Source: Verrucomicrobiota bacterium (GTDB lineage: Bacteria > Verrucomicrobiota > Verrucomicrobiia > Limisphaerales > Palsa-1400). Taken from it: a stretch of DNA of 64,000 nt. Below, in pieces: positions 1-64,000 of the stretch. The stretch's first letter is position 1. Each line of letters starts with the position of its first letter. Location of the stretch: assembly GCA_049510745.1 (NCBI GenBank), contig JBEKYR010000002.1:96001-160000 (forward strand). The letters are read 5' to 3'. The notes under the pieces were generated by a model. The model saw only the letters and a program-made list of their open reading frames with translations. It made no database searches and was not told where the DNA came from. The translations under genes and the position numbers were made by a program.

Positions 1-2
1 AA

Positions 3-1136
3 GCGGTCGAACCTACATCTGACGCCAAAACAGCCAAGCCAAAAACTGAATTTAGAAACAAGATCATCTTTACTGTTTCGATATTAGGTGTCCTGGCCGC
101 GCTGGTCGCCGCCTACCTCATGGGCATGCAGAGGAAGGCCCAGCCCCCCGTGTTTAAACCGGTCAGCAACCCTTACGACTCGGCCATCTATGCCAATGGC
201 ATTATCGAGAGCGACCAGCCGAGCGGTGAAAACGTCAATATCTATCCTGAAGTTTCCGGCCCGATCACCCAGGTGCTGGCGCGCGAAGGCCAGCAGGTGT
301 CGGCCGGCACTCCGCTGTTCACCATCGACGATTCCGTGCAGAAAGCCACCACGGAGCAGCTAAAATCGCAGTCCGAAGCCGCCCTGGCGCTGCTGGAGGA
401 ACTCAAAGCGGAGCCGAGAAAGGAGACGCTGGCGATTGCCGAGGCGCAAGTGGGGCTGGCCGAATCCAACCTGAAAACGGCCCGTGACGAATACGACAAA
501 CGCCGCGTATCCTACGACCTCGACCCGAAATCCATCAGCCAGGACGTGCTGGACACCGCGAAAAACGGCGTCGATCAGGCGGCAGCCGCCTTGGACGTAG
601 CCCGCAAGCAATATGACCTTACCAAGGCCGGCGCATGGAGTTACGACATTACCAACCAGGAGAAGCAGTACGAGGCCCTCAGGCAGGCTTACCAGGCGGC
701 TAACGCGCTGCTGGTAAAATACTCGGTCAAAGCGCCCGTGGACGGGGTCGTGCTGGCCGTCAACGCAGCGAACGGCAGTTATGTATCGTCGCAGGGCGCC
801 TATAACCCTTACACGCAGTTATTCGACCCATTAGTGGTCATGGGAGGGCCTCAAGACCATCTGGCCGTCCGCTGTTATGTGGACGAGATACTGGTCTCAC
901 AACTGCCATCTTCGTGGCATTTCCACGCGCAGATGTCGCTCCGCGGGTCCTACACTAATAAGGTGCCGCTGGAGTTCGTCCGGGTGCAGCCTTATGTCTC
1001 GCCCAAGATCGAGCTGGCGAATGAGCGCCAGGAACAAGTGGACCTGCGGGTGCTGCCGGTGATTTTCCGGTTCGAGAAAAAGGATGCCCCGGTCTATCCG
1101 GGCCAGTTGGTGGATGTTTACATAGGGTCGCAATAG
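3..1136 (+). CDS. HlyD-family efflux periplasmic adaptor (5' partial)
   Basis: Frame open from the window start (AVEPTSDAK...KIIFTVSILGVLAALVAAYL TM anchor); lipoyl-like halves 'EGQQVSAGTPLFTID' and 'VKAPVDGVVL' around a coiled coil. Confidence 0.9.
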   Translation, partial: AVEPTSDAKTAKPKTEFRNKIIFTVSILGVLAALVAAYLMGMQRKAQPPVFKPVSNPYDSAIYANGIIESDQPSGENVNIYPEVSGPITQVLAREGQQVSAGTPLFTIDDSVQKATTEQLKSQSEAALALLEELKAEPRKETLAIAEAQVGLAESNLKTARDEYDKRRVSYDLDPKSISQDVLDTAKNGVDQAAAALDVARKQYDLTKAGAWSYDITNQEKQYEALRQAYQAANALLVKYSVKAPVDGVVLAVNAANGSYVSSQGAYNPYTQLFDPLVVMGGPQDHLAVRCYVDEILVSQLPSSWHFHAQMSLRGSYTNKVPLEFVRVQPYVSPKIELANERQEQVDLRVLPVIFRFEKKDAPVYPGQLVDVYIGSQ

Positions 1137-1173
1137 CGCCCCGCCCGACCCGACCCAAGTCAGAGCGAATGCG

Positions 1174-2655
1174 ATGAACAACTTTCGATCATCAGTCCAG
1201 CGAGGCGCAGGCCTCGCCGCGATCATGGCGATGCTGGGCGGCTGCGCCGTGGGGCCTGATTTCGTTCGTCCCGCGCCGCCCGAGACGGACCGCTACACGA
1301 GCGAGCCGCGGCCTGAAGCCACGGTCGCGGCGGATGGCCAGGCGCAGCATTTTACGCCCGGCGCCGCCATCACGGCCGACTGGTGGCGGCTTTTCCAGTC
1401 AGCGCAGTTGGACGCCGTTGTCCGGCAGGCCCTCTCCAACAATCCGACCCTCCGGGCGGCCGAGGCCAGCTTGCGTCAGAGTCAGGACAACCTGCGCGCA
1501 GGTTATGGCTTGTACTTCCCGCAAGGCCAGGCTGAACTGAGCGCCAGCCGGCAGCGCACCGCGCCGGTACAGCAAGGCTCACGGACGTCCGGCACGGTTT
1601 TCAATCTCTTTACTGCCAGCGGCACCATCAGCTACGCGCTGGACGTGTTCGGTGGCAAGCGCCGGACGGTGGAAGGCTTGCGGGCCCAGGCCGACTCCCA
1701 GCGTTACGAGAGCAAGGCGGCCTACCTTGCTTTGTCCGCCAATGTCGTCAACACCAGCATCGCGCGCGCTGCCTACACGGCGCAGATTCGCGCGACCGAA
1801 CAGTTGATCGAGTTGGAGAACCAGCAACTTCACCTCGCCGAAACGCAGGTCCGCGCCGGCACAGCTCCCTATTCGACCGTGTTGAGCGTGCGCAGCCTGC
1901 TTGCCGCCAACCAGGCTTTACTGGCGCCCTTGGAGCAGAATGCCAGCCAGGCCGGGCACTTGCTGGCGACGCTGGAAGGCGTGGAGCCATCCAAAGCCAC
2001 CCTGCCCGACATCGACCTGACCGGACTCTCGCTGCCGATGGACCTGCCGGTGAGTCTGCCGTCCGATCTGGTGAGGCAGCGGCCCGACATCCTGTCGGCC
2101 GAGGCACTCATGCACGTGGCCAGCGCCAACATCGGCATCGCGACCGCCGCGATGTACCCCAGCTTCAGCTTGAGCGGCACCTACGGCGGCGCCAGCACCA
2201 GTTTCGCCAATCTTTCGGCGGTCAGCAAGTTCTGGAGCATCGGCCCGACGGCCACGACTCCCGTCTTTCAGGGCAACAGTTTGTGGTACGTCCGGCGGGC
2301 CGCCATCGACGCCTATCAGCAGTCGCAGGCAAATTATCGACAGACCGTGCTGGGCGCCTTCGAGCAAGTCGCTGACTCTTTGAAGGCGCTGGAGCACGAT
2401 GCCGGGGCGCTGCAGGCGCAGGTCGAAGCGCAGCGCGCCGCCGGTGAAGCGCTCAACCTGTTACAGGTCAATTACCGTGCGGGCCTGGCCGCCTACCCGG
2501 ACGTGTTGACGGCCGACGTGCAATTCCACCAGGCGACCATCGCCTGGCTGCAGGCTGTGGCGCAGCGCCACCAGGACACCGTCGCCTTGTTCGTGGCGCT
2601 GGGAGGGGGTTGGTGGAACGAGCCGCGCCCGGCGGGCAAAGGCGAGGCGCCATGA
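1174..2655 (+). CDS. NodT/TolC-family outer-membrane efflux lipoprotein
   Basis: Lipobox LGGC-AVGPDF, 'WWRLFQSAQLD', 'LPSDLVRQRPDI', C-terminal 'ALGGGW'. Confidence 0.95.
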   Translation: MNNFRSSVQRGAGLAAIMAMLGGCAVGPDFVRPAPPETDRYTSEPRPEATVAADGQAQHFTPGAAITADWWRLFQSAQLDAVVRQALSNNPTLRAAEASLRQSQDNLRAGYGLYFPQGQAELSASRQRTAPVQQGSRTSGTVFNLFTASGTISYALDVFGGKRRTVEGLRAQADSQRYESKAAYLALSANVVNTSIARAAYTAQIRATEQLIELENQQLHLAETQVRAGTAPYSTVLSVRSLLAANQALLAPLEQNASQAGHLLATLEGVEPSKATLPDIDLTGLSLPMDLPVSLPSDLVRQRPDILSAEALMHVASANIGIATAAMYPSFSLSGTYGGASTSFANLSAVSKFWSIGPTATTPVFQGNSLWYVRRAAIDAYQQSQANYRQTVLGAFEQVADSLKALEHDAGALQAQVEAQRAAGEALNLLQVNYRAGLAAYPDVLTADVQFHQATIAWLQAVAQRHQDTVALFVALGGGWWNEPRPAGKGEAP

Positions 2656-3794
2656 AGTACGGCGGCATCCTGCGGATCGGATTCAAGCTGCTGGTCAATG
2701 ACAAGCCCAAGTTTACTGCGCTGTTGATCGGGATTACCTTCTCCGTCTTCCTGATGATGATGATGACCGCCATGTTCGCCGGCATCCTCAACCACTCTTA
2801 TTCGACTGTCACCAATATCGGCGCTGACATGTGGATCATGGACCCGTCGGTCAACACTCCCACCAGTCCCATCCCCATGCCCGATTATGTGCTCGACGTG
2901 GTGCGCAGCATGGACGAGGTCAGCTACGCAGTCCCGCTTTATATCGGTGGCGCGCTGGTCAAGCTCCAGAGCGGCAACTATCAATCTGTAAGTGTGGTGG
3001 GTTTGGACGACAACAGCCTGTTTGGCCGTCCCGAACTCGAACAGGGCAGTATTCTGAACATCTATAACGACAACACGTTCCTGGTAGTCGATGACGCTGA
3101 ATTTCCGAAGCTGGAGAACCCGAAGATCGGCGCCTCATTCGAACTCAATGATCACCGCGGCACGATTGTAGGCATCGCCCGCGTCGCCGTCAACGGACTC
3201 AATGGCGTGCCGACGCTCTATACGACCTACACCCGCGCGATCGAATACATCCCGTCGATGCGTTTCACCTTGTCCTACGTCCTGGTGCAGCCCAAAAGCG
3301 CGGCGGCCGTGGCAGGCATCAAGCAGAGAGTTGCGAAGCTCGGCTACGTCGCCCGCACCAAGGATGAATTCAACCGGAGCATCGCCGACTATTACACCTA
3401 CAAGACCGGTGTGGGCACCAACATCCTGTTGATGGTAGTGATTGCCTTTATCGTTGGGCTGTCCATCTCAGGCCAGACCTTTTACACGTTCATCCTCGAA
3501 AACTTGGAGAAATTTGGCGCGCTCAAGGCCATCGGCGCCAAGGGGCGCGAGCTGGTCTATATGATCCTGTTCATGGCGACCTTTACGGCGCTGACCGGCT
3601 ATGGCCTGGGCGTCGGTTTCGTGACGCTGATGATCATGATCGCCCGAGCCCGGCTGCCCAACTACGCGGCCACGATCACCTTCTGGAACTTGGGCCTGGC
3701 CTTCGGCATGGTTATTCTCATCGCCGGCCTATCAAGCTATGTCGGGGTACGCAAGGTCCTCAAAATCGAGCCTTTCGACATCTTCAGGGGGTAG
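2652..3794 (+). CDS. ABC transporter permease (MacB/FtsX/DevC-like)
   Basis: ATG at 2652 overlaps the previous stop (ATGA); N-terminal TM, periplasmic domain, 'EKFGALKAIGA', three C-terminal TMs. Confidence 0.9.
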   Translation: MKYGGILRIGFKLLVNDKPKFTALLIGITFSVFLMMMMTAMFAGILNHSYSTVTNIGADMWIMDPSVNTPTSPIPMPDYVLDVVRSMDEVSYAVPLYIGGALVKLQSGNYQSVSVVGLDDNSLFGRPELEQGSILNIYNDNTFLVVDDAEFPKLENPKIGASFELNDHRGTIVGIARVAVNGLNGVPTLYTTYTRAIEYIPSMRFTLSYVLVQPKSAAAVAGIKQRVAKLGYVARTKDEFNRSIADYYTYKTGVGTNILLMVVIAFIVGLSISGQTFYTFILENLEKFGALKAIGAKGRELVYMILFMATFTALTGYGLGVGFVTLMIMIARARLPNYAATITFWNLGLAFGMVILIAGLSSYVGVRKVLKIEPFDIFRG

Positions 3795-3820
3795 CAGTGC
3801 CGGCGCTGTTTCCAAGTTGC

Positions 3821-3870
3821 TGACGAGGCGGTCCTCGACCGTTTGCCCGGCGCGCGTTCCAACGGCTTTG
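3821..3870. repeat. 50-bp direct copy (48/50 identical) of 13395-13444, which lies inside the GH2 gene
   Basis: tgacgaggcggtcctcgaccgtttgcccggcgcgcgttccaacggctttg versus tgacgaggcggttctcgaccgtttgcccggcgcgcgttccgacggctttg. Confidence 0.9.
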
Positions 3871-3991
3871 CGAGGTCTCCTGCGTTCCGATGTGCCTTCG
3901 GTCCAATCCCTTGCGCCGAATCACTCCCCTGGCAGGCGTCCCGCCACAGGCTGAAAACCGCTGGCGATGAAGAAATGCTATGAAAAAATGC

Positions 3992-4019
3992 TTTACATCG
4001 ATTCCAACTTGTAAACAAT
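3992..4019 (+). promoter_or_regulatory. Possible promoter/operator, TTTACA-N12-TGTAAA inverted repeat
   Basis: TTTACA (-35-like, 3992-3997) and its reverse complement (4010-4015) overlapping AACAAT, just before ATG 4029. Confidence 0.35.
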
Positions 4020-4028
4020 ATCAGCCTT

Positions 4029-6944
4029 ATGAAGCGCTCGGCCTCTTTGCTGGTTCTGAATCCGCAGGGAAGGTTGCTGCTGTTGCAGCGCGGCGGCGAA
4101 TCCACGCACTTCCAGGGCGACTGGGAATTTCCCGGCGGCAAAATCGACGCGGGCGAGTCACCCTGTCAGGCCGTGCTGCGCGAGGTGCGCGAAGAGGCCG
4201 GACTGCTGGCCGACATTCCAGCCAGTGATCCCCTTTGGCGCACCGTCACAGCCAATGGCACCGTGGAATACTCATTCTTCGTGTGGAAACCCGCGGTTGG
4301 AGATTTGAAAGTCACTTTGAGCGGCGAGCATCAGGCGTTGGCGTGGGTATTGTTCACCGAGGCTCGAAAAATGCGGATGATGGCGCCGCACCGCGAGTTC
4401 ATGGACCGCTACTGGCATCAGGAACAAATCAAAGCCTACCGGGAGGAGCTGCCGCATTACGCCGCCTACAGAAAATTTCTCGAAGCGATTCTCAACCGGC
4501 TCAAATCGCGGTGGGCGCCATTGGCGATTGTGCAGGCGCGAGAAAAGGGGCTGTCCAGCTTCTCCGAGAAATGCGTGCGCAAGGCGGACAAGTATGACGA
4601 TCCCGCGCACCAACTGACCGACCTGTGCGGCGGGCGCATCATCGCCACCACCACCCATGAGGTGGACACGTTGATCCACCAAATCCAGAAATCCTTCGCA
4701 GTGGACGAAATCGAAGACACGGGCCGGCGGCATGACATCGCCGAATTCGGGTACCTCTCCGTGCATTTCACGGTGCATGTCCCGGAAGGCGCCACTGAAA
4801 TCCTGGGCGAGCCTGTTCCCCCGGAGATCGGCGCACGCAAGGCCGAAATCCAGGTGCGAACGATGCTGCAACACGCCCATTCGGAAGTCACGCATGACCG
4901 GCTCTACAAGAGCGGCTTCACCCCGCCCCAACATCGCCGCCGGGAAGCGGCGCGCGTCGCGGCCGTGTTGGAAAGCGCCGATGAGGAATTCGCGCGGTTC
5001 GTCAGCCAATTGGACGCTTATGTGGGTCATTATGCGGCGCACCTGCCGCCGGAGAAACGCCGCAGAGAGATAGATGACCTCAAGCTGGTGCTGGAGCAGG
5101 AGCCGGAGAAGGAGAAAAAGGCCGCCCTGGCCTTGAGGATTGCGCGACTGGCGCGAGCCGCCTGGGATTGGCCTGGGGTCACGGCCTGCGCCGAGCCTTT
5201 CCTCGCCGCCGCCTCTCCGGTGTCCGCCTGCCTGCGGATGGAGGCCGGCCATGCCCTTTGCCGTCTTCATCAGCAACAGCCCGCCGACGCCGCCTTCCGC
5301 CGCGGCCTGGAATTACTCGAAGCCGTCGCCCGGCCGGAGGAACCGTCCGATGCCTGCGTGGAATGCGATGAACGCGACCGCCGTGCCACCGCGCTGGCGT
5401 GGCTTGGTTGGGCGCATTCACGCCAGCCGGGTCGCCGGGCGCAAGCGCGGGCCTGCCTCGAACGCGCCGTCGAGTTTTCTCCTGATAACCCTTATCATCT
5501 GGCCGCCTTTGTCGAACTCGACCTCATTGCCAGCGGCACCGACGAGTATCTCTCGTTGTTGGCGCCCTCGCTGCGGCAGGCGGCGGGGCGTTGCGAAGAA
5601 CACGTGCGCGCCGGCATCGAGGTCACCCGCGCCTGGCTGACGATGGCCAAACTTCGTTTCCTGCTCAACGATCCATTTTTCGCTTTCGACGCTCTCTGCC
5701 TTGGGGCGCGCTCCGCGGAAACGCATCATCCGCTGGAGGACTTGGTGCATTCGTTGGAGCAACTCACGGACGCCATCGGCGCCCGACGGCCCGACATTGG
5801 CTGGCTCTGGGCCGGCGCGCAGTTGCTTGCCAAGGCGAAGGAACGGAGCAGCGTCCCCGCCGCCGGCCAGATCGCGTGGGAACCGCTGGCCGGACGCTTT
5901 CATTTTGACGCCTCGCTCCCCGTCACCATCTTCGCCGGAGCCACGGCTCAGGCGGAAACGGCCCGCCTCGCGGCGTATGAACCGTTTGTGCGAGATGGGT
6001 TGGCGGGCCACAAAGGCATTGTAATTTCCGGCGGAACCACCGCCGGCGTATGTGGTTTGGCGGCGCGCGTTGCCCGCCAGCTCAATTCCTCGAAGCAGGC
6101 CTCCCTTCAACTGGCCGGCTATGCTCCGGAACACTTGCCCAACGGCCTGGCCGTCGATCCGGCCTTCAGCAGCTTGATCCGGACTCCGGGGGCGCGCAAT
6201 TTCTCCCCTTTGGAGTCTATCCAGATGTGGACAGATTTGTTGTTAAGCGGCGTCGATCCAAAGAACGTCCGGTTGTTCTGTCTCGGTGGCGGCGATCTTT
6301 CCGCGACGGAACTGGCCCTGGCCTGGGCCTTGGGCGCGAGAGCCGCGGTGGTCAACGATGCCAGCGTCGCGGCCCGGCGCTTTGCCCGCTTCCTGGATTG
6401 GGCCGGCGGCCAGACCGATTGCGGCATGATGCTGCCCGACGGCCCCGCCACGCTGACCGCGTTTTTCGCTTTCGACGCGCCGATTGATGCCCGGCAATGG
6501 GAGAAAAGCGGCGAGGCCGTCCATCAGGCTTACGTGAAGTCCCAGCAGGCAGGGGCCAAGCAACCCAATATGCTTCCCTGGCCGCTGCTCCGCGACGATT
6601 TCAAACACTCCAACCGCCATCAGGCCGCCTGCTCCGTCGAGATCCTGCGCCATTGTGGATTCATCGTTGAACCCTCGCCGCTGCCGCGCGATCAGATTCC
6701 CCTGATGAAATTCAGCCAGGGCCAAATCGAACAACTGGCCGAATGGGAACATGGCCGATGGAACGTGGAGCGCCTCAAGAGCGGCTGGCGTTACGGTGAG
6801 AAGAAGGATGAGGCGCGCAGGCTGAGTCCATATCTCCTTCCGTGGCAAGAATTGCCAGAGGCCATCAAGGACTACGACCGCGCCGCCGTCCAGGACTGGC
6901 CTGCGATCCTGGCCCAGGCCGGGTGGGTGGTGAGGCAATCTTGA
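4029..6944 (+). CDS. NUDIX - RelA/SpoT nucleotidyltransferase - TPR-like - SLOG - RyR-repeat multidomain protein
   Basis: NUDIX box GGKIDAGESPCQAVLREVREEAGL; RSH motifs REKGLSSFSEK, DLCGGR, GYLSVH, EIQVRTMLQHAHSEVTHDRLYK; SLOG-like VISGGTTAGV and GGGDLSATE; RyR LAEWEHGRWNVERLKSGWRYG...SPYLLPWQELPEAIKDYDR. Confidence 0.88.
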   Translation: MKRSASLLVLNPQGRLLLLQRGGESTHFQGDWEFPGGKIDAGESPCQAVLREVREEAGLLADIPASDPLWRTVTANGTVEYSFFVWKPAVGDLKVTLSGEHQALAWVLFTEARKMRMMAPHREFMDRYWHQEQIKAYREELPHYAAYRKFLEAILNRLKSRWAPLAIVQAREKGLSSFSEKCVRKADKYDDPAHQLTDLCGGRIIATTTHEVDTLIHQIQKSFAVDEIEDTGRRHDIAEFGYLSVHFTVHVPEGATEILGEPVPPEIGARKAEIQVRTMLQHAHSEVTHDRLYKSGFTPPQHRRREAARVAAVLESADEEFARFVSQLDAYVGHYAAHLPPEKRRREIDDLKLVLEQEPEKEKKAALALRIARLARAAWDWPGVTACAEPFLAAASPVSACLRMEAGHALCRLHQQQPADAAFRRGLELLEAVARPEEPSDACVECDERDRRATALAWLGWAHSRQPGRRAQARACLERAVEFSPDNPYHLAAFVELDLIASGTDEYLSLLAPSLRQAAGRCEEHVRAGIEVTRAWLTMAKLRFLLNDPFFAFDALCLGARSAETHHPLEDLVHSLEQLTDAIGARRPDIGWLWAGAQLLAKAKERSSVPAAGQIAWEPLAGRFHFDASLPVTIFAGATAQAETARLAAYEPFVRDGLAGHKGIVISGGTTAGVCGLAARVARQLNSSKQASLQLAGYAPEHLPNGLAVDPAFSSLIRTPGARNFSPLESIQMWTDLLLSGVDPKNVRLFCLGGGDLSATELALAWALGARAAVVNDASVAARRFARFLDWAGGQTDCGMMLPDGPATLTAFFAFDAPIDARQWEKSGEAVHQAYVKSQQAGAKQPNMLPWPLLRDDFKHSNRHQAACSVEILRHCGFIVEPSPLPRDQIPLMKFSQGQIEQLAEWEHGRWNVERLKSGWRYGEKKDEARRLSPYLLPWQELPEAIKDYDRAAVQDWPAILAQAGWVVRQS

Positions 6945-6954
6945 AGGAACTTCC

Positions 6955-7905
6955 ATGGCCGAACTGGAATTTGATCACCTGGTTCTGCGCTACTGCCGCC
7001 AAATCGTCTTGAAGACGATGGACCATGTGCGCGGCGCCATGCGGGGCGAAAATCGTCTCAACCTCAAGCGCGCCGTCGCCGATCCCCAGCTTCAAAAATC
7101 AGCCCAGAATCTAACCAAAGCCGTCGATCGCGATGCGGAAGACCTCATTCTCGACGCGCTCCAGCTAAAATTTCCCAAGCTGCCCGGCGTCAAAGCTTAC
7201 ACGGTTTTTTCCGAAGAACTGGGCATCAAAACATTCCCCGAAGGGGCCAGTGAAAGCAACGCGAACCTGGTCGTCTTCATTGACCCGATTGACGGCACGG
7301 AGTTCATCGAATCTCTCCAGGGCGGCTGGTCGTTGATCGCCGTTTATGACCGGCGAGCCGATGAGGTTATTGCTGCGGTGGCCGGGGACATATTTCTGGA
7401 CCGCATCTACTGGGCCTCGAAGAGCGGCTATCCTGAGGGCCTGGATTTCATCACTCATTCCTGGTTCCGGCTGGACGGCGGGCCGGCGCCGAAAACCAGC
7501 CTGCAAGGCGCGCGGATCAATGTGCTGACCACGAAGGTGGACCGCTATCAGGCCTTGGCTGGGCAAACGGCCTTGCTGAATGCGCTGCGGGAGGCGGACG
7601 GACGGGTCAATCTCTCCTGGGGTTCCAACACCATCATCCAGGTGGCGGCGGGATACGCCGATGTGGCGATTGAATTCGCCAAGGGCTTCGCCACCTACGA
7701 CATTCTGCCCGGACTATATATCGGACTTAGAACCGGTCTGACGATTGTGGACCTGTCCGGCAATCCCATCACGTCGAAATTGGACTTGGAAGACATCATC
7801 GCCACCTTTCGGCGCGATCCCCAACATCCCAAACGCCTGCCCTTCATCGCCGCCAAAGAACCGGCCCTGGCGGAACAGGTGCTCAAGCTGCTCAAGAAAA
7901 AGTAA
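6955..7905 (+). CDS. Inositol monophosphatase/FBPase/CysQ (FIG) superfamily phosphatase
   Basis: TKAVDRDAE, FSEELG, FIDPIDGT, and TYDILPG in place of the usual WDxAAG. Confidence 0.85.
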   Translation: MAELEFDHLVLRYCRQIVLKTMDHVRGAMRGENRLNLKRAVADPQLQKSAQNLTKAVDRDAEDLILDALQLKFPKLPGVKAYTVFSEELGIKTFPEGASESNANLVVFIDPIDGTEFIESLQGGWSLIAVYDRRADEVIAAVAGDIFLDRIYWASKSGYPEGLDFITHSWFRLDGGPAPKTSLQGARINVLTTKVDRYQALAGQTALLNALREADGRVNLSWGSNTIIQVAAGYADVAIEFAKGFATYDILPGLYIGLRTGLTIVDLSGNPITSKLDLEDIIATFRRDPQHPKRLPFIAAKEPALAEQVLKLLKKK

Positions 7906-7919
7906 AACAATCTACGACC

Positions 7920-9755
7920 ATGGCCCACGAAGTCTTCATCAGCTATTCGTCGAAGGACAAGACCGCCGCAGACGCGGTCTGCGCGATTCTTGAATCGGAG
8001 TGCATCCGCTGCTGGATTGCACCGCGCGACGTGCGGGCTGGCGAGGAGTGGGGCGATTCGATCCTGAACGGCATCAAAGGTTCGCGCGTGATGGTCTTGG
8101 TGCTCTCTGCCAACGCCAACGAATCGCCGCACATCCGACGGGAAGTAGAACGGGCGGTGAGTTTGGGCATCGCGATCATCCCGGTCCGTATCGAGAACGT
8201 GATGCCGGCCAAATCGCTGGAGCTGTTCGTCACGTCATCACACTGGCTGGACGCGTTCAATCCGCCGCTGGAACGGCATCTGCGTTTTCTGGCGCAGGTG
8301 ATTCAGAAGATATTGCGCGGGCCGGTGGCCAAGCCAGAAGACACGACACCAGTTCAGCCGCTAGTGGCGAAGGAAGTGGTGGCAGAGGTATTGCAGGAGG
8401 CGGTGACGGCGGCGAATGAGATGTCATTCCACTGCGGTCACTGTGGGCAGAATTTCAAGGTGGACAAGTCGGGCGCAGGCACCACCATCCGCTGCCCTAC
8501 CTGTGGCCAGCCAACAACGATTCCGCAAGCGATTGAGCCAGTGGTGCAGAGACCTGCACAGCGGTTATCGTGGGGATGGGTGGCAGCAATCGGATTTGTC
8601 AGCGTCATTGTGATTTTGGCTTTTTTGTTGATGCAAGAAACGCGGCTGAGTTCTGTGGGGAAAGTAAAGCCGGATTCAGCACCTTCAATTCCGACTGCGG
8701 TGAATTCGGCAGGGTCGGGTGATTTTGGGAGGGCACTGGAATCAGGTAGTTGGTCCTGGATTCCTGGGGGGAGTGCGCGTCAGGAACAGGTGGTTTTTTT
8801 GCCGGGCGGGAAGGTGACTAATACATACTGGGTGGGTGAATGGAGGGTAACCGGACCGTTGGAGGTCACAATCGCCTCACCAATTGAACAAAAGCGGCGA
8901 CCGACGTGGGATTACCACGATGCGGTGATCCATTTCAATCAGAAAATGACGGAGTTTACCGGAAGCGATTTTTTTACGCGCCCCCAGGACAATATCGGGA
9001 CGGTGAGAGGTGAAAAATTGTTTGCGGAAGCTGGCCATCCGCCAATGAATGCAGACGCGCCGGCGCATGTGTTGCAAGGTTTGTCGCCGGGTTTGAAAGA
9101 AGGCCTGATCCTGGCGTATGACTTTGATGAACAACCCGTCAACGGGGTTGTCCACGACTTGAGCGGCAGTGGCAACAACGGTCACCTATTCGGACCGGAG
9201 TGGACTCCGCAAGGCCATCACGGCGGCGCTCTCATTTTCGGCCCCCAGAACAAATATGTTGAGATAGCAAACAGTGATTCTCTGAATCCTTCAGCGATTA
9301 CCTTGTCAGTTTGGGTCAAAACTACGCGCGCAGATCATTTCTTTCGCCGCATTATTGAGAAAAGCTTTCGCAAAGGCTTCGCCTTGAGTATCGTAGGCGA
9401 CTGGGAAGGGTGGAAGCCCAAGACCCATAAGCGCGGCCGCATTACCTTTGAGGTGGGTAACAAGGCGATGGAAAGTGACTACCCAATCACCGACGGAGAA
9501 TGGCACCATGTAGCCGCCACTTACGATGGATCCATTGCCCGCCTCTTCATCGATGGTGAACAGCAGACACGCACTCCGAAATGGTCTATTTCAATTCCAA
9601 GCAATGATTTTCCCCTACGCCTCGGCGGCTTCGTTGATCCAGATTTGGTTCATGACGATCCCAAAGCATCGTTTGACGGAATGATGGACGAAGTGCGCAT
9701 TTATAATCGGGCCCTCTCGGCGCAGGAAATGAAAGAGTTGGCATCGCAACAATAA
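7920..9755 (+). CDS. TIR domain - Zn ribbon - TM - LamG/ConA-like protein
   Basis: VFISYSSKD...WIAPRD...SPHIRREVE (TIR with conserved Glu); CGHC/CPTC; TM WVAAIGFVSVIVILAFLL; LamG 'GEWHHVAATYDG...FDGMMDEVRIYNRALS'. Confidence 0.88.
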   Translation: MAHEVFISYSSKDKTAADAVCAILESECIRCWIAPRDVRAGEEWGDSILNGIKGSRVMVLVLSANANESPHIRREVERAVSLGIAIIPVRIENVMPAKSLELFVTSSHWLDAFNPPLERHLRFLAQVIQKILRGPVAKPEDTTPVQPLVAKEVVAEVLQEAVTAANEMSFHCGHCGQNFKVDKSGAGTTIRCPTCGQPTTIPQAIEPVVQRPAQRLSWGWVAAIGFVSVIVILAFLLMQETRLSSVGKVKPDSAPSIPTAVNSAGSGDFGRALESGSWSWIPGGSARQEQVVFLPGGKVTNTYWVGEWRVTGPLEVTIASPIEQKRRPTWDYHDAVIHFNQKMTEFTGSDFFTRPQDNIGTVRGEKLFAEAGHPPMNADAPAHVLQGLSPGLKEGLILAYDFDEQPVNGVVHDLSGSGNNGHLFGPEWTPQGHHGGALIFGPQNKYVEIANSDSLNPSAITLSVWVKTTRADHFFRRIIEKSFRKGFALSIVGDWEGWKPKTHKRGRITFEVGNKAMESDYPITDGEWHHVAATYDGSIARLFIDGEQQTRTPKWSISIPSNDFPLRLGGFVDPDLVHDDPKASFDGMMDEVRIYNRALSAQEMKELASQQ

Positions 9756-9761
9756 TAACTT

Positions 9762-9986
9762 GTGCCCTACGACCTCTTCATCAGGTACTCACGCCGCAAC
9801 AACGAGCAAGGCCGCATCACGCAGCTCGTCGAGCGCATCAAGGCCGACTTCGCTCCCTTCGCGAAGCGCGAACTCGTACCGTTCTTCGACCAGCAGGAAA
9901 TTGCCGGGATGCAAGACTGGCGGCAGCGGGCCTACGCGAATCGCGCAGGGTCATTTGGGGCGAGGTGGACCTCCGCTGGGGCCTAA
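9762..9986 (+). pseudogene. Truncated TIR-domain gene
   Basis: MPYDLFIRYSRRNN...FFDQQEIAGMQDWRQR is a TIR N-terminus; similarity stops after about 56 aa and the frame ends at 74 aa. Confidence 0.7.
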
Positions 9987-10286
9987 GCGAGGAAGCCGGG
10001 CGCGACGACCGCACCAAGCGCTTCTGCCCGCACGAACTGCGGCACGGCCACCAAGATCGCCTCAAACCTTGTTTCGTCATCCTATCCGCGACGCCTTAAA
10101 CCAAACTAATCTCATGGATACTATCGGGCATGAAACGGCGCGGGATCATGCTTCCCACCGACGAACCTCACCTGGAGCAACTGTAGCAGAAGGCGGGCGC
10201 GCGGTGAACCGCTCATCGAAACTCGGTCTGCTCCTGGGCGGGCTTTTATTGTCGCACAATGGACTTCGGCTCGGTATCGTCGCTGC

Positions 10287-13040
10287 ATGAATGAGCTAGG
10301 CAATTCCGCCCAAAACCCCTCTGCGTTGCCCTCGATTTTGGTGACGGGCGATTTCATCGTTGACCACCACATCTACGAAGGTTCGCGGCATCACTACGGC
10401 GACGCATCGCCGGGGGTGAATGTCATATTGGAGGCGGGCGGCGCGGGATTGGCGGGGAAATTGTTGGGCAGGTTGCTGGCTGAAAAGGCCAATGTCGTCC
10501 CAGACCGGGTCATGCCTGAAGATGGTATTGACACCGCCATCGCCCACCATGCCTATGCGTTCTGGCGTCCGGTCCCGGAGAATGAGCCGGTCGAAAGGCA
10601 ATTCTGGCGCTGCACGGAAGCGATGGGGTTTGGCGATCAGGGGAGCAACGCCGGCAGCAAGACCGAGCCGCCGTGTGAAGTTTGGGCTCAACCGCCGAAT
10701 TTGCCCGAAAACCCGGAGATGGTCGTCATTTCCGAAGGCGGAATGGGTTTTCGCGACACGCCGCGTTGCTGGCAATCACTTCATCTGGGCGCGGCTAAAT
10801 TGATCCTTTTCAAAACGGCGGCGCCGTTGCTCAAGGGCAAATTGTGGGAGATGCTTTCCGGAGAGTATCCGGAAAAGCTCATGGTGGTTGTTTCCGCTGA
10901 CGAGCTGCGAAAGTCCAATGCCCGCATCAGTTCCGGCTTGTCCTGGGAGTCAACTTTTGGGGATTTGGTGCGCGAGTTGGGCGCGGGCGGCAGGTTCACC
11001 GCACTGGCTAAGTGCCGCCATTTGGTTGTGGCTTGCGGTTCGGAAGGCGCGGCGTGGTTCACCTTTAACGCGGCCGCCGCGAAAATGCCGCCGCCGGCAG
11101 GTCAGGACCAGGTGCGGTTTGTGTATCAAGCTGGAAAGATCGAGCACGACCATGCACAGGAAACAGAAGGCACCGCGTTTGGATTCCTGACGTGCCTGAC
11201 CGCCGCGCTGGCGAGGGCGGCGGCCCTGGCGCTGGCCACGGCGGGCGACGCGGCATCCCAACCTTTCAACCTGGCCGAGGTGGATTTTGGCGCGGCCGTC
11301 GAGGCTGGCCTTGCCGCCATGCGTGATCTTCGTGAAAAGGGCCACGGTCCCGCCACGGAGAAGCCCGAGGGTTATCCCATTCCGCGCGTGGCCGATGTCA
11401 TTTGCAATCCGGGTGTTCGCTATACCCAGGCCGGCTTGTTTCTGGCGCAGGCCGCGAAATCCTTCGCCTTGCCTGGAACAAGTTTCCTCGGGTTGGCGCA
11501 ACAAATGAAGGGAAGCGCCAAATCCGATTTCGGCCGGTTAATTGCCATCCACGGTCCAATTGCCTTGGAGAATCTGCCGCACTTGCGGATTGGGCGGTTT
11601 ATGACGGCGGACCGCGCGGAAGTCGAATCCTTGCGCACCCTGGCTCAAGTTGTTTCGCGATACGTCAAGCATGACCAAGGCAAAAAACCGCTTTCCGTCG
11701 GCGTGTTCGGGCCGCCGGGGGCGGGAAAGTCATTTGCAGTCCGGGAGCTGGCCGACGAACTGCTCAAGAAGAAAGGCGCATGGCTTGAGTTTAATCTGTC
11801 GCAATTCGCTTCGTCCGACGACCTGAACGGCGCCTTTCACCAGGTCCGCGATCAAGTGCTGCAGGGCAGGATTCCGGTCGCGTTTTTCGACGAATTCGAT
11901 TCCGCGGGCTACAAGTGGTTGCAGTATCTGCTGGCGCCCATGCAGGACGGGCGGTTCCAGCAAGGACAACTTACCCACACCTTGGGCAAGGCCATTTTCA
12001 TCGTCGCCGGCGGCGCCAGTTGGACCTTCGACACTTTTGGACCGCCGCAGCCGGAGGCGGGCCTTGCAACCGAGCCTGAAATCGAACGCGCCTGGGTGGA
12101 ATTCTGCCTGGCCAAAGGGCCTGACTGCAAAAGCCGGCTCGATGCTTTCTTTGACGTGGCCGGCCCCAATCGCCGGGCCGTGCGGGTGAAAAACGACGAG
12201 GACCAGTGCGATTTTGAAGTCTTTGGCCAGCGCCTGCGCGAAGACCCCTCCGACACCTGGGTTGCGATTCGCCGCGCCTTGATTCTGCGCGTGGAACTGG
12301 GCCTGCCGGCGGAACAGCGGCTGGAAATCGACCCTGGATTGGTCAACGCTCTGCTTCATGTGCCGCGCTTCACACACGGCTCGCGTTCCTTCACAAAAAT
12401 TCTCAACCCCTTCAAAGCCATTCTGCCTGCCGCTCTCCAGCCCTCGGCTCTGCCGCCCTGCCGTCAACTGGAGATGCACACCGACGCGAAGGAATTCCGG
12501 CTGCTTTGCGAAGGCAAAGACCTTGCCCCGGAACTGAAGCCCGAAGAACTCCCCGAAGAAGTCATCCACCTCCTGGCGCCACAAATACACGAGACTTATA
12601 ATGAACTCGGCCTGCGGGCGGGCTGGTTGAAATCAACGGACGCCATGCCGTTGGACGAATACAAGAAGGCCAAGCCGTTTGAAGGGCAATCGAATTATGA
12701 AGCGGCGCGCCGGATGCCGGGAATTCTGGCCCTGGCCGGCCTTCGCCTTGTTCCAGGCCAATTCTCGGCCGATGAGTTGCGTCCAATTCGCCAGCATCTG
12801 GAGTTTCATTTGGATTTGCTGGCCAATGCTGAACATCTGGGGTGGATGGATTGGTATTTCCAAAATGGATGGACTTATCATCCAGACGGGCACACCCAAG
12901 AGCAAAGAGCGAAGAAGCGCCACAACTGCCTGAAACCCTTCACCCAGCTCAAGGAAGCCGACCAAACCAAAGACCGCGAGCAAGTGCGCCACTACCCGCA
13001 CTTCGCGAAGCGGGCCGGCTATAAGATCGTCTTTGCATGA
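10287..13040 (+). CDS. PfkB/ribokinase-like - AAA+ ATPase - RyR-repeat protein
   Basis: ILVTGDFIVDHHIY...GGAG PfkB-like N-terminus; Walker A GPPGAGKS; Walker B AFFDEFD; RyR LANAEHLGWMDWYFQNGWTY...HNCLKPFTQLKEADQTKDR. Confidence 0.85.
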   Translation: MNELGNSAQNPSALPSILVTGDFIVDHHIYEGSRHHYGDASPGVNVILEAGGAGLAGKLLGRLLAEKANVVPDRVMPEDGIDTAIAHHAYAFWRPVPENEPVERQFWRCTEAMGFGDQGSNAGSKTEPPCEVWAQPPNLPENPEMVVISEGGMGFRDTPRCWQSLHLGAAKLILFKTAAPLLKGKLWEMLSGEYPEKLMVVVSADELRKSNARISSGLSWESTFGDLVRELGAGGRFTALAKCRHLVVACGSEGAAWFTFNAAAAKMPPPAGQDQVRFVYQAGKIEHDHAQETEGTAFGFLTCLTAALARAAALALATAGDAASQPFNLAEVDFGAAVEAGLAAMRDLREKGHGPATEKPEGYPIPRVADVICNPGVRYTQAGLFLAQAAKSFALPGTSFLGLAQQMKGSAKSDFGRLIAIHGPIALENLPHLRIGRFMTADRAEVESLRTLAQVVSRYVKHDQGKKPLSVGVFGPPGAGKSFAVRELADELLKKKGAWLEFNLSQFASSDDLNGAFHQVRDQVLQGRIPVAFFDEFDSAGYKWLQYLLAPMQDGRFQQGQLTHTLGKAIFIVAGGASWTFDTFGPPQPEAGLATEPEIERAWVEFCLAKGPDCKSRLDAFFDVAGPNRRAVRVKNDEDQCDFEVFGQRLREDPSDTWVAIRRALILRVELGLPAEQRLEIDPGLVNALLHVPRFTHGSRSFTKILNPFKAILPAALQPSALPPCRQLEMHTDAKEFRLLCEGKDLAPELKPEELPEEVIHLLAPQIHETYNELGLRAGWLKSTDAMPLDEYKKAKPFEGQSNYEAARRMPGILALAGLRLVPGQFSADELRPIRQHLEFHLDLLANAEHLGWMDWYFQNGWTYHPDGHTQEQRAKKRHNCLKPFTQLKEADQTKDREQVRHYPHFAKRAGYKIVFA

Positions 13041-13050
13041 CTGGCCATAA

Positions 13051-15447
13051 TCATTCAGCCCGCAATGACAGCCGCGCCTCCGGCAGGCCGGGCGCGGACA
13101 CAGTCAGCTCAATCGTTCCCGCCGCGCGCGCGCTTTGCACCAGAGCGAGCGCCCGTCCCTGCCGCGTGCGGCGCGTTGGCGACCGCAACGCGCTCATGTC
13201 GCGCTGATCGCCATTGTCCAGGCCGAGCAACCGGCCGGCGCCCGTGACTTTCGCCGTGCAGAGCGCATCCGCGTTGGGGACCAGCACGCCGTTGGCGTCC
13301 ACCAGGCGCACCTCCACATGCGCCACGTCGCGGCCGTCCGCGGCGAGTTGAGCCGGCTCCGCCGCCAGCTCGAGCCGCGTGGGAGCGCCCGCGGTGACGA
13401 GGCGGTTCTCGACCGTTTGCCCGGCGCGCGTTCCGACGGCTTTGAGTTCCCCGGCTTTGAAGGGCACTTTCCATGAGAAGACGCAGTTCCTGGCATCGGC
13501 CGCTGATTTGCGGCCCAGCGACTGGCCGTTGAGAAAGAGTTCAACCGCCTCGCAGTTGGCATAAACGTCCACCGGCAACTCCGGGCGTGAATCCTCCTGC
13601 CAGTTCCAATGGTTCTCCACCGCCGCTCCGCCCTGCCCCCATTCCCGTGCGCTGCCGCGGACTGAACGGACGCCGGCAAAGACCACCGGCTTTTCCGACC
13701 AGAGCGCCACGCGCAAGGCGCCGCGCGGTTTGAGGAAGCCGCGCGTGTCGAACAATCCCGCCGCCGAACCGCGCGAGGGCCACGAGTCGGCTTCACCCAG
13801 GTAATCGAATCCCACCCACAGGAACTGCCCCGTCACGCGCGGGCGCCGCGTGATCTGGACGTACTCCATGCCGAAGCCGGTTTCGCTGCCCACGAACTTG
13901 CGGGCGGGAAACGCGGCGAAGTCCTTTTCGTACTGCTCGATCTGGTAGTTGTAACCCGCCACGTCGAGCAAGTCCGCCAGACCCGTCGCGTTCGACGCCG
14001 GCAGGTTGGCCAGCGCCGCCGTGACCGGGCGCGACGAGTCACACTCGCGAACGACCTTGATCAGGCGCGGCGCGATCTGGGCGAGGATTTCGGCGGACGG
14101 GTTTTGCGGACGGTAGCGATTGCCGTCAGCGGGGTGGCTGAAGGGATCGTTGGGGTAATCGATTTCGTTGCCGATGCTCCAGAGCACGATGCTCGGATGA
14201 TTGCGGTCGCGCAGCGCCATCTCGCGCAAGTCGGCCTCGGCCCATTGGTTGAAAACCTCCGCGTAGCCATGCCGCGAGGGCGTGCCGGCGTTGCGGCCCT
14301 CGATCCATTTGTTCTTGGCGCCGGTCCATTCGTCGAAGGCCTCGTCCATCACCATCAGCCCCATCCGGTCACAAAGGTCGTAGAACTCCGGCGCCGCGGG
14401 ATTGTGCGAAGTGCGAATCGCGTTGCAGCCGCACTCCTTCGCCAGGCGCAAACGGCGCTCCAGGACTTTATCGGGTACCGCCGCCCCCACCACTCCGGCA
14501 TCGTGGTGCAGGCAGATGCCTTTGAACTTCGTTGACTGGCCGTTGAGGAAAAACCCCTCTTGCGCGTCGAATCGAATCGAGCGGATGCCAAACGGCGTCT
14601 CGAGGCGATCCACCACCTTTCCCGCCGCCCGAATCGTGGTGACGGCGCGGTAAAGAGCCGGCGTGGCCGGCGACCACAGCTTCGGCGAAGTCACCTCCGC
14701 GCTCTGCGTGAACACCCGTTCTCCACCGGCGGGAATGGTTTCCCGGCTTGTGACTTGTTGCACCGCTTTCCGGCCGGGATCGGCCAGTTCGGTCACCAGC
14801 TCCACTTCGGCGCCGGCAGCGGTCTCGTTCTGCACGCGCGTTTGAATCGCCACCCGCGCCCGTTCCGGCGTCACTTCCGGAGTGGTCACGTACAAGCCGT
14901 GCCTGGCGACGTGCAGCTTCTCGGTGGCGTTGAGCCAAACGTGCCGATAAATGCCCGAGCCGGTGTACCAGCGGGAATCGACGATCTGCGAATGATCCAC
15001 CCGGACCGCGAGGACATTCGTCCCCGGCCGCACGTGCGGCGTCAGATCGTAACTGAAGGTTGAGTAGGCATAGGGCCGTTTCCCAAGAAAGTGTCCGTTG
15101 ATCCAGACCTCGCTGTTCATCGAAACACCATCGAACTCGACGCTTACGAGCTTGTTCCGCCAGTCGGCCGGGATCACGACCGTTTTGCGGTACCAGGCAA
15201 TGCCGCCGGGCAGGAAAGCCGTGCAACTGGCATTGGTGCGGGAGAAGTCTCCCTCGGCGCTGAAATCATGCGGCACATCCAGCAGGCGCCACGACCCGTC
15301 CGCGAACTCCGGCGCCGACGCGGCGGGGACATCACCCAAATGGAATCGCCAATCGAAGTCAATGTTCGTCCGCTGCCGCGGAGTTTCCGCCGCCTCCATC
15401 AAGGTGGCGGCGGCAAGCGAGAGGACCATCGCGCGAAGGAGATTCAT
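13051..15447 (-). CDS. Glycoside hydrolase family 2 (beta-galactosidase-like), secreted
   Basis: LDVPHD, WYRK, SRWYTGSGIY, CNAIRTSHNP, RDRNHPSIVLWSIGNE, W-GFDYLGE; signal peptide from ATG 15447. Confidence 0.95.
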   Translation of the reverse strand: MNLLRAMVLSLAAATLMEAAETPRQRTNIDFDWRFHLGDVPAASAPEFADGSWRLLDVPHDFSAEGDFSRTNASCTAFLPGGIAWYRKTVVIPADWRNKLVSVEFDGVSMNSEVWINGHFLGKRPYAYSTFSYDLTPHVRPGTNVLAVRVDHSQIVDSRWYTGSGIYRHVWLNATEKLHVARHGLYVTTPEVTPERARVAIQTRVQNETAAGAEVELVTELADPGRKAVQQVTSRETIPAGGERVFTQSAEVTSPKLWSPATPALYRAVTTIRAAGKVVDRLETPFGIRSIRFDAQEGFFLNGQSTKFKGICLHHDAGVVGAAVPDKVLERRLRLAKECGCNAIRTSHNPAAPEFYDLCDRMGLMVMDEAFDEWTGAKNKWIEGRNAGTPSRHGYAEVFNQWAEADLREMALRDRNHPSIVLWSIGNEIDYPNDPFSHPADGNRYRPQNPSAEILAQIAPRLIKVVRECDSSRPVTAALANLPASNATGLADLLDVAGYNYQIEQYEKDFAAFPARKFVGSETGFGMEYVQITRRPRVTGQFLWVGFDYLGEADSWPSRGSAAGLFDTRGFLKPRGALRVALWSEKPVVFAGVRSVRGSAREWGQGGAAVENHWNWQEDSRPELPVDVYANCEAVELFLNGQSLGRKSAADARNCVFSWKVPFKAGELKAVGTRAGQTVENRLVTAGAPTRLELAAEPAQLAADGRDVAHVEVRLVDANGVLVPNADALCTAKVTGAGRLLGLDNGDQRDMSALRSPTRRTRQGRALALVQSARAAGTIELTVSAPGLPEARLSLRAE

Positions 15448-15547
15448 GCGCCAACGTATAACGCCAACGCGGCCGGGAGGCAACTTCCTGCCGCCCGGCT
15501 GGTACGGCGGAGGCTTCTCGCTCTTTGCCGTTCAAGAACGCGCAGCC

Positions 15548-17092
15548 CTAAAACGTGAGCATGATCTCGGCGCGGAGAAAGGTCATCAGCGAATGGTTGA
15601 CATAGAAGTCGCCGGGGAAGAGCAACTCAGCCCAAAGATGCCCGCTGAGGTGCTGGTTGAATTTATATTTGAGCACGGCTTGGAGGTACTGACCGCGGTC
15701 ATCCCCCGTGCCGGTAAACGCTTCAGACGCGGCCGGCTGGTGGAATGCATTGTTCAGGTCGCGTGTCGGCACGTCCTGGTCGGCCAGCAGCAGATAGTAG
15801 CTCATGTCGAACTCCATCTTCGGCATCGGATTCACGGTCCACGTGGGGCCGAATCGAATGAGATTGGCAGTCTGCCCGACGCGCGTTTCCTGCACGTAGC
15901 TGTAAACATTGTACATCTCGCTCCATTGCGGCCACCGGCCCCACAGAACGTCAAACATTTCATCGCCGCTGGTCTTGGGGTTATCGCCGGAAAGAAACTC
16001 GAAGGAGAGGGAAGCCTGGTCATTGCATTGGTCTTTGAATTGATAGGTAAGTTTGCTCTGGGCGCCAAATGCATCCAGCCCGCGATAGCCCGTCGATTGC
16101 GCGGAGGGCGCAAGGTCCGGGTTGGCTCCGTTCTGGTTGAGTTCCGGGTCCTGTTTTCGCCCGAACTGGTAGGCGCCTTCGACCGAGTACTTCCATCGCT
16201 CCTCGACCAACCCCGAGAGCCGGCCGCCCAGCGTGTAAATATCGCCGTTGTCGCCGAAGGTCTGCGAGGGATAGTCGTTGATCCGCTTATCATGTTTGTA
16301 AATGAAGTATCCGTCCAGGTTGGCGTACTCCAGGCTCTTGTTGGCCACCCAGAGGATGGCGCCCTTTTCGTCCTGATCCGTCAAAGTGAGCGGTTCCACG
16401 TTGTCTCCCGCCTTGGTCGAAGGTCCGATGGTCGGCAGCCAGGCGTCGGGCCGCGCGTACTGGACCAAGCCGATGGCGTCAATCGTCGTGTGCAGGTCTT
16501 CGAGCTTGTAAGTCAGACGCGCGGCGTCCAGAAACGTGGTGAACGAGCCGTCCTCCGGAGTTCCGTCCCCGACCAGCCAGCCGTCTCCCAGGAAAATATC
16601 CTGCCGGCCAACGGTAAGGGTTGCGGGAAGATCGAGCGGTTTTTTCCACTGGACGTTCAAGGTGTCGAATATCCCGTAACGCCCTTGCAGGCCCGACTGC
16701 TGGTAGAACGTGTCCATGGTCGCGGGTTTGAGAAATTCCCGCGGCTCCGCCGCCAGGCGGACGTTCAAAGTCAAATCATTGGTCGGCATGAAGCTGGCCC
16801 AAATCCGGCCCCGGAAGCGGAGGTAATCATTTTCATGCACTTTGCCAAAGTCCACCTGACCGGCCGGAGGCACTCCCAGGCTCAGAGCGTTATCGAAATA
16901 CTCGTTGCGCAAGCGCAAGTCGCCGCCCCAACTGAACCAGGGAGCCGGGTTTTTGATGTCTTGGATGGTTTGTTCCAGATCACTCGGAGCAGGCGGCGCC
17001 GAGCTTCCGGCGGTGGAGACGGTGGATTGGGCGTTGCTCAGGGCCAGGGATCCGGCCAGAGCCAGGGTTGTCAATAGTCGGTTTGGATTCAT
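15548..17092 (-). CDS. Alginate-export-family outer-membrane beta-barrel protein
   Basis: Signal peptide, 'GGDLRLRNEY', 'LTVGRQDIFLGDGWLVG', 'FLSGD', terminal Phe. Confidence 0.8.
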   Translation of the reverse strand: MNPNRLLTTLALAGSLALSNAQSTVSTAGSSAPPAPSDLEQTIQDIKNPAPWFSWGGDLRLRNEYFDNALSLGVPPAGQVDFGKVHENDYLRFRGRIWASFMPTNDLTLNVRLAAEPREFLKPATMDTFYQQSGLQGRYGIFDTLNVQWKKPLDLPATLTVGRQDIFLGDGWLVGDGTPEDGSFTTFLDAARLTYKLEDLHTTIDAIGLVQYARPDAWLPTIGPSTKAGDNVEPLTLTDQDEKGAILWVANKSLEYANLDGYFIYKHDKRINDYPSQTFGDNGDIYTLGGRLSGLVEERWKYSVEGAYQFGRKQDPELNQNGANPDLAPSAQSTGYRGLDAFGAQSKLTYQFKDQCNDQASLSFEFLSGDNPKTSGDEMFDVLWGRWPQWSEMYNVYSYVQETRVGQTANLIRFGPTWTVNPMPKMEFDMSYYLLLADQDVPTRDLNNAFHQPAASEAFTGTGDDRGQYLQAVLKYKFNQHLSGHLWAELLFPGDFYVNHSLMTFLRAEIMLTF

Positions 17093-18369
17093 AGATTTGG
17101 GCTTTGTTTGAGTTCTGAATGATTGTCTGCGGGTGAAACATCGGGCGGCGGTGGGGCCGGCTTGGCCCGCGTTCCCGGCGGTTTGGTCACCATCGCCAGC
17201 AAGGCTCCGAGCACCAGCATCCCCGCCGAAATTTGATAGGCATGAAGATACGAGTGGAAGTGATCGTTAATTCCCGCGCCCAGAAGAGGGCCGACCACAC
17301 CCGCGATGCCGAAAGCGGTGAAGACCAAACCATAATTGACGCCGAGATTGCGGAGGCCGTAGAAATCCGCCGTCGCCGTGGGCATCAGCGTAAAGATTGT
17401 TCCGTAGCAAAGCCCGGTGAACGCCGAACCGAAAATCACCAACCCTGGACTGTCGTAATGGCTGAAGGCCAGCATATTCACCGCCTGCGCCAGAAACGCC
17501 AGCGTCATCGTCCGGGTCCGTCCGATTCTGTCCGAGAGCCACCCGCTGAGAAGGCGGCCCAGCGTGTTGAAGATGGCCAGCGTGGCGATGGGCACAAATC
17601 CCCACTTCCACTGCGCCTGCTCCTTTGCGATCATGGCCACCTGCGTAATGATCATCATGCCCGCCGAGGCCGAGAGCACCATCATCAACCAAAGTTGGTA
17701 GAACTGTCCGGTGCGCAGCATCTCCCCCCAATCCGACTCGACCCGGGAGGCAACCGCCGTTGGAGTGGCGGAGGCCGGCGCCACCGGCTGTTCCGGCGGG
17801 TTTCGCAAAAGTTGCGCCAGCAGCGGCACCAGAACCACCGTCCCTGCGCCGAGCCAGACAAAGGTCATCGAAATACTGGTTTGCGCCAGAAGGTACTGGG
17901 TGAGCGGGGAGATATAAACCGCTGCCAGGCCCACGCCGCTGACCACAATTCCGGTGATGACACCCTTGCGCGCGGGCGGAAACCATTTTATGGAGGGCGG
18001 GGTGGTCGCTGAGTAACCGAGACCAATCCCCAGCCCGGCGCCGACGCCAAAGGTCAACGCCATCAGGGTGGGAGTATGAACCAGCCCCGACGCAACCAGG
18101 CCGAGACCCAGCATGATGCCCCCGGCCGTCGCCACAAGCCGCGGGCCGAATTTGTCCTGGCATCGCCCCGCGAACACCATCATCCCGGCAAAACAAACTG
18201 TGGCCACGGTGAACGGCAGGGTCGCGTCAGTCTTTGTCCAATGCCAATCGCTGACGAGCGCTTTGGCAACGACCCCCCACGCGTACAACACGCCGAGGAT
18301 CAGGTTGATGGACAGGGCAGCAATGACAACGGTCCAGCCCTTGGTGACAAGCGGTTTCTTTTCGTTCAT
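17089..18369 (-). CDS. OFA-family (oxalate/formate antiporter-like) MFS transporter
   Basis: About 12 TMs, 'GRCQDKFGPR', 'KWFPPARKG', 'DFYGLRNLGVNYG'. Confidence 0.9.
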   Translation of the reverse strand: MNEKKPLVTKGWTVVIAALSINLILGVLYAWGVVAKALVSDWHWTKTDATLPFTVATVCFAGMMVFAGRCQDKFGPRLVATAGGIMLGLGLVASGLVHTPTLMALTFGVGAGLGIGLGYSATTPPSIKWFPPARKGVITGIVVSGVGLAAVYISPLTQYLLAQTSISMTFVWLGAGTVVLVPLLAQLLRNPPEQPVAPASATPTAVASRVESDWGEMLRTGQFYQLWLMMVLSASAGMMIITQVAMIAKEQAQWKWGFVPIATLAIFNTLGRLLSGWLSDRIGRTRTMTLAFLAQAVNMLAFSHYDSPGLVIFGSAFTGLCYGTIFTLMPTATADFYGLRNLGVNYGLVFTAFGIAGVVGPLLGAGINDHFHSYLHAYQISAGMLVLGALLAMVTKPPGTRAKPAPPPPDVSPADNHSELKQSPNL

Positions 18370-18393
18370 TCGTGCCTCCTGATTCAGGTTCGT

Positions 18394-18822
18394 TTAAACG
18401 GTCAGCGCCTCCTTTTGTGTCAGGACGTGGAGTCCGTGCTTCTTTAGAACATCGCCGGCTTGGGCGGCATCCTGGACTTCCAGGACCAGGATGGCGCGAT
18501 CATTGGCCACGAAACCCGAGGTGTTGGCGAGGTTGATGTTATGGGCCGCCAGGCAATCGGCGACCGTGTGCAAGGCGCCCGGCTTGTCCGCCATCTCCAC
18601 GGCGATCACGTCCGTCAACGTCGCGGCCAAGCCCTCCTGTTGAAGAGCGCGACAGGCCAGCTCAGGGTCGTTGACCAGCAATTTCATCACCCCGAAAGTG
18701 CCGCTGCTGGCCACGGTGATGCAGCGGATGTTGATGTTGGCGCGCGCCAAAATACCGGTGACGCGGGCGGCCTGGCCTGGCCGGTTTTCAGCGAACACCG
18801 CCACCAGTTTAACCGTGTTCAT
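18394..18822 (-). CDS. ACT-domain protein (PaaK/IOR-associated)
   Basis: Two ACT repeats 'VFAENRPG' and 'VEMADKPGAL'. Confidence 0.88.
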   Translation of the reverse strand: MNTVKLVAVFAENRPGQAARVTGILARANINIRCITVASSGTFGVMKLLVNDPELACRALQQEGLAATLTDVIAVEMADKPGALHTVADCLAAHNINLANTSGFVANDRAILVLEVQDAAQAGDVLKKHGLHVLTQKEALTV

Positions 18823-18844
18823 AGAGTTGATGGTTTGGGTCAGT

Positions 18845-20134
18845 TCAAAGGGATCGCTTGTCAATGACACGCTTGGCCTTGCCTTCCGAGACCGGCAACG
18901 AACCGCAGGCCACCAGGTCCACCTTCGGCCGAATCCACAGTTCGGCCCGCAGCTTTTCCGCCACCTCTTCCTGCAGTTCAGTCAGGTGCCCGACCTGCCC
19001 GTCGAAACCCGAGGGCGACAATTCCACCTTCACCGTCATCTCGTCCAGGCCCTCCAGTTGGATCAGGTAGTTGCGCCCAATCTGCGGGATCGACATCAGC
19101 ACCCGCTCGATTTGTTGCGGGAATATATTCACCCCGCGCACGATCAACATGTCGTCCGACCGCCCGGTGATGCGGTGGACGCGCCGGTGAGTGCGCCCGC
19201 AGGCGCAAGGGCCGGGGATGAGTGACGTGAGGTCGCGCGTTCGATAGCGCAACAACGGCATCGCTTCGCGGTTGATGCTGGTCAAGACCAATTCGCCGGT
19301 CTCCCCCTCGCTTACCGGTTCGCACGTCACCGGGTTGATGATCTCCAGGACGAAATTGTCCTCCCACACGTGCAGGCCGCATTTGCCCTCGCACTCGAAC
19401 GCCACGCCGGGTCCGTTCATTTCGGTCAAGCCGTACGAGTTATAGACGTCAATTCCCAGCGCCGCTTCGATCTTGCGCCTGGTTTCTTCCGTGTAAGGCT
19501 CGGCGCCCACAAACGCCTTCCGCAACGCCAGGTCCTTTCGCGGGTCAACCCCCTTTTTCTCCAGAAAATCGGCGAAGTAAAACGCGTAGCTGGGCGTGAC
19601 GTGGATCACCGTCGTTCTGAAGTCCTGCATGAGCAGCAACTGGCGTTCGGAGGTCCCCGGCCCGGCCGGGATCACCATGCAGCCCACTTTCTCCGCCCCG
19701 TAGTGCATCACCAAGCCGCCCGTGAAAAGTCCGTAGCTCATCATGTTCTGGAACACGTCGCGCCGCGTCACCCCTGTCATGCATAAGGCGCGGGCGATCA
19801 GTTCCGCCGCCGTGTCCACATCGCGCCTGGAGAAAAACAACGCCTTTGGTTTTCCCGTTGTGCCGCTGGAGGTGTGGAGCCGGAGCACTTCGTCCCGCGA
19901 AACGGCCAGCAATCCATCCGGGTAATTCTCCCTCAAATCCGCCGCGGTGGTGAAGGGGAGCCGCCGCATGTCGGCCGCCGATTTTATCTCCTCCGGCTTG
20001 AGGCCCGTCTCCAGGAACTTCCCGCGATAAAACGGCACCCGCTCCAACCTGCGGAGGGTTTCCCGCAGTCGTTTGAGTTGCAGAGCATCGAGCGCCGGCC
20101 GGTCCAGCGTTTCCATTTCCTGCTGCCAAAACAT
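18845..20134 (-). CDS. paaK: Phenylacetate--CoA ligase
   Basis: HTSSGTTGKP, YGLFTGG, YGLTEMNGPG, PLLRYRTRD, GRSDDMLIVRGVNIFPQQIE, EGKAKRVIDKR. Confidence 0.92.
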   Translation of the reverse strand: MFWQQEMETLDRPALDALQLKRLRETLRRLERVPFYRGKFLETGLKPEEIKSAADMRRLPFTTAADLRENYPDGLLAVSRDEVLRLHTSSGTTGKPKALFFSRRDVDTAAELIARALCMTGVTRRDVFQNMMSYGLFTGGLVMHYGAEKVGCMVIPAGPGTSERQLLLMQDFRTTVIHVTPSYAFYFADFLEKKGVDPRKDLALRKAFVGAEPYTEETRRKIEAALGIDVYNSYGLTEMNGPGVAFECEGKCGLHVWEDNFVLEIINPVTCEPVSEGETGELVLTSINREAMPLLRYRTRDLTSLIPGPCACGRTHRRVHRITGRSDDMLIVRGVNIFPQQIERVLMSIPQIGRNYLIQLEGLDEMTVKVELSPSGFDGQVGHLTELQEEVAEKLRAELWIRPKVDLVACGSLPVSEGKAKRVIDKRSL

Positions 20135-20207
20135 TGAATTAGGCGCGATGATATAACTTGCTTTTATCTGATGCAACACTTATTTTTGGCCTTCTAAAAG
20201 GCACAAT

Positions 20208-21833
20208 ATGGATGATGGAAACAGGCTCCTGCTCAGCGGGGACGAAGCCATCGCGCTCGCCGGCTGGCACGCGGGCGTGGCCCTCGGCACGGGCTATCCC
20301 GGCACGCCCTCCACCGAAATTCTCGAGAATTTTTCAAGGCTCGGCGGCCGCGCCCAATGGTCCCCCAACGAAAAGGTGGCGCTGGAGGTCGCCATCGGCG
20401 CGGCCTTTGGCGGCGCCCGCGCCCTGGCCACCATGAAACATGTCGGCCTGAACGTCGCCTCCGACCCCCTGTTCACGGCGGCCTACACCGGAGTGACAGG
20501 CGCCCTGGTGATCGTCTCCGCCGATGATCCGGGAATGCACTCCAGCCAAAACGAACAGGACAACCGTCACTACGCCGTCGCCGCCGGCGTGCCCATGCTC
20601 GAGCCGTCCGATTCCCAGGAGGCTTACGATTTCCTGCGCGCCGCCATCGAAATTTCCGAGCGCTGGCAGATTCCCGTCCTGCTTCGCGCCACGACGCGGG
20701 TTTGCCACAGTTCCACGGTGGTGCGGCCGCGTCCCCAGCGCGACACTCCCAAAGCCGCGAACTTCGTCCGCGATTTGAAAGGGCGCGTGATGGTTCCCGG
20801 CTATGCGCGGCCCGCCCACCGGCGGTTGCGCCAGAAGCTTTCGGAAATGGCGGAATGGAACGAAGACTGCGCGCTCAACAGGGTTGTGCCGGGCGGCAAA
20901 TCCCTGGGCCTCATCACCTCCGGGATTTCCTTTATGCACGCCCGCGAAGCCGCGCCGGAGGCCAGCGTGCTCAAACTGGGCTTCACCCATCCTCTGCCGC
21001 TGCGCAAGATCGCCGCCTTCGCAAAAAGCGTCGAACGTTGCCTGGTGATCGAGGAAGGCGATCCGTGGCTCGTCGATGCCATCCGCGCCGCCGGCATTCC
21101 CGTCAGCGGCCAGCCGGAGATGTATCGCTTCGGGGAACTGGACGTGACGCGGGTGCGGCGCATCCTTCGCGCCGACACCAGTCCTGAACCCGCCCCGCCG
21201 CCGGGAAAACCGCCCCAACTCTGCGAGGCCTGTCCTTACCGAATCGTCTTCGAGGCGCTGCGCCGCCAGAACTGCATCGTGGCGGGCGACATTGGTTGCT
21301 ACACCCTGGGGGCGTTGCGGCCCTTCGAAGCGATGGATTCGTGCGTCTGCATGGGAGCGAGCCTGGGGGTCGGTTTGGGTTTGCGCCACGTCCTGCCGCC
21401 CGAGCAGGCCTGCCGGGTTGTCAGCGTCATCGGGGACGGCACTTTCATGCACAGCGGCATCGGCGGCTTGGTGGAAATGGCCTACAATCCCCCGCCCAAC
21501 GGCCATGTGGTGATTATTCTCGACAACTCCACCACCGCCATGACCGGCCACCAGGAACACCCCGGCACCGGCCGCAACCTCAAACATGAACCTACCGGAA
21601 AGGTCGTGCTCGAGGACATGGCCCGTTCGTGCGGGATTCGCCGCGTCCAGGTCATCGAACCTCGCGCCGGGTCGGACGCCTTTGATCGCGCCCTGATGGA
21701 AGCCCTCCAGAGCCGCGAACTGGCCGTCCTCATCGCGCGGAGGCCGTGCGTTCTCATCGCGCAAGACCTCAAGGAATATGAAAAACGCCGCCAATGCCAT
21801 GAAAACGGAGAACCCTGCGCGCCCGCCCTGTAA
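20208..21833 (+). CDS. iorA: Indolepyruvate:ferredoxin oxidoreductase subunit alpha (no C-terminal ferredoxin)
   Basis: GYPGTPSTE, MKHVGLNVASD, DDPGMHSSQNEQD, GDIGCYTLG, IGDGTFMHSG, TAMTGHQ. Confidence 0.93.
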   Translation: MDDGNRLLLSGDEAIALAGWHAGVALGTGYPGTPSTEILENFSRLGGRAQWSPNEKVALEVAIGAAFGGARALATMKHVGLNVASDPLFTAAYTGVTGALVIVSADDPGMHSSQNEQDNRHYAVAAGVPMLEPSDSQEAYDFLRAAIEISERWQIPVLLRATTRVCHSSTVVRPRPQRDTPKAANFVRDLKGRVMVPGYARPAHRRLRQKLSEMAEWNEDCALNRVVPGGKSLGLITSGISFMHAREAAPEASVLKLGFTHPLPLRKIAAFAKSVERCLVIEEGDPWLVDAIRAAGIPVSGQPEMYRFGELDVTRVRRILRADTSPEPAPPPGKPPQLCEACPYRIVFEALRRQNCIVAGDIGCYTLGALRPFEAMDSCVCMGASLGVGLGLRHVLPPEQACRVVSVIGDGTFMHSGIGGLVEMAYNPPPNGHVVIILDNSTTAMTGHQEHPGTGRNLKHEPTGKVVLEDMARSCGIRRVQVIEPRAGSDAFDRALMEALQSRELAVLIARRPCVLIAQDLKEYEKRRQCHENGEPCAPAL

Positions 21834-22317
21834 CATTGTCGTCGCCGGCCTGGGCGGCCAGGGCGTCCTGACCGCCACGGACATCATTGCGGATGTGGCG
21901 CTGCGCGCCGGCTTCGATGTCAAGAAGAGCGAAATCAAGGGCATGAGCCAGCGCGGCGGTTCGGTCACCTGCGACGTCCGCTTTGGCGCTCAAATCTTCA
22001 GCCCCATGGTGCCGGCCGGCGAGGCCGATTTTCTCCTGGCGCTCGAACCGACCCAACTGGAGCCGAACCGGCATCTGTTGCGTCCGGGCGGCCTGACGAT
22101 TGAACCCTCGGTGATTGACGCGGACAAGCTGCCGCATAAAAAGATGTTGAACGTCGCCCTGCTCGGCGCGTTGAGCGCACACCTCTCGATGGCCGAAGAA
22201 GAATGGCTCCAGGCTGTCGGCTCGGCCTTTGCGCCCAAGTTCTTCGAGGCAAACCGGCAGGCCTTCCTCCTGGGCCGCGCCAGCCAAAACAAGAGCGTCA
22301 ACGCAAACGCCGCCTGA
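21799..22317 (+). CDS. iorB: Indolepyruvate:ferredoxin oxidoreductase subunit beta
   Basis: GLGGQG, SEIKGMSQRGGSV; follows iorA. Confidence 0.9.
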   Translation: MKTENPARPPCNIVVAGLGGQGVLTATDIIADVALRAGFDVKKSEIKGMSQRGGSVTCDVRFGAQIFSPMVPAGEADFLLALEPTQLEPNRHLLRPGGLTIEPSVIDADKLPHKKMLNVALLGALSAHLSMAEEEWLQAVGSAFAPKFFEANRQAFLLGRASQNKSVNANAA

Positions 22318-22341
22318 ACCCCTGCGCCTTCCAACAGCCCG

Positions 22342-23970
22342 TCACCGCGGCAATTTGAGATACTTTTCCATCCGGCAATCGAACCCGCCGAAATCCACCG
22401 TCTGGCGGGACTGCAATTTGAGCAACGGGTGGGGCCTTTCCATGCGCAAGGGATTGGCCAGCACCAGCCTCCCGCCCGGTTTAAGCGCCTGGGCGGCGAC
22501 GCCGAACAGCTCCTCGATCAGCCGCGACAGATCGCCGGTGACAACCCGCTTTCCCATGGGCGGATTGGTGAGGATCAGGGTGACACTATTGGGTCCCAAA
22601 CCTTCGCAACGGGCGTAATCACGAAAGTCGCAGCAGGCAAACTTCACCGGGACGGGCTTGACCTTGGCGGCGGCAAAGTTGGCCCTGGCGATGGTAATGG
22701 CGGCCGCGCTGAGGTCTGTCCCATAAAGGCTCTGCACGCCGCCAAGAAGCGCGCTTTCTATCAGCTCCAACCCCGATCCGCAAAACGGGTCCCAGATGAT
22801 TTCATGCTCAACCCTTCCGGCCAGCCGCGCCAGGCAGGCGGCCAACGGCGGATGCGAGGCCGCCGGAACGTCCTCGAGCCGATAATAAAAACGCGGATCG
22901 GGCGTCAAATTCGGGCGCAACTCCACGCAATACCCGCTCCTGCCTGGGTGGATGTCAACCGTCCAGGTGACATCGCGTCCGTCGTTGAGCAGTTCCGGAC
23001 ACAGGGCATAGATCCGGGCCGCCAGCAGCCGCACCGCGCCCCTTTGATGGCCCTTGGACACAAAATTCAGGCGATACCGCGCCGCTCCCTCCGTAAAAGT
23101 CCGCAAAATCCGCCGCGTCAATTCCGACGCAATCACCGACGCCAAAGCCTCGATCCGCTCCGCCTCGTTTGAGAGAGGAACGGCGCCAAGGACAAAGCCG
23201 ACGCTGCCAAAACACCGGAACGCATAAATGTCCGCCAGCGAAAAAGGAGCGACCGGCGTGATCCCGACCAAACCGCCGCCGGTCTCCGCCACGCGGAACT
23301 TGCCGTGCCGGCGGGCGGAGGCTTCCACTTCATCGCGCACCATTCCCTCCAACCCGTTGCGTCCGCGCAGATGAATTCGCAGGCCGGCAAAATTGGAGAG
23401 GACGCTTTTCAGGCGGAGCGCGCTTGGGTTTTGCCCGCGGGCCAGCCGGGCCAGAATCTTCTGCCCCGACTGCGGAAGGAAACCCGGGTTCCCCTTCCCC
23501 ATGATTTCCAAGGTGGCCGCCCCGCCGATTTTCTCCAGGGTTTGCCCAAGGAATTTCTTCTCGCGCTCGGAGGCGGTCGTCCGCAGCACGGAAATCAATT
23601 CGGCCTCGTCGCCCGGGCCGGAGCCGATCTTGGGCAGGGCCGCCATCGCGTAACGGCGCGCCTTCTCGCAAGGATCATGCAGCAAATCCAGCAGCCACCG
23701 CCGCACCTCGTTCTTCTGTTCCACCGTGCCGGATTCGGAAACGACAACGCCCACCGCCCGGATCACGGCCACCCTCTTGCTTCGCTCCTGGGGAGCGGCT
23801 TGATCGAACCGCGCCGCCTCCACCGTCCAGAGTTGTTCCCACGGCAGGGCGCGCAACTGACGGTAAAGTTCCTTGTCAGGGTTTCGTTCTCCACTTTTCA
23901 TGCGGGAATTGCGTTCAGGGTGCGGCGGCCGCAAAAACGGGCGCTCGTCTTGTGGCATCTTATTTTCCAA
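22342..23970 (-). CDS. HEAT-repeat plus class I SAM methyltransferase (UPF0020/RlmL-Trm11-like)
   Basis: HEAT-like 'LLHDPCEKARRYAMAALPKIG'; MTase 'WDPFCGSG' and 'TNPPMG'; start uncertain. Confidence 0.75.
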   Translation of the reverse strand: MENKMPQDERPFLRPPHPERNSRMKSGERNPDKELYRQLRALPWEQLWTVEAARFDQAAPQERSKRVAVIRAVGVVVSESGTVEQKNEVRRWLLDLLHDPCEKARRYAMAALPKIGSGPGDEAELISVLRTTASEREKKFLGQTLEKIGGAATLEIMGKGNPGFLPQSGQKILARLARGQNPSALRLKSVLSNFAGLRIHLRGRNGLEGMVRDEVEASARRHGKFRVAETGGGLVGITPVAPFSLADIYAFRCFGSVGFVLGAVPLSNEAERIEALASVIASELTRRILRTFTEGAARYRLNFVSKGHQRGAVRLLAARIYALCPELLNDGRDVTWTVDIHPGRSGYCVELRPNLTPDPRFYYRLEDVPAASHPPLAACLARLAGRVEHEIIWDPFCGSGLELIESALLGGVQSLYGTDLSAAAITIARANFAAAKVKPVPVKFACCDFRDYARCEGLGPNSVTLILTNPPMGKRVVTGDLSRLIEELFGVAAQALKPGGRLVLANPLRMERPHPLLKLQSRQTVDFGGFDCRMEKYLKLPR

Positions 23971-24011
23971 TCATGCCTTGAACATAAAATGTCGCCACCG
24001 CGGAAGCCACC

Positions 24012-24166
24012 CCCAAATCTCGTAAGAACCGTTGCAGAGTTCATCCCGGGAGCGCACGCGCCCCCGCGTGCAGCGGTCGGCGCCCCCGCCGACCACTTCT
24101 TCGCTCTCCTATCCAAATTGCATGGGTCATCGCCCGGCGGCAAGGCCGCGTTAGGCGAGAGTTCTG
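24012..24166. repeat. MITE/REP-like element, copy 1
   Basis: Core taagaaccgttgcag...aaggccgcgtta (24023-24153) is shared with 26159-26288. Confidence 0.85.
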
Positions 24167-24282
24167 AGCCATCTCATAATTCGCCGGCCCGGCGCATCGC
24201 CCGTCTTGCGTGACGAAAAAACTCAATTTTTTGACGCAAATTCTCAGTGACGGAACGGCCTTGTCGTGCTAGATTGAGGGTG

Positions 24283-25152
24283 ATGCTCAACGATTCAAAC
24301 GACAGACGCTCGCGCCACGCGGGGTTCACATTGATCGAATTGCTGGTGGTGATCGCCATCATCGCCATCCTGGCCGCGATGCTGCTGCCCGCGCTGGCCC
24401 TGGCGAAAAAGAAGGCGCAGGAAGACTCCTGCATCAACAACCAAAAGCAAATCAATTTGGCCCATTCCATGTACACCACCGATAACCGGGATTTGATGGT
24501 ATGCATGACTATGCCCACGTACACCCGTAACGCCGGGGGATACTGGGTCGCTTCCAATGATGTTATCACTGCTGTCAGCGCGACCCGCGGGTCGCCCCAA
24601 GTCGCGATGACAACGGTCCAAGCCGCGCTCAAGGGGTCCGGCAATGCCTTGGGCTTTTATTGTCCGAATGCCACCTCATTCCATTGCCCCGGCGATACCC
24701 GTTTCATGCGGCAGGTGGGAACCGAAGCCGGAGGCGGCTGGGCCTTTGACAGTTATTCCAAAACCCAGAATGTGGGGGGCGAGAGCTACAATGATTATTG
24801 GGGCTGTGGCAACACCTACTTCAAGGCGTCCCTGGTGACCACGCCCGCCATGACTTTTCTCTTTATCGAAGACACCGACTATCGCGGCTACAACGACGGC
24901 ACTTGGGTTGTGAACTGGAATTTGACAGCGGGCTCCTTCACGTGGGAGGACCCCCCCGCGATGTACCACGTGAATGTGGACACCTCCAGCATGGTGGACG
25001 GACACGTGGAAACGCACAAGTGGACCGACCCCGCGGTTGTTAAGGCCGGCACCCTCGCCGCCCAAGGCCAGGATGAAACCGGCCCCGCCACCACGAAAGA
25101 CGCGGATTATCAATTCGTCCACGACCGCTATCGATTTCCGGGCTGGAAATAG
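24283..25152 (+). CDS. Prepilin-type N-terminal cleavage/methylation protein with H-X9-DG C-terminal motif
   Basis: [41 protein letters not shown]. Confidence 0.92.
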
Positions 25153-25247
25153 CGGTCACGATTCCCGGCTTTTTTTCTTGTTCCGGGACCGCCGTTGCTG
25201 CGAAGCTGCCGGTCGGACGTTCGAGGTTTGATAAACAGTTTCCGCCC

Positions 25248-25904
25248 CTATCGAGCGCCCCCCGCCCCCGCCAGCAACGCGGCGAAGAGCGCCGGCTTGT
25301 CCCGCAGATGCTTGCGCGTTCCCAGGCGGGTGATCAGGCCAAACCCTTCTCCGTAGGCCCGCCCGTTGACCACGCAGGCGTCGGTTTGATTCTCCGCCAA
25401 CTGCTCCCTGGCCCGCGCCACGGCCTGGGCGCGCCCTCCTTCCAATTCGTACTTCCAGCCTGTCAAATACGCGCCGGGAAACCAGGCCCGCAACTCGGAA
25501 ATGATTTTGGCCGCCGGACGCAACTCGGCCAGGATCGCGCCGTCCCGCGTGGAAATCTTCGGCGACCGGATTTCGCGCAGCGCTCCGCCGTCCGTCCGCG
25601 ACCAGATTTTTCCGAACGCGAAATCCCCGACCGCCGCGGCATGAAACACCGCGTCCGCCCCCCGCGCCGCCAGGCGCCGCAAACGCCGCCGCAAATCGGC
25701 GCTGGTGGTGAACACCTGTGTGCGCCGGGCCGCCGGCTCCAGGCGGCACGTGGCATAGTGGCCGCGCAAGAATTCGACCTCGTGCCCGCGTTCCGTCAGG
25801 AAGGCGGCTAGCTCGGCGCCGAGGGTGCCGGTCGAGAAATTGGTCAGCCGCCGGACCTCGTCCAGTTCCTCGTAAGTCGGCCCCGCCGTGACAATGCACT
25901 TCAT
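25248..25904 (-). CDS. Stand-alone phosphopantothenate--cysteine ligase domain (CoaB-like)
   Basis: VTAGPTYEELDEVRRLTNFSTG, FHAAAVGDF, GWKYE. Confidence 0.85.
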   Translation of the reverse strand: MKCIVTAGPTYEELDEVRRLTNFSTGTLGAELAAFLTERGHEVEFLRGHYATCRLEPAARRTQVFTTSADLRRRLRRLAARGADAVFHAAAVGDFAFGKIWSRTDGGALREIRSPKISTRDGAILAELRPAAKIISELRAWFPGAYLTGWKYELEGGRAQAVARAREQLAENQTDACVVNGRAYGEGFGLITRLGTRKHLRDKPALFAALLAGAGGAR

Positions 25905-26135
25905 GCCAAGACCCACACTACCAAAATCCCGCCCGCTGCAAACATTGAACATTGAACCGGGTGCGATCACCCCGATCCTCAGCGGCTTTTTCAGTAACCC
26001 ATATTCGGTAGGGACGCGGTGCCCCGCGTCCGCTGACGTCTCACCCGCCGGCGGAACTCGTTCCGCAACGCATTTCACCCCAGGGTGAACAGAATGAACA
26101 CGTCGCTCAAGCTTTCGGCCCGGAGTCCGGCCTAT

Positions 26136-26309
26136 TCAACTGTCCCAGAACTCTCGCCTAAGAACCGTTGCAGTACGTCCCCGGGAGAGCGCGCGCCCTC
26201 GCGTGCGGCGGTCGGCGCCCTCGCCGACCGCTTCTTCGCTCTCCTATCCAAATTGTATAGGTCATCGCTCGGCGGTAAGGCCGCGTTACGAGATTTGGGA
26301 CTGTATTGA
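26136..26309. repeat. MITE/REP-like element, copy 2, with imperfect terminal inverted repeats
   Basis: Same core as 24023-24153; ends tcaactgtcccagaactctcg ... cgagatttgggactgtattga. Confidence 0.85.
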
Positions 26310-26351
26310 GGGCTTGGTTTTGGGTGCCGGCAGCGACATTATTCCTCGCAA

Positions 26352-26885
26352 ATGGTTTCTGATTTGGAGGAACAACTGAAACGTCTGTCGAGTTTTGAGA
26401 CGGACCCAGAATCAAGATTTCTATTTTCCGTTTTGGCGGCCCTCTACAAGACCGAGCGAGTGTTGATGTTTTATTGCGTTGCTCCAGAACGTCGCACTAA
26501 AGTGGACTTGAAGCCGTATGTTGGGGCGCTGTCCGCGCTGTGCCGGGAACACGGCAAGAATCTCGAAGGAGTGGCCGAGTTCCAAAGCATGCAACGGCTG
26601 CTGGACCGACAGCCGGAGAGAGACGTTAAACCAGACGAGTTCGTCGAGGGGTTCGAGAGTGTGAAACGTTTCAGTCAGTGGCTCCTTGCCACCTTCCGCG
26701 AGGCCTGCGGGCCGGCTTGTGCCCACCCTGAAAAGAATTTGAACAGCCTGTGCGAACGATGCCATGCGAATGCAACCGTGCATACGTCAATCGTGTCCGC
26801 CAGTGGGATCGAGTGGCATGAGTTTTGTGAGTCATGCCACCGCGAGATCAAGCAAGAAGAAACGGATGGGGGCACAAACCACTGA
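26352..26885 (+). CDS. Hypothetical protein with C-terminal CxxC..CxxC zinc motif
   Basis: 177-aa ORF; LCERCHANATVH...FCESCH resembles the McsA N-terminal zinc ribbon. Confidence 0.55.
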   Translation: MVSDLEEQLKRLSSFETDPESRFLFSVLAALYKTERVLMFYCVAPERRTKVDLKPYVGALSALCREHGKNLEGVAEFQSMQRLLDRQPERDVKPDEFVEGFESVKRFSQWLLATFREACGPACAHPEKNLNSLCERCHANATVHTSIVSASGIEWHEFCESCHREIKQEETDGGTNH

Positions 26886-27099
26886 AAGTGAAAGGTCAGG
26901 CCTGAAAGGCTCGTGAAAGTGAAAGTGAAAGGGCCGGTCCTGGGAACTTGGTATCCCTTCATTTCGTGGCGGAAAACCAGCGGGCGGCCGGCGGGAAAAT
27001 CAAAAATACAATCTTTTTGCCCGCATTTTTTTGCCATCTCTTTCCCGGTCTCGCGCGGGCTGCCCGGCACGGATACAGCCGCCCACGGAAATTCATAAC

Positions 27100-27260
27100 T
27101 CCTTGCAGTGCAATATCCCAAAATTGCTCATTTCTGAGAAAACTTTCTCACCACGAAGCGCGCGAACACGAAGTTCTGAATAGGCCCATCTGGATGGTTT
27201 TATCCGTGTTAATCCGTGTCCATCCGTGGTTGAAAATTTGGTTGCGGCTGCCGCGCTGCG
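27100..27260. repeat. ~160-bp dispersed repeat, also at 53680-53842
   Basis: Shared gctcatttctgagaaaact...ggcccatctggatggttttatccgtgt...ggttgcggctgccgcgctgcg. Confidence 0.9.
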
Positions 27261-27302
27261 GCTTCGCGCCTTGCGCCCTTTGCGTTTCGTCTGAAAAAAC
27301 TC

Positions 27303-27331
27303 TTGCATAATACATAAAACAATGGTAATAT
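27303..27331 (+). promoter_or_regulatory. Sigma70-like promoter TTGCAT-N17-TAATAT (TGn-extended)
   Basis: Correct spacing; a related sequence lies at 53950-53977. Confidence 0.45.
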
Positions 27332-27470
27332 CTCCTTCGATGAAACTCGGAATCATCACATGGGGGAGGACGCGGTTCGGCTCCAGGCGGTCCGCCGGCA
27401 ACCCGCCGGCCGGCATCCGGGCCGCCGTTCCACCGGCAGATTTTGCCGGTCCGGCCCCTCCAGCAGATTC

Positions 27471-27553
27471 AATCGGGCTGAATCGTGCCTAATCGTGCCT
27501 AATCGTGCCTAATCGTGCCAAAAATAAAAAAATCTCAACCACGATTGATGAAT
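27471..27553. repeat. 10-bp tandem repeat (aatcgtgcct, 4-5 units) with A-tract tail
   Basis: Tail aaaaatctcaaccacgattgat is shared with the array at 54101-54273. Confidence 0.9.
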
Positions 27554-27640
27554 CTTACGCTAAAGAATAATCCGTTTTTGGGCCTTCCCCACTTTCACCC
27601 CGAAGAATTTCCGGGCTGCATCCCCATGGCCGCTCCGAGT

Positions 27641-27677
27641 GGATTCGACCAAATTCGACCAAATTCGACCAAAAAAA
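27641..27677. repeat. 10-bp tandem repeat (aaattcgacc, 3 units) with A-tract
   Basis: ggattcgacc aaattcgacc aaattcgacc aaaaaaa. Confidence 0.75.
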
Positions 27678-27923
27678 CATTAGTCGGAACTTTCAACTCG
27701 TGTCCGCCATCCTGTCCGTATAGCTGATTCACTGATTCAAACCTCACCCCTTCCCGTCTTTCCTGGCCACCACCGCCTTCGGCAGAATCAGAACAACGCA
27801 AGGGCCGAGAGACGCAAAGGCGCCAAGAGAAACTCAGAAATGTCGCCAGCACCCCCAGTCGTCGCCTATGACGGAATCTCACTCGAAACCGTAAAATTGA
27901 CAGATAGCTTTAATCGCCCCGCC

Positions 27924-29450
27924 TCACGGCGGCACCTGGAACGTGCGCAGGTCTTCGCTCGGTGCGCGGCTATAGACGGGCACGCGAACTGCCAGGGCGT
28001 CAAACCCAAGATAATAGCCGGCGGATTTTTCAGCTTTGCCGGCGCCCTCGAATCGCAAGACGTGCGTTCCAGCCGCCAACTGGCGCTGACCCAGCTTGTG
28101 CGCGACGGGCGACACTTCCGGCGCGTAAAGGTCCAGTCGCGCCAGCGGCTCGCCGTCCAGTTTGACCTGGTAGATTCCGTAATCCCACGAGTGGACCATC
28201 TTCAGCATCAACTCGACTGTTTCCGGCGTGTCCAAGTGAAAGGAACATTCGATCCAGGCGCTGGCCTCCGCGGGCCGGAACCAGAGTTGCCTGCCATCGG
28301 TCGTGCCGCCGACCGGCTGGACTTCGAGGGGCGCGTCGGAGTGCCGCGCGGCGGCGACGGCCTCATGCCCTTTGAGCAAGGTCTGATCGTGAAAAGGCAG
28401 CCGCTCCGGTCCGGGCGGCAGCGCGCGCCACGGTTTGTGCGGTTCGATCTGGTACCAGAACGCCACGCTCGACATCAGATCATCGCGCTCGATAAACCCG
28501 CTGCTCGTGCCGTCGGGAAACCTCTGCGAGCCTTTGTGCTCGATCTCGACCCGCAGCGATTTGGTGAACGGGATCGGGTCGGGAATGTGAAAGCGATAGG
28601 CCGAGCCGCGATCGCCGGTGTCGAACCCCTCCCACAATGGCGCCCCGTAAAACGGCCCCGACTGCTCGGAAAACCCCCAGCCGTCGCAAAAATAATCCTC
28701 CGTCCCCGTGCCGCGCAGGCTCGGCTCCTGTTCGCCGTCAATATAAAAAAAATCGTCCCCCTCCCCGTACCAGCCCGGGGAAACCAGATAAACGCTTTGC
28801 ACGGTGCCCACGTAATGGCCGCGCCCGGCGATGTCGGCGATCTGGTAGTTCTGGCCCATGACGCACGGGAATTCCTGCCGGTACATGGCGTGGAAATAGG
28901 CCGTGTCCCGCGGCAGCGACCGGTGCTTCTGCCAGTCGATGTAGTAGTAAAAAGCGTCGCAGCGTTTGTCGCTGTCGTTGCTGACGGTGACGCGGGCCGA
29001 TTTGCGGAAGGGCATCGGCCAGTAACAATTGCGGCCGCGCCCGTTGGAGGTGACCCGGATGGGCAGGGAAGTGAACGGCTTGTCAATGCCGTGGCCCATG
29101 CCGAAGAAGTCGCCAATGGGGCACTCGACACTGGGGGATTTCTCGCCGTCCCAATAAATGCGCAAGGTCAGGAGGCGGGGATAGTACGGGTCCCGGTGCG
29201 CGATGGTACACCAAAAATGGGCGATGATGCCGGGGCCGGCCAGCTCGGCCAGAGTGAGGGTGGCGCCGGGTTCAATGGGGCGGAAATCGGCGTTGCCGTT
29301 GCGCCAATCGGGATCGGAAGAGGAAGCGCGGCGGCTCTCAAAATGTTTGAGCTTTTCCAAACCGGAAAGCGGGTTGCCCGGCTCCAGTTGCCCCAGGGCG
29401 AAGCTGGCGGAAAACGCCGCGATGAAACACGTCAAGTAAAATGATTTCAT
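27924..29450 (-). CDS. DUF2961 (GH172-like) glycoside hydrolase with C-terminal beta-sandwich domain
   Basis: RIYWDGE..PSVECPIGDFFG, NCYWPMPFRKSA, WYGEGDDFFYIDGE, GTGTEDYF, YRFHIPDPI. Confidence 0.9.
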   Translation of the reverse strand: MKSFYLTCFIAAFSASFALGQLEPGNPLSGLEKLKHFESRRASSSDPDWRNGNADFRPIEPGATLTLAELAGPGIIAHFWCTIAHRDPYYPRLLTLRIYWDGEKSPSVECPIGDFFGMGHGIDKPFTSLPIRVTSNGRGRNCYWPMPFRKSARVTVSNDSDKRCDAFYYYIDWQKHRSLPRDTAYFHAMYRQEFPCVMGQNYQIADIAGRGHYVGTVQSVYLVSPGWYGEGDDFFYIDGEQEPSLRGTGTEDYFCDGWGFSEQSGPFYGAPLWEGFDTGDRGSAYRFHIPDPIPFTKSLRVEIEHKGSQRFPDGTSSGFIERDDLMSSVAFWYQIEPHKPWRALPPGPERLPFHDQTLLKGHEAVAAARHSDAPLEVQPVGGTTDGRQLWFRPAEASAWIECSFHLDTPETVELMLKMVHSWDYGIYQVKLDGEPLARLDLYAPEVSPVAHKLGQRQLAAGTHVLRFEGAGKAEKSAGYYLGFDALAVRVPVYSRAPSEDLRTFQVPP

Positions 29451-29512
29451 GCCAACGTGTGAAAGACTGCCGGCAAACGGCCGCGGGAATCCATCCCCAA
29501 AGTAATTCGCGG

Positions 29513-29935
29513 CTATTTCGCCTCGGCCGCCACCGGGGCCGCAGCAGGCGCGGCAGGCGCGGCGGGCGCGGCAGGCGCGGCCCTGCCCTCCCGTTCCTTG
29601 ACCAGGGTGGCGCCCTTGCCGATGCGCTGGCGCAGGTAGGTCAGTTTGGCGCGGCGGACGGAACCTTTGCGCTCGATTTCCACTTTGTCGATGCGGGGCG
29701 AATGTACCGGGAAAATTCGCTCGACCCCTTCGCCGTAGCTGATGCGCCGGACGGTGAAGGTGGAATTCAACCCGTGTCCCCGGCGTCCAATGACCACGCC
29801 GGAAAAAATCTGGATGCGCTCCTTGTCGCCTTCGATCACTTTGGTGTGGACACGCACGGTGTCGCCCACCCCGAATTCCGAGGCGCCCTTGCGATACTGC
29901 TCCGATTCAATTTTGTCTAATAATGCCTGGTTCAT
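29513..29935 (-). CDS. rplS: 50S ribosomal protein L19
   Basis: [42 protein letters not shown]. Confidence 0.98.
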
Positions 29936-29945
29936 AAAATGCCTC

Positions 29946-30632
29946 TCATTGCTCTGTCTGCTTCTTCCGCCACAAGTCCGGCCGCCGCGCCTGCGTCCGC
30001 AAGACGGCCTGTTCCCGGCGCCATTTTTCGATCTCCGCATGGTTGCCGGACAAGAGCACCGGCGGCACTTTCAGCCCCCGGAACTCCGCCGGCCGCGTAT
30101 AATGCGGATACTCCAGCAACCCCTGGCTGAACGACTCGTCCAGCGAACTCTGCTCGTCCCCCAGCGCCCCCGGCAAGAGCCGTGTCACCGCGTCAATGAG
30201 CACCATCGCCGCCAGCGACCCGTTGGTCAGGACGTAATCGCCGATGGACAGCTCGTCATCGGCCAGTTCCTGCCCCACCCGTTCATCGACCCCTTCGTAA
30301 GCGCCGCAAATCAACAGCAGCGTCTCCTGCCGCGCCAACTCCTGGGCCGCGTTTTGGTCAAAAAGGCGCCCGGCTGGCGACATCAAAATGACCCTCGTCC
30401 CCTCCCCCGCCAGGGCTTGGACGGCTTCAAAAATCGGTTCCGGCTTCAACACCATGCCCGGCCCGCCGCCAAAGGGCCGGTCATCGACCGTTTTGTAATT
30501 GTCGTGGGTGTAATCGCGCAGATTATGCACCCGCAAATCCAACAGGCCGTTCTTGCGGGCGCGCTGGACAATGCTCACATCCATCGGTCCCGTGAACATT
30601 TCCGGGAACAAAGTGAGCAGATCAATTCTCAA
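29946..30632 (-). CDS. trmD: tRNA (guanine37-N1)-methyltransferase
   Basis: [47 protein letters not shown]. Confidence 0.98.
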
Positions 30633-30880
30633 GCTTTTGCCGCCGGCGTGTCCTCGACAATCTCCAGGGTGCAGCGCAGGGCCTGTTTGGCGCTGCCCGC
30701 CAAGAGCAGCGAGCGGATGGCGTTAATCGTCATCCCCTGCCTGCCAATGATTTTGCCCACGTCGTCCGGATGCATCCGCAATTCATACACGGTCACGGTG
30801 TCCTTGACCACCGGCGTGACGGTCACGGCCTCCGGATGGCGCACCAACCCTTTGACCAGATACTCAAGAAAGGCCTGCAT
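30629..30880 (-). CDS. khpA: KH-domain RNA-binding protein (KhpA/YlqC)
   Basis: [18 protein letters not shown]; located between rpsP and trmD. Confidence 0.9.
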
Positions 30881-30893
30881 CGATCCTCCCGGT

Positions 30894-31148
30894 TCAGGCC
30901 GCCGGGGCGGCTTTGCTCTGTTTCTCGATAAAGCTGGCGACCGTCTCGCTGGGCTGGGCGCCCTGGCTCATCCAGTATTTGGCCCGATCGAGGTTCAGCG
31001 TGTAATTGTCGCCCTTTTGCAGGGGACGGTAGCTGCCGATTTCCTCGATGAATTTGCCATCGCGCGGACTGCGGGCGTCGGCCACAACAATGCGAAAATA
31101 AGGAGCGTTCTTGGCTCCAACGCGTTTCAAACGAATTCTAACTGACAT
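30894..31148 (-). CDS. rpsP: 30S ribosomal protein S16
   Basis: MSVRIRLKRVG, RIVVADARSPRDGKFIEEIG, GAQPSETV. Confidence 0.98.
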   Translation of the reverse strand: MSVRIRLKRVGAKNAPYFRIVVADARSPRDGKFIEEIGSYRPLQKGDNYTLNLDRAKYWMSQGAQPSETVASFIEKQSKAAPAA

Positions 31149-31615
31149 AGTTCAAGTCTGTTGTGGCGGCGGCGAGCCACATCATCAACCGCCCGCCGCT
31201 TGTGCGGCGTCCAAAAAGGTGGGTGAGAGTAATCTCGCCCCCCGCGCTTGGCAAGGCCCTTTTTTGCCGCTTTTTTGCCCCCCTTTTCCGCCCCCTTTTT
31301 TCCCGTTTCGCAACTCAACCTGCCCGCCCCGCGCACCCTTGGGCGCAGCGCGATCCGGGCAAAACGGGCCTTGGCCGCGGCAACCCAACCTTGCCTCCGG
31401 CCTGCAAAATATGGCCAGTATTTGCCAAGGAGAGGGTAGTCCCTCTGACCCCTTCTAATTAAGGTAAGAAAGAAAGTATGACGATTAAACCATCGATCAC
31501 ATCAGGGCACAGACGAAAGGCAGTGAATCGAACGGCCGAACCGGTGAGGGGCCAGGCCCCCCGGCCTTGCGTCCACCGGGCTTGCCAAAGATCCTGAACA
31601 AGAAAAGGAATCGAA

Positions 31616-32509
31616 ATGTCCACATCTGAATCTGTTTTCGAGGGCGTCGAAAAGGCCCACGCCGTCCCGGGCGCGACCGCTTTCGGCTGCCCGCGCAATT
31701 TTCTCGACAACCGCTTCGTCTATACTGTGGTGTCGGCGCGCGCGCGGGGCCTCTCCATCGGCATCAACATGAACCCGGACAAGTTCTGCAATTTTGACTG
31801 CCTTTATTGCGAGGTCAACCGGGAGTTGCCCCCGGCGGAACGGGAGCTGAATGTCGCGGTCATGGCGGAGGAATTGGATAAGACACTCTTCCTGGTGCGC
31901 TCGGGCAAAATCCGCGAGCATGCCGGCTACCACGAGTTGAGCGACGAGCTGCTGCACTTGCGCCACGTGGCCTTGAGCGGCGATGGCGAACCGACCCTCT
32001 GCCCGAATTTCGCCGAAGCCATCCAGGTCGTCGTCCACGTGCGGGCGCGCAATCCCCATGCGTTTTTCAAACTGGCCCTCATTACCAACGGCACCGGCCT
32101 GGATTTGCGCCCCGTGCAGGACAGCCTCCAATACTTTACGCACGACGACGAGATTTGGATCAAGCTCGACGCCGGCACGCAAGACTACATGGATCGGGTC
32201 AACCGCAGCAAAGTGCCGCTGGAGAAGGTCATTTCGAACATCCTCCTGGTGGCGCGCCAGCGCCCGGTCGTCATCCAAAGTTTGTTTCCGCTGGTCTTTG
32301 GCCAGGAACCGCCGCCGCAAGAAATCGATGAGTATATTTTGCGCCTGCACGACCTAAAATATGCCGGAGCGCGAATCGCGCTGGTGCAGATTTATTCGGC
32401 CACCAGGCCCATCGCCCATCCCGATTGCGGGCACATGCCGCTGAAGAAGCTCTCGCGCATCGCCCAGCGGATCAAGGCGGAAACGGGGTTGAAAGCGGAA
32501 GTCTTTTGA
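31616..32509 (+). CDS. Radical SAM protein
   Basis: CNFDCLYC, SGDGEPT, ITNG, KLDAG. Confidence 0.9.
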   Translation: MSTSESVFEGVEKAHAVPGATAFGCPRNFLDNRFVYTVVSARARGLSIGINMNPDKFCNFDCLYCEVNRELPPAERELNVAVMAEELDKTLFLVRSGKIREHAGYHELSDELLHLRHVALSGDGEPTLCPNFAEAIQVVVHVRARNPHAFFKLALITNGTGLDLRPVQDSLQYFTHDDEIWIKLDAGTQDYMDRVNRSKVPLEKVISNILLVARQRPVVIQSLFPLVFGQEPPPQEIDEYILRLHDLKYAGARIALVQIYSATRPIAHPDCGHMPLKKLSRIAQRIKAETGLKAEVF

Positions 32510-32532
32510 GCGCGCCGCGGCGGGCCTGCGGT

Positions 32533-32553
32533 GTCTAAGGAATTCCCTTAGAC
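32533..32553. promoter_or_regulatory. Perfect 8-5-8 inverted repeat, candidate operator
   Basis: gtctaagg-aattc-ccttagac upstream of the PocR-AraC gene. Confidence 0.45.
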
Positions 32554-32671
32554 CTTCTAGTTAATTCCCCCTGAACGTGTCTGGCGGGACACCTAATTGT
32601 TGGCGGGCCTGGATCGGTGCTAACTTGCTCCCATGATAACAAATTTTGTTCAATCGGCCGCGGAGAAACAA

Positions 32672-33559
32672 ATGAACCGGCACGACAACAAAGATTTAAT
32701 CGAGAGTCTGATCAACTCCAAGATCTTTCAGGACTACGAAAAGGCGTTCAGCGAGACCACCGGCCTGCCCGTCTCGTTGCGCCCGGTGGAATCGTGGCAG
32801 TTGCCGCACCACGGCAAGCGGCACGAGAACCCCCTGTGCGCCATGCTGGCCGAGAAAAGCAAGTCTTGCGCGACCTGCCTGCAGATGCAGCAACAACTCT
32901 CGGAAAGCGCCCGCTTTGAACCCGCCACGGTCACTTGCCAGCTTGGATTGGTCGATACCGCGGTGCCGGTTCGCCTGGGCGAGCAGTTGATCGGCTTCCT
33001 CCAAACCGGCCAGGTGCTGCGCCGCAGGGCCACGCCCTCCCTCATTGAGCGCACGGGCAGGCTCGTCGCCGAGTGGGGTCTGCAAATGAGCCGGGAACGG
33101 CTGCAAAGCGTCTATTTTGGAACCAAGGTCTTGTCGGCCAAACAGTACGATTCGATGGTCAAACTGCTCAGCATCTTCGCCGAGCACATCTCGGTGGTCA
33201 GCAACCAGATTGTCGTCCACCGCGAAAACAGCGAATCGCCGGTGATCAAGCGGGCGAAGGAATTCATCGTTGAAAACCAGGCGGAGGACCTTTCCCTGGG
33301 CCAGGTGGCCAAGGCGGTCAACACCAGCACCTTCCACTTTTGCAAGATGTTCAAAAAAGCGACCGGCTTGAATTTCACCGAGTATGTCTCGCGCGTGCGC
33401 GTGGAAAAAGCCCGCAATCTGCTGCTCAATCCGAACCTGCGCATCAGCGAAATCGCTTACGAAGTGGGCTTCCAATCGCTGACGCACTTCAACCGGGTTT
33501 TCAAAAAGATCACCGGCCAGTCGCCCACCGATTACCGGAGCCAACTGGCCCCGGCTTGA
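32672..33559 (+). CDS. PocR-sensor AraC-family transcriptional regulator
   Basis: PocR-like '[13 protein letters not shown]...GFLQTGQ'; AraC HTH '[32 protein letters not shown]'. Confidence 0.92.
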
Positions 33560-33576
33560 AGCCGGGCCGCGGGCCA

Positions 33577-34719
33577 ATGGAGCCGAGCAAGGAACTGCAC
33601 GACCTGAAATCGGCGCTGGATGCCCATTCCATCGTTGCCATCACCGACGCCCGCGGGCGCATTACCTACGTCAACGACAAGTTTTGCGAGATTTCCAAGT
33701 ATGCCCGCGAGGAATTGCTGGGCCAGGACCACCGCCTCATCAACTCGAGGTTTCATCCAAAGGAATTTTTCCGCGATCTCTGGACCACCATCGCCCGCGG
33801 CAAAGTCTGGCACGGCGAAATCCGCAATCGCGCCAAGGACGGCACTTTTTACTGGGTGGATACGACGATCTTTCCCTTTCTCGACGCGGACGGAAAACCA
33901 ACGCAATACATCGTCATCCGGACGGACATTACCGAGCGCAAGCACGCGGAAGCCAGGCTGGCCGAATTGGCGCAGAGCCTGGCGGAAAAGAACAAGGAAT
34001 TGGAAACGGTCGTCTATGTCGCGTCGCACGATTTGCGTTCTCCCCTGGTCAACATCCAGGGATTCACCAGGGAATTGAAACGCGACTGCGATCGGATTCG
34101 CGAGTTGATCGAGGGCGGCGAGCTTTCGGACCTCAACGAACGCGAACTGAAAACCATTCTCAACCGGGATGTGCCCGAAGCGATGGCGTTCATCCAGGCC
34201 GGTGTCGTCAAGATTGACACCTTATTGAGCGGCTTCCTTCGTTTTTCCAGGTTGGGCCGCGCGGCCCTGACGATCAAACGGTTGGACATGAATGCGATGC
34301 TGGCCAACATCGCGCAAACCGTTGAATTCCAGCTCCAGCAAGCCGGCGCCACCCTCCGGGTCGCGCCCTTGCCCGACTGCCGGGGCGACGCCATCCAAGT
34401 CAATCAAGTCTTTTCCAATCTGATCGACAACGCCATTAAGTATCGCAGTCCAAACCGCACCGCGCTCATCGAAGTGTCCGGCGCCGTTGACAATGGCCGC
34501 TGCCTCTATGCGGTCAAGGACAACGGCATCGGCATCGCGCCGGAACATCAGGCCAAGGTCTTCGAGATTTTCCATCGACTCAACCCAGCCGCCTCCGAAG
34601 GGGAAGGACTGGGGCTGACCATTGCCCAGAAGATACTCGAACGGCAGGACGGCAAGATCTGGGTGGAATCCAAAGCCGGGCAAGGCTGCGTTTTTTTTGT
34701 TTCTTTGCCCGCAATCTAA
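33577..34719 (+). CDS. PAS-domain sensor histidine kinase
   Basis: PAS '[14 protein letters not shown]'; H-box [11 protein letters not shown]1 and G2 boxes. Confidence 0.95.
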
Positions 34720-34730
34720 GGTGTAAATAA

Positions 34731-35174
34731 ATGTGCATGACCAAAGAAGTCATTATTCTGATCGCCGACGATGATCCCGGCCATGTCCGCCTGATCGAAA
34801 AGAATCTCAGGCGCGCCGGGCTGCACAACCCGATCGAGCGGTTTGAAAACGGCCAGGATATTTTGGATTTTCTTTTTGGCCGCGGCGCCCGGCGGCGGGC
34901 CAGGGAAGCCTCCTACCTCCTCCTGCTCGATATCCGCATGCCAAAAGTCGATGGCGTCGAAGTGCTCCGCCAGATCAAGGCGGACCCGGAGTTGAGGAAG
35001 ATTCCCGCCATCATGCTCACGACCACCGATGACCCGCGCGAAGTCGAGCATTGCCACGCCCTCGGTTGCAGCAATTACGTCGTCAAGCCGGTGGATTACG
35101 AAAAATTCGCGGAGGCGATCAAGCAGTTCGGCCTGTTCATCGCCCTGGTGCAAGTGCCCGAAGTGCGGACCTGA
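34731..35174 (+). CDS. Single-domain response regulator
   Basis: IADDD, LLDIRMPKVDG, YVVKP. Confidence 0.95.
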   Translation: MCMTKEVIILIADDDPGHVRLIEKNLRRAGLHNPIERFENGQDILDFLFGRGARRRAREASYLLLLDIRMPKVDGVEVLRQIKADPELRKIPAIMLTTTDDPREVEHCHALGCSNYVVKPVDYEKFAEAIKQFGLFIALVQVPEVRT

Positions 35175-35181
35175 CTGGAGC

Positions 35182-36600
35182 ATGAGCAAGCACAAGACAG
35201 CCGCGACACTCCTGGTGGTCGATGATGATCGCGGCCTGCTGCGCCTGGCGGCCAAGGCCCTGGAAGGGGAGGGTTTTTCCGTCGCCACCGCCGCCTCCGG
35301 CACGGAGGCCATCGCCTGGTTGAAGGAAAACCGGCCGGATTTGCTCTTGCTGGACTTGAAGCTTCAGGATTTCGATGCCCGCCAGATCATCAACCAACTC
35401 TCCGGCCTCAAACGTCTCCCCTCCTTTCTGATCATTACCGGACAAGGCGATGAGCGGGTCGCCGTCGAGATGATGAAAAGCGGGGCGCGGGATTACCTGG
35501 TCAAAGGCGCCGGGTTTTTGGAGGTCCTGCCCTCGGTGGCCGCGCGCGTGCTGGGGCAGATCGAGCAGGAAGGAAAATTGGCCGCCGCCGAAGAAGCCTT
35601 GCGCCTGAGCGAGGAACGATTCCGCGTCGCGTTGAAACATTCTCCCATCATGGTCTTCAACCAGGACACCGAGCTGCGCTATACGTGGGTTCACAACGAA
35701 TCCGTCGTCCAGGCGGGCAAGGACATGCTGGGCAGGACCGACGCCGAACTGTTTCCCGCCGAAGAGGCGGACCGGTTGACGCAGATCAAGGCGCGCGTCT
35801 TGCTGACCGGAACCGGTCTGCGGCAGGAAGTTTCCCGCGCGGCCAACGGCCAAAAGCACTTTTTTGATCTGACGGTCGAGCCGGTGAGGGATGCCCTGGG
35901 CCGGATCACCGGCATCACCGGCGCCGCCATGGAGGTGACGGAGCGCAAGCGATTGGAGGAGGAAATCCTGCGAATCACCGAAAGGGAACAGCGCCGCATC
36001 GGACAGGATTTGCACGATGGCATCTGCCAGCGCCTGGCGGGCATCGAATTGAAAAGCCAGGCCCTGGCGGAAACCCTTGAGAAAAAAGCCAGGCCCCAGG
36101 CGGCTCAAGCCGAGGAAATTGCCCGCCACGTGCGCGAGGTCATTGCCCAGACGCGCTCGCTGGCCCGCGGGCTTTCCCCGTTTATTCTCGAGTCCGAAGG
36201 ATTGATCTCCGCCCTGGGGGAACTGGCCGTCAGCACGGAAAGATTATTCAGCGTCAAATGCAATTTCGGAAATGACGGCCTGGTTTCTCTCTCCGATCAG
36301 GCCGTGGCCACTCATCTCTATCGCATCGCCCAGGAAGCCGTCGCCAACGCCATCAAACATGGCAAGGCCAGCGCCGTCGAAATCAGCCTCACGAACACCA
36401 GCGGCAAGACTCTACTGGCGATCAGCGACAATGGAATCGGTTTCAGGTCCCCCGTCCCGGTCGGAACCGGCATGGGCTTGCGCACCATGCAATACCGGGC
36501 GGGAATGATCGGGGCCGCCTTGCTCGTGCAGGCCCAAGCCAAAGGCGGGACGCGAATCCTTTGTTTTCTCCAGAATGCCCCAAGCCCATCGGCCCAATGA
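35182..36600 (+). CDS. REC-PAS-HisKA_3 hybrid histidine kinase
   Basis: N-terminal receiver; ERE..RIGQDLHDG; YRIAQEAVANAIKH; DNGIG, GMGL. Confidence 0.93.
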   Translation: MSKHKTAATLLVVDDDRGLLRLAAKALEGEGFSVATAASGTEAIAWLKENRPDLLLLDLKLQDFDARQIINQLSGLKRLPSFLIITGQGDERVAVEMMKSGARDYLVKGAGFLEVLPSVAARVLGQIEQEGKLAAAEEALRLSEERFRVALKHSPIMVFNQDTELRYTWVHNESVVQAGKDMLGRTDAELFPAEEADRLTQIKARVLLTGTGLRQEVSRAANGQKHFFDLTVEPVRDALGRITGITGAAMEVTERKRLEEEILRITEREQRRIGQDLHDGICQRLAGIELKSQALAETLEKKARPQAAQAEEIARHVREVIAQTRSLARGLSPFILESEGLISALGELAVSTERLFSVKCNFGNDGLVSLSDQAVATHLYRIAQEAVANAIKHGKASAVEISLTNTSGKTLLAISDNGIGFRSPVPVGTGMGLRTMQYRAGMIGAALLVQAQAKGGTRILCFLQNAPSPSAQ

Positions 36601-37277
36601 ACTCCGGCAAACCAGCGGGCGCGCCGCCCACAAAAATCCTGATCGTCGATGATCATCCGATGATGCGCGAGGGCCTGGCGCAACTGATTGGAAACCAGCC
36701 GGACCTGACGGTTTGCGGCGAGGCTGGAAACGCGCACGAAGCTTTGGAAAAAGTCCGCCTGCTCAAGCCGGACCTTGTCCTGGTGGATATTACGCTGCCC
36801 GGACGCAATGGCTTGGAACTGATCAAGGACATCCAGGTGTTGGACGCCGCCATTTCGGTCCTGGTCATTTCCATGCACGACGAATCGCTTTACGCCGAAC
36901 GGGTGCTGCGCGCGGGCGGGCGCGGCTACGTGATGAAACAGGAAGGCGGCAAAAAAATCATGGAAGCCATTCGCCAGGTCTCCGCCGGGCAGATTTTTGT
37001 CAGCGAAAAAATGTCCGCCAAAATTCTGGAAATCTTCTCGGGACACCGGCCCGACGCCGGCCAATCGCCGGTGGAAAACCTGACCGACCGCGAATTTGAG
37101 GTTTTCCAATTGATTGGCCAGGGGATGGAGACGAAGCAATTGGCCAGGGAACTGCACGTCAGCCCCAAAACCATCGAAGTCCATCGCGCCAACATCAAAG
37201 CCAAACTCAAGATCAAGAGCATGGCGGAACTCATCCGCTACGCCGTGCGCTGGGTGGAGTCGGAAAAGCCGGACTAA
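36597..37277 (+). CDS. NarL/LuxR-family response regulator
   Basis: IVDDHPMMREG; LTDREFEV...SPKTIEVHRANIKAKL. Confidence 0.95.
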   Translation: MNSGKPAGAPPTKILIVDDHPMMREGLAQLIGNQPDLTVCGEAGNAHEALEKVRLLKPDLVLVDITLPGRNGLELIKDIQVLDAAISVLVISMHDESLYAERVLRAGGRGYVMKQEGGKKIMEAIRQVSAGQIFVSEKMSAKILEIFSGHRPDAGQSPVENLTDREFEVFQLIGQGMETKQLARELHVSPKTIEVHRANIKAKLKIKSMAELIRYAVRWVESEKPD

Positions 37278-37340
37278 CGCCTGCGTCTGACGGAGCACGT
37301 CTGGTTCTTGGCGTATCGAACCGCGTTCCTTCCGCGCCAA

Positions 37341-39350
37341 TTACAAATTGTTTGGGTCGTCACCATTTTTAGCTATTGCTTGCCAAAGACGCATGATGCC
37401 GATCTGGCAAAAGGCGGTCGATTCCGGATACATGTCCTGCTTCAAGAGATCTTGAAGTCCGTCCTTATTGACGTCGTCCGTCCAGTTATAGACGCCGCCA
37501 AGCTCGTTGAACAGGCGCACCTGCCAGGGATTGTTGCCACAGAGGTAACTTACCATGGCTTCGGCGCGATGACGGTAGCGGTCTTTGCCGGTCAGAGCAT
37601 ACAAATCCGCCAGCGCGTGAATCCAGTGCCCGGTCTGGTAATAGAAGAACCGCGGATGGTCTGTATCGGGCCAGATGTAAGTCATCCGGTCCGGGGCCAC
37701 ACGCAGCCCAAAATGCACCGGCGCACCGGCGCACTCCTGTGGATTGACCTTCGCCGCGAGCCAGGCATCGGCCACGCCGGCGGCCGCTTCGCGCCACCGC
37801 GCGGCGGCGGGTTCATCGGGCAGTATCTGTGCGCCTTCCGCCAAAGCCGCCACTGCCATGGCATCGACATTGGGATAAATCGACCACTGGCGCGAAGGTT
37901 TTTCAAGGTCAGCCAGCGCGTCCAGCGCCGTCACACAGGCCATCCGCAAAGTCATCGTTTGGGAGTCTTCAGAAAGTCGCAATTTCAGGTCTGGCGCCGC
38001 TTCGCACGCGGCCAACATCCCCAGCGCCAGATAGGCATGCTCGCCGGCGTCACGCCAATACACATGGCCTTGCCGGGTCCGTTTGACGTAGCCGCCCGCG
38101 GTTCCGTCATGCAGACAAAACTTCAGCGCCAGAGCCAGCGCCTGGCGCACTTGGGGCGAGAGCGGACTTTGTGGATCATGGCGCAGTGATTCGCCCAGCG
38201 CCCATACCGCGCGGCCGTTCAACACGCCGCCCAGTTCGTAGTCGCGAAATCCTGGGTTATAGAACCAGCCCTTGCCCTCGGTCATGAACTCGCCATTCTT
38301 GAACATGCCGTAGCGAAACGCGCCCGCCGTGTAGTTTTCGCGTTTTCCGCTCGAATCCGGCAGGGCGAAGTTACCCGCCTCGCGATGCTGCATTGCTAGG
38401 AGATTCCGCGTCGCCTCGCGGCAGAGGTTGGTCCGATGCGTTGCTTGCGGCTGCGAACTCTGCAGGCGCATCAGTTCCATGATGAGAATATCCGCGAAGT
38501 CATTCGCAAAGGCGTAAGGCAGATAGTTCGTCGTGGCTTCATTGGCGGGATTGCCGTCCAGCGGGTGATCGTTGCTGGCGTTGAACCAGGTATTCCAGAC
38601 CGACTGCCAGAAGGTGCGCGCCACGCGATGATTGAGCGGCTTTGACCAGTCGCGGTCGCGATAATCAAATTCATAGAGCGTAAGATTGTTCTTGAACCAT
38701 TTCAGGTCCGCCTCGTTCCCAAGATCAAACTGCGCGCGTCCGACGCCCACGATGTTTGCGGCCCGGCTCCGCAGGTAGAGATTTGCCAGGGCTTGGACCG
38801 CCGGCCACTGAGCGCAGGCTCCGTCCCGCCGGCCTTCACTGTCAAGCAAGTCGTCCGTGAAGCCCGAAGTCAAGACTGGCGCCGCCTCCTTGCCTCGATC
38901 GACGATCACCGCGACTTCGGCCTGGAAATGACCGGGGCGGTCCGCGTTGAAGTCGGAGTCCGTTGTGGCATCAATAAACAATTCTTCGGGAACCAGCTTG
39001 CCCGCGCCGGAGAAATCGTCGGGATAGTGACACGCAAACTTCCCGGCAACGCACGATGCTCTCGCTGTGGATGATGCTCCGAAGCTCGTCGTCACCCGCA
39101 CCCGCACGTCGCCATCGCAGGCCGTGCCGGAAATGCGGACGGGACCTGACCGCGCATCATGGAAGGCGGAAGGCGATACGGTATCGCGCAATGACCACGC
39201 TGCGCCAGTCGCCGGCTCCGCGGCGAACCCGGCCGCCATCGTCGCGGCAAACGCCAAGAGGACGAATGCATCTTTCTTCCCTCCAAAGACGGAAGCCGTC
39301 AGTTTGGCGGCATTGGCCGCAAGCGCCATTTGCCGGTGCTTCCCCTTCAT
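37341..39350 (-). CDS. Hypothetical exported protein, possible (alpha/alpha)6-barrel C-terminal domain
   Basis: Long ORF with signal-like segment and helical repeats such as 'ALADLYALTGKDRYRHRAE'; start uncertain. Confidence 0.65.
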   Translation of the reverse strand: MKGKHRQMALAANAAKLTASVFGGKKDAFVLLAFAATMAAGFAAEPATGAAWSLRDTVSPSAFHDARSGPVRISGTACDGDVRVRVTTSFGASSTARASCVAGKFACHYPDDFSGAGKLVPEELFIDATTDSDFNADRPGHFQAEVAVIVDRGKEAAPVLTSGFTDDLLDSEGRRDGACAQWPAVQALANLYLRSRAANIVGVGRAQFDLGNEADLKWFKNNLTLYEFDYRDRDWSKPLNHRVARTFWQSVWNTWFNASNDHPLDGNPANEATTNYLPYAFANDFADILIMELMRLQSSQPQATHRTNLCREATRNLLAMQHREAGNFALPDSSGKRENYTAGAFRYGMFKNGEFMTEGKGWFYNPGFRDYELGGVLNGRAVWALGESLRHDPQSPLSPQVRQALALALKFCLHDGTAGGYVKRTRQGHVYWRDAGEHAYLALGMLAACEAAPDLKLRLSEDSQTMTLRMACVTALDALADLEKPSRQWSIYPNVDAMAVAALAEGAQILPDEPAAARWREAAAGVADAWLAAKVNPQECAGAPVHFGLRVAPDRMTYIWPDTDHPRFFYYQTGHWIHALADLYALTGKDRYRHRAEAMVSYLCGNNPWQVRLFNELGGVYNWTDDVNKDGLQDLLKQDMYPESTAFCQIGIMRLWQAIAKNGDDPNNL

Positions 39351-39401
39351 ACTGATAACTTGCATTCGAGGGCTTTTTCACAACCGGTTGCACTCATCTG
39401 G

Positions 39402-39848
39402 CTACTCCTTGACCCGCTTGGCCTCCCAATGGAGCGGGTGCTCGAGCGTGGGGTCCTCGCCATTCAAATCTTCTTTGACGGTGCCTTCCTTGATCGTGTC
39501 GCCAGCGATCTTCCCGTGGAATTTCCTCACTGCCTTCACCTCGTTCCCCTGGATGCTCACCGTGAAGGAAATCTCGCCCGCCTCGAGCTTCACGTCTTCG
39601 AGGACCATTTCGATGTCTTGCTGGCCGCGGCGGCGAGTCAATGTGCCGGTCAACTTGTCTCCTTCCAGCTTGAGTTTGAGAGTGGGTTGATACGCCTGGG
39701 TCTTGCCATCGCGCGTGTAAGTCACCTTCCAAGTTCCAGCGGGGTTGACGGCCGGTTCGTTGCCTGCGGCGCCGGCGCCAAGGATGGAACTGACGACGGC
39801 AAGCGCCATCGCCAAGGTGGCCAAGCCGATAATGGGTCGTAATTTCAT
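39402..39848 (-). CDS. Hypothetical exported beta-rich protein
   Basis: Signal peptide; 'NPAGTWK...LKLEGDKLTG...WEAKR'. Confidence 0.75.
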   Translation of the reverse strand: MKLRPIIGLATLAMALAVVSSILGAGAAGNEPAVNPAGTWKVTYTRDGKTQAYQPTLKLKLEGDKLTGTLTRRRGQQDIEMVLEDVKLEAGEISFTVSIQGNEVKAVRKFHGKIAGDTIKEGTVKEDLNGEDPTLEHPLHWEAKRVKE

Positions 39849-39867
39849 GGATGATTTTCTTTCTTTG

Positions 39868-42021
39868 CTAGTGCGCCAGGCGCGAGGCCATGGCGTAGAT
39901 GATCAAAATGAGCAGGATCACGCCGACGCCGAAAAAGAGGTAGCCAAAGGAGCGGGCGATGGCTTTCCAGCGTTCCCATTCGTCCTTGATGCGCAATTCC
40001 TCCAGCCGCCCGCCGCCCAGCAGACGCTCATACCAGCGCCGCCGCTCGTGCAGCAGTTCGGTCTTGGAGATGCGGCCGGAAAAGATGACGGTGTCCATGG
40101 GAAATTTCTCCAGCCGAAAATGGGTGTTGAAGAAGTGAATCGTAAAGATGAAACCCGCCGCCAAAAGGGCTTCGTCGGAATGAACGATCAGCGCGACGTT
40201 TATCATCCAGCCCGGCATGAAATGCGAAAAGAACTGCGGAAACCACATGACCAGCCCCGACATGCCAATGGCAAAAACGCCCCAGAACACCGCGAAATAA
40301 TCGAACTTTTCCCAGTAGGTCCACCGGTCGAACTGCGGCTTCGGCCCTTTGCCGAAAAACCATTTCTGGTGCGCCACGAAATCCTTCGCGTCCTGCCACG
40401 TCGGGATCATCGAGTCGGGGCCGAACAGCACCTCATTCAGGCGCGTCCATTTGGAGCGCCAGGTGCCGCCGCGGAAGCGGCCGCGCGTCTGCCAGGCCTT
40501 GAGCAGCAGCTTGGCCAGGTGCAGCCCGAAATAGAGAAAGGTGACGAGCGCCCCGAAATGATGGAGGGTGCGGGCCACTTCGGCCCCGCCCAGCACGCCG
40601 AAGATCGCCTTGGCCCAGTCCGTATAGTAGAATTTGAGCGGCATGCCGGTAATGACCAACAGCAGGAAGCTGGTCACGACCAGGAAATGCAGGAATCGTT
40701 CAAAGGGCGGAAAGCGCGTGTACCAATCGTCGCCCTGCTGCGCTTCCACCTTGGCTTCGCGGAAGGTCTTCGAGTCGTGCAGATAGAGGTAGCCGGAGCG
40801 AAACAGCCACAAGAGGGTGTGCGCGCCAAAAAAGGCAAAAACCCCGATCAGCAGCGCGGTCATGGCGACAAACGTCCAATGCAACTGCGGATAATGCTTG
40901 GCGTCCATCGGATCGGCGTGCGGAACGTACTCGGCGAAACTGGCCGTGGCGCCGGGATGACATTTCTGACACGTTCCCACGATGTTGGCCTTGGAAAGAT
41001 GCGAGGCCGGATTGGACGGCGGCAGCACGTCGTGGTGGCCGTGGCAGTCGTAACAGGCGGCCACGTCGGAGGCGACATTCGGCCGGCCCAAAGCCATCGC
41101 CTTGCCATGATAGGTGTCGCGGTAATGGGCCAGGCGGTCCTGGTGACAGCGTCCGCAACGTTCATCGCTGCGCGCCTTGAAGTGGTTGCCGCCGGGGGAC
41201 TCGATTTGATGCGCCGAGTGGCAGTCGGTGCAGACCGGGCCGGACTGGTCGCCTTTGGCCAGTATCTGGCCGTGAATGCTGGCGTTGTAGGTTTTCTCGA
41301 TGCCCAGATGGCAGGCCCCGCAGGTCGCCGCCACGTTGGCGTGATTGACCGACGAACTGCGGTCCACGCTTCGCTTGATGTCGTGAACCCCGTGGCAGTC
41401 ATTGCAGGACGGCGCCAGGATCAACCCCATTTGCAGCAGCGCCCGCCCGTGAATGCTCTCCGAATACTGCGACGCCACTTGCGGAAATTTCATGCGGTAC
41501 TCGGCGGTGATTCCGCTGTTGCTGTGGCATTTGGCGCAGGTCCGCGGCAGGTTGAGTTTGAAGACGGGCGAGTCGGCGTGTTTGACCGGCTGCATCTCGT
41601 GCGAACCGTGGCAATCGACGCACGAGGCGGCCGCCGACGCGCCCATGGCCTTGCTCATGCCGTGAATGCTGCCGGCGTAGAGCTTGGCCTCCGCCTGGTG
41701 GCAGGAGGCGCATTGCGCCGGGGGCAGCCCGCTGGGATGCACCATCTCTTTGATGCTGTCGTGGCAATCGGTGCAGTTGAGTTTGGCGTGGACTGATTTC
41801 GGAAACGTGTTCGTCGGAAACAGCTCCATCGGCACAATCTGTCCCTGAACCTTGCGCGTCGTCGTCGGGTCCGTGTGGCAGTCCAGACAATCCTGGTTGG
41901 ACAGCGGCGCAGCCGTCAGCGGAGCGGCCAGCGACAGCCAGAAAACGAGGGCGAAACTGTAAAGAGCGGACCTTTTACATTCCGCCGTTATGACAGTCGG
42001 TGCATTGATATGCGGGATCAT
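39868..42021 (-). CDS. CbcL-like 11-heme cytochrome c fused to a cytochrome b (FdnI-like) membrane domain
   Basis: 11 CxxCH counted; TM domain 'ERFLHFLVVTSF', 'WTYWEKFDYFAVFWG', 'HSDEALLA'; start uncertain because it overlaps the upstream gene. Confidence 0.88.
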   Translation of the reverse strand: MIPHINAPTVITAECKRSALYSFALVFWLSLAAPLTAAPLSNQDCLDCHTDPTTTRKVQGQIVPMELFPTNTFPKSVHAKLNCTDCHDSIKEMVHPSGLPPAQCASCHQAEAKLYAGSIHGMSKAMGASAAASCVDCHGSHEMQPVKHADSPVFKLNLPRTCAKCHSNSGITAEYRMKFPQVASQYSESIHGRALLQMGLILAPSCNDCHGVHDIKRSVDRSSSVNHANVAATCGACHLGIEKTYNASIHGQILAKGDQSGPVCTDCHSAHQIESPGGNHFKARSDERCGRCHQDRLAHYRDTYHGKAMALGRPNVASDVAACYDCHGHHDVLPPSNPASHLSKANIVGTCQKCHPGATASFAEYVPHADPMDAKHYPQLHWTFVAMTALLIGVFAFFGAHTLLWLFRSGYLYLHDSKTFREAKVEAQQGDDWYTRFPPFERFLHFLVVTSFLLLVITGMPLKFYYTDWAKAIFGVLGGAEVARTLHHFGALVTFLYFGLHLAKLLLKAWQTRGRFRGGTWRSKWTRLNEVLFGPDSMIPTWQDAKDFVAHQKWFFGKGPKPQFDRWTYWEKFDYFAVFWGVFAIGMSGLVMWFPQFFSHFMPGWMINVALIVHSDEALLAAGFIFTIHFFNTHFRLEKFPMDTVIFSGRISKTELLHERRRWYERLLGGGRLEELRIKDEWERWKAIARSFGYLFFGVGVILLILIIYAMASRLAH

Positions 42022-43459
42022 ATTCGTCCAACGGATGGGCAAACTTCAGGCCTTGCGGGCTGAGTTGGTTGATCTGCTCGCCGCTGCCTTGGGCCAAAAT
42101 CAAATGGCAGGCGTTGCAGTCGTTGGCTTTTATCGTCCTCTTCCCAACGGTCGAGACATGTTTGCCGTCATGGCATCGGAAACAGCCCGGCCAATCCTTG
42201 TGGCCGATATTGTCCGGGTAGGCCCGCCAATCGGCCTTCATCTCGGGGAAGAAATTATCCCTGTAAATCTGCTGCACGGTGTCGATGGCCGGCCGGATGC
42301 GCGGGTCCTGCGGGTAGTTGTCGGCCAGCGTGGTGGCGATGGTTTGCAGGGCGCTGGTCTCATCCTTGTAAGCGCGGCACAAGACTCCCACCGCGTTGGT
42401 CTTGATGTAGGGCAGGGCGGTGGAGATTTGACCCAGGGACATGGCCAGATTGACGGCGCTTTCCGGCGCCTGGAGCTTGTGGGCCGGGCGATTATGGCAA
42501 TCCATGCAGTCCATCGTTCGCTTGGCAAGCTGGCTGGCGTCATTGGTAAACCCCGCCGCGCGGAACTCCGTCACCACCCCCTGCGGGTCGGTCATGCGCA
42601 CCCACGGGATTTTTTGGCGCGCCTCGTCGGTGGCGATGTATTCAATCTTGTTGGCCACGTTCATGTGCCAATGGATGCCGCCGACCGGCCCGTGCGTGGG
42701 ATCGCCGCCGCCCACTTTGAGCAACAAACGAATGGCGTAAAGCGTGTTGGTCTGGTCCGGCAGATAGTAGGAGAGGGTGCGGTCAAGGTTGCCGACAAAT
42801 TTCTTCGGCCAATGGCATTGCTCGCACGTTTCCTGGGCCGGCCGCAGATTCTTGACAGGCGTGGGAATGGGCGTGGGATATTTGTGGGCCAGGGTCGCAT
42901 ACACCTGGTAGGTGCCGGACAATTTGGAGCGCACATACCACTCGGCGCCCTTGCCGATGTGGCATTCGGCGCAGGCGACCCGCGCGTGCGGGGAATGCCG
43001 GTAGCTTGTCAACTCCGGTTTCATCACCGTGTGGCACGCTTCTCCGCAAAACTCGACCGATTCCGTAAAGTGATACGTGTGGTAACTCCCCATCGCGGTC
43101 AGCAGAAGGAACCCGGCGGTGGCCGGGATGAAAAAGGCCAGCAGGCGCCGGTCATGCGCGCGCGCGAAATCAATGTTGATGTACAAAGACGGGGCGGCGC
43201 CGTTGGCTTTGGCCAACCGGCGGCGCCACCGCCAGGCGCCAAAGAGGAAGATGGCCAATCCCGCCGCCAGAAACGCCGGCGCCACCAGGAAGGTCAGAAT
43301 TCCCACGTACGGGTTCGCCGAATAGACGACCGCATCGAGGAAAAACAGCAGCAGAAACGCAAAAACACTCGAAGCCATCAGCACCAGCCCCGCCAGGGAA
43401 ACCCAGTTGCGAAAGAGCGAGGGCGGGCGAACCGATCCCGTTGGGGCAGGGGTGCTCAT
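41975..43459 (-). CDS. ImcH-like NapC/NirT-family inner-membrane 7-heme cytochrome c
   Basis: 3 N-terminal TMs, CGEACH plus 6 CxxCH, 'LRPAQETCEQCHWP', 'CMDCHNRPAH'. Confidence 0.88.
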   Translation of the reverse strand: MSTPAPTGSVRPPSLFRNWVSLAGLVLMASSVFAFLLLFFLDAVVYSANPYVGILTFLVAPAFLAAGLAIFLFGAWRWRRRLAKANGAAPSLYINIDFARAHDRRLLAFFIPATAGFLLLTAMGSYHTYHFTESVEFCGEACHTVMKPELTSYRHSPHARVACAECHIGKGAEWYVRSKLSGTYQVYATLAHKYPTPIPTPVKNLRPAQETCEQCHWPKKFVGNLDRTLSYYLPDQTNTLYAIRLLLKVGGGDPTHGPVGGIHWHMNVANKIEYIATDEARQKIPWVRMTDPQGVVTEFRAAGFTNDASQLAKRTMDCMDCHNRPAHKLQAPESAVNLAMSLGQISTALPYIKTNAVGVLCRAYKDETSALQTIATTLADNYPQDPRIRPAIDTVQQIYRDNFFPEMKADWRAYPDNIGHKDWPGCFRCHDGKHVSTVGKRTIKANDCNACHLILAQGSGEQINQLSPQGLKFAHPLDEYDPAYQCTDCHNGGM

Positions 43460-43530
43460 AAGCGGGCGCTGGAGGGTTGGAGCAACCCTTTCCGCCACTG
43501 CTCCAACGCCTCACGACGCCGTCGGCGTCT

Positions 43531-43857
43531 TTATTTCTTGAAGGTTCGGATATAGGCGACAAGCCCCTTGATCTGGTCGTCGGTCAAGCCTTCCGCGGGC
43601 TTCATGAGGGTTTTGTCGTCTTTTTTGAGTCCTTCCTTGATGGCTTTGACGGCGTCGTCGTCTTTCAACGCGTCCTGGACTTTGGGATCCGTGTAATCCT
43701 TTGCGCCCAGTTTCTGGCCCATTTTGGTCTGGCCCTTGCCGTCTGCACCGTGGCACTTGACGCACTCCTTCTCGTAGAGCGCCTTGCCGTCCTCCGCTTG
43801 CGCGGCCCACGCCGCCAGGACGGAGATGACTGCTGCAACTATGATGCTTTTCTTCAT
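43531..43857 (-). CDS. Monoheme cytochrome c
   Basis: Signal peptide, CVKCH, distal Met 'LMKP'. Confidence 0.92.
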   Translation of the reverse strand: MKKSIIVAAVISVLAAWAAQAEDGKALYEKECVKCHGADGKGQTKMGQKLGAKDYTDPKVQDALKDDDAVKAIKEGLKKDDKTLMKPAEGLTDDQIKGLVAYIRTFKK

Positions 43858-43942
43858 GTTTCCTTTGGGCGTTCGTGCTTGCACGCCGTCTTCCCGGCGG
43901 CGAACGCCAGTCCGCCGGAAAATCGTTCCCGCCAAACCTCTC

Positions 43943-45202
43943 TCAAATGCGCGCCTCCGGCGGATTGGGATGGCGCACAGCGCCCGGGACCACGTTCTCG
44001 ATCGTCGGCAGGTCCAGGGCCAAAAAATACTTGACCAGCACCGTCAAAATCACGAAGGGCAGCGCCAGCAGCGCCAGGGAGAGAAGCCAGCCTTCCGAGC
44101 CGGCAAACTCCATCTTGTAGCTCATGAAACCGCGCAGGCTCTTGGAAAAAAGCTGGCCGCCAATCACCACGTTCCAGCGCATCGCCAGCACCCCCATCAG
44201 GATCAGCGCCGCGCAGGAGAAATAAACCCGGCGGCGGTTCAACTCCGCCACCTTCCGGCGGACCAGTTGCATCGATCCCAGCAAGAAGAGCGGCACCAGC
44301 GTGCCCAGGCAGGCCTGCCCGATCAGCAGCGTGTAAAACAACTTGCTCGCCGCCAGCGACCGCAGCACATCGATCCCCTCCTCGGCCGAATAAAGGCGGT
44401 GCAGCCAGTCCAGTCCTTCGATGGTGGCGTCGATCACCAGCGCATAAAACAGAAAGCTCGTCATCAAGTCCAGGCACCGCATGTCGGCCGTGATCCGGCG
44501 CGCCCAGCACAAAAACATGTAAACGAACACGCACAGCGCCATGCCCGACACCACCGCTGAGAGAATGAAAATGATCGGCATGAGCACGTTGCCCCACCAG
44601 GGATTGGCCTTGATCGAGCCGAAAATGAATCCGACATACCCGTGCAACAGAAACGCCGACGGAATGCCGACGACGGAAATGATCCGCCCCATGCGGTCGT
44701 CCAAACGCAGGGCCGGCTCGGAAAGGTCCGTCACGCCCAGGGTGAACGCCCGGTAGATGATGCCCCTCAAGCCGCTCTGGGTGTTGGCCCACTCCACAAA
44801 ATCCCGCCGGTAATCGAACCAGAGTTCCAACAGGAGCACGGCCATCAGGTACCAGGCATAGACAAAACCGAACATGGCCATGGGCGAACTGAAGTGCGGC
44901 GTCATCATGATCTCATAGCAACGCTCGGGATGGCCCAGGTGAAAAAGCAGCGGCAGCGTCGCGCACAGCAAAAACGCGAGCGCTGTCAACAATGCCAGCC
45001 GGTAAACCGGCTCCAGCGCCCTGACTTTGAAGACCCGCACCAGCGAGGCCATTATGAAAGCTCCCGCCACCAATCCGGTGATGTAGGGATAGACGACGAT
45101 CAGCACGCTCCACAGCGGATGCAGCGTCCGTTCGTTGGGATAGACGTAGCCCTCGAATTGCGGCAGCGCGTCCACCACGTTGGTCAAAATGGCGGCGTTC
45201 AT
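43943..45202 (-). CDS. NrfD/PsrC-family membrane subunit
   Basis: WSVLIVVYPYITGLVAGA, HLGHPER, SPMAMFG, about 10 TMs. Confidence 0.92.
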   Translation of the reverse strand: MNAAILTNVVDALPQFEGYVYPNERTLHPLWSVLIVVYPYITGLVAGAFIMASLVRVFKVRALEPVYRLALLTALAFLLCATLPLLFHLGHPERCYEIMMTPHFSSPMAMFGFVYAWYLMAVLLLELWFDYRRDFVEWANTQSGLRGIIYRAFTLGVTDLSEPALRLDDRMGRIISVVGIPSAFLLHGYVGFIFGSIKANPWWGNVLMPIIFILSAVVSGMALCVFVYMFLCWARRITADMRCLDLMTSFLFYALVIDATIEGLDWLHRLYSAEEGIDVLRSLAASKLFYTLLIGQACLGTLVPLFLLGSMQLVRRKVAELNRRRVYFSCAALILMGVLAMRWNVVIGGQLFSKSLRGFMSYKMEFAGSEGWLLSLALLALPFVILTVLVKYFLALDLPTIENVVPGAVRHPNPPEARI

Positions 45203-46008
45203 TATCGAACCTCCTCATCCAGGCCCGCGTAGGCCACGCGCGGTCCGGTGCCCAGATTGCGTTTCAGGCCCTCCACCTTGTTGTTGGAGATGAACCGTTG
45301 CAGCGGGTCGTCCGCCACGGGGTTTTTCAAATCGCCGAATATCCGGGCCTGCGAGGGGCAAATCTCCACGCACGCGGGCTTGAGTCCTTTCGTGATCCGG
45401 TGGTAGCACAGGGTACACTTGTCGGCGGTGTGCGTTTCCGGATTCAGAAACCGGCATCCGTACGGGCAGGCCTGCACGCAGAAACCGCACCCGATGCAAT
45501 AATTCTTGTCCACCAGCACCACGCCGTCCGGGGATTGGAAGGTGGCGCCGACCGGGCAGACCTGCGAGCAGGGCGACTTCTCGCAGAGGTTGCAGAGTTT
45601 GGGGACAAAGAACGATTTAAGAATGTCCTCCTTGGGAACGAGCGACACCGGGAAGCCCTCCTTCCCGCCGTCCGGCGAGTCCACGATGGTTTCGCCGCGG
45701 GTCTCGCCCGATCCCGGCTTGGGCTTGGTAATGACGTAGCGCTCGATCCAGGTGCGGAAATGGGAATCCGGGACGCTGTTCTCCTCCCGGCACGCTTCGA
45801 CGCACAGGCCGCATCCGATGCACCGGTCCACGTCCAGCGCCATCAGCCATTTGTGTTGGAACGGATCGTAGCCGGCGGGGGCGTGCGCGGAAACCAAGCC
45901 GTGCCGCACGGCCGCTTTGCAGGTGCGCCCGGCCGACAGGGTCAGAATGCCTCCGACAATTCCAGCCAGATTCTTCAAAACGCTGCGGCGGGTGATATTC
46001 TCGCTCAT
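45202..46008 (-). CDS. Tat-exported 4Fe-4S dicluster protein (NrfC-like)
   Basis: ITRRSVLK; CIGCGLCVEAC, CNLCEKSPCSQVCP, CIGCGFCVQACPY, KCTLC..CVEICP. Confidence 0.93.
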   Translation of the reverse strand: MSENITRRSVLKNLAGIVGGILTLSAGRTCKAAVRHGLVSAHAPAGYDPFQHKWLMALDVDRCIGCGLCVEACREENSVPDSHFRTWIERYVITKPKPGSGETRGETIVDSPDGGKEGFPVSLVPKEDILKSFFVPKLCNLCEKSPCSQVCPVGATFQSPDGVVLVDKNYCIGCGFCVQACPYGCRFLNPETHTADKCTLCYHRITKGLKPACVEICPSQARIFGDLKNPVADDPLQRFISNNKVEGLKRNLGTGPRVAYAGLDEEVR

Positions 46009-46463
46009 GGAACCTCGTTGGGTTGGTGCGGAACATGGCACTCGGTGCAAACACTTCCGTTGTAATGGTTGTGGATGTTGATTTGGTGGAGCCATTTCGG
46101 CCGCGACGGGCTGGCCTGATGGCACCGCACGCACAAACTCATGTTGAGCTTGGGCAGTTTGTCGGCCGGATTCTCCACGTGCGCCCGGCCGGGGCCGTGG
46201 CAGGTTTCGCAGGACAACCCCTTGTGTTCCCCTTTGGCCAGCTTTTGCGCGTGGTCGGTATGGCATTCCACGCACGCCGCCTTTCCGGCCCAAAAGGGTT
46301 GCCGCGACGCGATCTCCTGCAACGCGGCTCCCCTGTAATGGCCGTATTGCCCAAAGGATAGCGGCGTCAGGAAGTAGCGCGCCGTGAAATAGGCGCACAC
46401 GATCCCGATCGTCAGCAGCACGAGCCGGATGATTTGCGGCGGCATTTTGAACAATCGCAACAT
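46005..46463 (-). CDS. Membrane-anchored tetraheme cytochrome c
   Basis: N-terminal TM; CVECH, CETCH, CVRCH, CTECH. Confidence 0.9.
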   Translation of the reverse strand: MLRLFKMPPQIIRLVLLTIGIVCAYFTARYFLTPLSFGQYGHYRGAALQEIASRQPFWAGKAACVECHTDHAQKLAKGEHKGLSCETCHGPGRAHVENPADKLPKLNMSLCVRCHQASPSRPKWLHQINIHNHYNGSVCTECHVPHQPNEVP

Positions 46464-46570
46464 CGTGTCCGTTCTAAACTTCGCCGCGGTTTCCGGCGGC
46501 CTTTGCTCTCTGATTGATTTTCACATCCAAATCATCGCAACGCCAAGCAGATTCGGCTTCGCGGGAATTG

Positions 46571-47062
46571 TCATTTAAACGACATTTTTTGGGGAGTTGA
46601 TCCCTCAACCCCGCGCGAAACAGCCTGCCCTTCAAGCAAATCGGCCATTTCGCAAAGGCCCCGGTAATACTCTTCCCGGGGGATTCCCAGCGCCGCCGCG
46701 CCAAAGGCCTCCGCGTCATCGGACGACGCGAACTCCCCATAGTTGACAACAACCAACTGATAGAGCGCCAGGTGCGCCACCCGGTCCATCTCCGTCATGA
46801 AGAGCGGATGGACGTGAATGACAAATCCGTCTTCCGGCCGGCCGCCGTTTGGCTTCGGATAGGCGCACTCTCCCTTCTGGAGCGGGGCGGGGTCAAATAC
46901 GATCTGGCAGGGGTATCGGACACAGGCGCGGTCTTCGAGGATGCGCAATAGTTCGTTCCAGCCAATGCGCGGCCCGTACTTTTCAAAGATCTCGGCGCCC
47001 CTGGCGGCCGCGTGCCCGCTCAAGGATTGCCTGGCATCATCGGCTGTTAGTCTTTTTGACAT
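46571..47062 (-). CDS. Hypothetical protein
   Basis: ATG 47062 lies just downstream of the NrfD stop, co-oriented, protein-like composition. Confidence 0.65.
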   Translation of the reverse strand: MSKRLTADDARQSLSGHAAARGAEIFEKYGPRIGWNELLRILEDRACVRYPCQIVFDPAPLQKGECAYPKPNGGRPEDGFVIHVHPLFMTEMDRVAHLALYQLVVVNYGEFASSDDAEAFGAAALGIPREEYYRGLCEMADLLEGQAVSRGVEGSTPQKMSFK

Positions 47063-47073
47063 GGGCGCGGCGG

Positions 47074-48810
47074 TTAGCCCCGGAGCGGGACGGCGGCGGA
47101 TGCACCGGGTTGCTCCGGCCCGCCTTCGTTCTCCCGGGACAATCGGCCCTGGAGTATCGGCACGGACATCCGCAGAAAAACCGTGTAGCAGAGCAGGCCG
47201 AAGGCCCAGATGCCGAAGCAAACCAGCGTCTCATTGAGGGACGGCCGGTATTCCATCATTTCGCCCAATGGCGTGGGGATGAAGCCGGGGATGACCAACC
47301 CCATTCCCTTTTCGATCCAGATGCCCACGATGCACAGGACGCACGTCAGGTTGAGCCATTTGAGGCTGCGGCTCACGGGCAACACCAGCAAGACCATCGC
47401 CACCAGGTTGAACGCGATCGCCGTCCAAATCCACGGCACCAGCGCGTGATGATGGTGCAGCCCGACGAATAGATATTTCGACGACGCCACATGCAGGTTG
47501 CCTGAATAGAATTCCTTGAAGACTTCGTTCAGCAGCAGGAACACGTTGATCAGCATGGAAACCTGCACGATGCTGCGCAGCGTCATCAGCGCGCGATCGG
47601 TGATCAGCAGCCGCTCGGACATCCGGGACCGGACGATTTTGTTCACCGGGGGCGATTTCATCAGCAGTCGCAAGGCGTCGGCGGTCAGGCTTAGAACCAG
47701 GCTCGGTTCTTCGGCCAGCGCCGTCGCCGTGCGCGGCGTGCCATTGAGGGCCGAGAGTTCTCCAAACTGTTCCCCCGGCCCGGCCGAGCGCGTAATCCGA
47801 AAACGCCCCCCCTCCTGCCTTTTCACCACCACGGCGCCCTGCAAGATAAAGAAGGCCCTGTTCTCGGTTTCTCCCTGGCGCAAAAGCGCGTCGCCGGGCT
47901 CAACCTCCAACACTTCCGCCAGCGGAAGAACTCGCTGGCGGCTTTCCACCGGCACCGACGCCATTTCGGGAAGATGCCGGCAGAGCAGGGCGAAGTCGTC
48001 CAGGGTCGCGGCGCGGCGCCTGGAGGGCGGCAACGGCGCGCCGCCCCCCGCGGGCGCTCCCGGGCCGAGTGAAGCGGATGAGGTCACGCGTCGCACGACC
48101 TGCATGGCGAGGATGATGAGAGCCGGCCCGGCGGTGAACGCCGAGGCCAGGAAACGCGGCCCCACGATCGACGAATTCCAAAACGGCCGCCCGCCCAGAC
48201 CCACATAGAGAAACGCCGTCACGGTGTGGATCGAGACCGCCCAGACGATGGCGATGAAGACGAACGGGATGTAAAACCATTTGCTCGGTTTGCTCTTGCG
48301 ATAGCGGCAGTAAAGCAGATAGCCGCAAATGTGGACGTTGAGCAGCAGGTAGCCGTTGAGCACAATGACGTCCCAACTGAGCATCGATCTGGGAAAGTTG
48401 AACTGCCCGATTCCAGGGATCAAATGCCAGAAACGATCCGGCCGCCCCAGGTCCACCGTCACAAACGCCAGGCACATCAGGATCGCCGCCACCGCCAGGA
48501 GTTCCCCGAAGATGACCAGGTCATGCAGGTCCTCGTTCTTGTAAATATAAACCGGGATGACCATCATGACCGCCGCCGCCGCCACTCCCACCAGGAAGGT
48601 GAAGTTGGCGATATAGACGCCCCACGAGACTTCGTCGCTCATCCCGGTGACGATCAGCCCGTGCGCAAACTGCCGGCAATAGGCGTTGAGGCCCAGCAGG
48701 CAAATCACGCTCAGCAGCCCGATCCACGCGTAGTAGCGCCAGTCGCCCACAAACGCGATGCCCGCGCAACGCCCCAGAAAAACAAGATAATTCCGCGTCG
48801 CGCGCCTCAT
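47074..48810 (-). CDS. NrfD/DsrP-family membrane subunit with inserted cyclic-nucleotide-binding domain
   Basis: TGMSDEVSWGVYIANFTFLVG, VDLGRPDR, HTVTAFL; insert with LLRQGE, FFILQGAV, GPGEQFGELSALNGTPRTATALA. Confidence 0.9.
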   Translation of the reverse strand: MRRATRNYLVFLGRCAGIAFVGDWRYYAWIGLLSVICLLGLNAYCRQFAHGLIVTGMSDEVSWGVYIANFTFLVGVAAAAVMMVIPVYIYKNEDLHDLVIFGELLAVAAILMCLAFVTVDLGRPDRFWHLIPGIGQFNFPRSMLSWDVIVLNGYLLLNVHICGYLLYCRYRKSKPSKWFYIPFVFIAIVWAVSIHTVTAFLYVGLGGRPFWNSSIVGPRFLASAFTAGPALIILAMQVVRRVTSSASLGPGAPAGGGAPLPPSRRRAATLDDFALLCRHLPEMASVPVESRQRVLPLAEVLEVEPGDALLRQGETENRAFFILQGAVVVKRQEGGRFRITRSAGPGEQFGELSALNGTPRTATALAEEPSLVLSLTADALRLLMKSPPVNKIVRSRMSERLLITDRALMTLRSIVQVSMLINVFLLLNEVFKEFYSGNLHVASSKYLFVGLHHHHALVPWIWTAIAFNLVAMVLLVLPVSRSLKWLNLTCVLCIVGIWIEKGMGLVIPGFIPTPLGEMMEYRPSLNETLVCFGIWAFGLLCYTVFLRMSVPILQGRLSRENEGGPEQPGASAAVPLRG

Positions 48811-49763
48811 ACGTCGAAGTAGTAGAAGAAGCGCGGGGAGGTGCCCATTTCCTCCTTCAACTGGATGAAGACGCGTTTGTTTCTCAGGATGTAGGAAACC
48901 TCGCTGTTCGGATCGAGGACGTTGCCGAACTTGCGCGCCCCGGCCGGGCAGACCTCCAGGCACGCCGGATAGCGCCCAATGCGCGTGCGCTGGATGCAGA
49001 AGTGGCACTTCTCCATCACTCCCTGCCGCCGCGGCCGGTTGCCCAGATACGCCATCTCGGGGTTGAGCCGTTCCTTTGGAATGGACGGCTGGGTGAAGTT
49101 GAATCGCCGCGCCCAATAGGGGCACGCCGCTTCGCAATAACGGCACCCAATGCACCAGTCATAATCGATCACCGTGATCCCGTCCGCTTCCTGCCATGTC
49201 GCATGAACCGGGCAAACCTTGACGCACGGCGGATTCTTGCATTGCTGGCACTGCACCGGCATGTAGAAAAAACCCTTTTCCGGGACGGATTCCGGCGCAT
49301 AAAAGTGTTCGGCTTTGTCAATGTCCAGCGAACCGTCCGGCAGCCGCAGCACGCGGATGTATTGAATCTCCGGATCGCGCGACTGGTTGTTCTCCGCCAC
49401 GCACGCATGAACGCATTTGCGGCATCCGATGCAACGGGTCAGATTGAGACAGTAAACGAATTCCACCCCGTCCATCGGCTTCAAATCCCGCACGTGCGGA
49501 CGCAACCCATACTGCTTTTCCACTTCGTCCTCGATCCGCGTTAAAACCTTGGCCATGTCCTGGGGCGTCATCTCCTTGTAATACTTCTGCAGGAACCGCT
49601 CCATGCTGGGGAAATCGTTCATTTCCAGCAGCGGCTTCAGGCTGGCCGCCAGCGCCGCCAACCCCGTCGCCACCACGGCGGAAGTGCGCAGGAAACTGCG
49701 CCGCCCCATGCCGTTGGCCGGCGGCCCTGGATTCCTGGCTGGAGACGACGGTGGATTGTTCAT
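48807..49763 (-). CDS. Tat-exported 4Fe-4S dicluster protein (DsrO/NrfC-like)
   Basis: GRRSFL; CIGCRKCVHAC, CQQCKNPPCVKVCP, CIGCRYCEAACPY, KCHFC. Confidence 0.93.
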   Translation of the reverse strand: MNNPPSSPARNPGPPANGMGRRSFLRTSAVVATGLAALAASLKPLLEMNDFPSMERFLQKYYKEMTPQDMAKVLTRIEDEVEKQYGLRPHVRDLKPMDGVEFVYCLNLTRCIGCRKCVHACVAENNQSRDPEIQYIRVLRLPDGSLDIDKAEHFYAPESVPEKGFFYMPVQCQQCKNPPCVKVCPVHATWQEADGITVIDYDWCIGCRYCEAACPYWARRFNFTQPSIPKERLNPEMAYLGNRPRRQGVMEKCHFCIQRTRIGRYPACLEVCPAGARKFGNVLDPNSEVSYILRNKRVFIQLKEEMGTSPRFFYYFDV

Positions 49764-49764
49764 A

Positions 49765-50409
49765 TCATTCGTGGCTGGCCGGCGCGGCGTCGGCGGCGGT
49801 CATCTCCCTCAACGGATGCGGGCCGGGCGCGGGCTTTCGCGAAGGAAACCGGGGCGAATGCGGGTTGTGGCAGTTCACGCAGTCCTTTCGTTCTATCGGG
49901 CCTTGGCTTCGGTCCCAATACCCGCTGATCCTGCCATGCGCTCCAGCCTCCCAGTCCCGATAGGTCGGCCCGTGACAACTGCCGCACAATTGCGTGCTGT
50001 CGGCGAATTTCAGCTCCCGCCCGTCACGCGGCTGGAGCAGCACGAGATTGGTCTCGTTGTGACAGTTAAAGCAGTTGTTGTTGCGCCCGTGCCGTCCGTG
50101 CCCCATCACGACGTCCGCGTGCTCCGTCGGAACAATGATGACCTGATTGGTGTCCAGCCGCAGCACCGGGGGCTTCTTCTTGTCATGACAAGCGTAGCAG
50201 TCAAAATCCGACAGGTCCGCCCCCGCCCGCGCCAGGTCCGCGTAGGACCGCCGGGTGGTTGACAGGTCAAGAAAGTTTGTGTCCACCAGCGCAATCGCCG
50301 GGCGCCTCCACTGCGTTTCGACCGCGCCGGACAGAAAGGCCAGCGCCAGCGCCGCGAAGGCCGCGGACAGAACCGCCAGGCTGATTCCGGTCTTGGCGTT
50401 GGTTGTCAT
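49765..50409 (-). CDS. Membrane-anchored tetraheme cytochrome c
   Basis: CYACH, CFNCH, CGSCH, CVNCH. Confidence 0.9.
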   Translation of the reverse strand: MTTNAKTGISLAVLSAAFAALALAFLSGAVETQWRRPAIALVDTNFLDLSTTRRSYADLARAGADLSDFDCYACHDKKKPPVLRLDTNQVIIVPTEHADVVMGHGRHGRNNNCFNCHNETNLVLLQPRDGRELKFADSTQLCGSCHGPTYRDWEAGAHGRISGYWDRSQGPIERKDCVNCHNPHSPRFPSRKPAPGPHPLREMTAADAAPASHE

Positions 50410-50545
50410 CGCGTCATGCGGTTCGGTCGGGCCGGCGGGTTTCGTGGCTCACATCGCCCATCAGGGCCGCGCCTTGGACTCCGGTGACGGCCGCGTGGAC
50501 GGAGATGGCCGGACACGCTCCACCTTCCGTCCGGGCGCGCTTGGG

Positions 50546-50875
50546 CTATTTCTTGAACGCGCGAACCTTGGCCACCAGCGCCTTGATATCGTCGTCCGAC
50601 AGGCCCTCGGCGGCTTTCATCTTGGTCTTGTCCCCGTCTTTGATCCCCTCCTTGATCGCCTTGGTCGCCTGCTCATCGGTGAAAGACGCTTGATAGGTGG
50701 CGTCGGTAAAGTCCTTCACCTCCATTTTCTTGCCGATCTTCGTATCGCCCTTGCCATCGGCGCCGTGGCATTTCTGGCAGGTCTTATCCCAGTTCGCCGC
50801 GGCGTCGTCGGCGGTCAGGGCGGCGGAGCTTGCCGCAAGGGCAAGAATTGTCAGATAGAATTTCGTTCGTTTCAT
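50546..50875 (-). CDS. Monoheme cytochrome c, paralogue of 43531-43857
   Basis: CQKCHGADGKG; ends in FKK like its paralogue. Confidence 0.92.
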   Translation of the reverse strand: MKRTKFYLTILALAASSAALTADDAAANWDKTCQKCHGADGKGDTKIGKKMEVKDFTDATYQASFTDEQATKAIKEGIKDGDKTKMKAAEGLSDDDIKALVAKVRAFKK

Positions 50876-51325
50876 AGTTTTCAGCGTATCATTTATTCGG
50901 ATTCTGGCCATGCCGGGCAGCCGCGGCCAAAGCACGGCCCCGGCACAGCTCGTGTTTCTTCGGAAACAACATGGCCGACCCTCCTTGTCTGTGCTGCCCC
51001 GGAATTGTCATTTGCTTCGCTTTTTTTGGCATCTGGCTGCCACAGAACGGATTAGCCGGGGGCAAATCTCCGATGGGAGCAGCCCGCGTCCACAGAACGG
51101 CATGAACCAACCAAAACAAGGGATGCCGCGGCCAATTTTTGGTTAGCCACCACGAGAAGACAAGATGAGCAACTATGGCGCAGGAATTTTTGCCTCTGGC
51201 AAGGCACTCGTGAGCCGCATGGGCGAGGATCGGGGCGTGAGACGGCGCTTGGGTAGTGTACCAATGTAAAATCCGGCGTTCTACTTTCCGCTTGATTCTC
51301 CCGCCAGCGGGGCCAAGGTTTGCCT

Positions 51326-51637
51326 ATGCCTACGCGCCTAAGCAAACAGAAACTGGAAGAAGCAGAGAGCATTAATTCACTGGCCGCCCGCATTGCCGCC
51401 CAAACGACCGGTCAGGAACCGTCCACACCGCAGCCCCCGCCACTCAGGGAGAAAAATGCTGCCGCTGTGGCGCTGGGGCGTTTGGGTGCGAGCAAAGGCG
51501 GAAAGGCGCGGGCTGAGAATCTCTCCGCCTCTCAGCGAAAGAGAATCGCCACAAATGCCGCCAAAATGCGATGGGCTAAAAGAGGCTTTGTTCAAATTTC
51601 CGAATCATCTCCTAAATCATCCTCGGAAGTGGGGTAA
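51326..51637 (+). CDS. Small basic hypothetical protein
   Basis: KNAAAVALGRLGASKGGKARAENLS..RKRIATNAAKMRW, a motif typical of small proteins in mobile regions. Confidence 0.7.
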   Translation: MPTRLSKQKLEEAESINSLAARIAAQTTGQEPSTPQPPPLREKNAAAVALGRLGASKGGKARAENLSASQRKRIATNAAKMRWAKRGFVQISESSPKSSSEVG

Positions 51638-52104
51638 TTCTTGGACATGGCGCGTTCTTCCATATCCTCCCTGAAATCCATAAGCACCTGAATTGGTACG
51701 GATTTATTGTAGAATTCATTATAGCTGTCTGAATCTTGTTTAAGTTGCCAACACGCATCGACTATATGGCCTCTCCTTTGCTGGAAGCTGTCAAACATAA
51801 ACGGTGGTGGTGCAATCTCCATATCGTACCACAAAAACAGTTGTATTTTCTCTCCGTTGGCCTTCGTTTCTTTATATCGGACAACGTGTTTTCGTCTCAC
51901 CTTTCGTCCGCTCGCGTCGATAGTGGTCTGGGTGCGCATGGCTTGGGTAATATCACCAGCCAACCTCGAAAGCTCATCCCTTTGAGGCGCTTTCCATCCC
52001 CTTTTAATTAGCCAGTCCGCGATTTCGTATGGGTTGAGCGCCCCATCTTTAACACTCCTTCTAAACTCATCAATCTGGCCCTGTAGCTGTTTGTTGTAAC
52101 TCAT
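51592..52104 (-). CDS. Hypothetical protein
   Basis: AT-richer ORF starting MSYNKQLQ, 20 bp downstream of the XRE-ImmA gene. Confidence 0.7.
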   Translation of the reverse strand: MSYNKQLQGQIDEFRRSVKDGALNPYEIADWLIKRGWKAPQRDELSRLAGDITQAMRTQTTIDASGRKVRRKHVVRYKETKANGEKIQLFLWYDMEIAPPPFMFDSFQQRRGHIVDACWQLKQDSDSYNEFYNKSVPIQVLMDFREDMEERAMSKNYPTSEDDLGDDSEI

Positions 52105-52123
52105 ATTGTTCCTGTTCAGTAAC

Positions 52124-53251
52124 TTAGACTTGAGGCAATGGCCTTCCCCACCCATCGGTAATTGCTGCTGCGATAACCAAGTCGCGGACTTTAACAAGCA
52201 TTTCACGGTTATGGCTCCATCCAATTTCTTTCAGGTGTTGCAGTTGTCCATTAACAATACCAGGATGCACGCGGACAACTTGTGCAAATTGGTTTATTCT
52301 TTCTTTTGAATAAAATGGTCTGGTTCTTATGATGAAGGATTTTAGCTTTTCTTGTGGGATAAGCATTTCAGCACCTTCCCGATCCGCTCTTTCCTCAATT
52401 TCGTTGAAAGAACCGCAGCGCGATTCTCCAACTAGATCAGAATCGACGGATCGCTTGTCTCCATTTTTTATATGAGACAACTCATGCGATAGCGTATGCC
52501 AAAACCAGTCGATTCTATCGTAACGCAATGAGAGGACTATAACAGGCGCATTCGCTTCGAGCCAGAACGCCGCGCCATCAATCCTAGATCGTGGAAGAGG
52601 CTCTACAACCACAAGGCGAACGCCCAGTTCTGCCAATACCCTCGGCACATGGCGCACTGCCTCAGGAAATTGTGCGAGCGCACGAATTTCAGACAACCCA
52701 GCCTTAAATTTATCACAGTGAAATGGCCTAACATTGAGCACGGACGCAAGTTGACTCGCTTTTGTAACCCATGCCCGCTGCGCGGCAGTAAATTCCTCGA
52801 CACGTTCGGTTTGGCGGGCACTGGCTAAAATTTGTGGCTCTTCGTCAAGCGATTGGATCTTGAAAAATCGGCATAATTCAACTTCCAAGTCCGCTGGATT
52901 ATCGGTGTCCGCAATCCATTGGCGCTTCTGCATGTCTTTGATCGGAGCCACCTCGTAAAGGCGCGTCCGCCTCTGAATTTCACAATCGTCCAGCTCCAAA
53001 AGGGATAGGCGATAAGCATTTTCACGCTCCAGCCAAATTCCTGGTCCGGTGCCAAATGCGATACCGATTGCGACCGCCATTTCCGGTGTTAGAACCCGTT
53101 TTCCCTGCAATAATTCACTAACGATCGGAATATGGCGCCGGATAATCATGGCGAAGTCAGCCTGCGTCCAACCCCTTTGTTGGAGTTCAGCCTTAATGAA
53201 CTCGCCGGGCGATAATGGCTTTTCATCTGTCATCTCGATCAAGATTGCCAT
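52124..53251 (-). CDS. HigA-like XRE HTH fused to ImmA/IrrE metallopeptidase
   Basis: SPGEFIKAELQQRGWTQADFA HTH; LRYDRIDWFWHTLSHELSH (HExxH). Confidence 0.9.
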   Translation of the reverse strand: MAILIEMTDEKPLSPGEFIKAELQQRGWTQADFAMIIRRHIPIVSELLQGKRVLTPEMAVAIGIAFGTGPGIWLERENAYRLSLLELDDCEIQRRTRLYEVAPIKDMQKRQWIADTDNPADLEVELCRFFKIQSLDEEPQILASARQTERVEEFTAAQRAWVTKASQLASVLNVRPFHCDKFKAGLSEIRALAQFPEAVRHVPRVLAELGVRLVVVEPLPRSRIDGAAFWLEANAPVIVLSLRYDRIDWFWHTLSHELSHIKNGDKRSVDSDLVGESRCGSFNEIEERADREGAEMLIPQEKLKSFIIRTRPFYSKERINQFAQVVRVHPGIVNGQLQHLKEIGWSHNREMLVKVRDLVIAAAITDGWGRPLPQV

Positions 53252-53314
53252 AACCCCTCAAATCCGTCAATTACTATCTTACGTAAAACGATAGTTTTTT
53301 ATTTCCGAAAGACG

Positions 53315-53343
53315 TTGACAATCCTTGCCCGCGCAAGCATAAT
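53315..53343 (+). promoter_or_regulatory. Sigma70 promoter TTGACA-N17-CATAAT, divergent from the XRE gene
   Basis: Near-consensus hexamers with 17-bp spacer. Confidence 0.6.
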
Positions 53344-53679
53344 CAACGAGGCTCACAACGAAGGTCAAACCATAGTTTTCTCCGGATTTAGGTGCAAGTG
53401 ATTGCACTACAATTGATTACGATCGTCGTCGTTTGTCGCCACAGTCACCCACACTTGAGCTTATGAAAGCGGGCAAAAGATACCGTGGTTTTCTCCGATT
53501 GCTGATGAGCGCGTGCGGTTTGATTCACTGCGGCTTGACACGATTTCCGCCACGATTGGCAAAGAGAACGGCGAAGCAGCCGAAGATGCAATTGCCGCAA
53601 CAGAGCACGAAGATCATCCGCCTTCGCCAAGGCTTCGGCGGACAAGCAAAGAAAAAGACATAAGTTCCTCTCTTTGCGT

Positions 53680-53842
53680 TCCTTGCGGTGAAATATCGCA
53701 AAATCGCTCATTTCTGAGAAAACTCTCTCACCACGAAGGGCAGAAGATCACGAAGTTTTGAAAAGGCCCATCTGGATGGTTTTATCCGTGTCCATCCGTG
53801 TCCATCCGTGGTTGAGAATTGGGTTGCGGCTGCCGCGCTGCG
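53680..53842. repeat. ~160-bp dispersed repeat, copy of 27100-27260
   Basis: Direct comparison of the two sequences. Confidence 0.9.
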
Positions 53843-54100
53843 TGTTCTGCGGGCGAAAATCTGGCCAGTAAAACCCGCATCTTCCATGCCACATCTCCTT
53901 TGGCCTCAAGCCGTTCCACGCTTTCCACTGCAATAACAGACAGAATAGCTTGCAAATACATCAAACTGTGTCATATTTCCCGCGTGTGAGCGCTCGCTCT
54001 TTGACATAAAGTGCAGCCGCCGGGGACCGCTCCTGTTCGCTCGCCGCAGGAGGCGCTCCAAGCCGCCAGCAATGGCGTCATTCACGACCGCCGCATGGCC

Positions 54101-54273
54101 AATCGCGCCGAATCGTGCCGAATCGTGCCGAATCGCGCCGAATCGTGCCGAATCGTGCCGAATCGTGCCGAATCGTGCCGAATCGTGCCGAATCGTGCCG
54201 AATCGTGCCGAATCGTGCCAAATCGTGCCAAATCGTGCCAAAAAAAGAAAAATCTCAACCACGATTGATAAAT
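54101..54273. repeat. 10-bp VNTR (aatcgtgccg, 14 units, 54101-54240) plus conserved tail
   Basis: 14 units counted, including aatcgcgccg and aatcgtgcca variants. Confidence 0.95.
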
Positions 54274-54327
54274 CAGATCGCACTTCTTCCTTCATCCTTC
54301 CGCCTTCATACTTGCCCTGCAATCGTC

Positions 54328-56169
54328 CTAAAAGTCGGACATTTCCGCCGGGGGAAGGGCGGCCCGGAGGGCGTTGGTGATGGACACAACGTCGATGATT
54401 TCCTGGAAGATCGCCCCGGCCACTGGCGCCAACAACCCGCCCGCCGCCAGGAGCATGCCGCCCATGCTCAGAATCATGCCGCCCAAAACGCTCTGCAAGG
54501 CAATCGACCGCATCCGCCGGCTGATGTGCATGAATTCGTCGATCTTCTTCAACTCGCCTTCCATCACAATCGCGCCTGCGGCTTCGGCGGTCACGTCGCA
54601 GTTTTGACCGACGGCCAGGCCGACCGTGGCGGCCATCATCGCCGGCGCGTCATTAATCCCGTCGCCGACGTAGAGCGTTTTCGCCTGGGTGTTTTCGTGG
54701 CGAACGATGGCCAGTTTCTCTTCCGGCGTTTTTTCCGACTGAATTTCCGAGATGCCCAGTTGCGCGGCCAGGTAACGCACTTCCGCGTCGCGGTCTCCCG
54801 AAAGAATCATGATGCGGTTGAACTGATGTTTGGGGCCGAGATGTTTGATAAACGGCAGCCCGTCGGCCCGCGGCGAGTCGTGGAAGCGATAGCTGGCCGC
54901 GTACTTCTTGTTGACAAATACGACGCATTCCAGTCCCTCCCCCGGCGGCGGGAGGTGCTCCAGGCCCGCAACCGGCTGGGCCAGCGCCTTCCGTCGGCTG
55001 GTGATTTCAATTCTCTCCCCGCCCACCGTTCCCGCCAGGCCCTGACCCGGCGCTTCGGCCACCTCGGCCACCTCCTGCAAAGCCAGATGCTTCTCTTTCG
55101 CCGCGGCCAGAATCGCCCGGGCCAGGGGATGGCGGGAATAGAGTTCGAGGCTGGCGACCTCCGCCAAAAGTTTCTCCCCGGAAACGCCCGGCCCCGCCAA
55201 TTGTTCGGCCAGCCTTGGCTCGCCGTAGGTCAACGTCCCGGTCTTGTCAAAAATCACCGTGCGGCATCGGTCCACCTGCTCCAGGACAATCGGATTCTTG
55301 ACAACAATGCCGTGCCGGGCCGCCAGGGAAATCGAGCCGATGATGGCGACCGGGATGGCAATGAGGAGCGGACACGGCGTCGCCACCACCAGCACCGCCA
55401 GGAAACGGATCGGATCCCCGCTCAAGCCCCAGGCCAGCAGCGCCACCGTCACCGAAAAGGGCGTGTACCAGGCGCCCAATTGATCGCCCAACCGCCGCAG
55501 GCGCGGACGGTTTTGCTCCGAAGCCCGCATCACCTCGGTGATCTTGGCGTAACGCGAATCGACGGCCAGCTTGGTCGCCGTAATGGTCAGGGCCGATTCG
55601 CCATTGACCGCGCCGGAGATGACCGCCGACCCGCGCGCCTTGGAAATCTCGAAAGGTTCGCCGGTCAGGAACGATTCATCCATTCTGCCGTGCCCGGACG
55701 CCACCACGCCGTCCACCGGACAGATTTCATGGGGGAAAATGGCCAGGGTATCACCCAGGCGGATCTGATCCACCGGGATGTCCTCCAATTTGCCGTCCCG
55801 CTGGCGATGGGCGACGGACGGCATCCGGCTGGCGAGGGCGCGCAGGACCGAGGAGGCGTTCTTGACAGCGTAAGTCTCCAGGACTTCACCGCCTGAGAGC
55901 ATCAAGACGACAATCGTGCCGGCCAGGTATTGTCCCAGGGCGACCGAGACAACGATGGAAATACCGGCGAGCAAATCCGAGCCGAATTCACCCTTCACCG
56001 CCTTCTTCAGCAAATCACCGATCAGCGGCGCGCCGCCCAGGATCAGCGCCGCCAGCAGGATTCCCTGGCTCGGTCCCGGCCCCGCGTGCCAGCCAAAGCG
56101 CATCATCAAATGAACGGCAATGGCTGCCAGGGCAAACACCGCAATGACCGTGCTCTTCCGATATTTCAT
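54328..56169 (-). CDS. Heavy-metal P1B-type ATPase (TPCP motif, P1B-5-like)
   Basis: LTGE, ATPCPL, DKTGTLT, HP, GDGINDAP, QEIID. Confidence 0.93.
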   Translation of the reverse strand: MKYRKSTVIAVFALAAIAVHLMMRFGWHAGPGPSQGILLAALILGGAPLIGDLLKKAVKGEFGSDLLAGISIVVSVALGQYLAGTIVVLMLSGGEVLETYAVKNASSVLRALASRMPSVAHRQRDGKLEDIPVDQIRLGDTLAIFPHEICPVDGVVASGHGRMDESFLTGEPFEISKARGSAVISGAVNGESALTITATKLAVDSRYAKITEVMRASEQNRPRLRRLGDQLGAWYTPFSVTVALLAWGLSGDPIRFLAVLVVATPCPLLIAIPVAIIGSISLAARHGIVVKNPIVLEQVDRCRTVIFDKTGTLTYGEPRLAEQLAGPGVSGEKLLAEVASLELYSRHPLARAILAAAKEKHLALQEVAEVAEAPGQGLAGTVGGERIEITSRRKALAQPVAGLEHLPPPGEGLECVVFVNKKYAASYRFHDSPRADGLPFIKHLGPKHQFNRIMILSGDRDAEVRYLAAQLGISEIQSEKTPEEKLAIVRHENTQAKTLYVGDGINDAPAMMAATVGLAVGQNCDVTAEAAGAIVMEGELKKIDEFMHISRRMRSIALQSVLGGMILSMGGMLLAAGGLLAPVAGAIFQEIIDVVSITNALRAALPPAEMSDF

Positions 56170-56200
56170 CAGGTCTGAAAATCATACCGCGTGCCGTCCC

Positions 56201-58327
56201 TCAAAAGCGATACCGCAAGGTGGCATAGATAAGACTGGCGCCATAGTCGGCGTTCCCGCCCGAAGCCGCGTCGAGATAGCGGAAGTATCCATACTTCAAC
56301 GACAGGCGGACCCTTTCGCTGATCCGCCGGGTGAGCGTGGCCGTGATGGAATGCTCCTGCCCGCCGGCCCCGTAAGGAACCCCGGCCGGAGAGTTGTCGC
56401 TGTAATCATCCGCTTGATAGTAGAAATAACTCACATTCAGGTCTGTCTTGTTGTCCAGAACCAGCCCGGAAGAAAAGTTCACCGTCCAGTAGTTGTTCCG
56501 GGCGTCGAGGATGGCCTGGGTGACCTCCGACGCCGGGGTCGCCGTGTCGCTCAAGACATAATTGAAACCGGCTTGCAGGCATAACCGGGACCAAGGCGTC
56601 CAACTGATGTCCTGCGCGAGGATGTGAGTTCTCATGGTCGCGGACTCCACGTCGGGCAGGCCGGCGAGGGGATCGGGCGCCGTGTGGATGGTGGACCATT
56701 GATATTCATAGCGGCTGACCAGGCTCACGTTCTGCAAGGGTCTCAAAGTCAGCCTGAAGTTTCCGTCATAGGTCGCGAACTTCTGCATCTCCAGATACCC
56801 CGGGTACCGGTTTGGACTGTTATTGGGCGTGCTGTCCAGCGAACTGCCATAGTGGTAAACGTCAAGTTTGTAGTAACCGCCGGCATCAATGGTGATGCGG
56901 CGCGAGGGATACCACCTGGCCCCGGCGGTGTACTTCTGGATGACGTTCCGGTTGTCGGTCGCGCTTTGCACGGCCGGAAGCCCAATGCCGCCGACCGGGA
57001 TCAATCCGCCATATTGATCCAGGTTTCCGTCCACTTCGGTCAAATCAAGGCAAGCGTGGAGCACCCAATTGGTGAACCCTCTGTAGGCGAGGTCAATCCG
57101 CCCGCGCACATCGAGATCGCCGGCGTCGCTGTTGGCGGCAAAGGCCACAGGCAGGGCGGCGCCCAGGGTTTCAAACCCGCCGGAGTCCGCCGTCCAATCA
57201 TCCTTTTGCACGCGCACGGAAGGGATGACGGTAAGATAAGGAGTCGGTTTGTAGAGGAGGTTAAGATCCATCACGTATTCCTGCAGGCTCGAGCCGCCGC
57301 TCAAGGCGAAGTAGCCGAAGCCATATTGGGCGTTGGGCACGTAACCAACATCGAAGTCAGACCCGTAAATGCGGCTGCCGGAGAAACTATTATCCAAGTG
57401 CGAGTAGGAGAAGCCGGAGGAAAACAGGAGATTGGTTCGGACCCAGGTTTCCGTGAAGGTATGGACATCAAACACGTCATAGTGGGTGTCTTGCTGGCTG
57501 GTGATCTTTTGTTGGATGGGTTCACCCGGGAATTGGGTGATCTTCAGAGCGTCGTCCAACTTTCCCGTCTCGTAGTGCAGCCCCAGGCCCAAGTCCGTTT
57601 TCTTGACGTGGTCGGACAGGTCGAGCTGAAAACTGTCGGCATGCTCATGGATCTCGGAAACCGTCGGACTAAGTCCTTGCGTCACCGTGCTGCTCGCCGG
57701 ATGGGTGTCTCCCCAACTGGTGGAATCCTCTTCACCTTCCCGGAAGGTGTGCGTGTACTTGAAGACGGCGTTGATCCCCTTTTCCGGTGTCAGGCCCCCT
57801 TCCAGGGAAAAAGCCCCGCGATCCAGCCCGAGCGCATTTTTCGACAGCGGATAGTTCATGTCCGAAGGCGGGAAAAAGCCGCCATCCCCATCCGACCAGG
57901 TGCGGAATTCACTGTAGGAAAGGCGTAGAAAGCCGGTCTTCTCACGCTCGATGTCCAGCTTCAATTTGTAGTCGTGCTCATCGGCAATCGCCCGCCCGTC
58001 CAGGGTCAGCGTGGTGGTCTTGTCGAGATTGGTACCGTAATGCAGACCCGCGATGCCGCCAAAAGCCGCGCCCGAGATCTGGTGCTGCTGTTGGAAGCGG
58101 GCCTGGTTGCCGCTGCTCAGAATCCCGCCGGTGGAAAACTCGATCCAGTTGTTGTAGGAGTTTGATCCTCCCTCGAACATCTGCTCCGGGGTCAGCGGAG
58201 CGGGAACGGCCGCCGGCGGCGCGTTGGTCTCAGCCGCCACAACGGTGGACACCGCCGCGCCCAGAACCAGCAGCCACACCCCGCACCGGCGAATTTGTTT
58301 ATCCTGGAAAGGGGGGGTGGATTTCAT
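56201..58327 (-). CDS. MtrB/PioB-like outer-membrane beta-barrel porin
   Basis: Signal peptide, about 700 aa of amphipathic strands, terminal 'LRYRF', directly downstream of a DmsE-like cytochrome. Confidence 0.8.
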   Translation of the reverse strand: MKSTPPFQDKQIRRCGVWLLVLGAAVSTVVAAETNAPPAAVPAPLTPEQMFEGGSNSYNNWIEFSTGGILSSGNQARFQQQHQISGAAFGGIAGLHYGTNLDKTTTLTLDGRAIADEHDYKLKLDIEREKTGFLRLSYSEFRTWSDGDGGFFPPSDMNYPLSKNALGLDRGAFSLEGGLTPEKGINAVFKYTHTFREGEEDSTSWGDTHPASSTVTQGLSPTVSEIHEHADSFQLDLSDHVKKTDLGLGLHYETGKLDDALKITQFPGEPIQQKITSQQDTHYDVFDVHTFTETWVRTNLLFSSGFSYSHLDNSFSGSRIYGSDFDVGYVPNAQYGFGYFALSGGSSLQEYVMDLNLLYKPTPYLTVIPSVRVQKDDWTADSGGFETLGAALPVAFAANSDAGDLDVRGRIDLAYRGFTNWVLHACLDLTEVDGNLDQYGGLIPVGGIGLPAVQSATDNRNVIQKYTAGARWYPSRRITIDAGGYYKLDVYHYGSSLDSTPNNSPNRYPGYLEMQKFATYDGNFRLTLRPLQNVSLVSRYEYQWSTIHTAPDPLAGLPDVESATMRTHILAQDISWTPWSRLCLQAGFNYVLSDTATPASEVTQAILDARNNYWTVNFSSGLVLDNKTDLNVSYFYYQADDYSDNSPAGVPYGAGGQEHSITATLTRRISERVRLSLKYGYFRYLDAASGGNADYGASLIYATLRYRF

Positions 58328-58347
58328 CGGCGTCAGGGCTGGGGGGT

Positions 58348-59208
58348 TTAGAATCGCAACGAGGGGCTGACACGCGAACCATGCACGGCCTCGTGACAGC
58401 CGGCCGTCCAGCAGGTGCCTTGCTGGACACGCAACGTGTGGTCAGAGCCGCCGATGAGAAGCTGGCCCCCGCTCACCTGCTGGAAGTGGCATTTCAAGCA
58501 CAGGTTGGCGTTGCGCGCCGTCAACAGTTTGGCATTGACCGACCCGTGCGGAGCATGACAGGCGGTGCATCCCTCGCGCATGGCCTCGTGCGTGAACACG
58601 TAAGGCCCGCGCTGGGCGGGATGGCAGCGAAAGCAGCTTTCGTTTTGGGAGAGGAGCGCGGTGCCGCCCCCGATATAAATGGAGCCTTTGTGCGGCGAGT
58701 GGCAGTCGGTGCAGCCCAATTTGTCTTCCGTCACGGGATGATGGGTGGGAAGGCTAAACTGGCCGCGCACATCGGCGTGGCACTGGAAGCAAACCGTTTC
58801 CGTCGCGCGGGGCGGCCGGACAGCGGCGCGCGCGCCAAAGCTGTCTGATTTGGAGCGTCCCGACGTGAAGCTATAGGGAGGCAGCACCTCGCCGCCGGAA
58901 TCCGAGTGGAGGCTGCACGGTCCGTGGCAGGATTCGCATCCGGCGCTGATCGCATTGGTCCCCTCCGCTATCAAACGGGCGTGATCGGCCGTGGCGAATC
59001 CTTTGTAGATTTGTTCGTGGCACTGTTCGCACTCCTTGGAACCGATGTATTTTGCCCCGGGCACGTCCGGCAACACCACCACGGAACGGCTCACGGTGCC
59101 GCAGGAAATCACCAGCAGGAGCAGGACCATCGGGACGGCCGCCAGCGCCAGCGCCCGCGCCCACGCCGGGCCGCGCTTTGCCAGTCTGCGGAAGTTGCAA
59201 TTGCTCAT
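58348..59208 (-). CDS. DmsE/MtrA-like multiheme cytochrome c lipoprotein (8 heme motifs)
   Basis: Lipobox-like VISC; 7 CxxCH plus CWTAGCH; 'GPYVFTHE', 'CHAPHGS', 'VHGS'. Confidence 0.88.
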   Translation of the reverse strand: MSNCNFRRLAKRGPAWARALALAAVPMVLLLLVISCGTVSRSVVVLPDVPGAKYIGSKECEQCHEQIYKGFATADHARLIAEGTNAISAGCESCHGPCSLHSDSGGEVLPPYSFTSGRSKSDSFGARAAVRPPRATETVCFQCHADVRGQFSLPTHHPVTEDKLGCTDCHSPHKGSIYIGGGTALLSQNESCFRCHPAQRGPYVFTHEAMREGCTACHAPHGSVNAKLLTARNANLCLKCHFQQVSGGQLLIGGSDHTLRVQQGTCWTAGCHEAVHGSRVSPSLRF

Positions 59209-59283
59209 AACGTTTCAGCTTCTCGTCCCTCAGCCATGCAGCCCGGCGCCGCCGGCGTCAAGCCGTTCTTCGCGCCGGGCGTT

Positions 59284-60879
59284 TTACGGGCCAAACTCAT
59301 CGTAAATCCAGTCTTCCGCGGCATCCAGAAGGTCTATGGCATAAAATGCGTTGTGAACGCCAAAGCTGCCGTCGTTCAGCACCAGGTAGAGGTTGAACCG
59401 TGCCTTCCGGATGTTTTCTGGAAGCAGTTGCTGCTCGGCTGCACTCGGCCCCGGCCCGCCCGAGGACAGGCTGCCCGGCGCGGTGTATTCCCAGGCCCGG
59501 TTCCCATACTTGGCGTACAACGACCCCGGGGCCAGGTTGGCCGCCCAATAGTCCAAATCGGATTGCAACTGCTGAATCCGGTTTGTCACCGCGCCCATCA
59601 CGTCTCTGGCGAACGCTTGAGGGTTGTTGGGGTGGCAGGACAGGCAAAAATTGTAACTTTTCACCTTAAAGCTGTGACCCGTCACGGCCGGCAGGGTCTC
59701 GCTCGTAAAGGGTGTAGTCTGCATATGGCATCCGATACACTGGTTGGTGATTAACAGGGCGTGGGGACCGGGTTGGTAATGGGGAAGCCCGGATTCCAAC
59801 TCGCCGACGGTGCCCAGCAGCATGTTGTACTGCGGAGAGTGGTGCGGCTCGCTCACGCTATTGGTCCACGACGCGCCCGCATGATTGTGGCACTGGGCGC
59901 AAATGTTGATCTTGGGATTGTACTCCTTGGCGAAGGCGCCATTGGTGGGCATGAAGTAATCGTTCGTGGAGGCGAGAGGATTGCGCAATTGCGCGGGATT
60001 GGCGTTGGTCTGATGCGGATCGTGGCAGGTGGCGCACACAATCCCGATATCTGCATCACCTTTTGGCAACGCGGTTTTCTCCAGCAGGGCCAAGCGCACC
60101 GACCCGGAATGACACCGGCCACAACGATTGATCCGGCGGGCGGGATTCATATCCTCGACCACTTGCGCATGGGCGCTGTTCGTCCACTCATCGTACGTGG
60201 GATGGCGTGGATCGTTATGACACCCGCCGCAGACGGTGGCGGCCACTTCGGCCCGCGGCCTGACCGACGGATCATCGGGATTGGCCGCATGATTGGCCGC
60301 CGGGCCATGGCAGTTCTCGCATTGAACGCCGGCCAGGTGCGGTGTTTCGGTGTCGCTGACAAATCCGGTTGGCGCATCAAATCCCACTGTGTGGCAAGCC
60401 AGACAAGAACTGTTGGTCTGGCCTCCGTCAGCCTCAAACCTTGCGTTGGCGAACGCGGCTGCGTGAAGGGTGTGGATCGTCGTTTTCAGAATGGGCGCAT
60501 GGCATTCCGCGCAGGTCTGAGACCCGGTGTATCTGGGTGCTGGGCCGGCGACTCGAAAGAAAGCGTTGCTATAACGGGCTGGGACGGTGGCGGTCCGGCG
60601 TAAGTTGTTGTGTCCGGTTAGAGCCTTCCAAACGGGATTATTCGAGCTTTGCGCCTCAAACAATTGGTAATAACCCGATGGACCATCCCATGTGACCGTC
60701 ACGCCGTTCGTGACCAGATTGATTCCCGTAATTATCGGCACTGCGGGCATCCCGCCGGAAACCGGGATGCTTAGATGTTGAACATTCTGCGCGCTGGCGC
60801 AGATGCCAGCCATCAGCGTAACCCAAACCGCAAGAAAGGAGGCCGTCCGGTCAATTAAGAGGAGTCCTGTCCTATTCAT
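59284..60879 (-). CDS. Nonaheme cytochrome c, probably surface-exposed
   Basis: 9 CxxCH; C-terminal helices with 'NDGSFGVHN'. Confidence 0.9.
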   Translation of the reverse strand: MNRTGLLLIDRTASFLAVWVTLMAGICASAQNVQHLSIPVSGGMPAVPIITGINLVTNGVTVTWDGPSGYYQLFEAQSSNNPVWKALTGHNNLRRTATVPARYSNAFFRVAGPAPRYTGSQTCAECHAPILKTTIHTLHAAAFANARFEADGGQTNSSCLACHTVGFDAPTGFVSDTETPHLAGVQCENCHGPAANHAANPDDPSVRPRAEVAATVCGGCHNDPRHPTYDEWTNSAHAQVVEDMNPARRINRCGRCHSGSVRLALLEKTALPKGDADIGIVCATCHDPHQTNANPAQLRNPLASTNDYFMPTNGAFAKEYNPKINICAQCHNHAGASWTNSVSEPHHSPQYNMLLGTVGELESGLPHYQPGPHALLITNQCIGCHMQTTPFTSETLPAVTGHSFKVKSYNFCLSCHPNNPQAFARDVMGAVTNRIQQLQSDLDYWAANLAPGSLYAKYGNRAWEYTAPGSLSSGGPGPSAAEQQLLPENIRKARFNLYLVLNDGSFGVHNAFYAIDLLDAAEDWIYDEFGP

Positions 60880-60929
60880 ACACGACTAACTCCATGGATG
60901 GATAGGAGCATTCGATCAGCATCCCGCCC

Positions 60930-61853
60930 TCAAGGAGCGGCCTTCTTCAATTGTTGCAGGGCGGCGACTTGAGCATGGGAATTTAGCGCAATTTGTTTCA
61001 TTTTGTCCCTTCCTGCCGCGTGAATCTTCCGAATCTCCTCCGCGATGGCCTGCTGGGCGGCCTCGGACTGATCGTCCTGCGCCTTGAGGAAACGCTGCTC
61101 GGCATCGTTCTCTTGGGCTTTCATTTCGTTCGCTGCCCGCTTGAACTGGGCCAGTCCCTCGGCGCGCAGAATTTTCGTGCCCTCGTCCAGGGAAACGGCG
61201 TCAAGATTGGGAATGGTGCGTTTGACTGCATCCAGGGTGGCGGTGCTGGCCTGGGCGACTGGCTGCGCCGCCGTTTTGGCCTCGGTGGCGCGGGCAATGG
61301 CGCGGGTCAGGTCAGGTTCCAGGGCCTGCTCCCACTCCGGCGCGAGCTGCGCCAGCGATTCCCTTTGACCGCCGCACAGTACCGCAATTCCCAGGAAACA
61401 AGCGTCGCCCTTGTCGTTGTTGAAAGCCTTGATGCCATCGGCCGCCGCGGCGCTGGCGTTGAAATTGGATGAGGGGTTGCATCGACTCACCCGAACCCGG
61501 TCGCCGCCCACTTGCTCGTATTGGGCGAGCAATTGATCGACCCGCCCGGCAAAGGCCTGGACAGAATCCGGCACGCTCGACGCATCCAGCGAAGAGTAAA
61601 ACCGGATTTCAACCGGCGAATCGAGATGCTGCAAAACCGCTTTGGTCGCATCCGACAGCGCCACCGCCGCCGGGTTATTCGTGTCGGGCAGATTCTGCGA
61701 GCCGCCGCGGGAAAACCAAAGAGCGCTCAGAGCGGCGCCCGCGAGGAAGAAGACCAGCGCCAAAATAAAGATGCGGGCGCCGGCGTGTTGGCCTGGGCGC
61801 CGCCTGCCCGCAGCCTCAATACTGTTTTTCGGCACAGCATTCATCGTCTTCAT
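60930..61853 (-). CDS. Membrane-anchored protein with GldG/ABC-auxiliary N-terminal-like domain and coiled coil
   Basis: TM, 'LSDATKAVLQHLDSPVEIRFYSS', 'LEPDLTRAI'. Confidence 0.7.
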   Translation of the reverse strand: MKTMNAVPKNSIEAAGRRRPGQHAGARIFILALVFFLAGAALSALWFSRGGSQNLPDTNNPAAVALSDATKAVLQHLDSPVEIRFYSSLDASSVPDSVQAFAGRVDQLLAQYEQVGGDRVRVSRCNPSSNFNASAAAADGIKAFNNDKGDACFLGIAVLCGGQRESLAQLAPEWEQALEPDLTRAIARATEAKTAAQPVAQASTATLDAVKRTIPNLDAVSLDEGTKILRAEGLAQFKRAANEMKAQENDAEQRFLKAQDDQSEAAQQAIAEEIRKIHAAGRDKMKQIALNSHAQVAALQQLKKAAP

Positions 61854-62006
61854 TTCATTTCACGAACCGAGATGGCGCGCAATTTAACTTGGCAGCCGTC
61901 ATCAAACAAGCCCTATCCAGCGCCGGGTTTTGGCGGCTGGCCGCGCGGGTCGCTCGCGCCTGCCAGCCGCCAAATAAGTTGTCCGTCTCCACGCGGCCCC
62001 GGGCGC

Positions 62007-64000
62007 CTACGGGTTATGGACCACGCGGAAGTACTGTTGCACGTTGCCCCGCGTCGGGGTCAGGTAGCTTATTGAGTCTCCGTTCCCTACGATGTTCGTG
62101 CCGATGTCCTGCCAGCCGCCGCTCAGTGCCGAAACGCCCTGGATTTGGTAATTCGTGCCCGGCTGCGTCTCAAACGCCACCTCGGCGGCAGTGTAGATTT
62201 GGACGGTGTTGGCGCTGCCGCCCAGGACGGTGCCATCCGCATAGACAACCCCGTTGGAGACTGCCACGCCCGCAAACCGCGGATCGAGGCCCAAGGCATA
62301 TTTAAGCCAGTTGGGTATGCCGTCGCCAGACGGGTTGGCATCGGGCGCGCCGTTGGCGTTGGTAATCGAGCCGAAGTATGTCATCTCCCACTCATCGGGC
62401 AGACCGCCGGGCACGGACGTGCCACTCAAGTCGGCGATGGACGCCTTGAGCAGGCCGGTCGCAAACGGGGCATTGTGAACGCCATAGCTGCCATCCTCCA
62501 CCACGAACTGCCAGTTGTACGCGGCCTTCAGTTGCGCCGCCGACCAGTTGGTTGTGACAGAAAGACCGCCCTTGGGCAAGCCGTCCACGACGCCACTCTT
62601 GTTCGGCAACCACGTTGACAAATTGCTCAGCAGGATCTGAACTTCGGTTTGAACACCCTGGATGACGCCGGTGTTGGCGTAGTCCTCGACCGGGAAATTG
62701 AAGGTGGTGATGCCGCCGTGGCATTGATTGCAAACAGCCACCTGGTCAATCTTGTTGGTGATGCCGTTGGTGACGACATTGTAACTCATCTCCCAGGTGT
62801 GCCCACCGGCGAGGAGATATCCGGGATTGCTTGCAGGCAACGCCTGCATATGGCAGCCGACGCAAGTATTTGTGACCGAATAGCGGTGGGCGGAACTGGG
62901 AAGCACCTTTCCATAGGTAATGGCGTTGATGCCCTCGATCATGTCCCCTTGCGGGTTATCGTGCGGGCCAAAATCGCGCGAGCTGGGAGGCTCCGATGCT
63001 CCTGACCAGGTGGGAATCCCTATGGGCCAATTCGCGACGTTGGTGACGGCCGAACCATTGCGGCTGTGATGGCAATTCATGCACAGGTTGCCCTCGCCGC
63101 CGTTGGTGATGACCGTGCCGTCCCCGAACGTCGCCGAAGCCATGACCCGGATCAGGTGATTGTCGTTGGTGGGGATCGTCATGCCGTGCGGCTCATGGCA
63201 GGTTTGGCAGCCGATCGCGGCGAAGGTCGTGTTCGTTGGCGCGAAGATCGTGCCGCCGGAAGCCCGGTTCGAGACGGCCGTAATGAACCCATAGGCGGTG
63301 TGGCATTGCACGCATTGGTCACGACCGTTGCCCGAGGGTGTGGTCGTCGTAATTGCGTGGCTGGAAGCCAGCCATTGCGTCCCATAGTAGTGGTGCGGCG
63401 GGTCGTCATGGCATTGGTTGCAGTCGCCCGAAGTGTAGCTGACGTCCAGTGCTGGAAAGTTGGAAGCATTGATATTGCCCGCCAAGTCGAAATGCTCACT
63501 GGCTGGCCCGTGGCAGTTTTCGCACTGGATATTGGCGACATTGGCAAGGTCGGGATAGTTTGCCTCCATGCCCGCCCAGTTGCTGTTCGTCAACAGGGTG
63601 GGGAAGGTCCATCCATCGGCTTGGGCGACACCGTAAAACCCGCCGTCACCCAGCGCGCTGGCGTTGGTGTTGTATCCGACAGTGTGGCACTGGAGGCAGG
63701 ACTGGCTGTAATGACTGCCCAGGACGCCATTAATGCCTTGGGTGAATATGCTCGCGTGAAGAGTATTCGTCCAAAACGGATAAGTGTCGGGCGCTGAGGT
63801 GTCGCCGCCGTGGCAAAACTCACACGCGGCCACGCCCTCGTAGGTTCCCGCATTAAAATGTGCGGTCACGTTTGTCGTCCCGTTGGTGGTGGCGATCGTG
63901 GCAGTAACCGTGTACTGACCGTGGTAGTCCGGCATGAACAGAATGCGTCCCGCCACCTGATAGACCAATTTATCTGACGGTAAATAAACGGGCACAGACA
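62007..64000 (-). CDS. Large extracellular multiheme cytochrome c (at least 9 hemes, 5' partial)
   Basis: 9 CxxCH within the window, 'EDGSYGVHN', 'GLPDEWE..DGIPNWLKYALGLDP', C-terminal 'QYFRV'. Confidence 0.9.
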   Translation of the reverse strand, partial: SVPVYLPSDKLVYQVAGRILFMPDYHGQYTVTATIATTNGTTNVTAHFNAGTYEGVAACEFCHGGDTSAPDTYPFWTNTLHASIFTQGINGVLGSHYSQSCLQCHTVGYNTNASALGDGGFYGVAQADGWTFPTLLTNSNWAGMEANYPDLANVANIQCENCHGPASEHFDLAGNINASNFPALDVSYTSGDCNQCHDDPPHHYYGTQWLASSHAITTTTPSGNGRDQCVQCHTAYGFITAVSNRASGGTIFAPTNTTFAAIGCQTCHEPHGMTIPTNDNHLIRVMASATFGDGTVITNGGEGNLCMNCHHSRNGSAVTNVANWPIGIPTWSGASEPPSSRDFGPHDNPQGDMIEGINAITYGKVLPSSAHRYSVTNTCVGCHMQALPASNPGYLLAGGHTWEMSYNVVTNGITNKIDQVAVCNQCHGGITTFNFPVEDYANTGVIQGVQTEVQILLSNLSTWLPNKSGVVDGLPKGGLSVTTNWSAAQLKAAYNWQFVVEDGSYGVHNAPFATGLLKASIADLSGTSVPGGLPDEWEMTYFGSITNANGAPDANPSGDGIPNWLKYALGLDPRFAGVAVSNGVVYADGTVLGGSANTVQIYTAAEVAFETQPGTNYQIQGVSALSGGWQDIGTNIVGNGDSISYLTPTRGNVQQYFRVVHNP

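Follow-up and report, generated by a model that had tools for sequence, protein, structure and literature searches.

The locus and its operon

The window analysed here, a stretch of 64,000 nucleotides from a Verrucomicrobiota bacterium, carries an operon whose membrane subunit, an NrfD protein of the DsrP type, holds a cyclic-nucleotide-binding (CNB) domain within one of its loops. Starting from the first gene, the operon comprises the following:

50546..50935, minus strand: monohaem cytochrome c, a 129-aa ORF with Pfam Cytochrome_CBB3 and Cytochrom_C matches and one CXXCH; first gene of the operon
49765..50409, minus strand: tetrahaem cytochrome c, 214 aa, with four CXXCH, Pfam Cytochrome_C7 and Paired_CXXCH_1 matches and an N-terminal hydrophobic anchor or signal
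48807..49763, minus strand: periplasmic 4Fe-4S protein, DsrO/NrfC-like, 318 aa, with the twin-arginine signal GRRSFLR and Fer4_11 and Fer4_7 matches
47074..48810, minus strand: DsrP-type NrfD membrane subunit with inserted CNB domain, 578 aa (P0001), 10 helices
46571..47062, minus strand: conserved downstream gene of unassigned family, 163 aa, starting 11 nt past the NrfD stop, product without a signal peptide

This gene order (cytochrome c, tetrahaem cytochrome, Tat FeS protein, NrfD, 163-aa protein) is conserved, and the operon adjoins a group of porin-multihaem-cytochrome genes. The likely start of the monohaem cytochrome is an internal Met ahead of a signal-like stretch, KRTKFYLTILALAASSAALTA, and most related loci have a homologue upstream; the position of the tetrahaem cytochrome directly upstream of the FeS gene is likewise conserved. 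The FeS gene itself was found in 78 of 80 related loci, the remaining two beginning at or just before the NrfD gene and leaving no room for it, and the top NCBIfam match of its product is DsrO (169.7 bits, below the cut-off of 200). Near-full-length homologues of the 163-aa protein are present in 65 of the 80 loci, insert-bearing and insert-less alike. This protein has no Pfam match at E values up to 1; its Atlas neighbours are Verrucomicrobiota hypotheticals, and a weak, below-bar structural likeness to metallopeptidase folds of the M78/M48/SprT type was seen.

The source habitat is peat or humic. In the genome, which is 94% complete, dsrA has no match and dsrB only 21-bit matches, so the complex is not regarded as part of sulfite reduction and that role is rejected. 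The same genome encodes two class III cyclases and eight CNB domains, one other CNB domain being located in a histidine kinase. Class III cyclases were found in five of five insert-bearing genomes and in five of five insert-less genomes, and there is therefore no co-occurrence signal.

The DsrP-type membrane subunit

The ORF extends over 47074..49155 (minus strand), and its most likely start is the ATG at 48810, which shares the letters ATGA with the stop codon of the FeS gene upstream. The product can be divided into the following parts, with the helix positions of both membrane parts taken from an AlphaFold2 model:

48082..48810, minus strand: N-terminal membrane part, residues 1-243; amphipathic helix 2-19, then TM1-TM6 (helix A and core helices 1-5), with D120 and S142
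48025..48081, minus strand: Pro/Gly/Ala-rich N-terminal linker of the insert, residues 244-262; pLDDT 58-61, dN/dS 0.84
47614..48024, minus strand: CNB domain, residues 263-399; N-terminal helices 270-297, beta roll 298-376, helix B 377-383, helix C 387-397
47719..47766, minus strand: phosphate-binding cassette, residues 349-364, FGELSALNGTPRTATA, with the motif FGELSAL..TPRTATA
47605..47613, minus strand: short conserved connector between helix C and TM7, R400-L401-L402, preceded by S398-E399
47077..47604, minus strand: C-terminal membrane part, residues 403-578; TM7-TM10 (core helices 6-8 and helix B), with K501

Assignment to the NrfD family is supported by both domain and family profiles. 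The Pfam NrfD profile PF03916 matches residues 54-243 with 128.4 bits (cut-off 25.8), the match being confined to profile positions 2-202 of 313 because the insert breaks it. The whole protein reaches 408.5 bits in two stretches against the NCBIfam DsrP equivalog NF045798 (cut-off 350); in a six-frame search, this profile was split cleanly into positions 5-214 and 215-344, flanking the insert, with pieces of 305.1 and 112.9 bits that each fall below the cut-off. The AlphaFold2 model of the 578-aa protein (pLDDT 88.8, pTM 0.86) comprises 10 transmembrane helices plus the CNB domain. [quoted passage not shown] D120 aligns with ActC His139 and S142 with ActC Ser164, both columns being at least 90% conserved in alignment A1, and quinol-site roles are given for these two ActC residues in PMC8076601. 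The conserved K501 aligns with Arg395 of ActC, described as a mid-membrane gate that is occupied by Lys in D. vulgaris DsrP (PMC8076601).

The inserted cyclic-nucleotide-binding domain

The initial annotation had placed an in-frame insert of about 160 aa at 47605-48082, between transmembrane segments and with a Pro/Gly linker, and both features are borne out: the insert comprises residues 244-402 (nt 47605..48081, 159 aa) and contains a complete CNB domain, and its residues 244-262 are rich in Pro, Gly and Ala. Alignment with 26 insert-less orthologues delimits an extra segment of residues 244-399, and because residues 400-402 (R-L-M/L) are wholly unlike the x-Y-x of the insert-less forms, the insert is taken to end at 402. 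It is flanked by QVVRRVT (237-243) and ITDRAL (403-408) and stands where core helices 5 and 6 are otherwise joined by a cytoplasmic hairpin of 3 residues, which is kept in 26 of 74 close orthologues and in all eight insert-less outgroups; the earlier statement that NrfD proteins normally have a short loop at this site thus holds for every insert-less protein examined. The two ends of the insert differ in character. Over residues 244-274, mean identity to the query is 0.32. At the connector, R400 is found in 50 of 50 insert-bearing forms and L401 in 48 of 50, and the insert-less forms have Tyr at the middle of x-Y-x in 26 of 26. Among the insert-less outgroups, this position is Tyr in P0129 and P0130, Phe in P0126, P0127 and P0135, Leu in P0128 and Cys in P0125, with P0137 lacking a clear match.

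The domain is recognized by sequence and by fold. Pfam PF00027 (cNMP_binding) matches residues 302-385 with 67.2 bits (cut-off 27.5), covering profile positions 3-87 of 89, and the modelled fold is complete, with the beta roll, cassette helix, N-terminal helices and B/C helices all present at a domain pLDDT of 93-98. In Foldseek, the CNB domain matched that of PKG I-beta (4qxk; TM-score 0.80, rmsd 2.6 A) and PKA RI-alpha (5kjx; 0.73), and the CNB domains of PKG and PKA-R are also matched by sequence in the PDB, with E values of about 1e-13. When the PDB was searched by sequence with the whole protein, the best 60 of 72 matches were all CNB proteins, and NrfD relatives surfaced only with a profile built from insert-less sequences.

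In cassettes of this kind, the G-E ... R-x-A-T/S residues make the ribose and phosphate contacts. The cassette had been called canonical from the outset, and conservation across 50 insert-bearing sequences agrees, with the ligand-contact Gly, Glu, Arg and Thr/Ser kept in 49-50 of 50 (G350 50/50, E351 49/50, R360 49/50, A362 48/50, T/S363 49/50, A364 50/50). Position 361, beside the cassette Arg, is variable (V in 13, A in 13, M in 11 and T in 9 of the 50). Values of dN/dS, calculated from the 388 of 1176 pairs that met the dS filter and rough since dS is near 1, were 0.10 for the core, 0.31 for the CNB domain and 0.84 for the linker, and by this measure the CNB domain is under purifying selection. 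A conserved cassette is necessary for cyclic-nucleotide binding but insufficient as proof of it.

Several lines of evidence place the domain in the cytoplasm, as the initial annotation had required, rather than in the periplasm. In the 10-TM model, the insert loop comes after TM6, that is, core helix 5. The membrane core aligns with ActC of the solved alternative complex III (ACIII) structures (E 6e-34, using the profile of insert-less sequences), and the N-terminus of the 8-helix core lies on the P side (PMC8076601), which puts the loop between helices 5 and 6 on the N side. With the insert loop excluded, Lys and Arg account for 11 of 58 loop residues predicted on the inner side vs 6 of 85 on the outer side, and the Tat signal of the FeS partner is counted as further support.

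Authenticity and distribution

That the insert might be an artefact, whether a chimeric assembly (the possibility raised at the outset), a wrongly joined contig or a gene in decay, is now exceedingly improbable. Nothing was found in its favour; in one related locus (L044), the gene is split into two frames. Against it, both domains are present in 120 of the 120 nearest protein clusters, the insert occurs at the same junctions in 48 of 74 full-length relatives from other assemblies (the other 26 being insert-less) and in 14 of the 41 genomes of the relatives search (the window's own genome and 40 relatives), and the reading frame is open and under purifying selection. Furthermore, a 793-nt contig from an independent peat run spans 47422-48214 and bridges both junctions with 0 differences. 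On these grounds, chimera and pseudogene alike are rejected.

As to the sequencing runs that carry the stretch, none was an RNA run. In a peat run, one X4 contig joint skips 47527-48206 and might stem from an insert-less relative, but its shorter side has 21 letters, below the trust limit, and it is given no weight here.

Evolution of the insert

A single gain followed by clean vertical descent is rejected, as there are at least eight label changes on the core tree, of which the starred branches force at least three. An AU test also rejects a single clade of the 50 insert-bearing rows (p 0.009), for a group named after the tree had been viewed and on a quick LG+G4 tree. Repeated clean loss is unlikely as well, because x-Y-x occurs in 26 of 26 insert-less forms and the residue there is aromatic in five of the eight insert-less outgroups. 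Core and CNB distances are moderately correlated (Spearman 0.55), and an insert-less sequence is the nearest neighbour by core distance for only two of the 50 insert-bearing rows. The history of the insert is accordingly left between cassette recombination and weak tree signal. Since insert-bearing and insert-less orthologues, with fixed junctions, are interleaved on the core tree, lineages may be able to switch between regulated and unregulated forms by recombination.

No second, insert-bearing copy was found in any of five insert-less genomes. Nor does a domain split off from the protein account for them: their best matches to residues 244-402 are at most 33% identical, bar one 65-residue piece at 42%, and this candidate is rejected. 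The presence of insert-less orthologues in the same operon indicates that the core can function without the CNB domain, as would be the case for a regulator. In a related clade, a C-terminal CBS pair, also cytoplasmic, is found instead of the CNB domain.

A candidate cyclic-nucleotide-controlled electron valve

Taken as a whole, the gene product is best explained as the cofactor-free, quinol-binding NrfD subunit of a stand-alone module of tetrahaem cytochrome, 4Fe-4S protein and NrfD. The module's most likely role is to carry electrons from quinol in the membrane to cytochromes of the periplasm, and from there to the products of the porin-multihaem-cytochrome genes in the window. That this quinol:cytochrome module is tuned by cAMP or cGMP is held with confidence a little above even, and the sequence features described above suggest that a second messenger acts directly on the respiratory enzyme.

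In one Verrucomicrobiota lineage, the tight hairpin that joins core helices 5 and 6 in the cytoplasm has given way to a complete CNB domain, hung on its N-terminal side on a floppy, fast-evolving linker. On its other side, the C-helix, the ligand-responsive element of such domains, leads through a conserved connector of seven residues into TM7 (core helix 6), a predicted member of the four-helix bundle with the mid-membrane Lys501. From this anatomy, the following sequence of events may be envisaged. Binding of cAMP or cGMP, presumably supplied by the cell's class III cyclases, to the cassette would shift the B and C helices, as in other CNB proteins, and might thereby displace TM7. Such displacement could tune quinol turnover, the proton path or both, and would amount to a post-translational valve, of either sense, on outflow from the quinone pool. 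Coupling over this range is a conjecture, because the quinol site lies on the opposite side of the membrane. It is tempting to extend the proposal further, although we hold the fuller version only tentatively and at rather less than even confidence: a cyclic nucleotide would directly gate a quinol:cytochrome oxidoreductase that serves as the valve to an extracellular-electron-transfer chain, the sensor could be swapped by recombination, and the clades with a CBS pair would represent a parallel case of adenine-nucleotide sensing.

Two other functions for the domain have to be weighed, both of them rather unlikely. The CNB domain could control assembly, oligomeric state, stability or partner recruitment instead of catalysis, for example through CNB-CNB contacts across a dimer of the complex, and it might do so with or without a bound ligand. 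CNB domains do dimerise in CRP-type proteins, which lends this possibility some support, and in A. fulgidus, according to the available portion of the source, DsrP-DsrP contacts hold together a DsrMKJOP decamer that dissociates and re-forms with redox state. The conserved cytoplasmic 163-aa protein encoded directly downstream also counts in its favour, but its gene occurs equally with insert-less orthologues and the protein is therefore not a CNB-specific partner; moreover, the direct, conserved link between helix C and TM7 fits intramolecular coupling better.

It is similarly improbable that the fold has ceased to sense cAMP or cGMP and now serves as a structural spacer or as a sensor of another small molecule. 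A CNB fold can indeed change its ligand, as judged from the additional Foldseek matches to the 'cAMP-independent' trypanosome PKA regulatory subunit (6flo, 6h4g); the variability of position 361 means that base specificity is not fixed, and the domain evolves three times faster than the core. However, the ribose and phosphate contacts Gly-Glu and Arg-x-Ala-Thr, kept in 49-50 of 50 sequences, would serve no purpose in a spacer, and the constraint on the domain (0.31) differs from that on the true spacer of this protein, the linker, which is near-neutral. Direct control of the quinol:cytochrome module by a cyclic nucleotide is thus the reading preferred here.

Control of bacterial respiratory chains is known mainly at the level of transcription, with cAMP-CRP and FNR as examples. 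A literature search found no description of an NrfD protein with an inserted CNB domain, nor of any second messenger that binds directly to a respiratory subunit reacting with quinone, and a 2021 review of NrfD proteins is without the words cyclic, fused, insertion and regulat-. This agrees with the initial annotation, whose author had not seen such control described, yet proteins of NrfD and CNB architecture are common in public databases, where they bear generic names. Should the domain gate the complex, the flow of electrons into extracellular electron transfer would be under rapid, post-translational control at this point, in Verrucomicrobia of peat and humic waters that matter for carbon turnover. 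It would also help to address the question of whether the quinol chemistry of NrfD/DsrP subunits is linked to processes at the cytoplasmic face, a proton path for instance, and by what means. Orthologues that carry the domain and orthologues that lack it occur naturally in this same operon and lend themselves to direct comparison.

Comparison with known systems

The subunit resembles DsrP of the DsrMKJOP complex in scoring above the equivalog cut-off, in the 10 TM helices of its model, in the Asp and Ser markers of the quinol site and, as in D. vulgaris DsrP, in the Lys at the mid-membrane gate position; its partners, a DsrO-like Tat FeS protein and a multihaem cytochrome, are also alike. In contrast to DsrMKJOP, where dsrM, dsrK and dsrJ lie alongside and dsrAB is in the genome, the operon has no DsrM- or DsrK-like gene, its neighbours are cytochromes c, the FeS protein and the 163-aa protein, and dsrA and dsrB were not found in the genome. 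DsrJ has three haems (PMC8076601) vs the four CXXCH of the cytochrome here, and DsrP lacks the 159-aa CNB insert in the loop between helices 5 and 6.

Another counterpart is the DsrOhPh-tetrahaem locus, formerly a 'candidate alternative complex III', which the available text of PMC13047784 describes from cable bacteria, some Desulfobulbales and Gamma- and Betaproteobacteria, including organisms without sulfur metabolism. As there, a stand-alone tetrahaem cytochrome c is found with a DsrO homologue and a DsrP homologue, away from dsrMKJ, a likeness of gene content. The small TMH1 protein of that locus is given in the same portion of the paper as unique to cable bacteria, and no cytoplasmic sensor domain is mentioned in it.

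The nearest solved structure of the membrane part is ActC of alternative complex III (6f0k, 6btm, 6lod, 8k9e; profile E 6e-34). Both proteins have 10 helices and two four-helix bundles, with Foldseek TM-scores of 0.69-0.73 normalised by target. Sequence identity is only 13-15%, and in ActC the position of Asp120 is His and the loop between helices 5 and 6 carries no insert.

On the electron-accepting side, the window resembles the verrucomicrobial porin-multihaem cytochrome c clusters (He et al. 2017, PMC5615132), as far as the accessible text of that paper describes them. It encodes a 708-aa signal-peptide protein ending ..RYRF, and the adjoining cytochrome has seven CXXCH and one CX3-4CH, matching the 'eight conserved heme-binding sites' of those clusters; more multihaem cytochromes lie nearby, and the peat/humic habitat is also shared. 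The inner-membrane step is left unnamed in that text ('ET in IM'), in which polysulfide, quinol and cyclic are not mentioned.

Finally, MloK1, SthK and the HCN/CNG channels likewise carry a CNB domain with a canonical cassette, covalently attached on the cytoplasmic side of a membrane protein. Their domain is C-terminal, following a C-linker, and acts within a tetramer on a pore, whereas the domain here lies inside the TM6-TM7 loop, its C-helix precedes a transmembrane helix, and its host is a redox- and quinol-active NrfD protein and not a channel. These channels nevertheless provide a working analogy, in which ligand-driven movement of the C-terminal helices of a CNB domain is passed on to transmembrane helices.

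Gene and Domain Architecture

The gene encoding the NrfD-CNB protein lies in an open reading frame at 47074..49155 (minus strand), where an ATG at 48810 shares the sequence ATGA with the stop of the preceding gene and opens a reading frame of 578 aa (P0001). Residues 54-243 match Pfam NrfD (PF03916, 128.4 bits, profile positions 2-202 of 313), and residues 302-385 match a nearly full-length cNMP_binding domain (PF00027, 67.2 bits; cut-off, 27.5 bits). The NCBIfam DsrP equivalog scores 408.5 bits (cut-off, 350 bits) in two stretches; in a six-frame genome search, profile positions 5-214 and 215-344 flank the insert, and no part of DsrP is missing. The initial annotation, which proposed a cyclic-nucleotide-binding (CNB) domain inserted in an NrfD/DsrP subunit, was correct in its coordinates, flanking motifs and cassette motif.

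An AlphaFold2 model, built with a 70-row alignment (pLDDT 88.8, pTM 0.86), has the following parts:

Residues 2-19: amphipathic helix
Residues 24-243: six transmembrane (TM) helices
Residues 244-262: Pro/Gly/Ala linker, low confidence
Residues 263-399: CNB domain, with N-terminal helices and beta roll
Residues 351-356: cassette helix
Residues 377-383: helix B
Residues 387-397: helix C
After helix C: connector of 7 residues
Residues 405-553: four further TM helices

In Foldseek searches, the membrane part resembles ActC, the NrfD-family subunit of alternative complex III (ACIII), in four ACIII structures (TM-score by target, 0.69-0.73), and the insert resembles the CNB domains of PKG and PKA (0.70-0.80, rmsd 2.6-3 A) and also matches CNB-gated channels. 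ActC was likewise the sole PDB match of a profile of insert-less relatives (E 6e-34 to 4e-23), in whose alignment ActC His139, Ser164 and Arg395 correspond to D120, S142 and K501. The NrfD review PMC8076601 assigns these positions to quinol protonation, quinol pocket entry and a mid-membrane gate, respectively, the gate residue being Lys in D. vulgaris DsrP.

Topology of the Insert

Ten-helix NrfD members are described as helix A, core helices 1-8 and helix B, with the N-terminus of the eight-helix core, by implication, on the P side (PMC8076601); the loop after core helix 5 (TM6) therefore lies on the N side, in the cytoplasm. Charge distribution agrees with this predicted location, with 11 Lys+Arg in 58 inner-loop residues (insert loop excluded) versus 6 in 85 outer-loop residues. 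In addition, the FeS partner bears a twin-arginine (Tat) signal, and the operon cytochromes must be periplasmic. Core topology, Lys+Arg counts and the partner's Tat signal thus bear out the cytoplasmic loop that had been proposed.

Distribution and Reality of the Insert

The insert-bearing gene is real and widespread. The best 120 of 8000 scored candidates from a 5.8-billion-protein collection all carry both PF03916 and PF00027 (79-100% identical, 561-626 aa) and bear unspecific names, for example ‘HybB-like’ and ‘polysulfide reductase NrfD [Verrucomicrobia bacterium]’. With clustering at 50%, the top 150 include a single full-length representative that bears the insert, P0121 (65% identity); the relatives after it are insert-less, about 410-430 aa long and at most 54% identical. 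Scanning a single genome for each species yielded at least 570 relatives among 600 stretches. The best 80 of these loci come nearly all from Verrucomicrobiota MAGs (Limisphaerales, Opitutaceae, Akkermansiaceae and others), with other or absent taxon labels on five records (L014, L040, L046, L051 and L084). After exclusion of six partial loci (L015, L044, L045, L049, L053 and L072), 74 full-length genes remain, 48 with the insert and 26 without.

Among 41 genomes (the source and 40 relatives), the gene occurs in 16, of which 14 are insert-bearing (one with an additional insert-less paralogue) and 2 solely insert-less; it is absent from both same-genus genomes (0/2). In an even phylum sample, with at most 8 candidates scored per genome, a 191-aa query across both junctions hit 4 of 401 genomes at E <= 1e-25: the source and, from a single further family, 3 of 35.

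Read-derived assemblies also contain the insert. For example, one 793-nt contig from an independent peat metagenome run spans 47422-48214 with 0 differences, bridging both junctions, and a second run yields two pieces that each bridge one. All or part of the stretch was found in 20 runs, which belong to 18 studies and come exclusively from peat or wetland; 3 of these runs may be the source. The insert therefore stands as a genuine in-frame feature, given both domains in 120/120 of the best clusters, its presence in 48/74 full-length relatives, and the contig-bridged junctions.

Two irregular copies were seen: an insert-bearing gene broken into two frames in one related MAG (L044, 7000-8745), and an insert-less gene with an in-frame TGA in another genome (G012:C186:4618-5112). 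Either may reflect a sequencing error or a broken copy.

Conservation and Origin of the CNB Domain

The cassette is nearly invariant in 50 insert-bearing sequences (G350 50/50, E351 49/50, R360 49/50, A362 48/50, T/S363 49/50, A364 50/50). The position right after the cassette Arg varies (V, A, M or T), and cAMP and cGMP are therefore not told apart. The connector is also highly conserved (R400 50/50, L401 48/50). Mean identity to the query across insert-bearing sequences is 0.86 for the core, 0.62 for the CNB domain and 0.32 for the linker; median pairwise dN/dS is 0.10, 0.31 and 0.84, respectively (388 of 1176 pairs, core dS 0.1-1.2), values that are rough because dS is near 1.

Cyclic-nucleotide signalling appears to be well used in the source organism, whose genome encodes eight CNB domains along with two homologues of class III cyclases. 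Only this one of its four NrfD-family genes carries such a domain. Two other CNB proteins are:

G000:C3:32260-33375 (L086): CNB-HisKA-HATPase histidine kinase, 372 aa
G000:C2:179117-180734 (L085): 539-aa protein, C-terminal CNB, no other Pfam family

In the alignment, insert-less orthologues have no counterpart of residues 244-399 (245-400 in L081), and their junction reads ...IRRVT-xYx-ITDKALLTL. This x-Y-x (Tyr in 26/26) is wholly unlike the R-L-M/L of insert-bearing forms, and Tyr or Phe occupies the position in 5 of 8 insert-less outgroups (~50% identity). On this evidence, the short hairpin is most probably the ancestral state and the insert a derived one. On the core tree, the two forms are nevertheless interleaved, and a single insert-bearing clade is rejected (p-AU 0.009, for a post hoc grouping on a quick LG+G4 tree). 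The cassette may have been exchanged by recombination across flanks of high similarity, or the short, conserved core may have given a misleading tree; none of the five insert-less genomes searched holds a second, domain-bearing copy. The complex thus occurs both with the insert and lacking it, its operon staying the same, which fits an accessory regulator.

Operon and Genomic Context

Both forms keep the operon order monohaem cytochrome c, tetrahaem cytochrome c, Tat FeS protein, NrfD (with or without CNB) and 163-aa protein. Among the best 80 loci, the FeS gene is found in 78 and the 163-aa gene, near-full-length, in 65. Other genes in the window are:

46571..47062, minus: 163-aa protein, conserved and cytoplasmic, without a known family, its gene always next after that for NrfD
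43943..46463, minus: second module of cytochrome c (4 CXXCH), FeS and NrfD (419 aa, no insert), directly downstream
41975..43498, minus: NapC/NirT-like cytochrome, 507 aa, after the second module
39868..42042, minus: 724-aa protein, 11 CXXCH plus a cytochrome-b561-like (Ni_hydr_CYTB) membrane domain
56201..63995, minus: porin-multihaem-cytochrome-like group, comprising a 708-aa protein (signal peptide, no Pfam family, C-terminus ..RYRF), an adjacent 286-aa 8-haem cytochrome (7 CXXCH, 1 CX3-4CH), a 531-aa cytochrome (9 CXXCH), a DUF7088 protein and a cytochrome of at least 662 aa (9 CXXCH) that runs off the window

The 163-aa protein has invariant His, Cys and Tyr columns and a weak, below-the-bar structural likeness to metallopeptidase-like folds. 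The second module, whose FeS protein best matches a TtrB-like family (189 bits, under the cut-off), accompanies the CNB-bearing one in many loci, and the order of the two differs among them. Homologues of the 724-aa fusion also recur in many related loci; its c-type plus b-type composition may resemble that of the Geobacter inner-membrane quinol oxidase CbcL. Neither dsrA nor dsrB was found in the source genome.

G+C dips to 0.457 over 51500-51949, in the interval that separates the respiratory operon from a P-type ATPase gene, and 51500..53251 may be a small segment of mobile or foreign origin:

51592..52224: 210-aa ORF of no family, overlapped by the dip
52124..53251: HTH_3 gene with weak Peptidase_M78 (ImmA/IrrE-like), beginning after the dip ends

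Proposed Mechanism

The CNB domain is cytoplasmic, intact and under selection; its mobile C-terminal helices are wired into TM7 via the short conserved connector, and its N-terminus hangs on a neutral linker. In CNB domains generally, cNMP binding repositions helices B and C. Binding to the insert would likewise shift these helices, which could displace TM7 in the bundle that holds K501 and thereby alter quinol turnover or the proton path. In this way, the flow of electrons leaving the quinone pool would be regulated.

Comparison with Known Systems

Full-text literature searches found no description of the NrfD-CNB architecture, and co-mention of ‘NrfD’ with ‘cyclic nucleotide-binding’ only for an unrelated hydrogenase cluster. 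The architecture itself is plentiful in public databases. Other relatives are fused differently: P0132 to a C-terminal multihaem segment and P0198 to the FeS subunit. P0126, a 566-aa metagenome protein of a sister clade (53% identical over matched parts), is a DsrP-like NrfD with a C-terminal CBS pair and no CNB insert; its 90% cluster (24 members) is named ‘molybdopterin-containing oxidoreductase family membrane subunit’. The CBS pair would be a second way of placing a nucleotide sensor on the cytoplasmic face.

The multihaem and 708-aa genes match the putative porin-multihaem cytochrome clusters of bog Verrucomicrobia, as outlined in He et al. 2017 (PMC5615132). Among described systems, the stand-alone DsrOhPh-tetrahaem locus comes closest; PMC13047784 proposes that it passes electrons from quinol on to cytochromes in the periplasm, and a 2026 DsrMKJOP cryo-EM preprint mentions it as well. 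The NrfD-CNB protein would combine two known kinds, an NrfD module and a CNB-regulated membrane protein.
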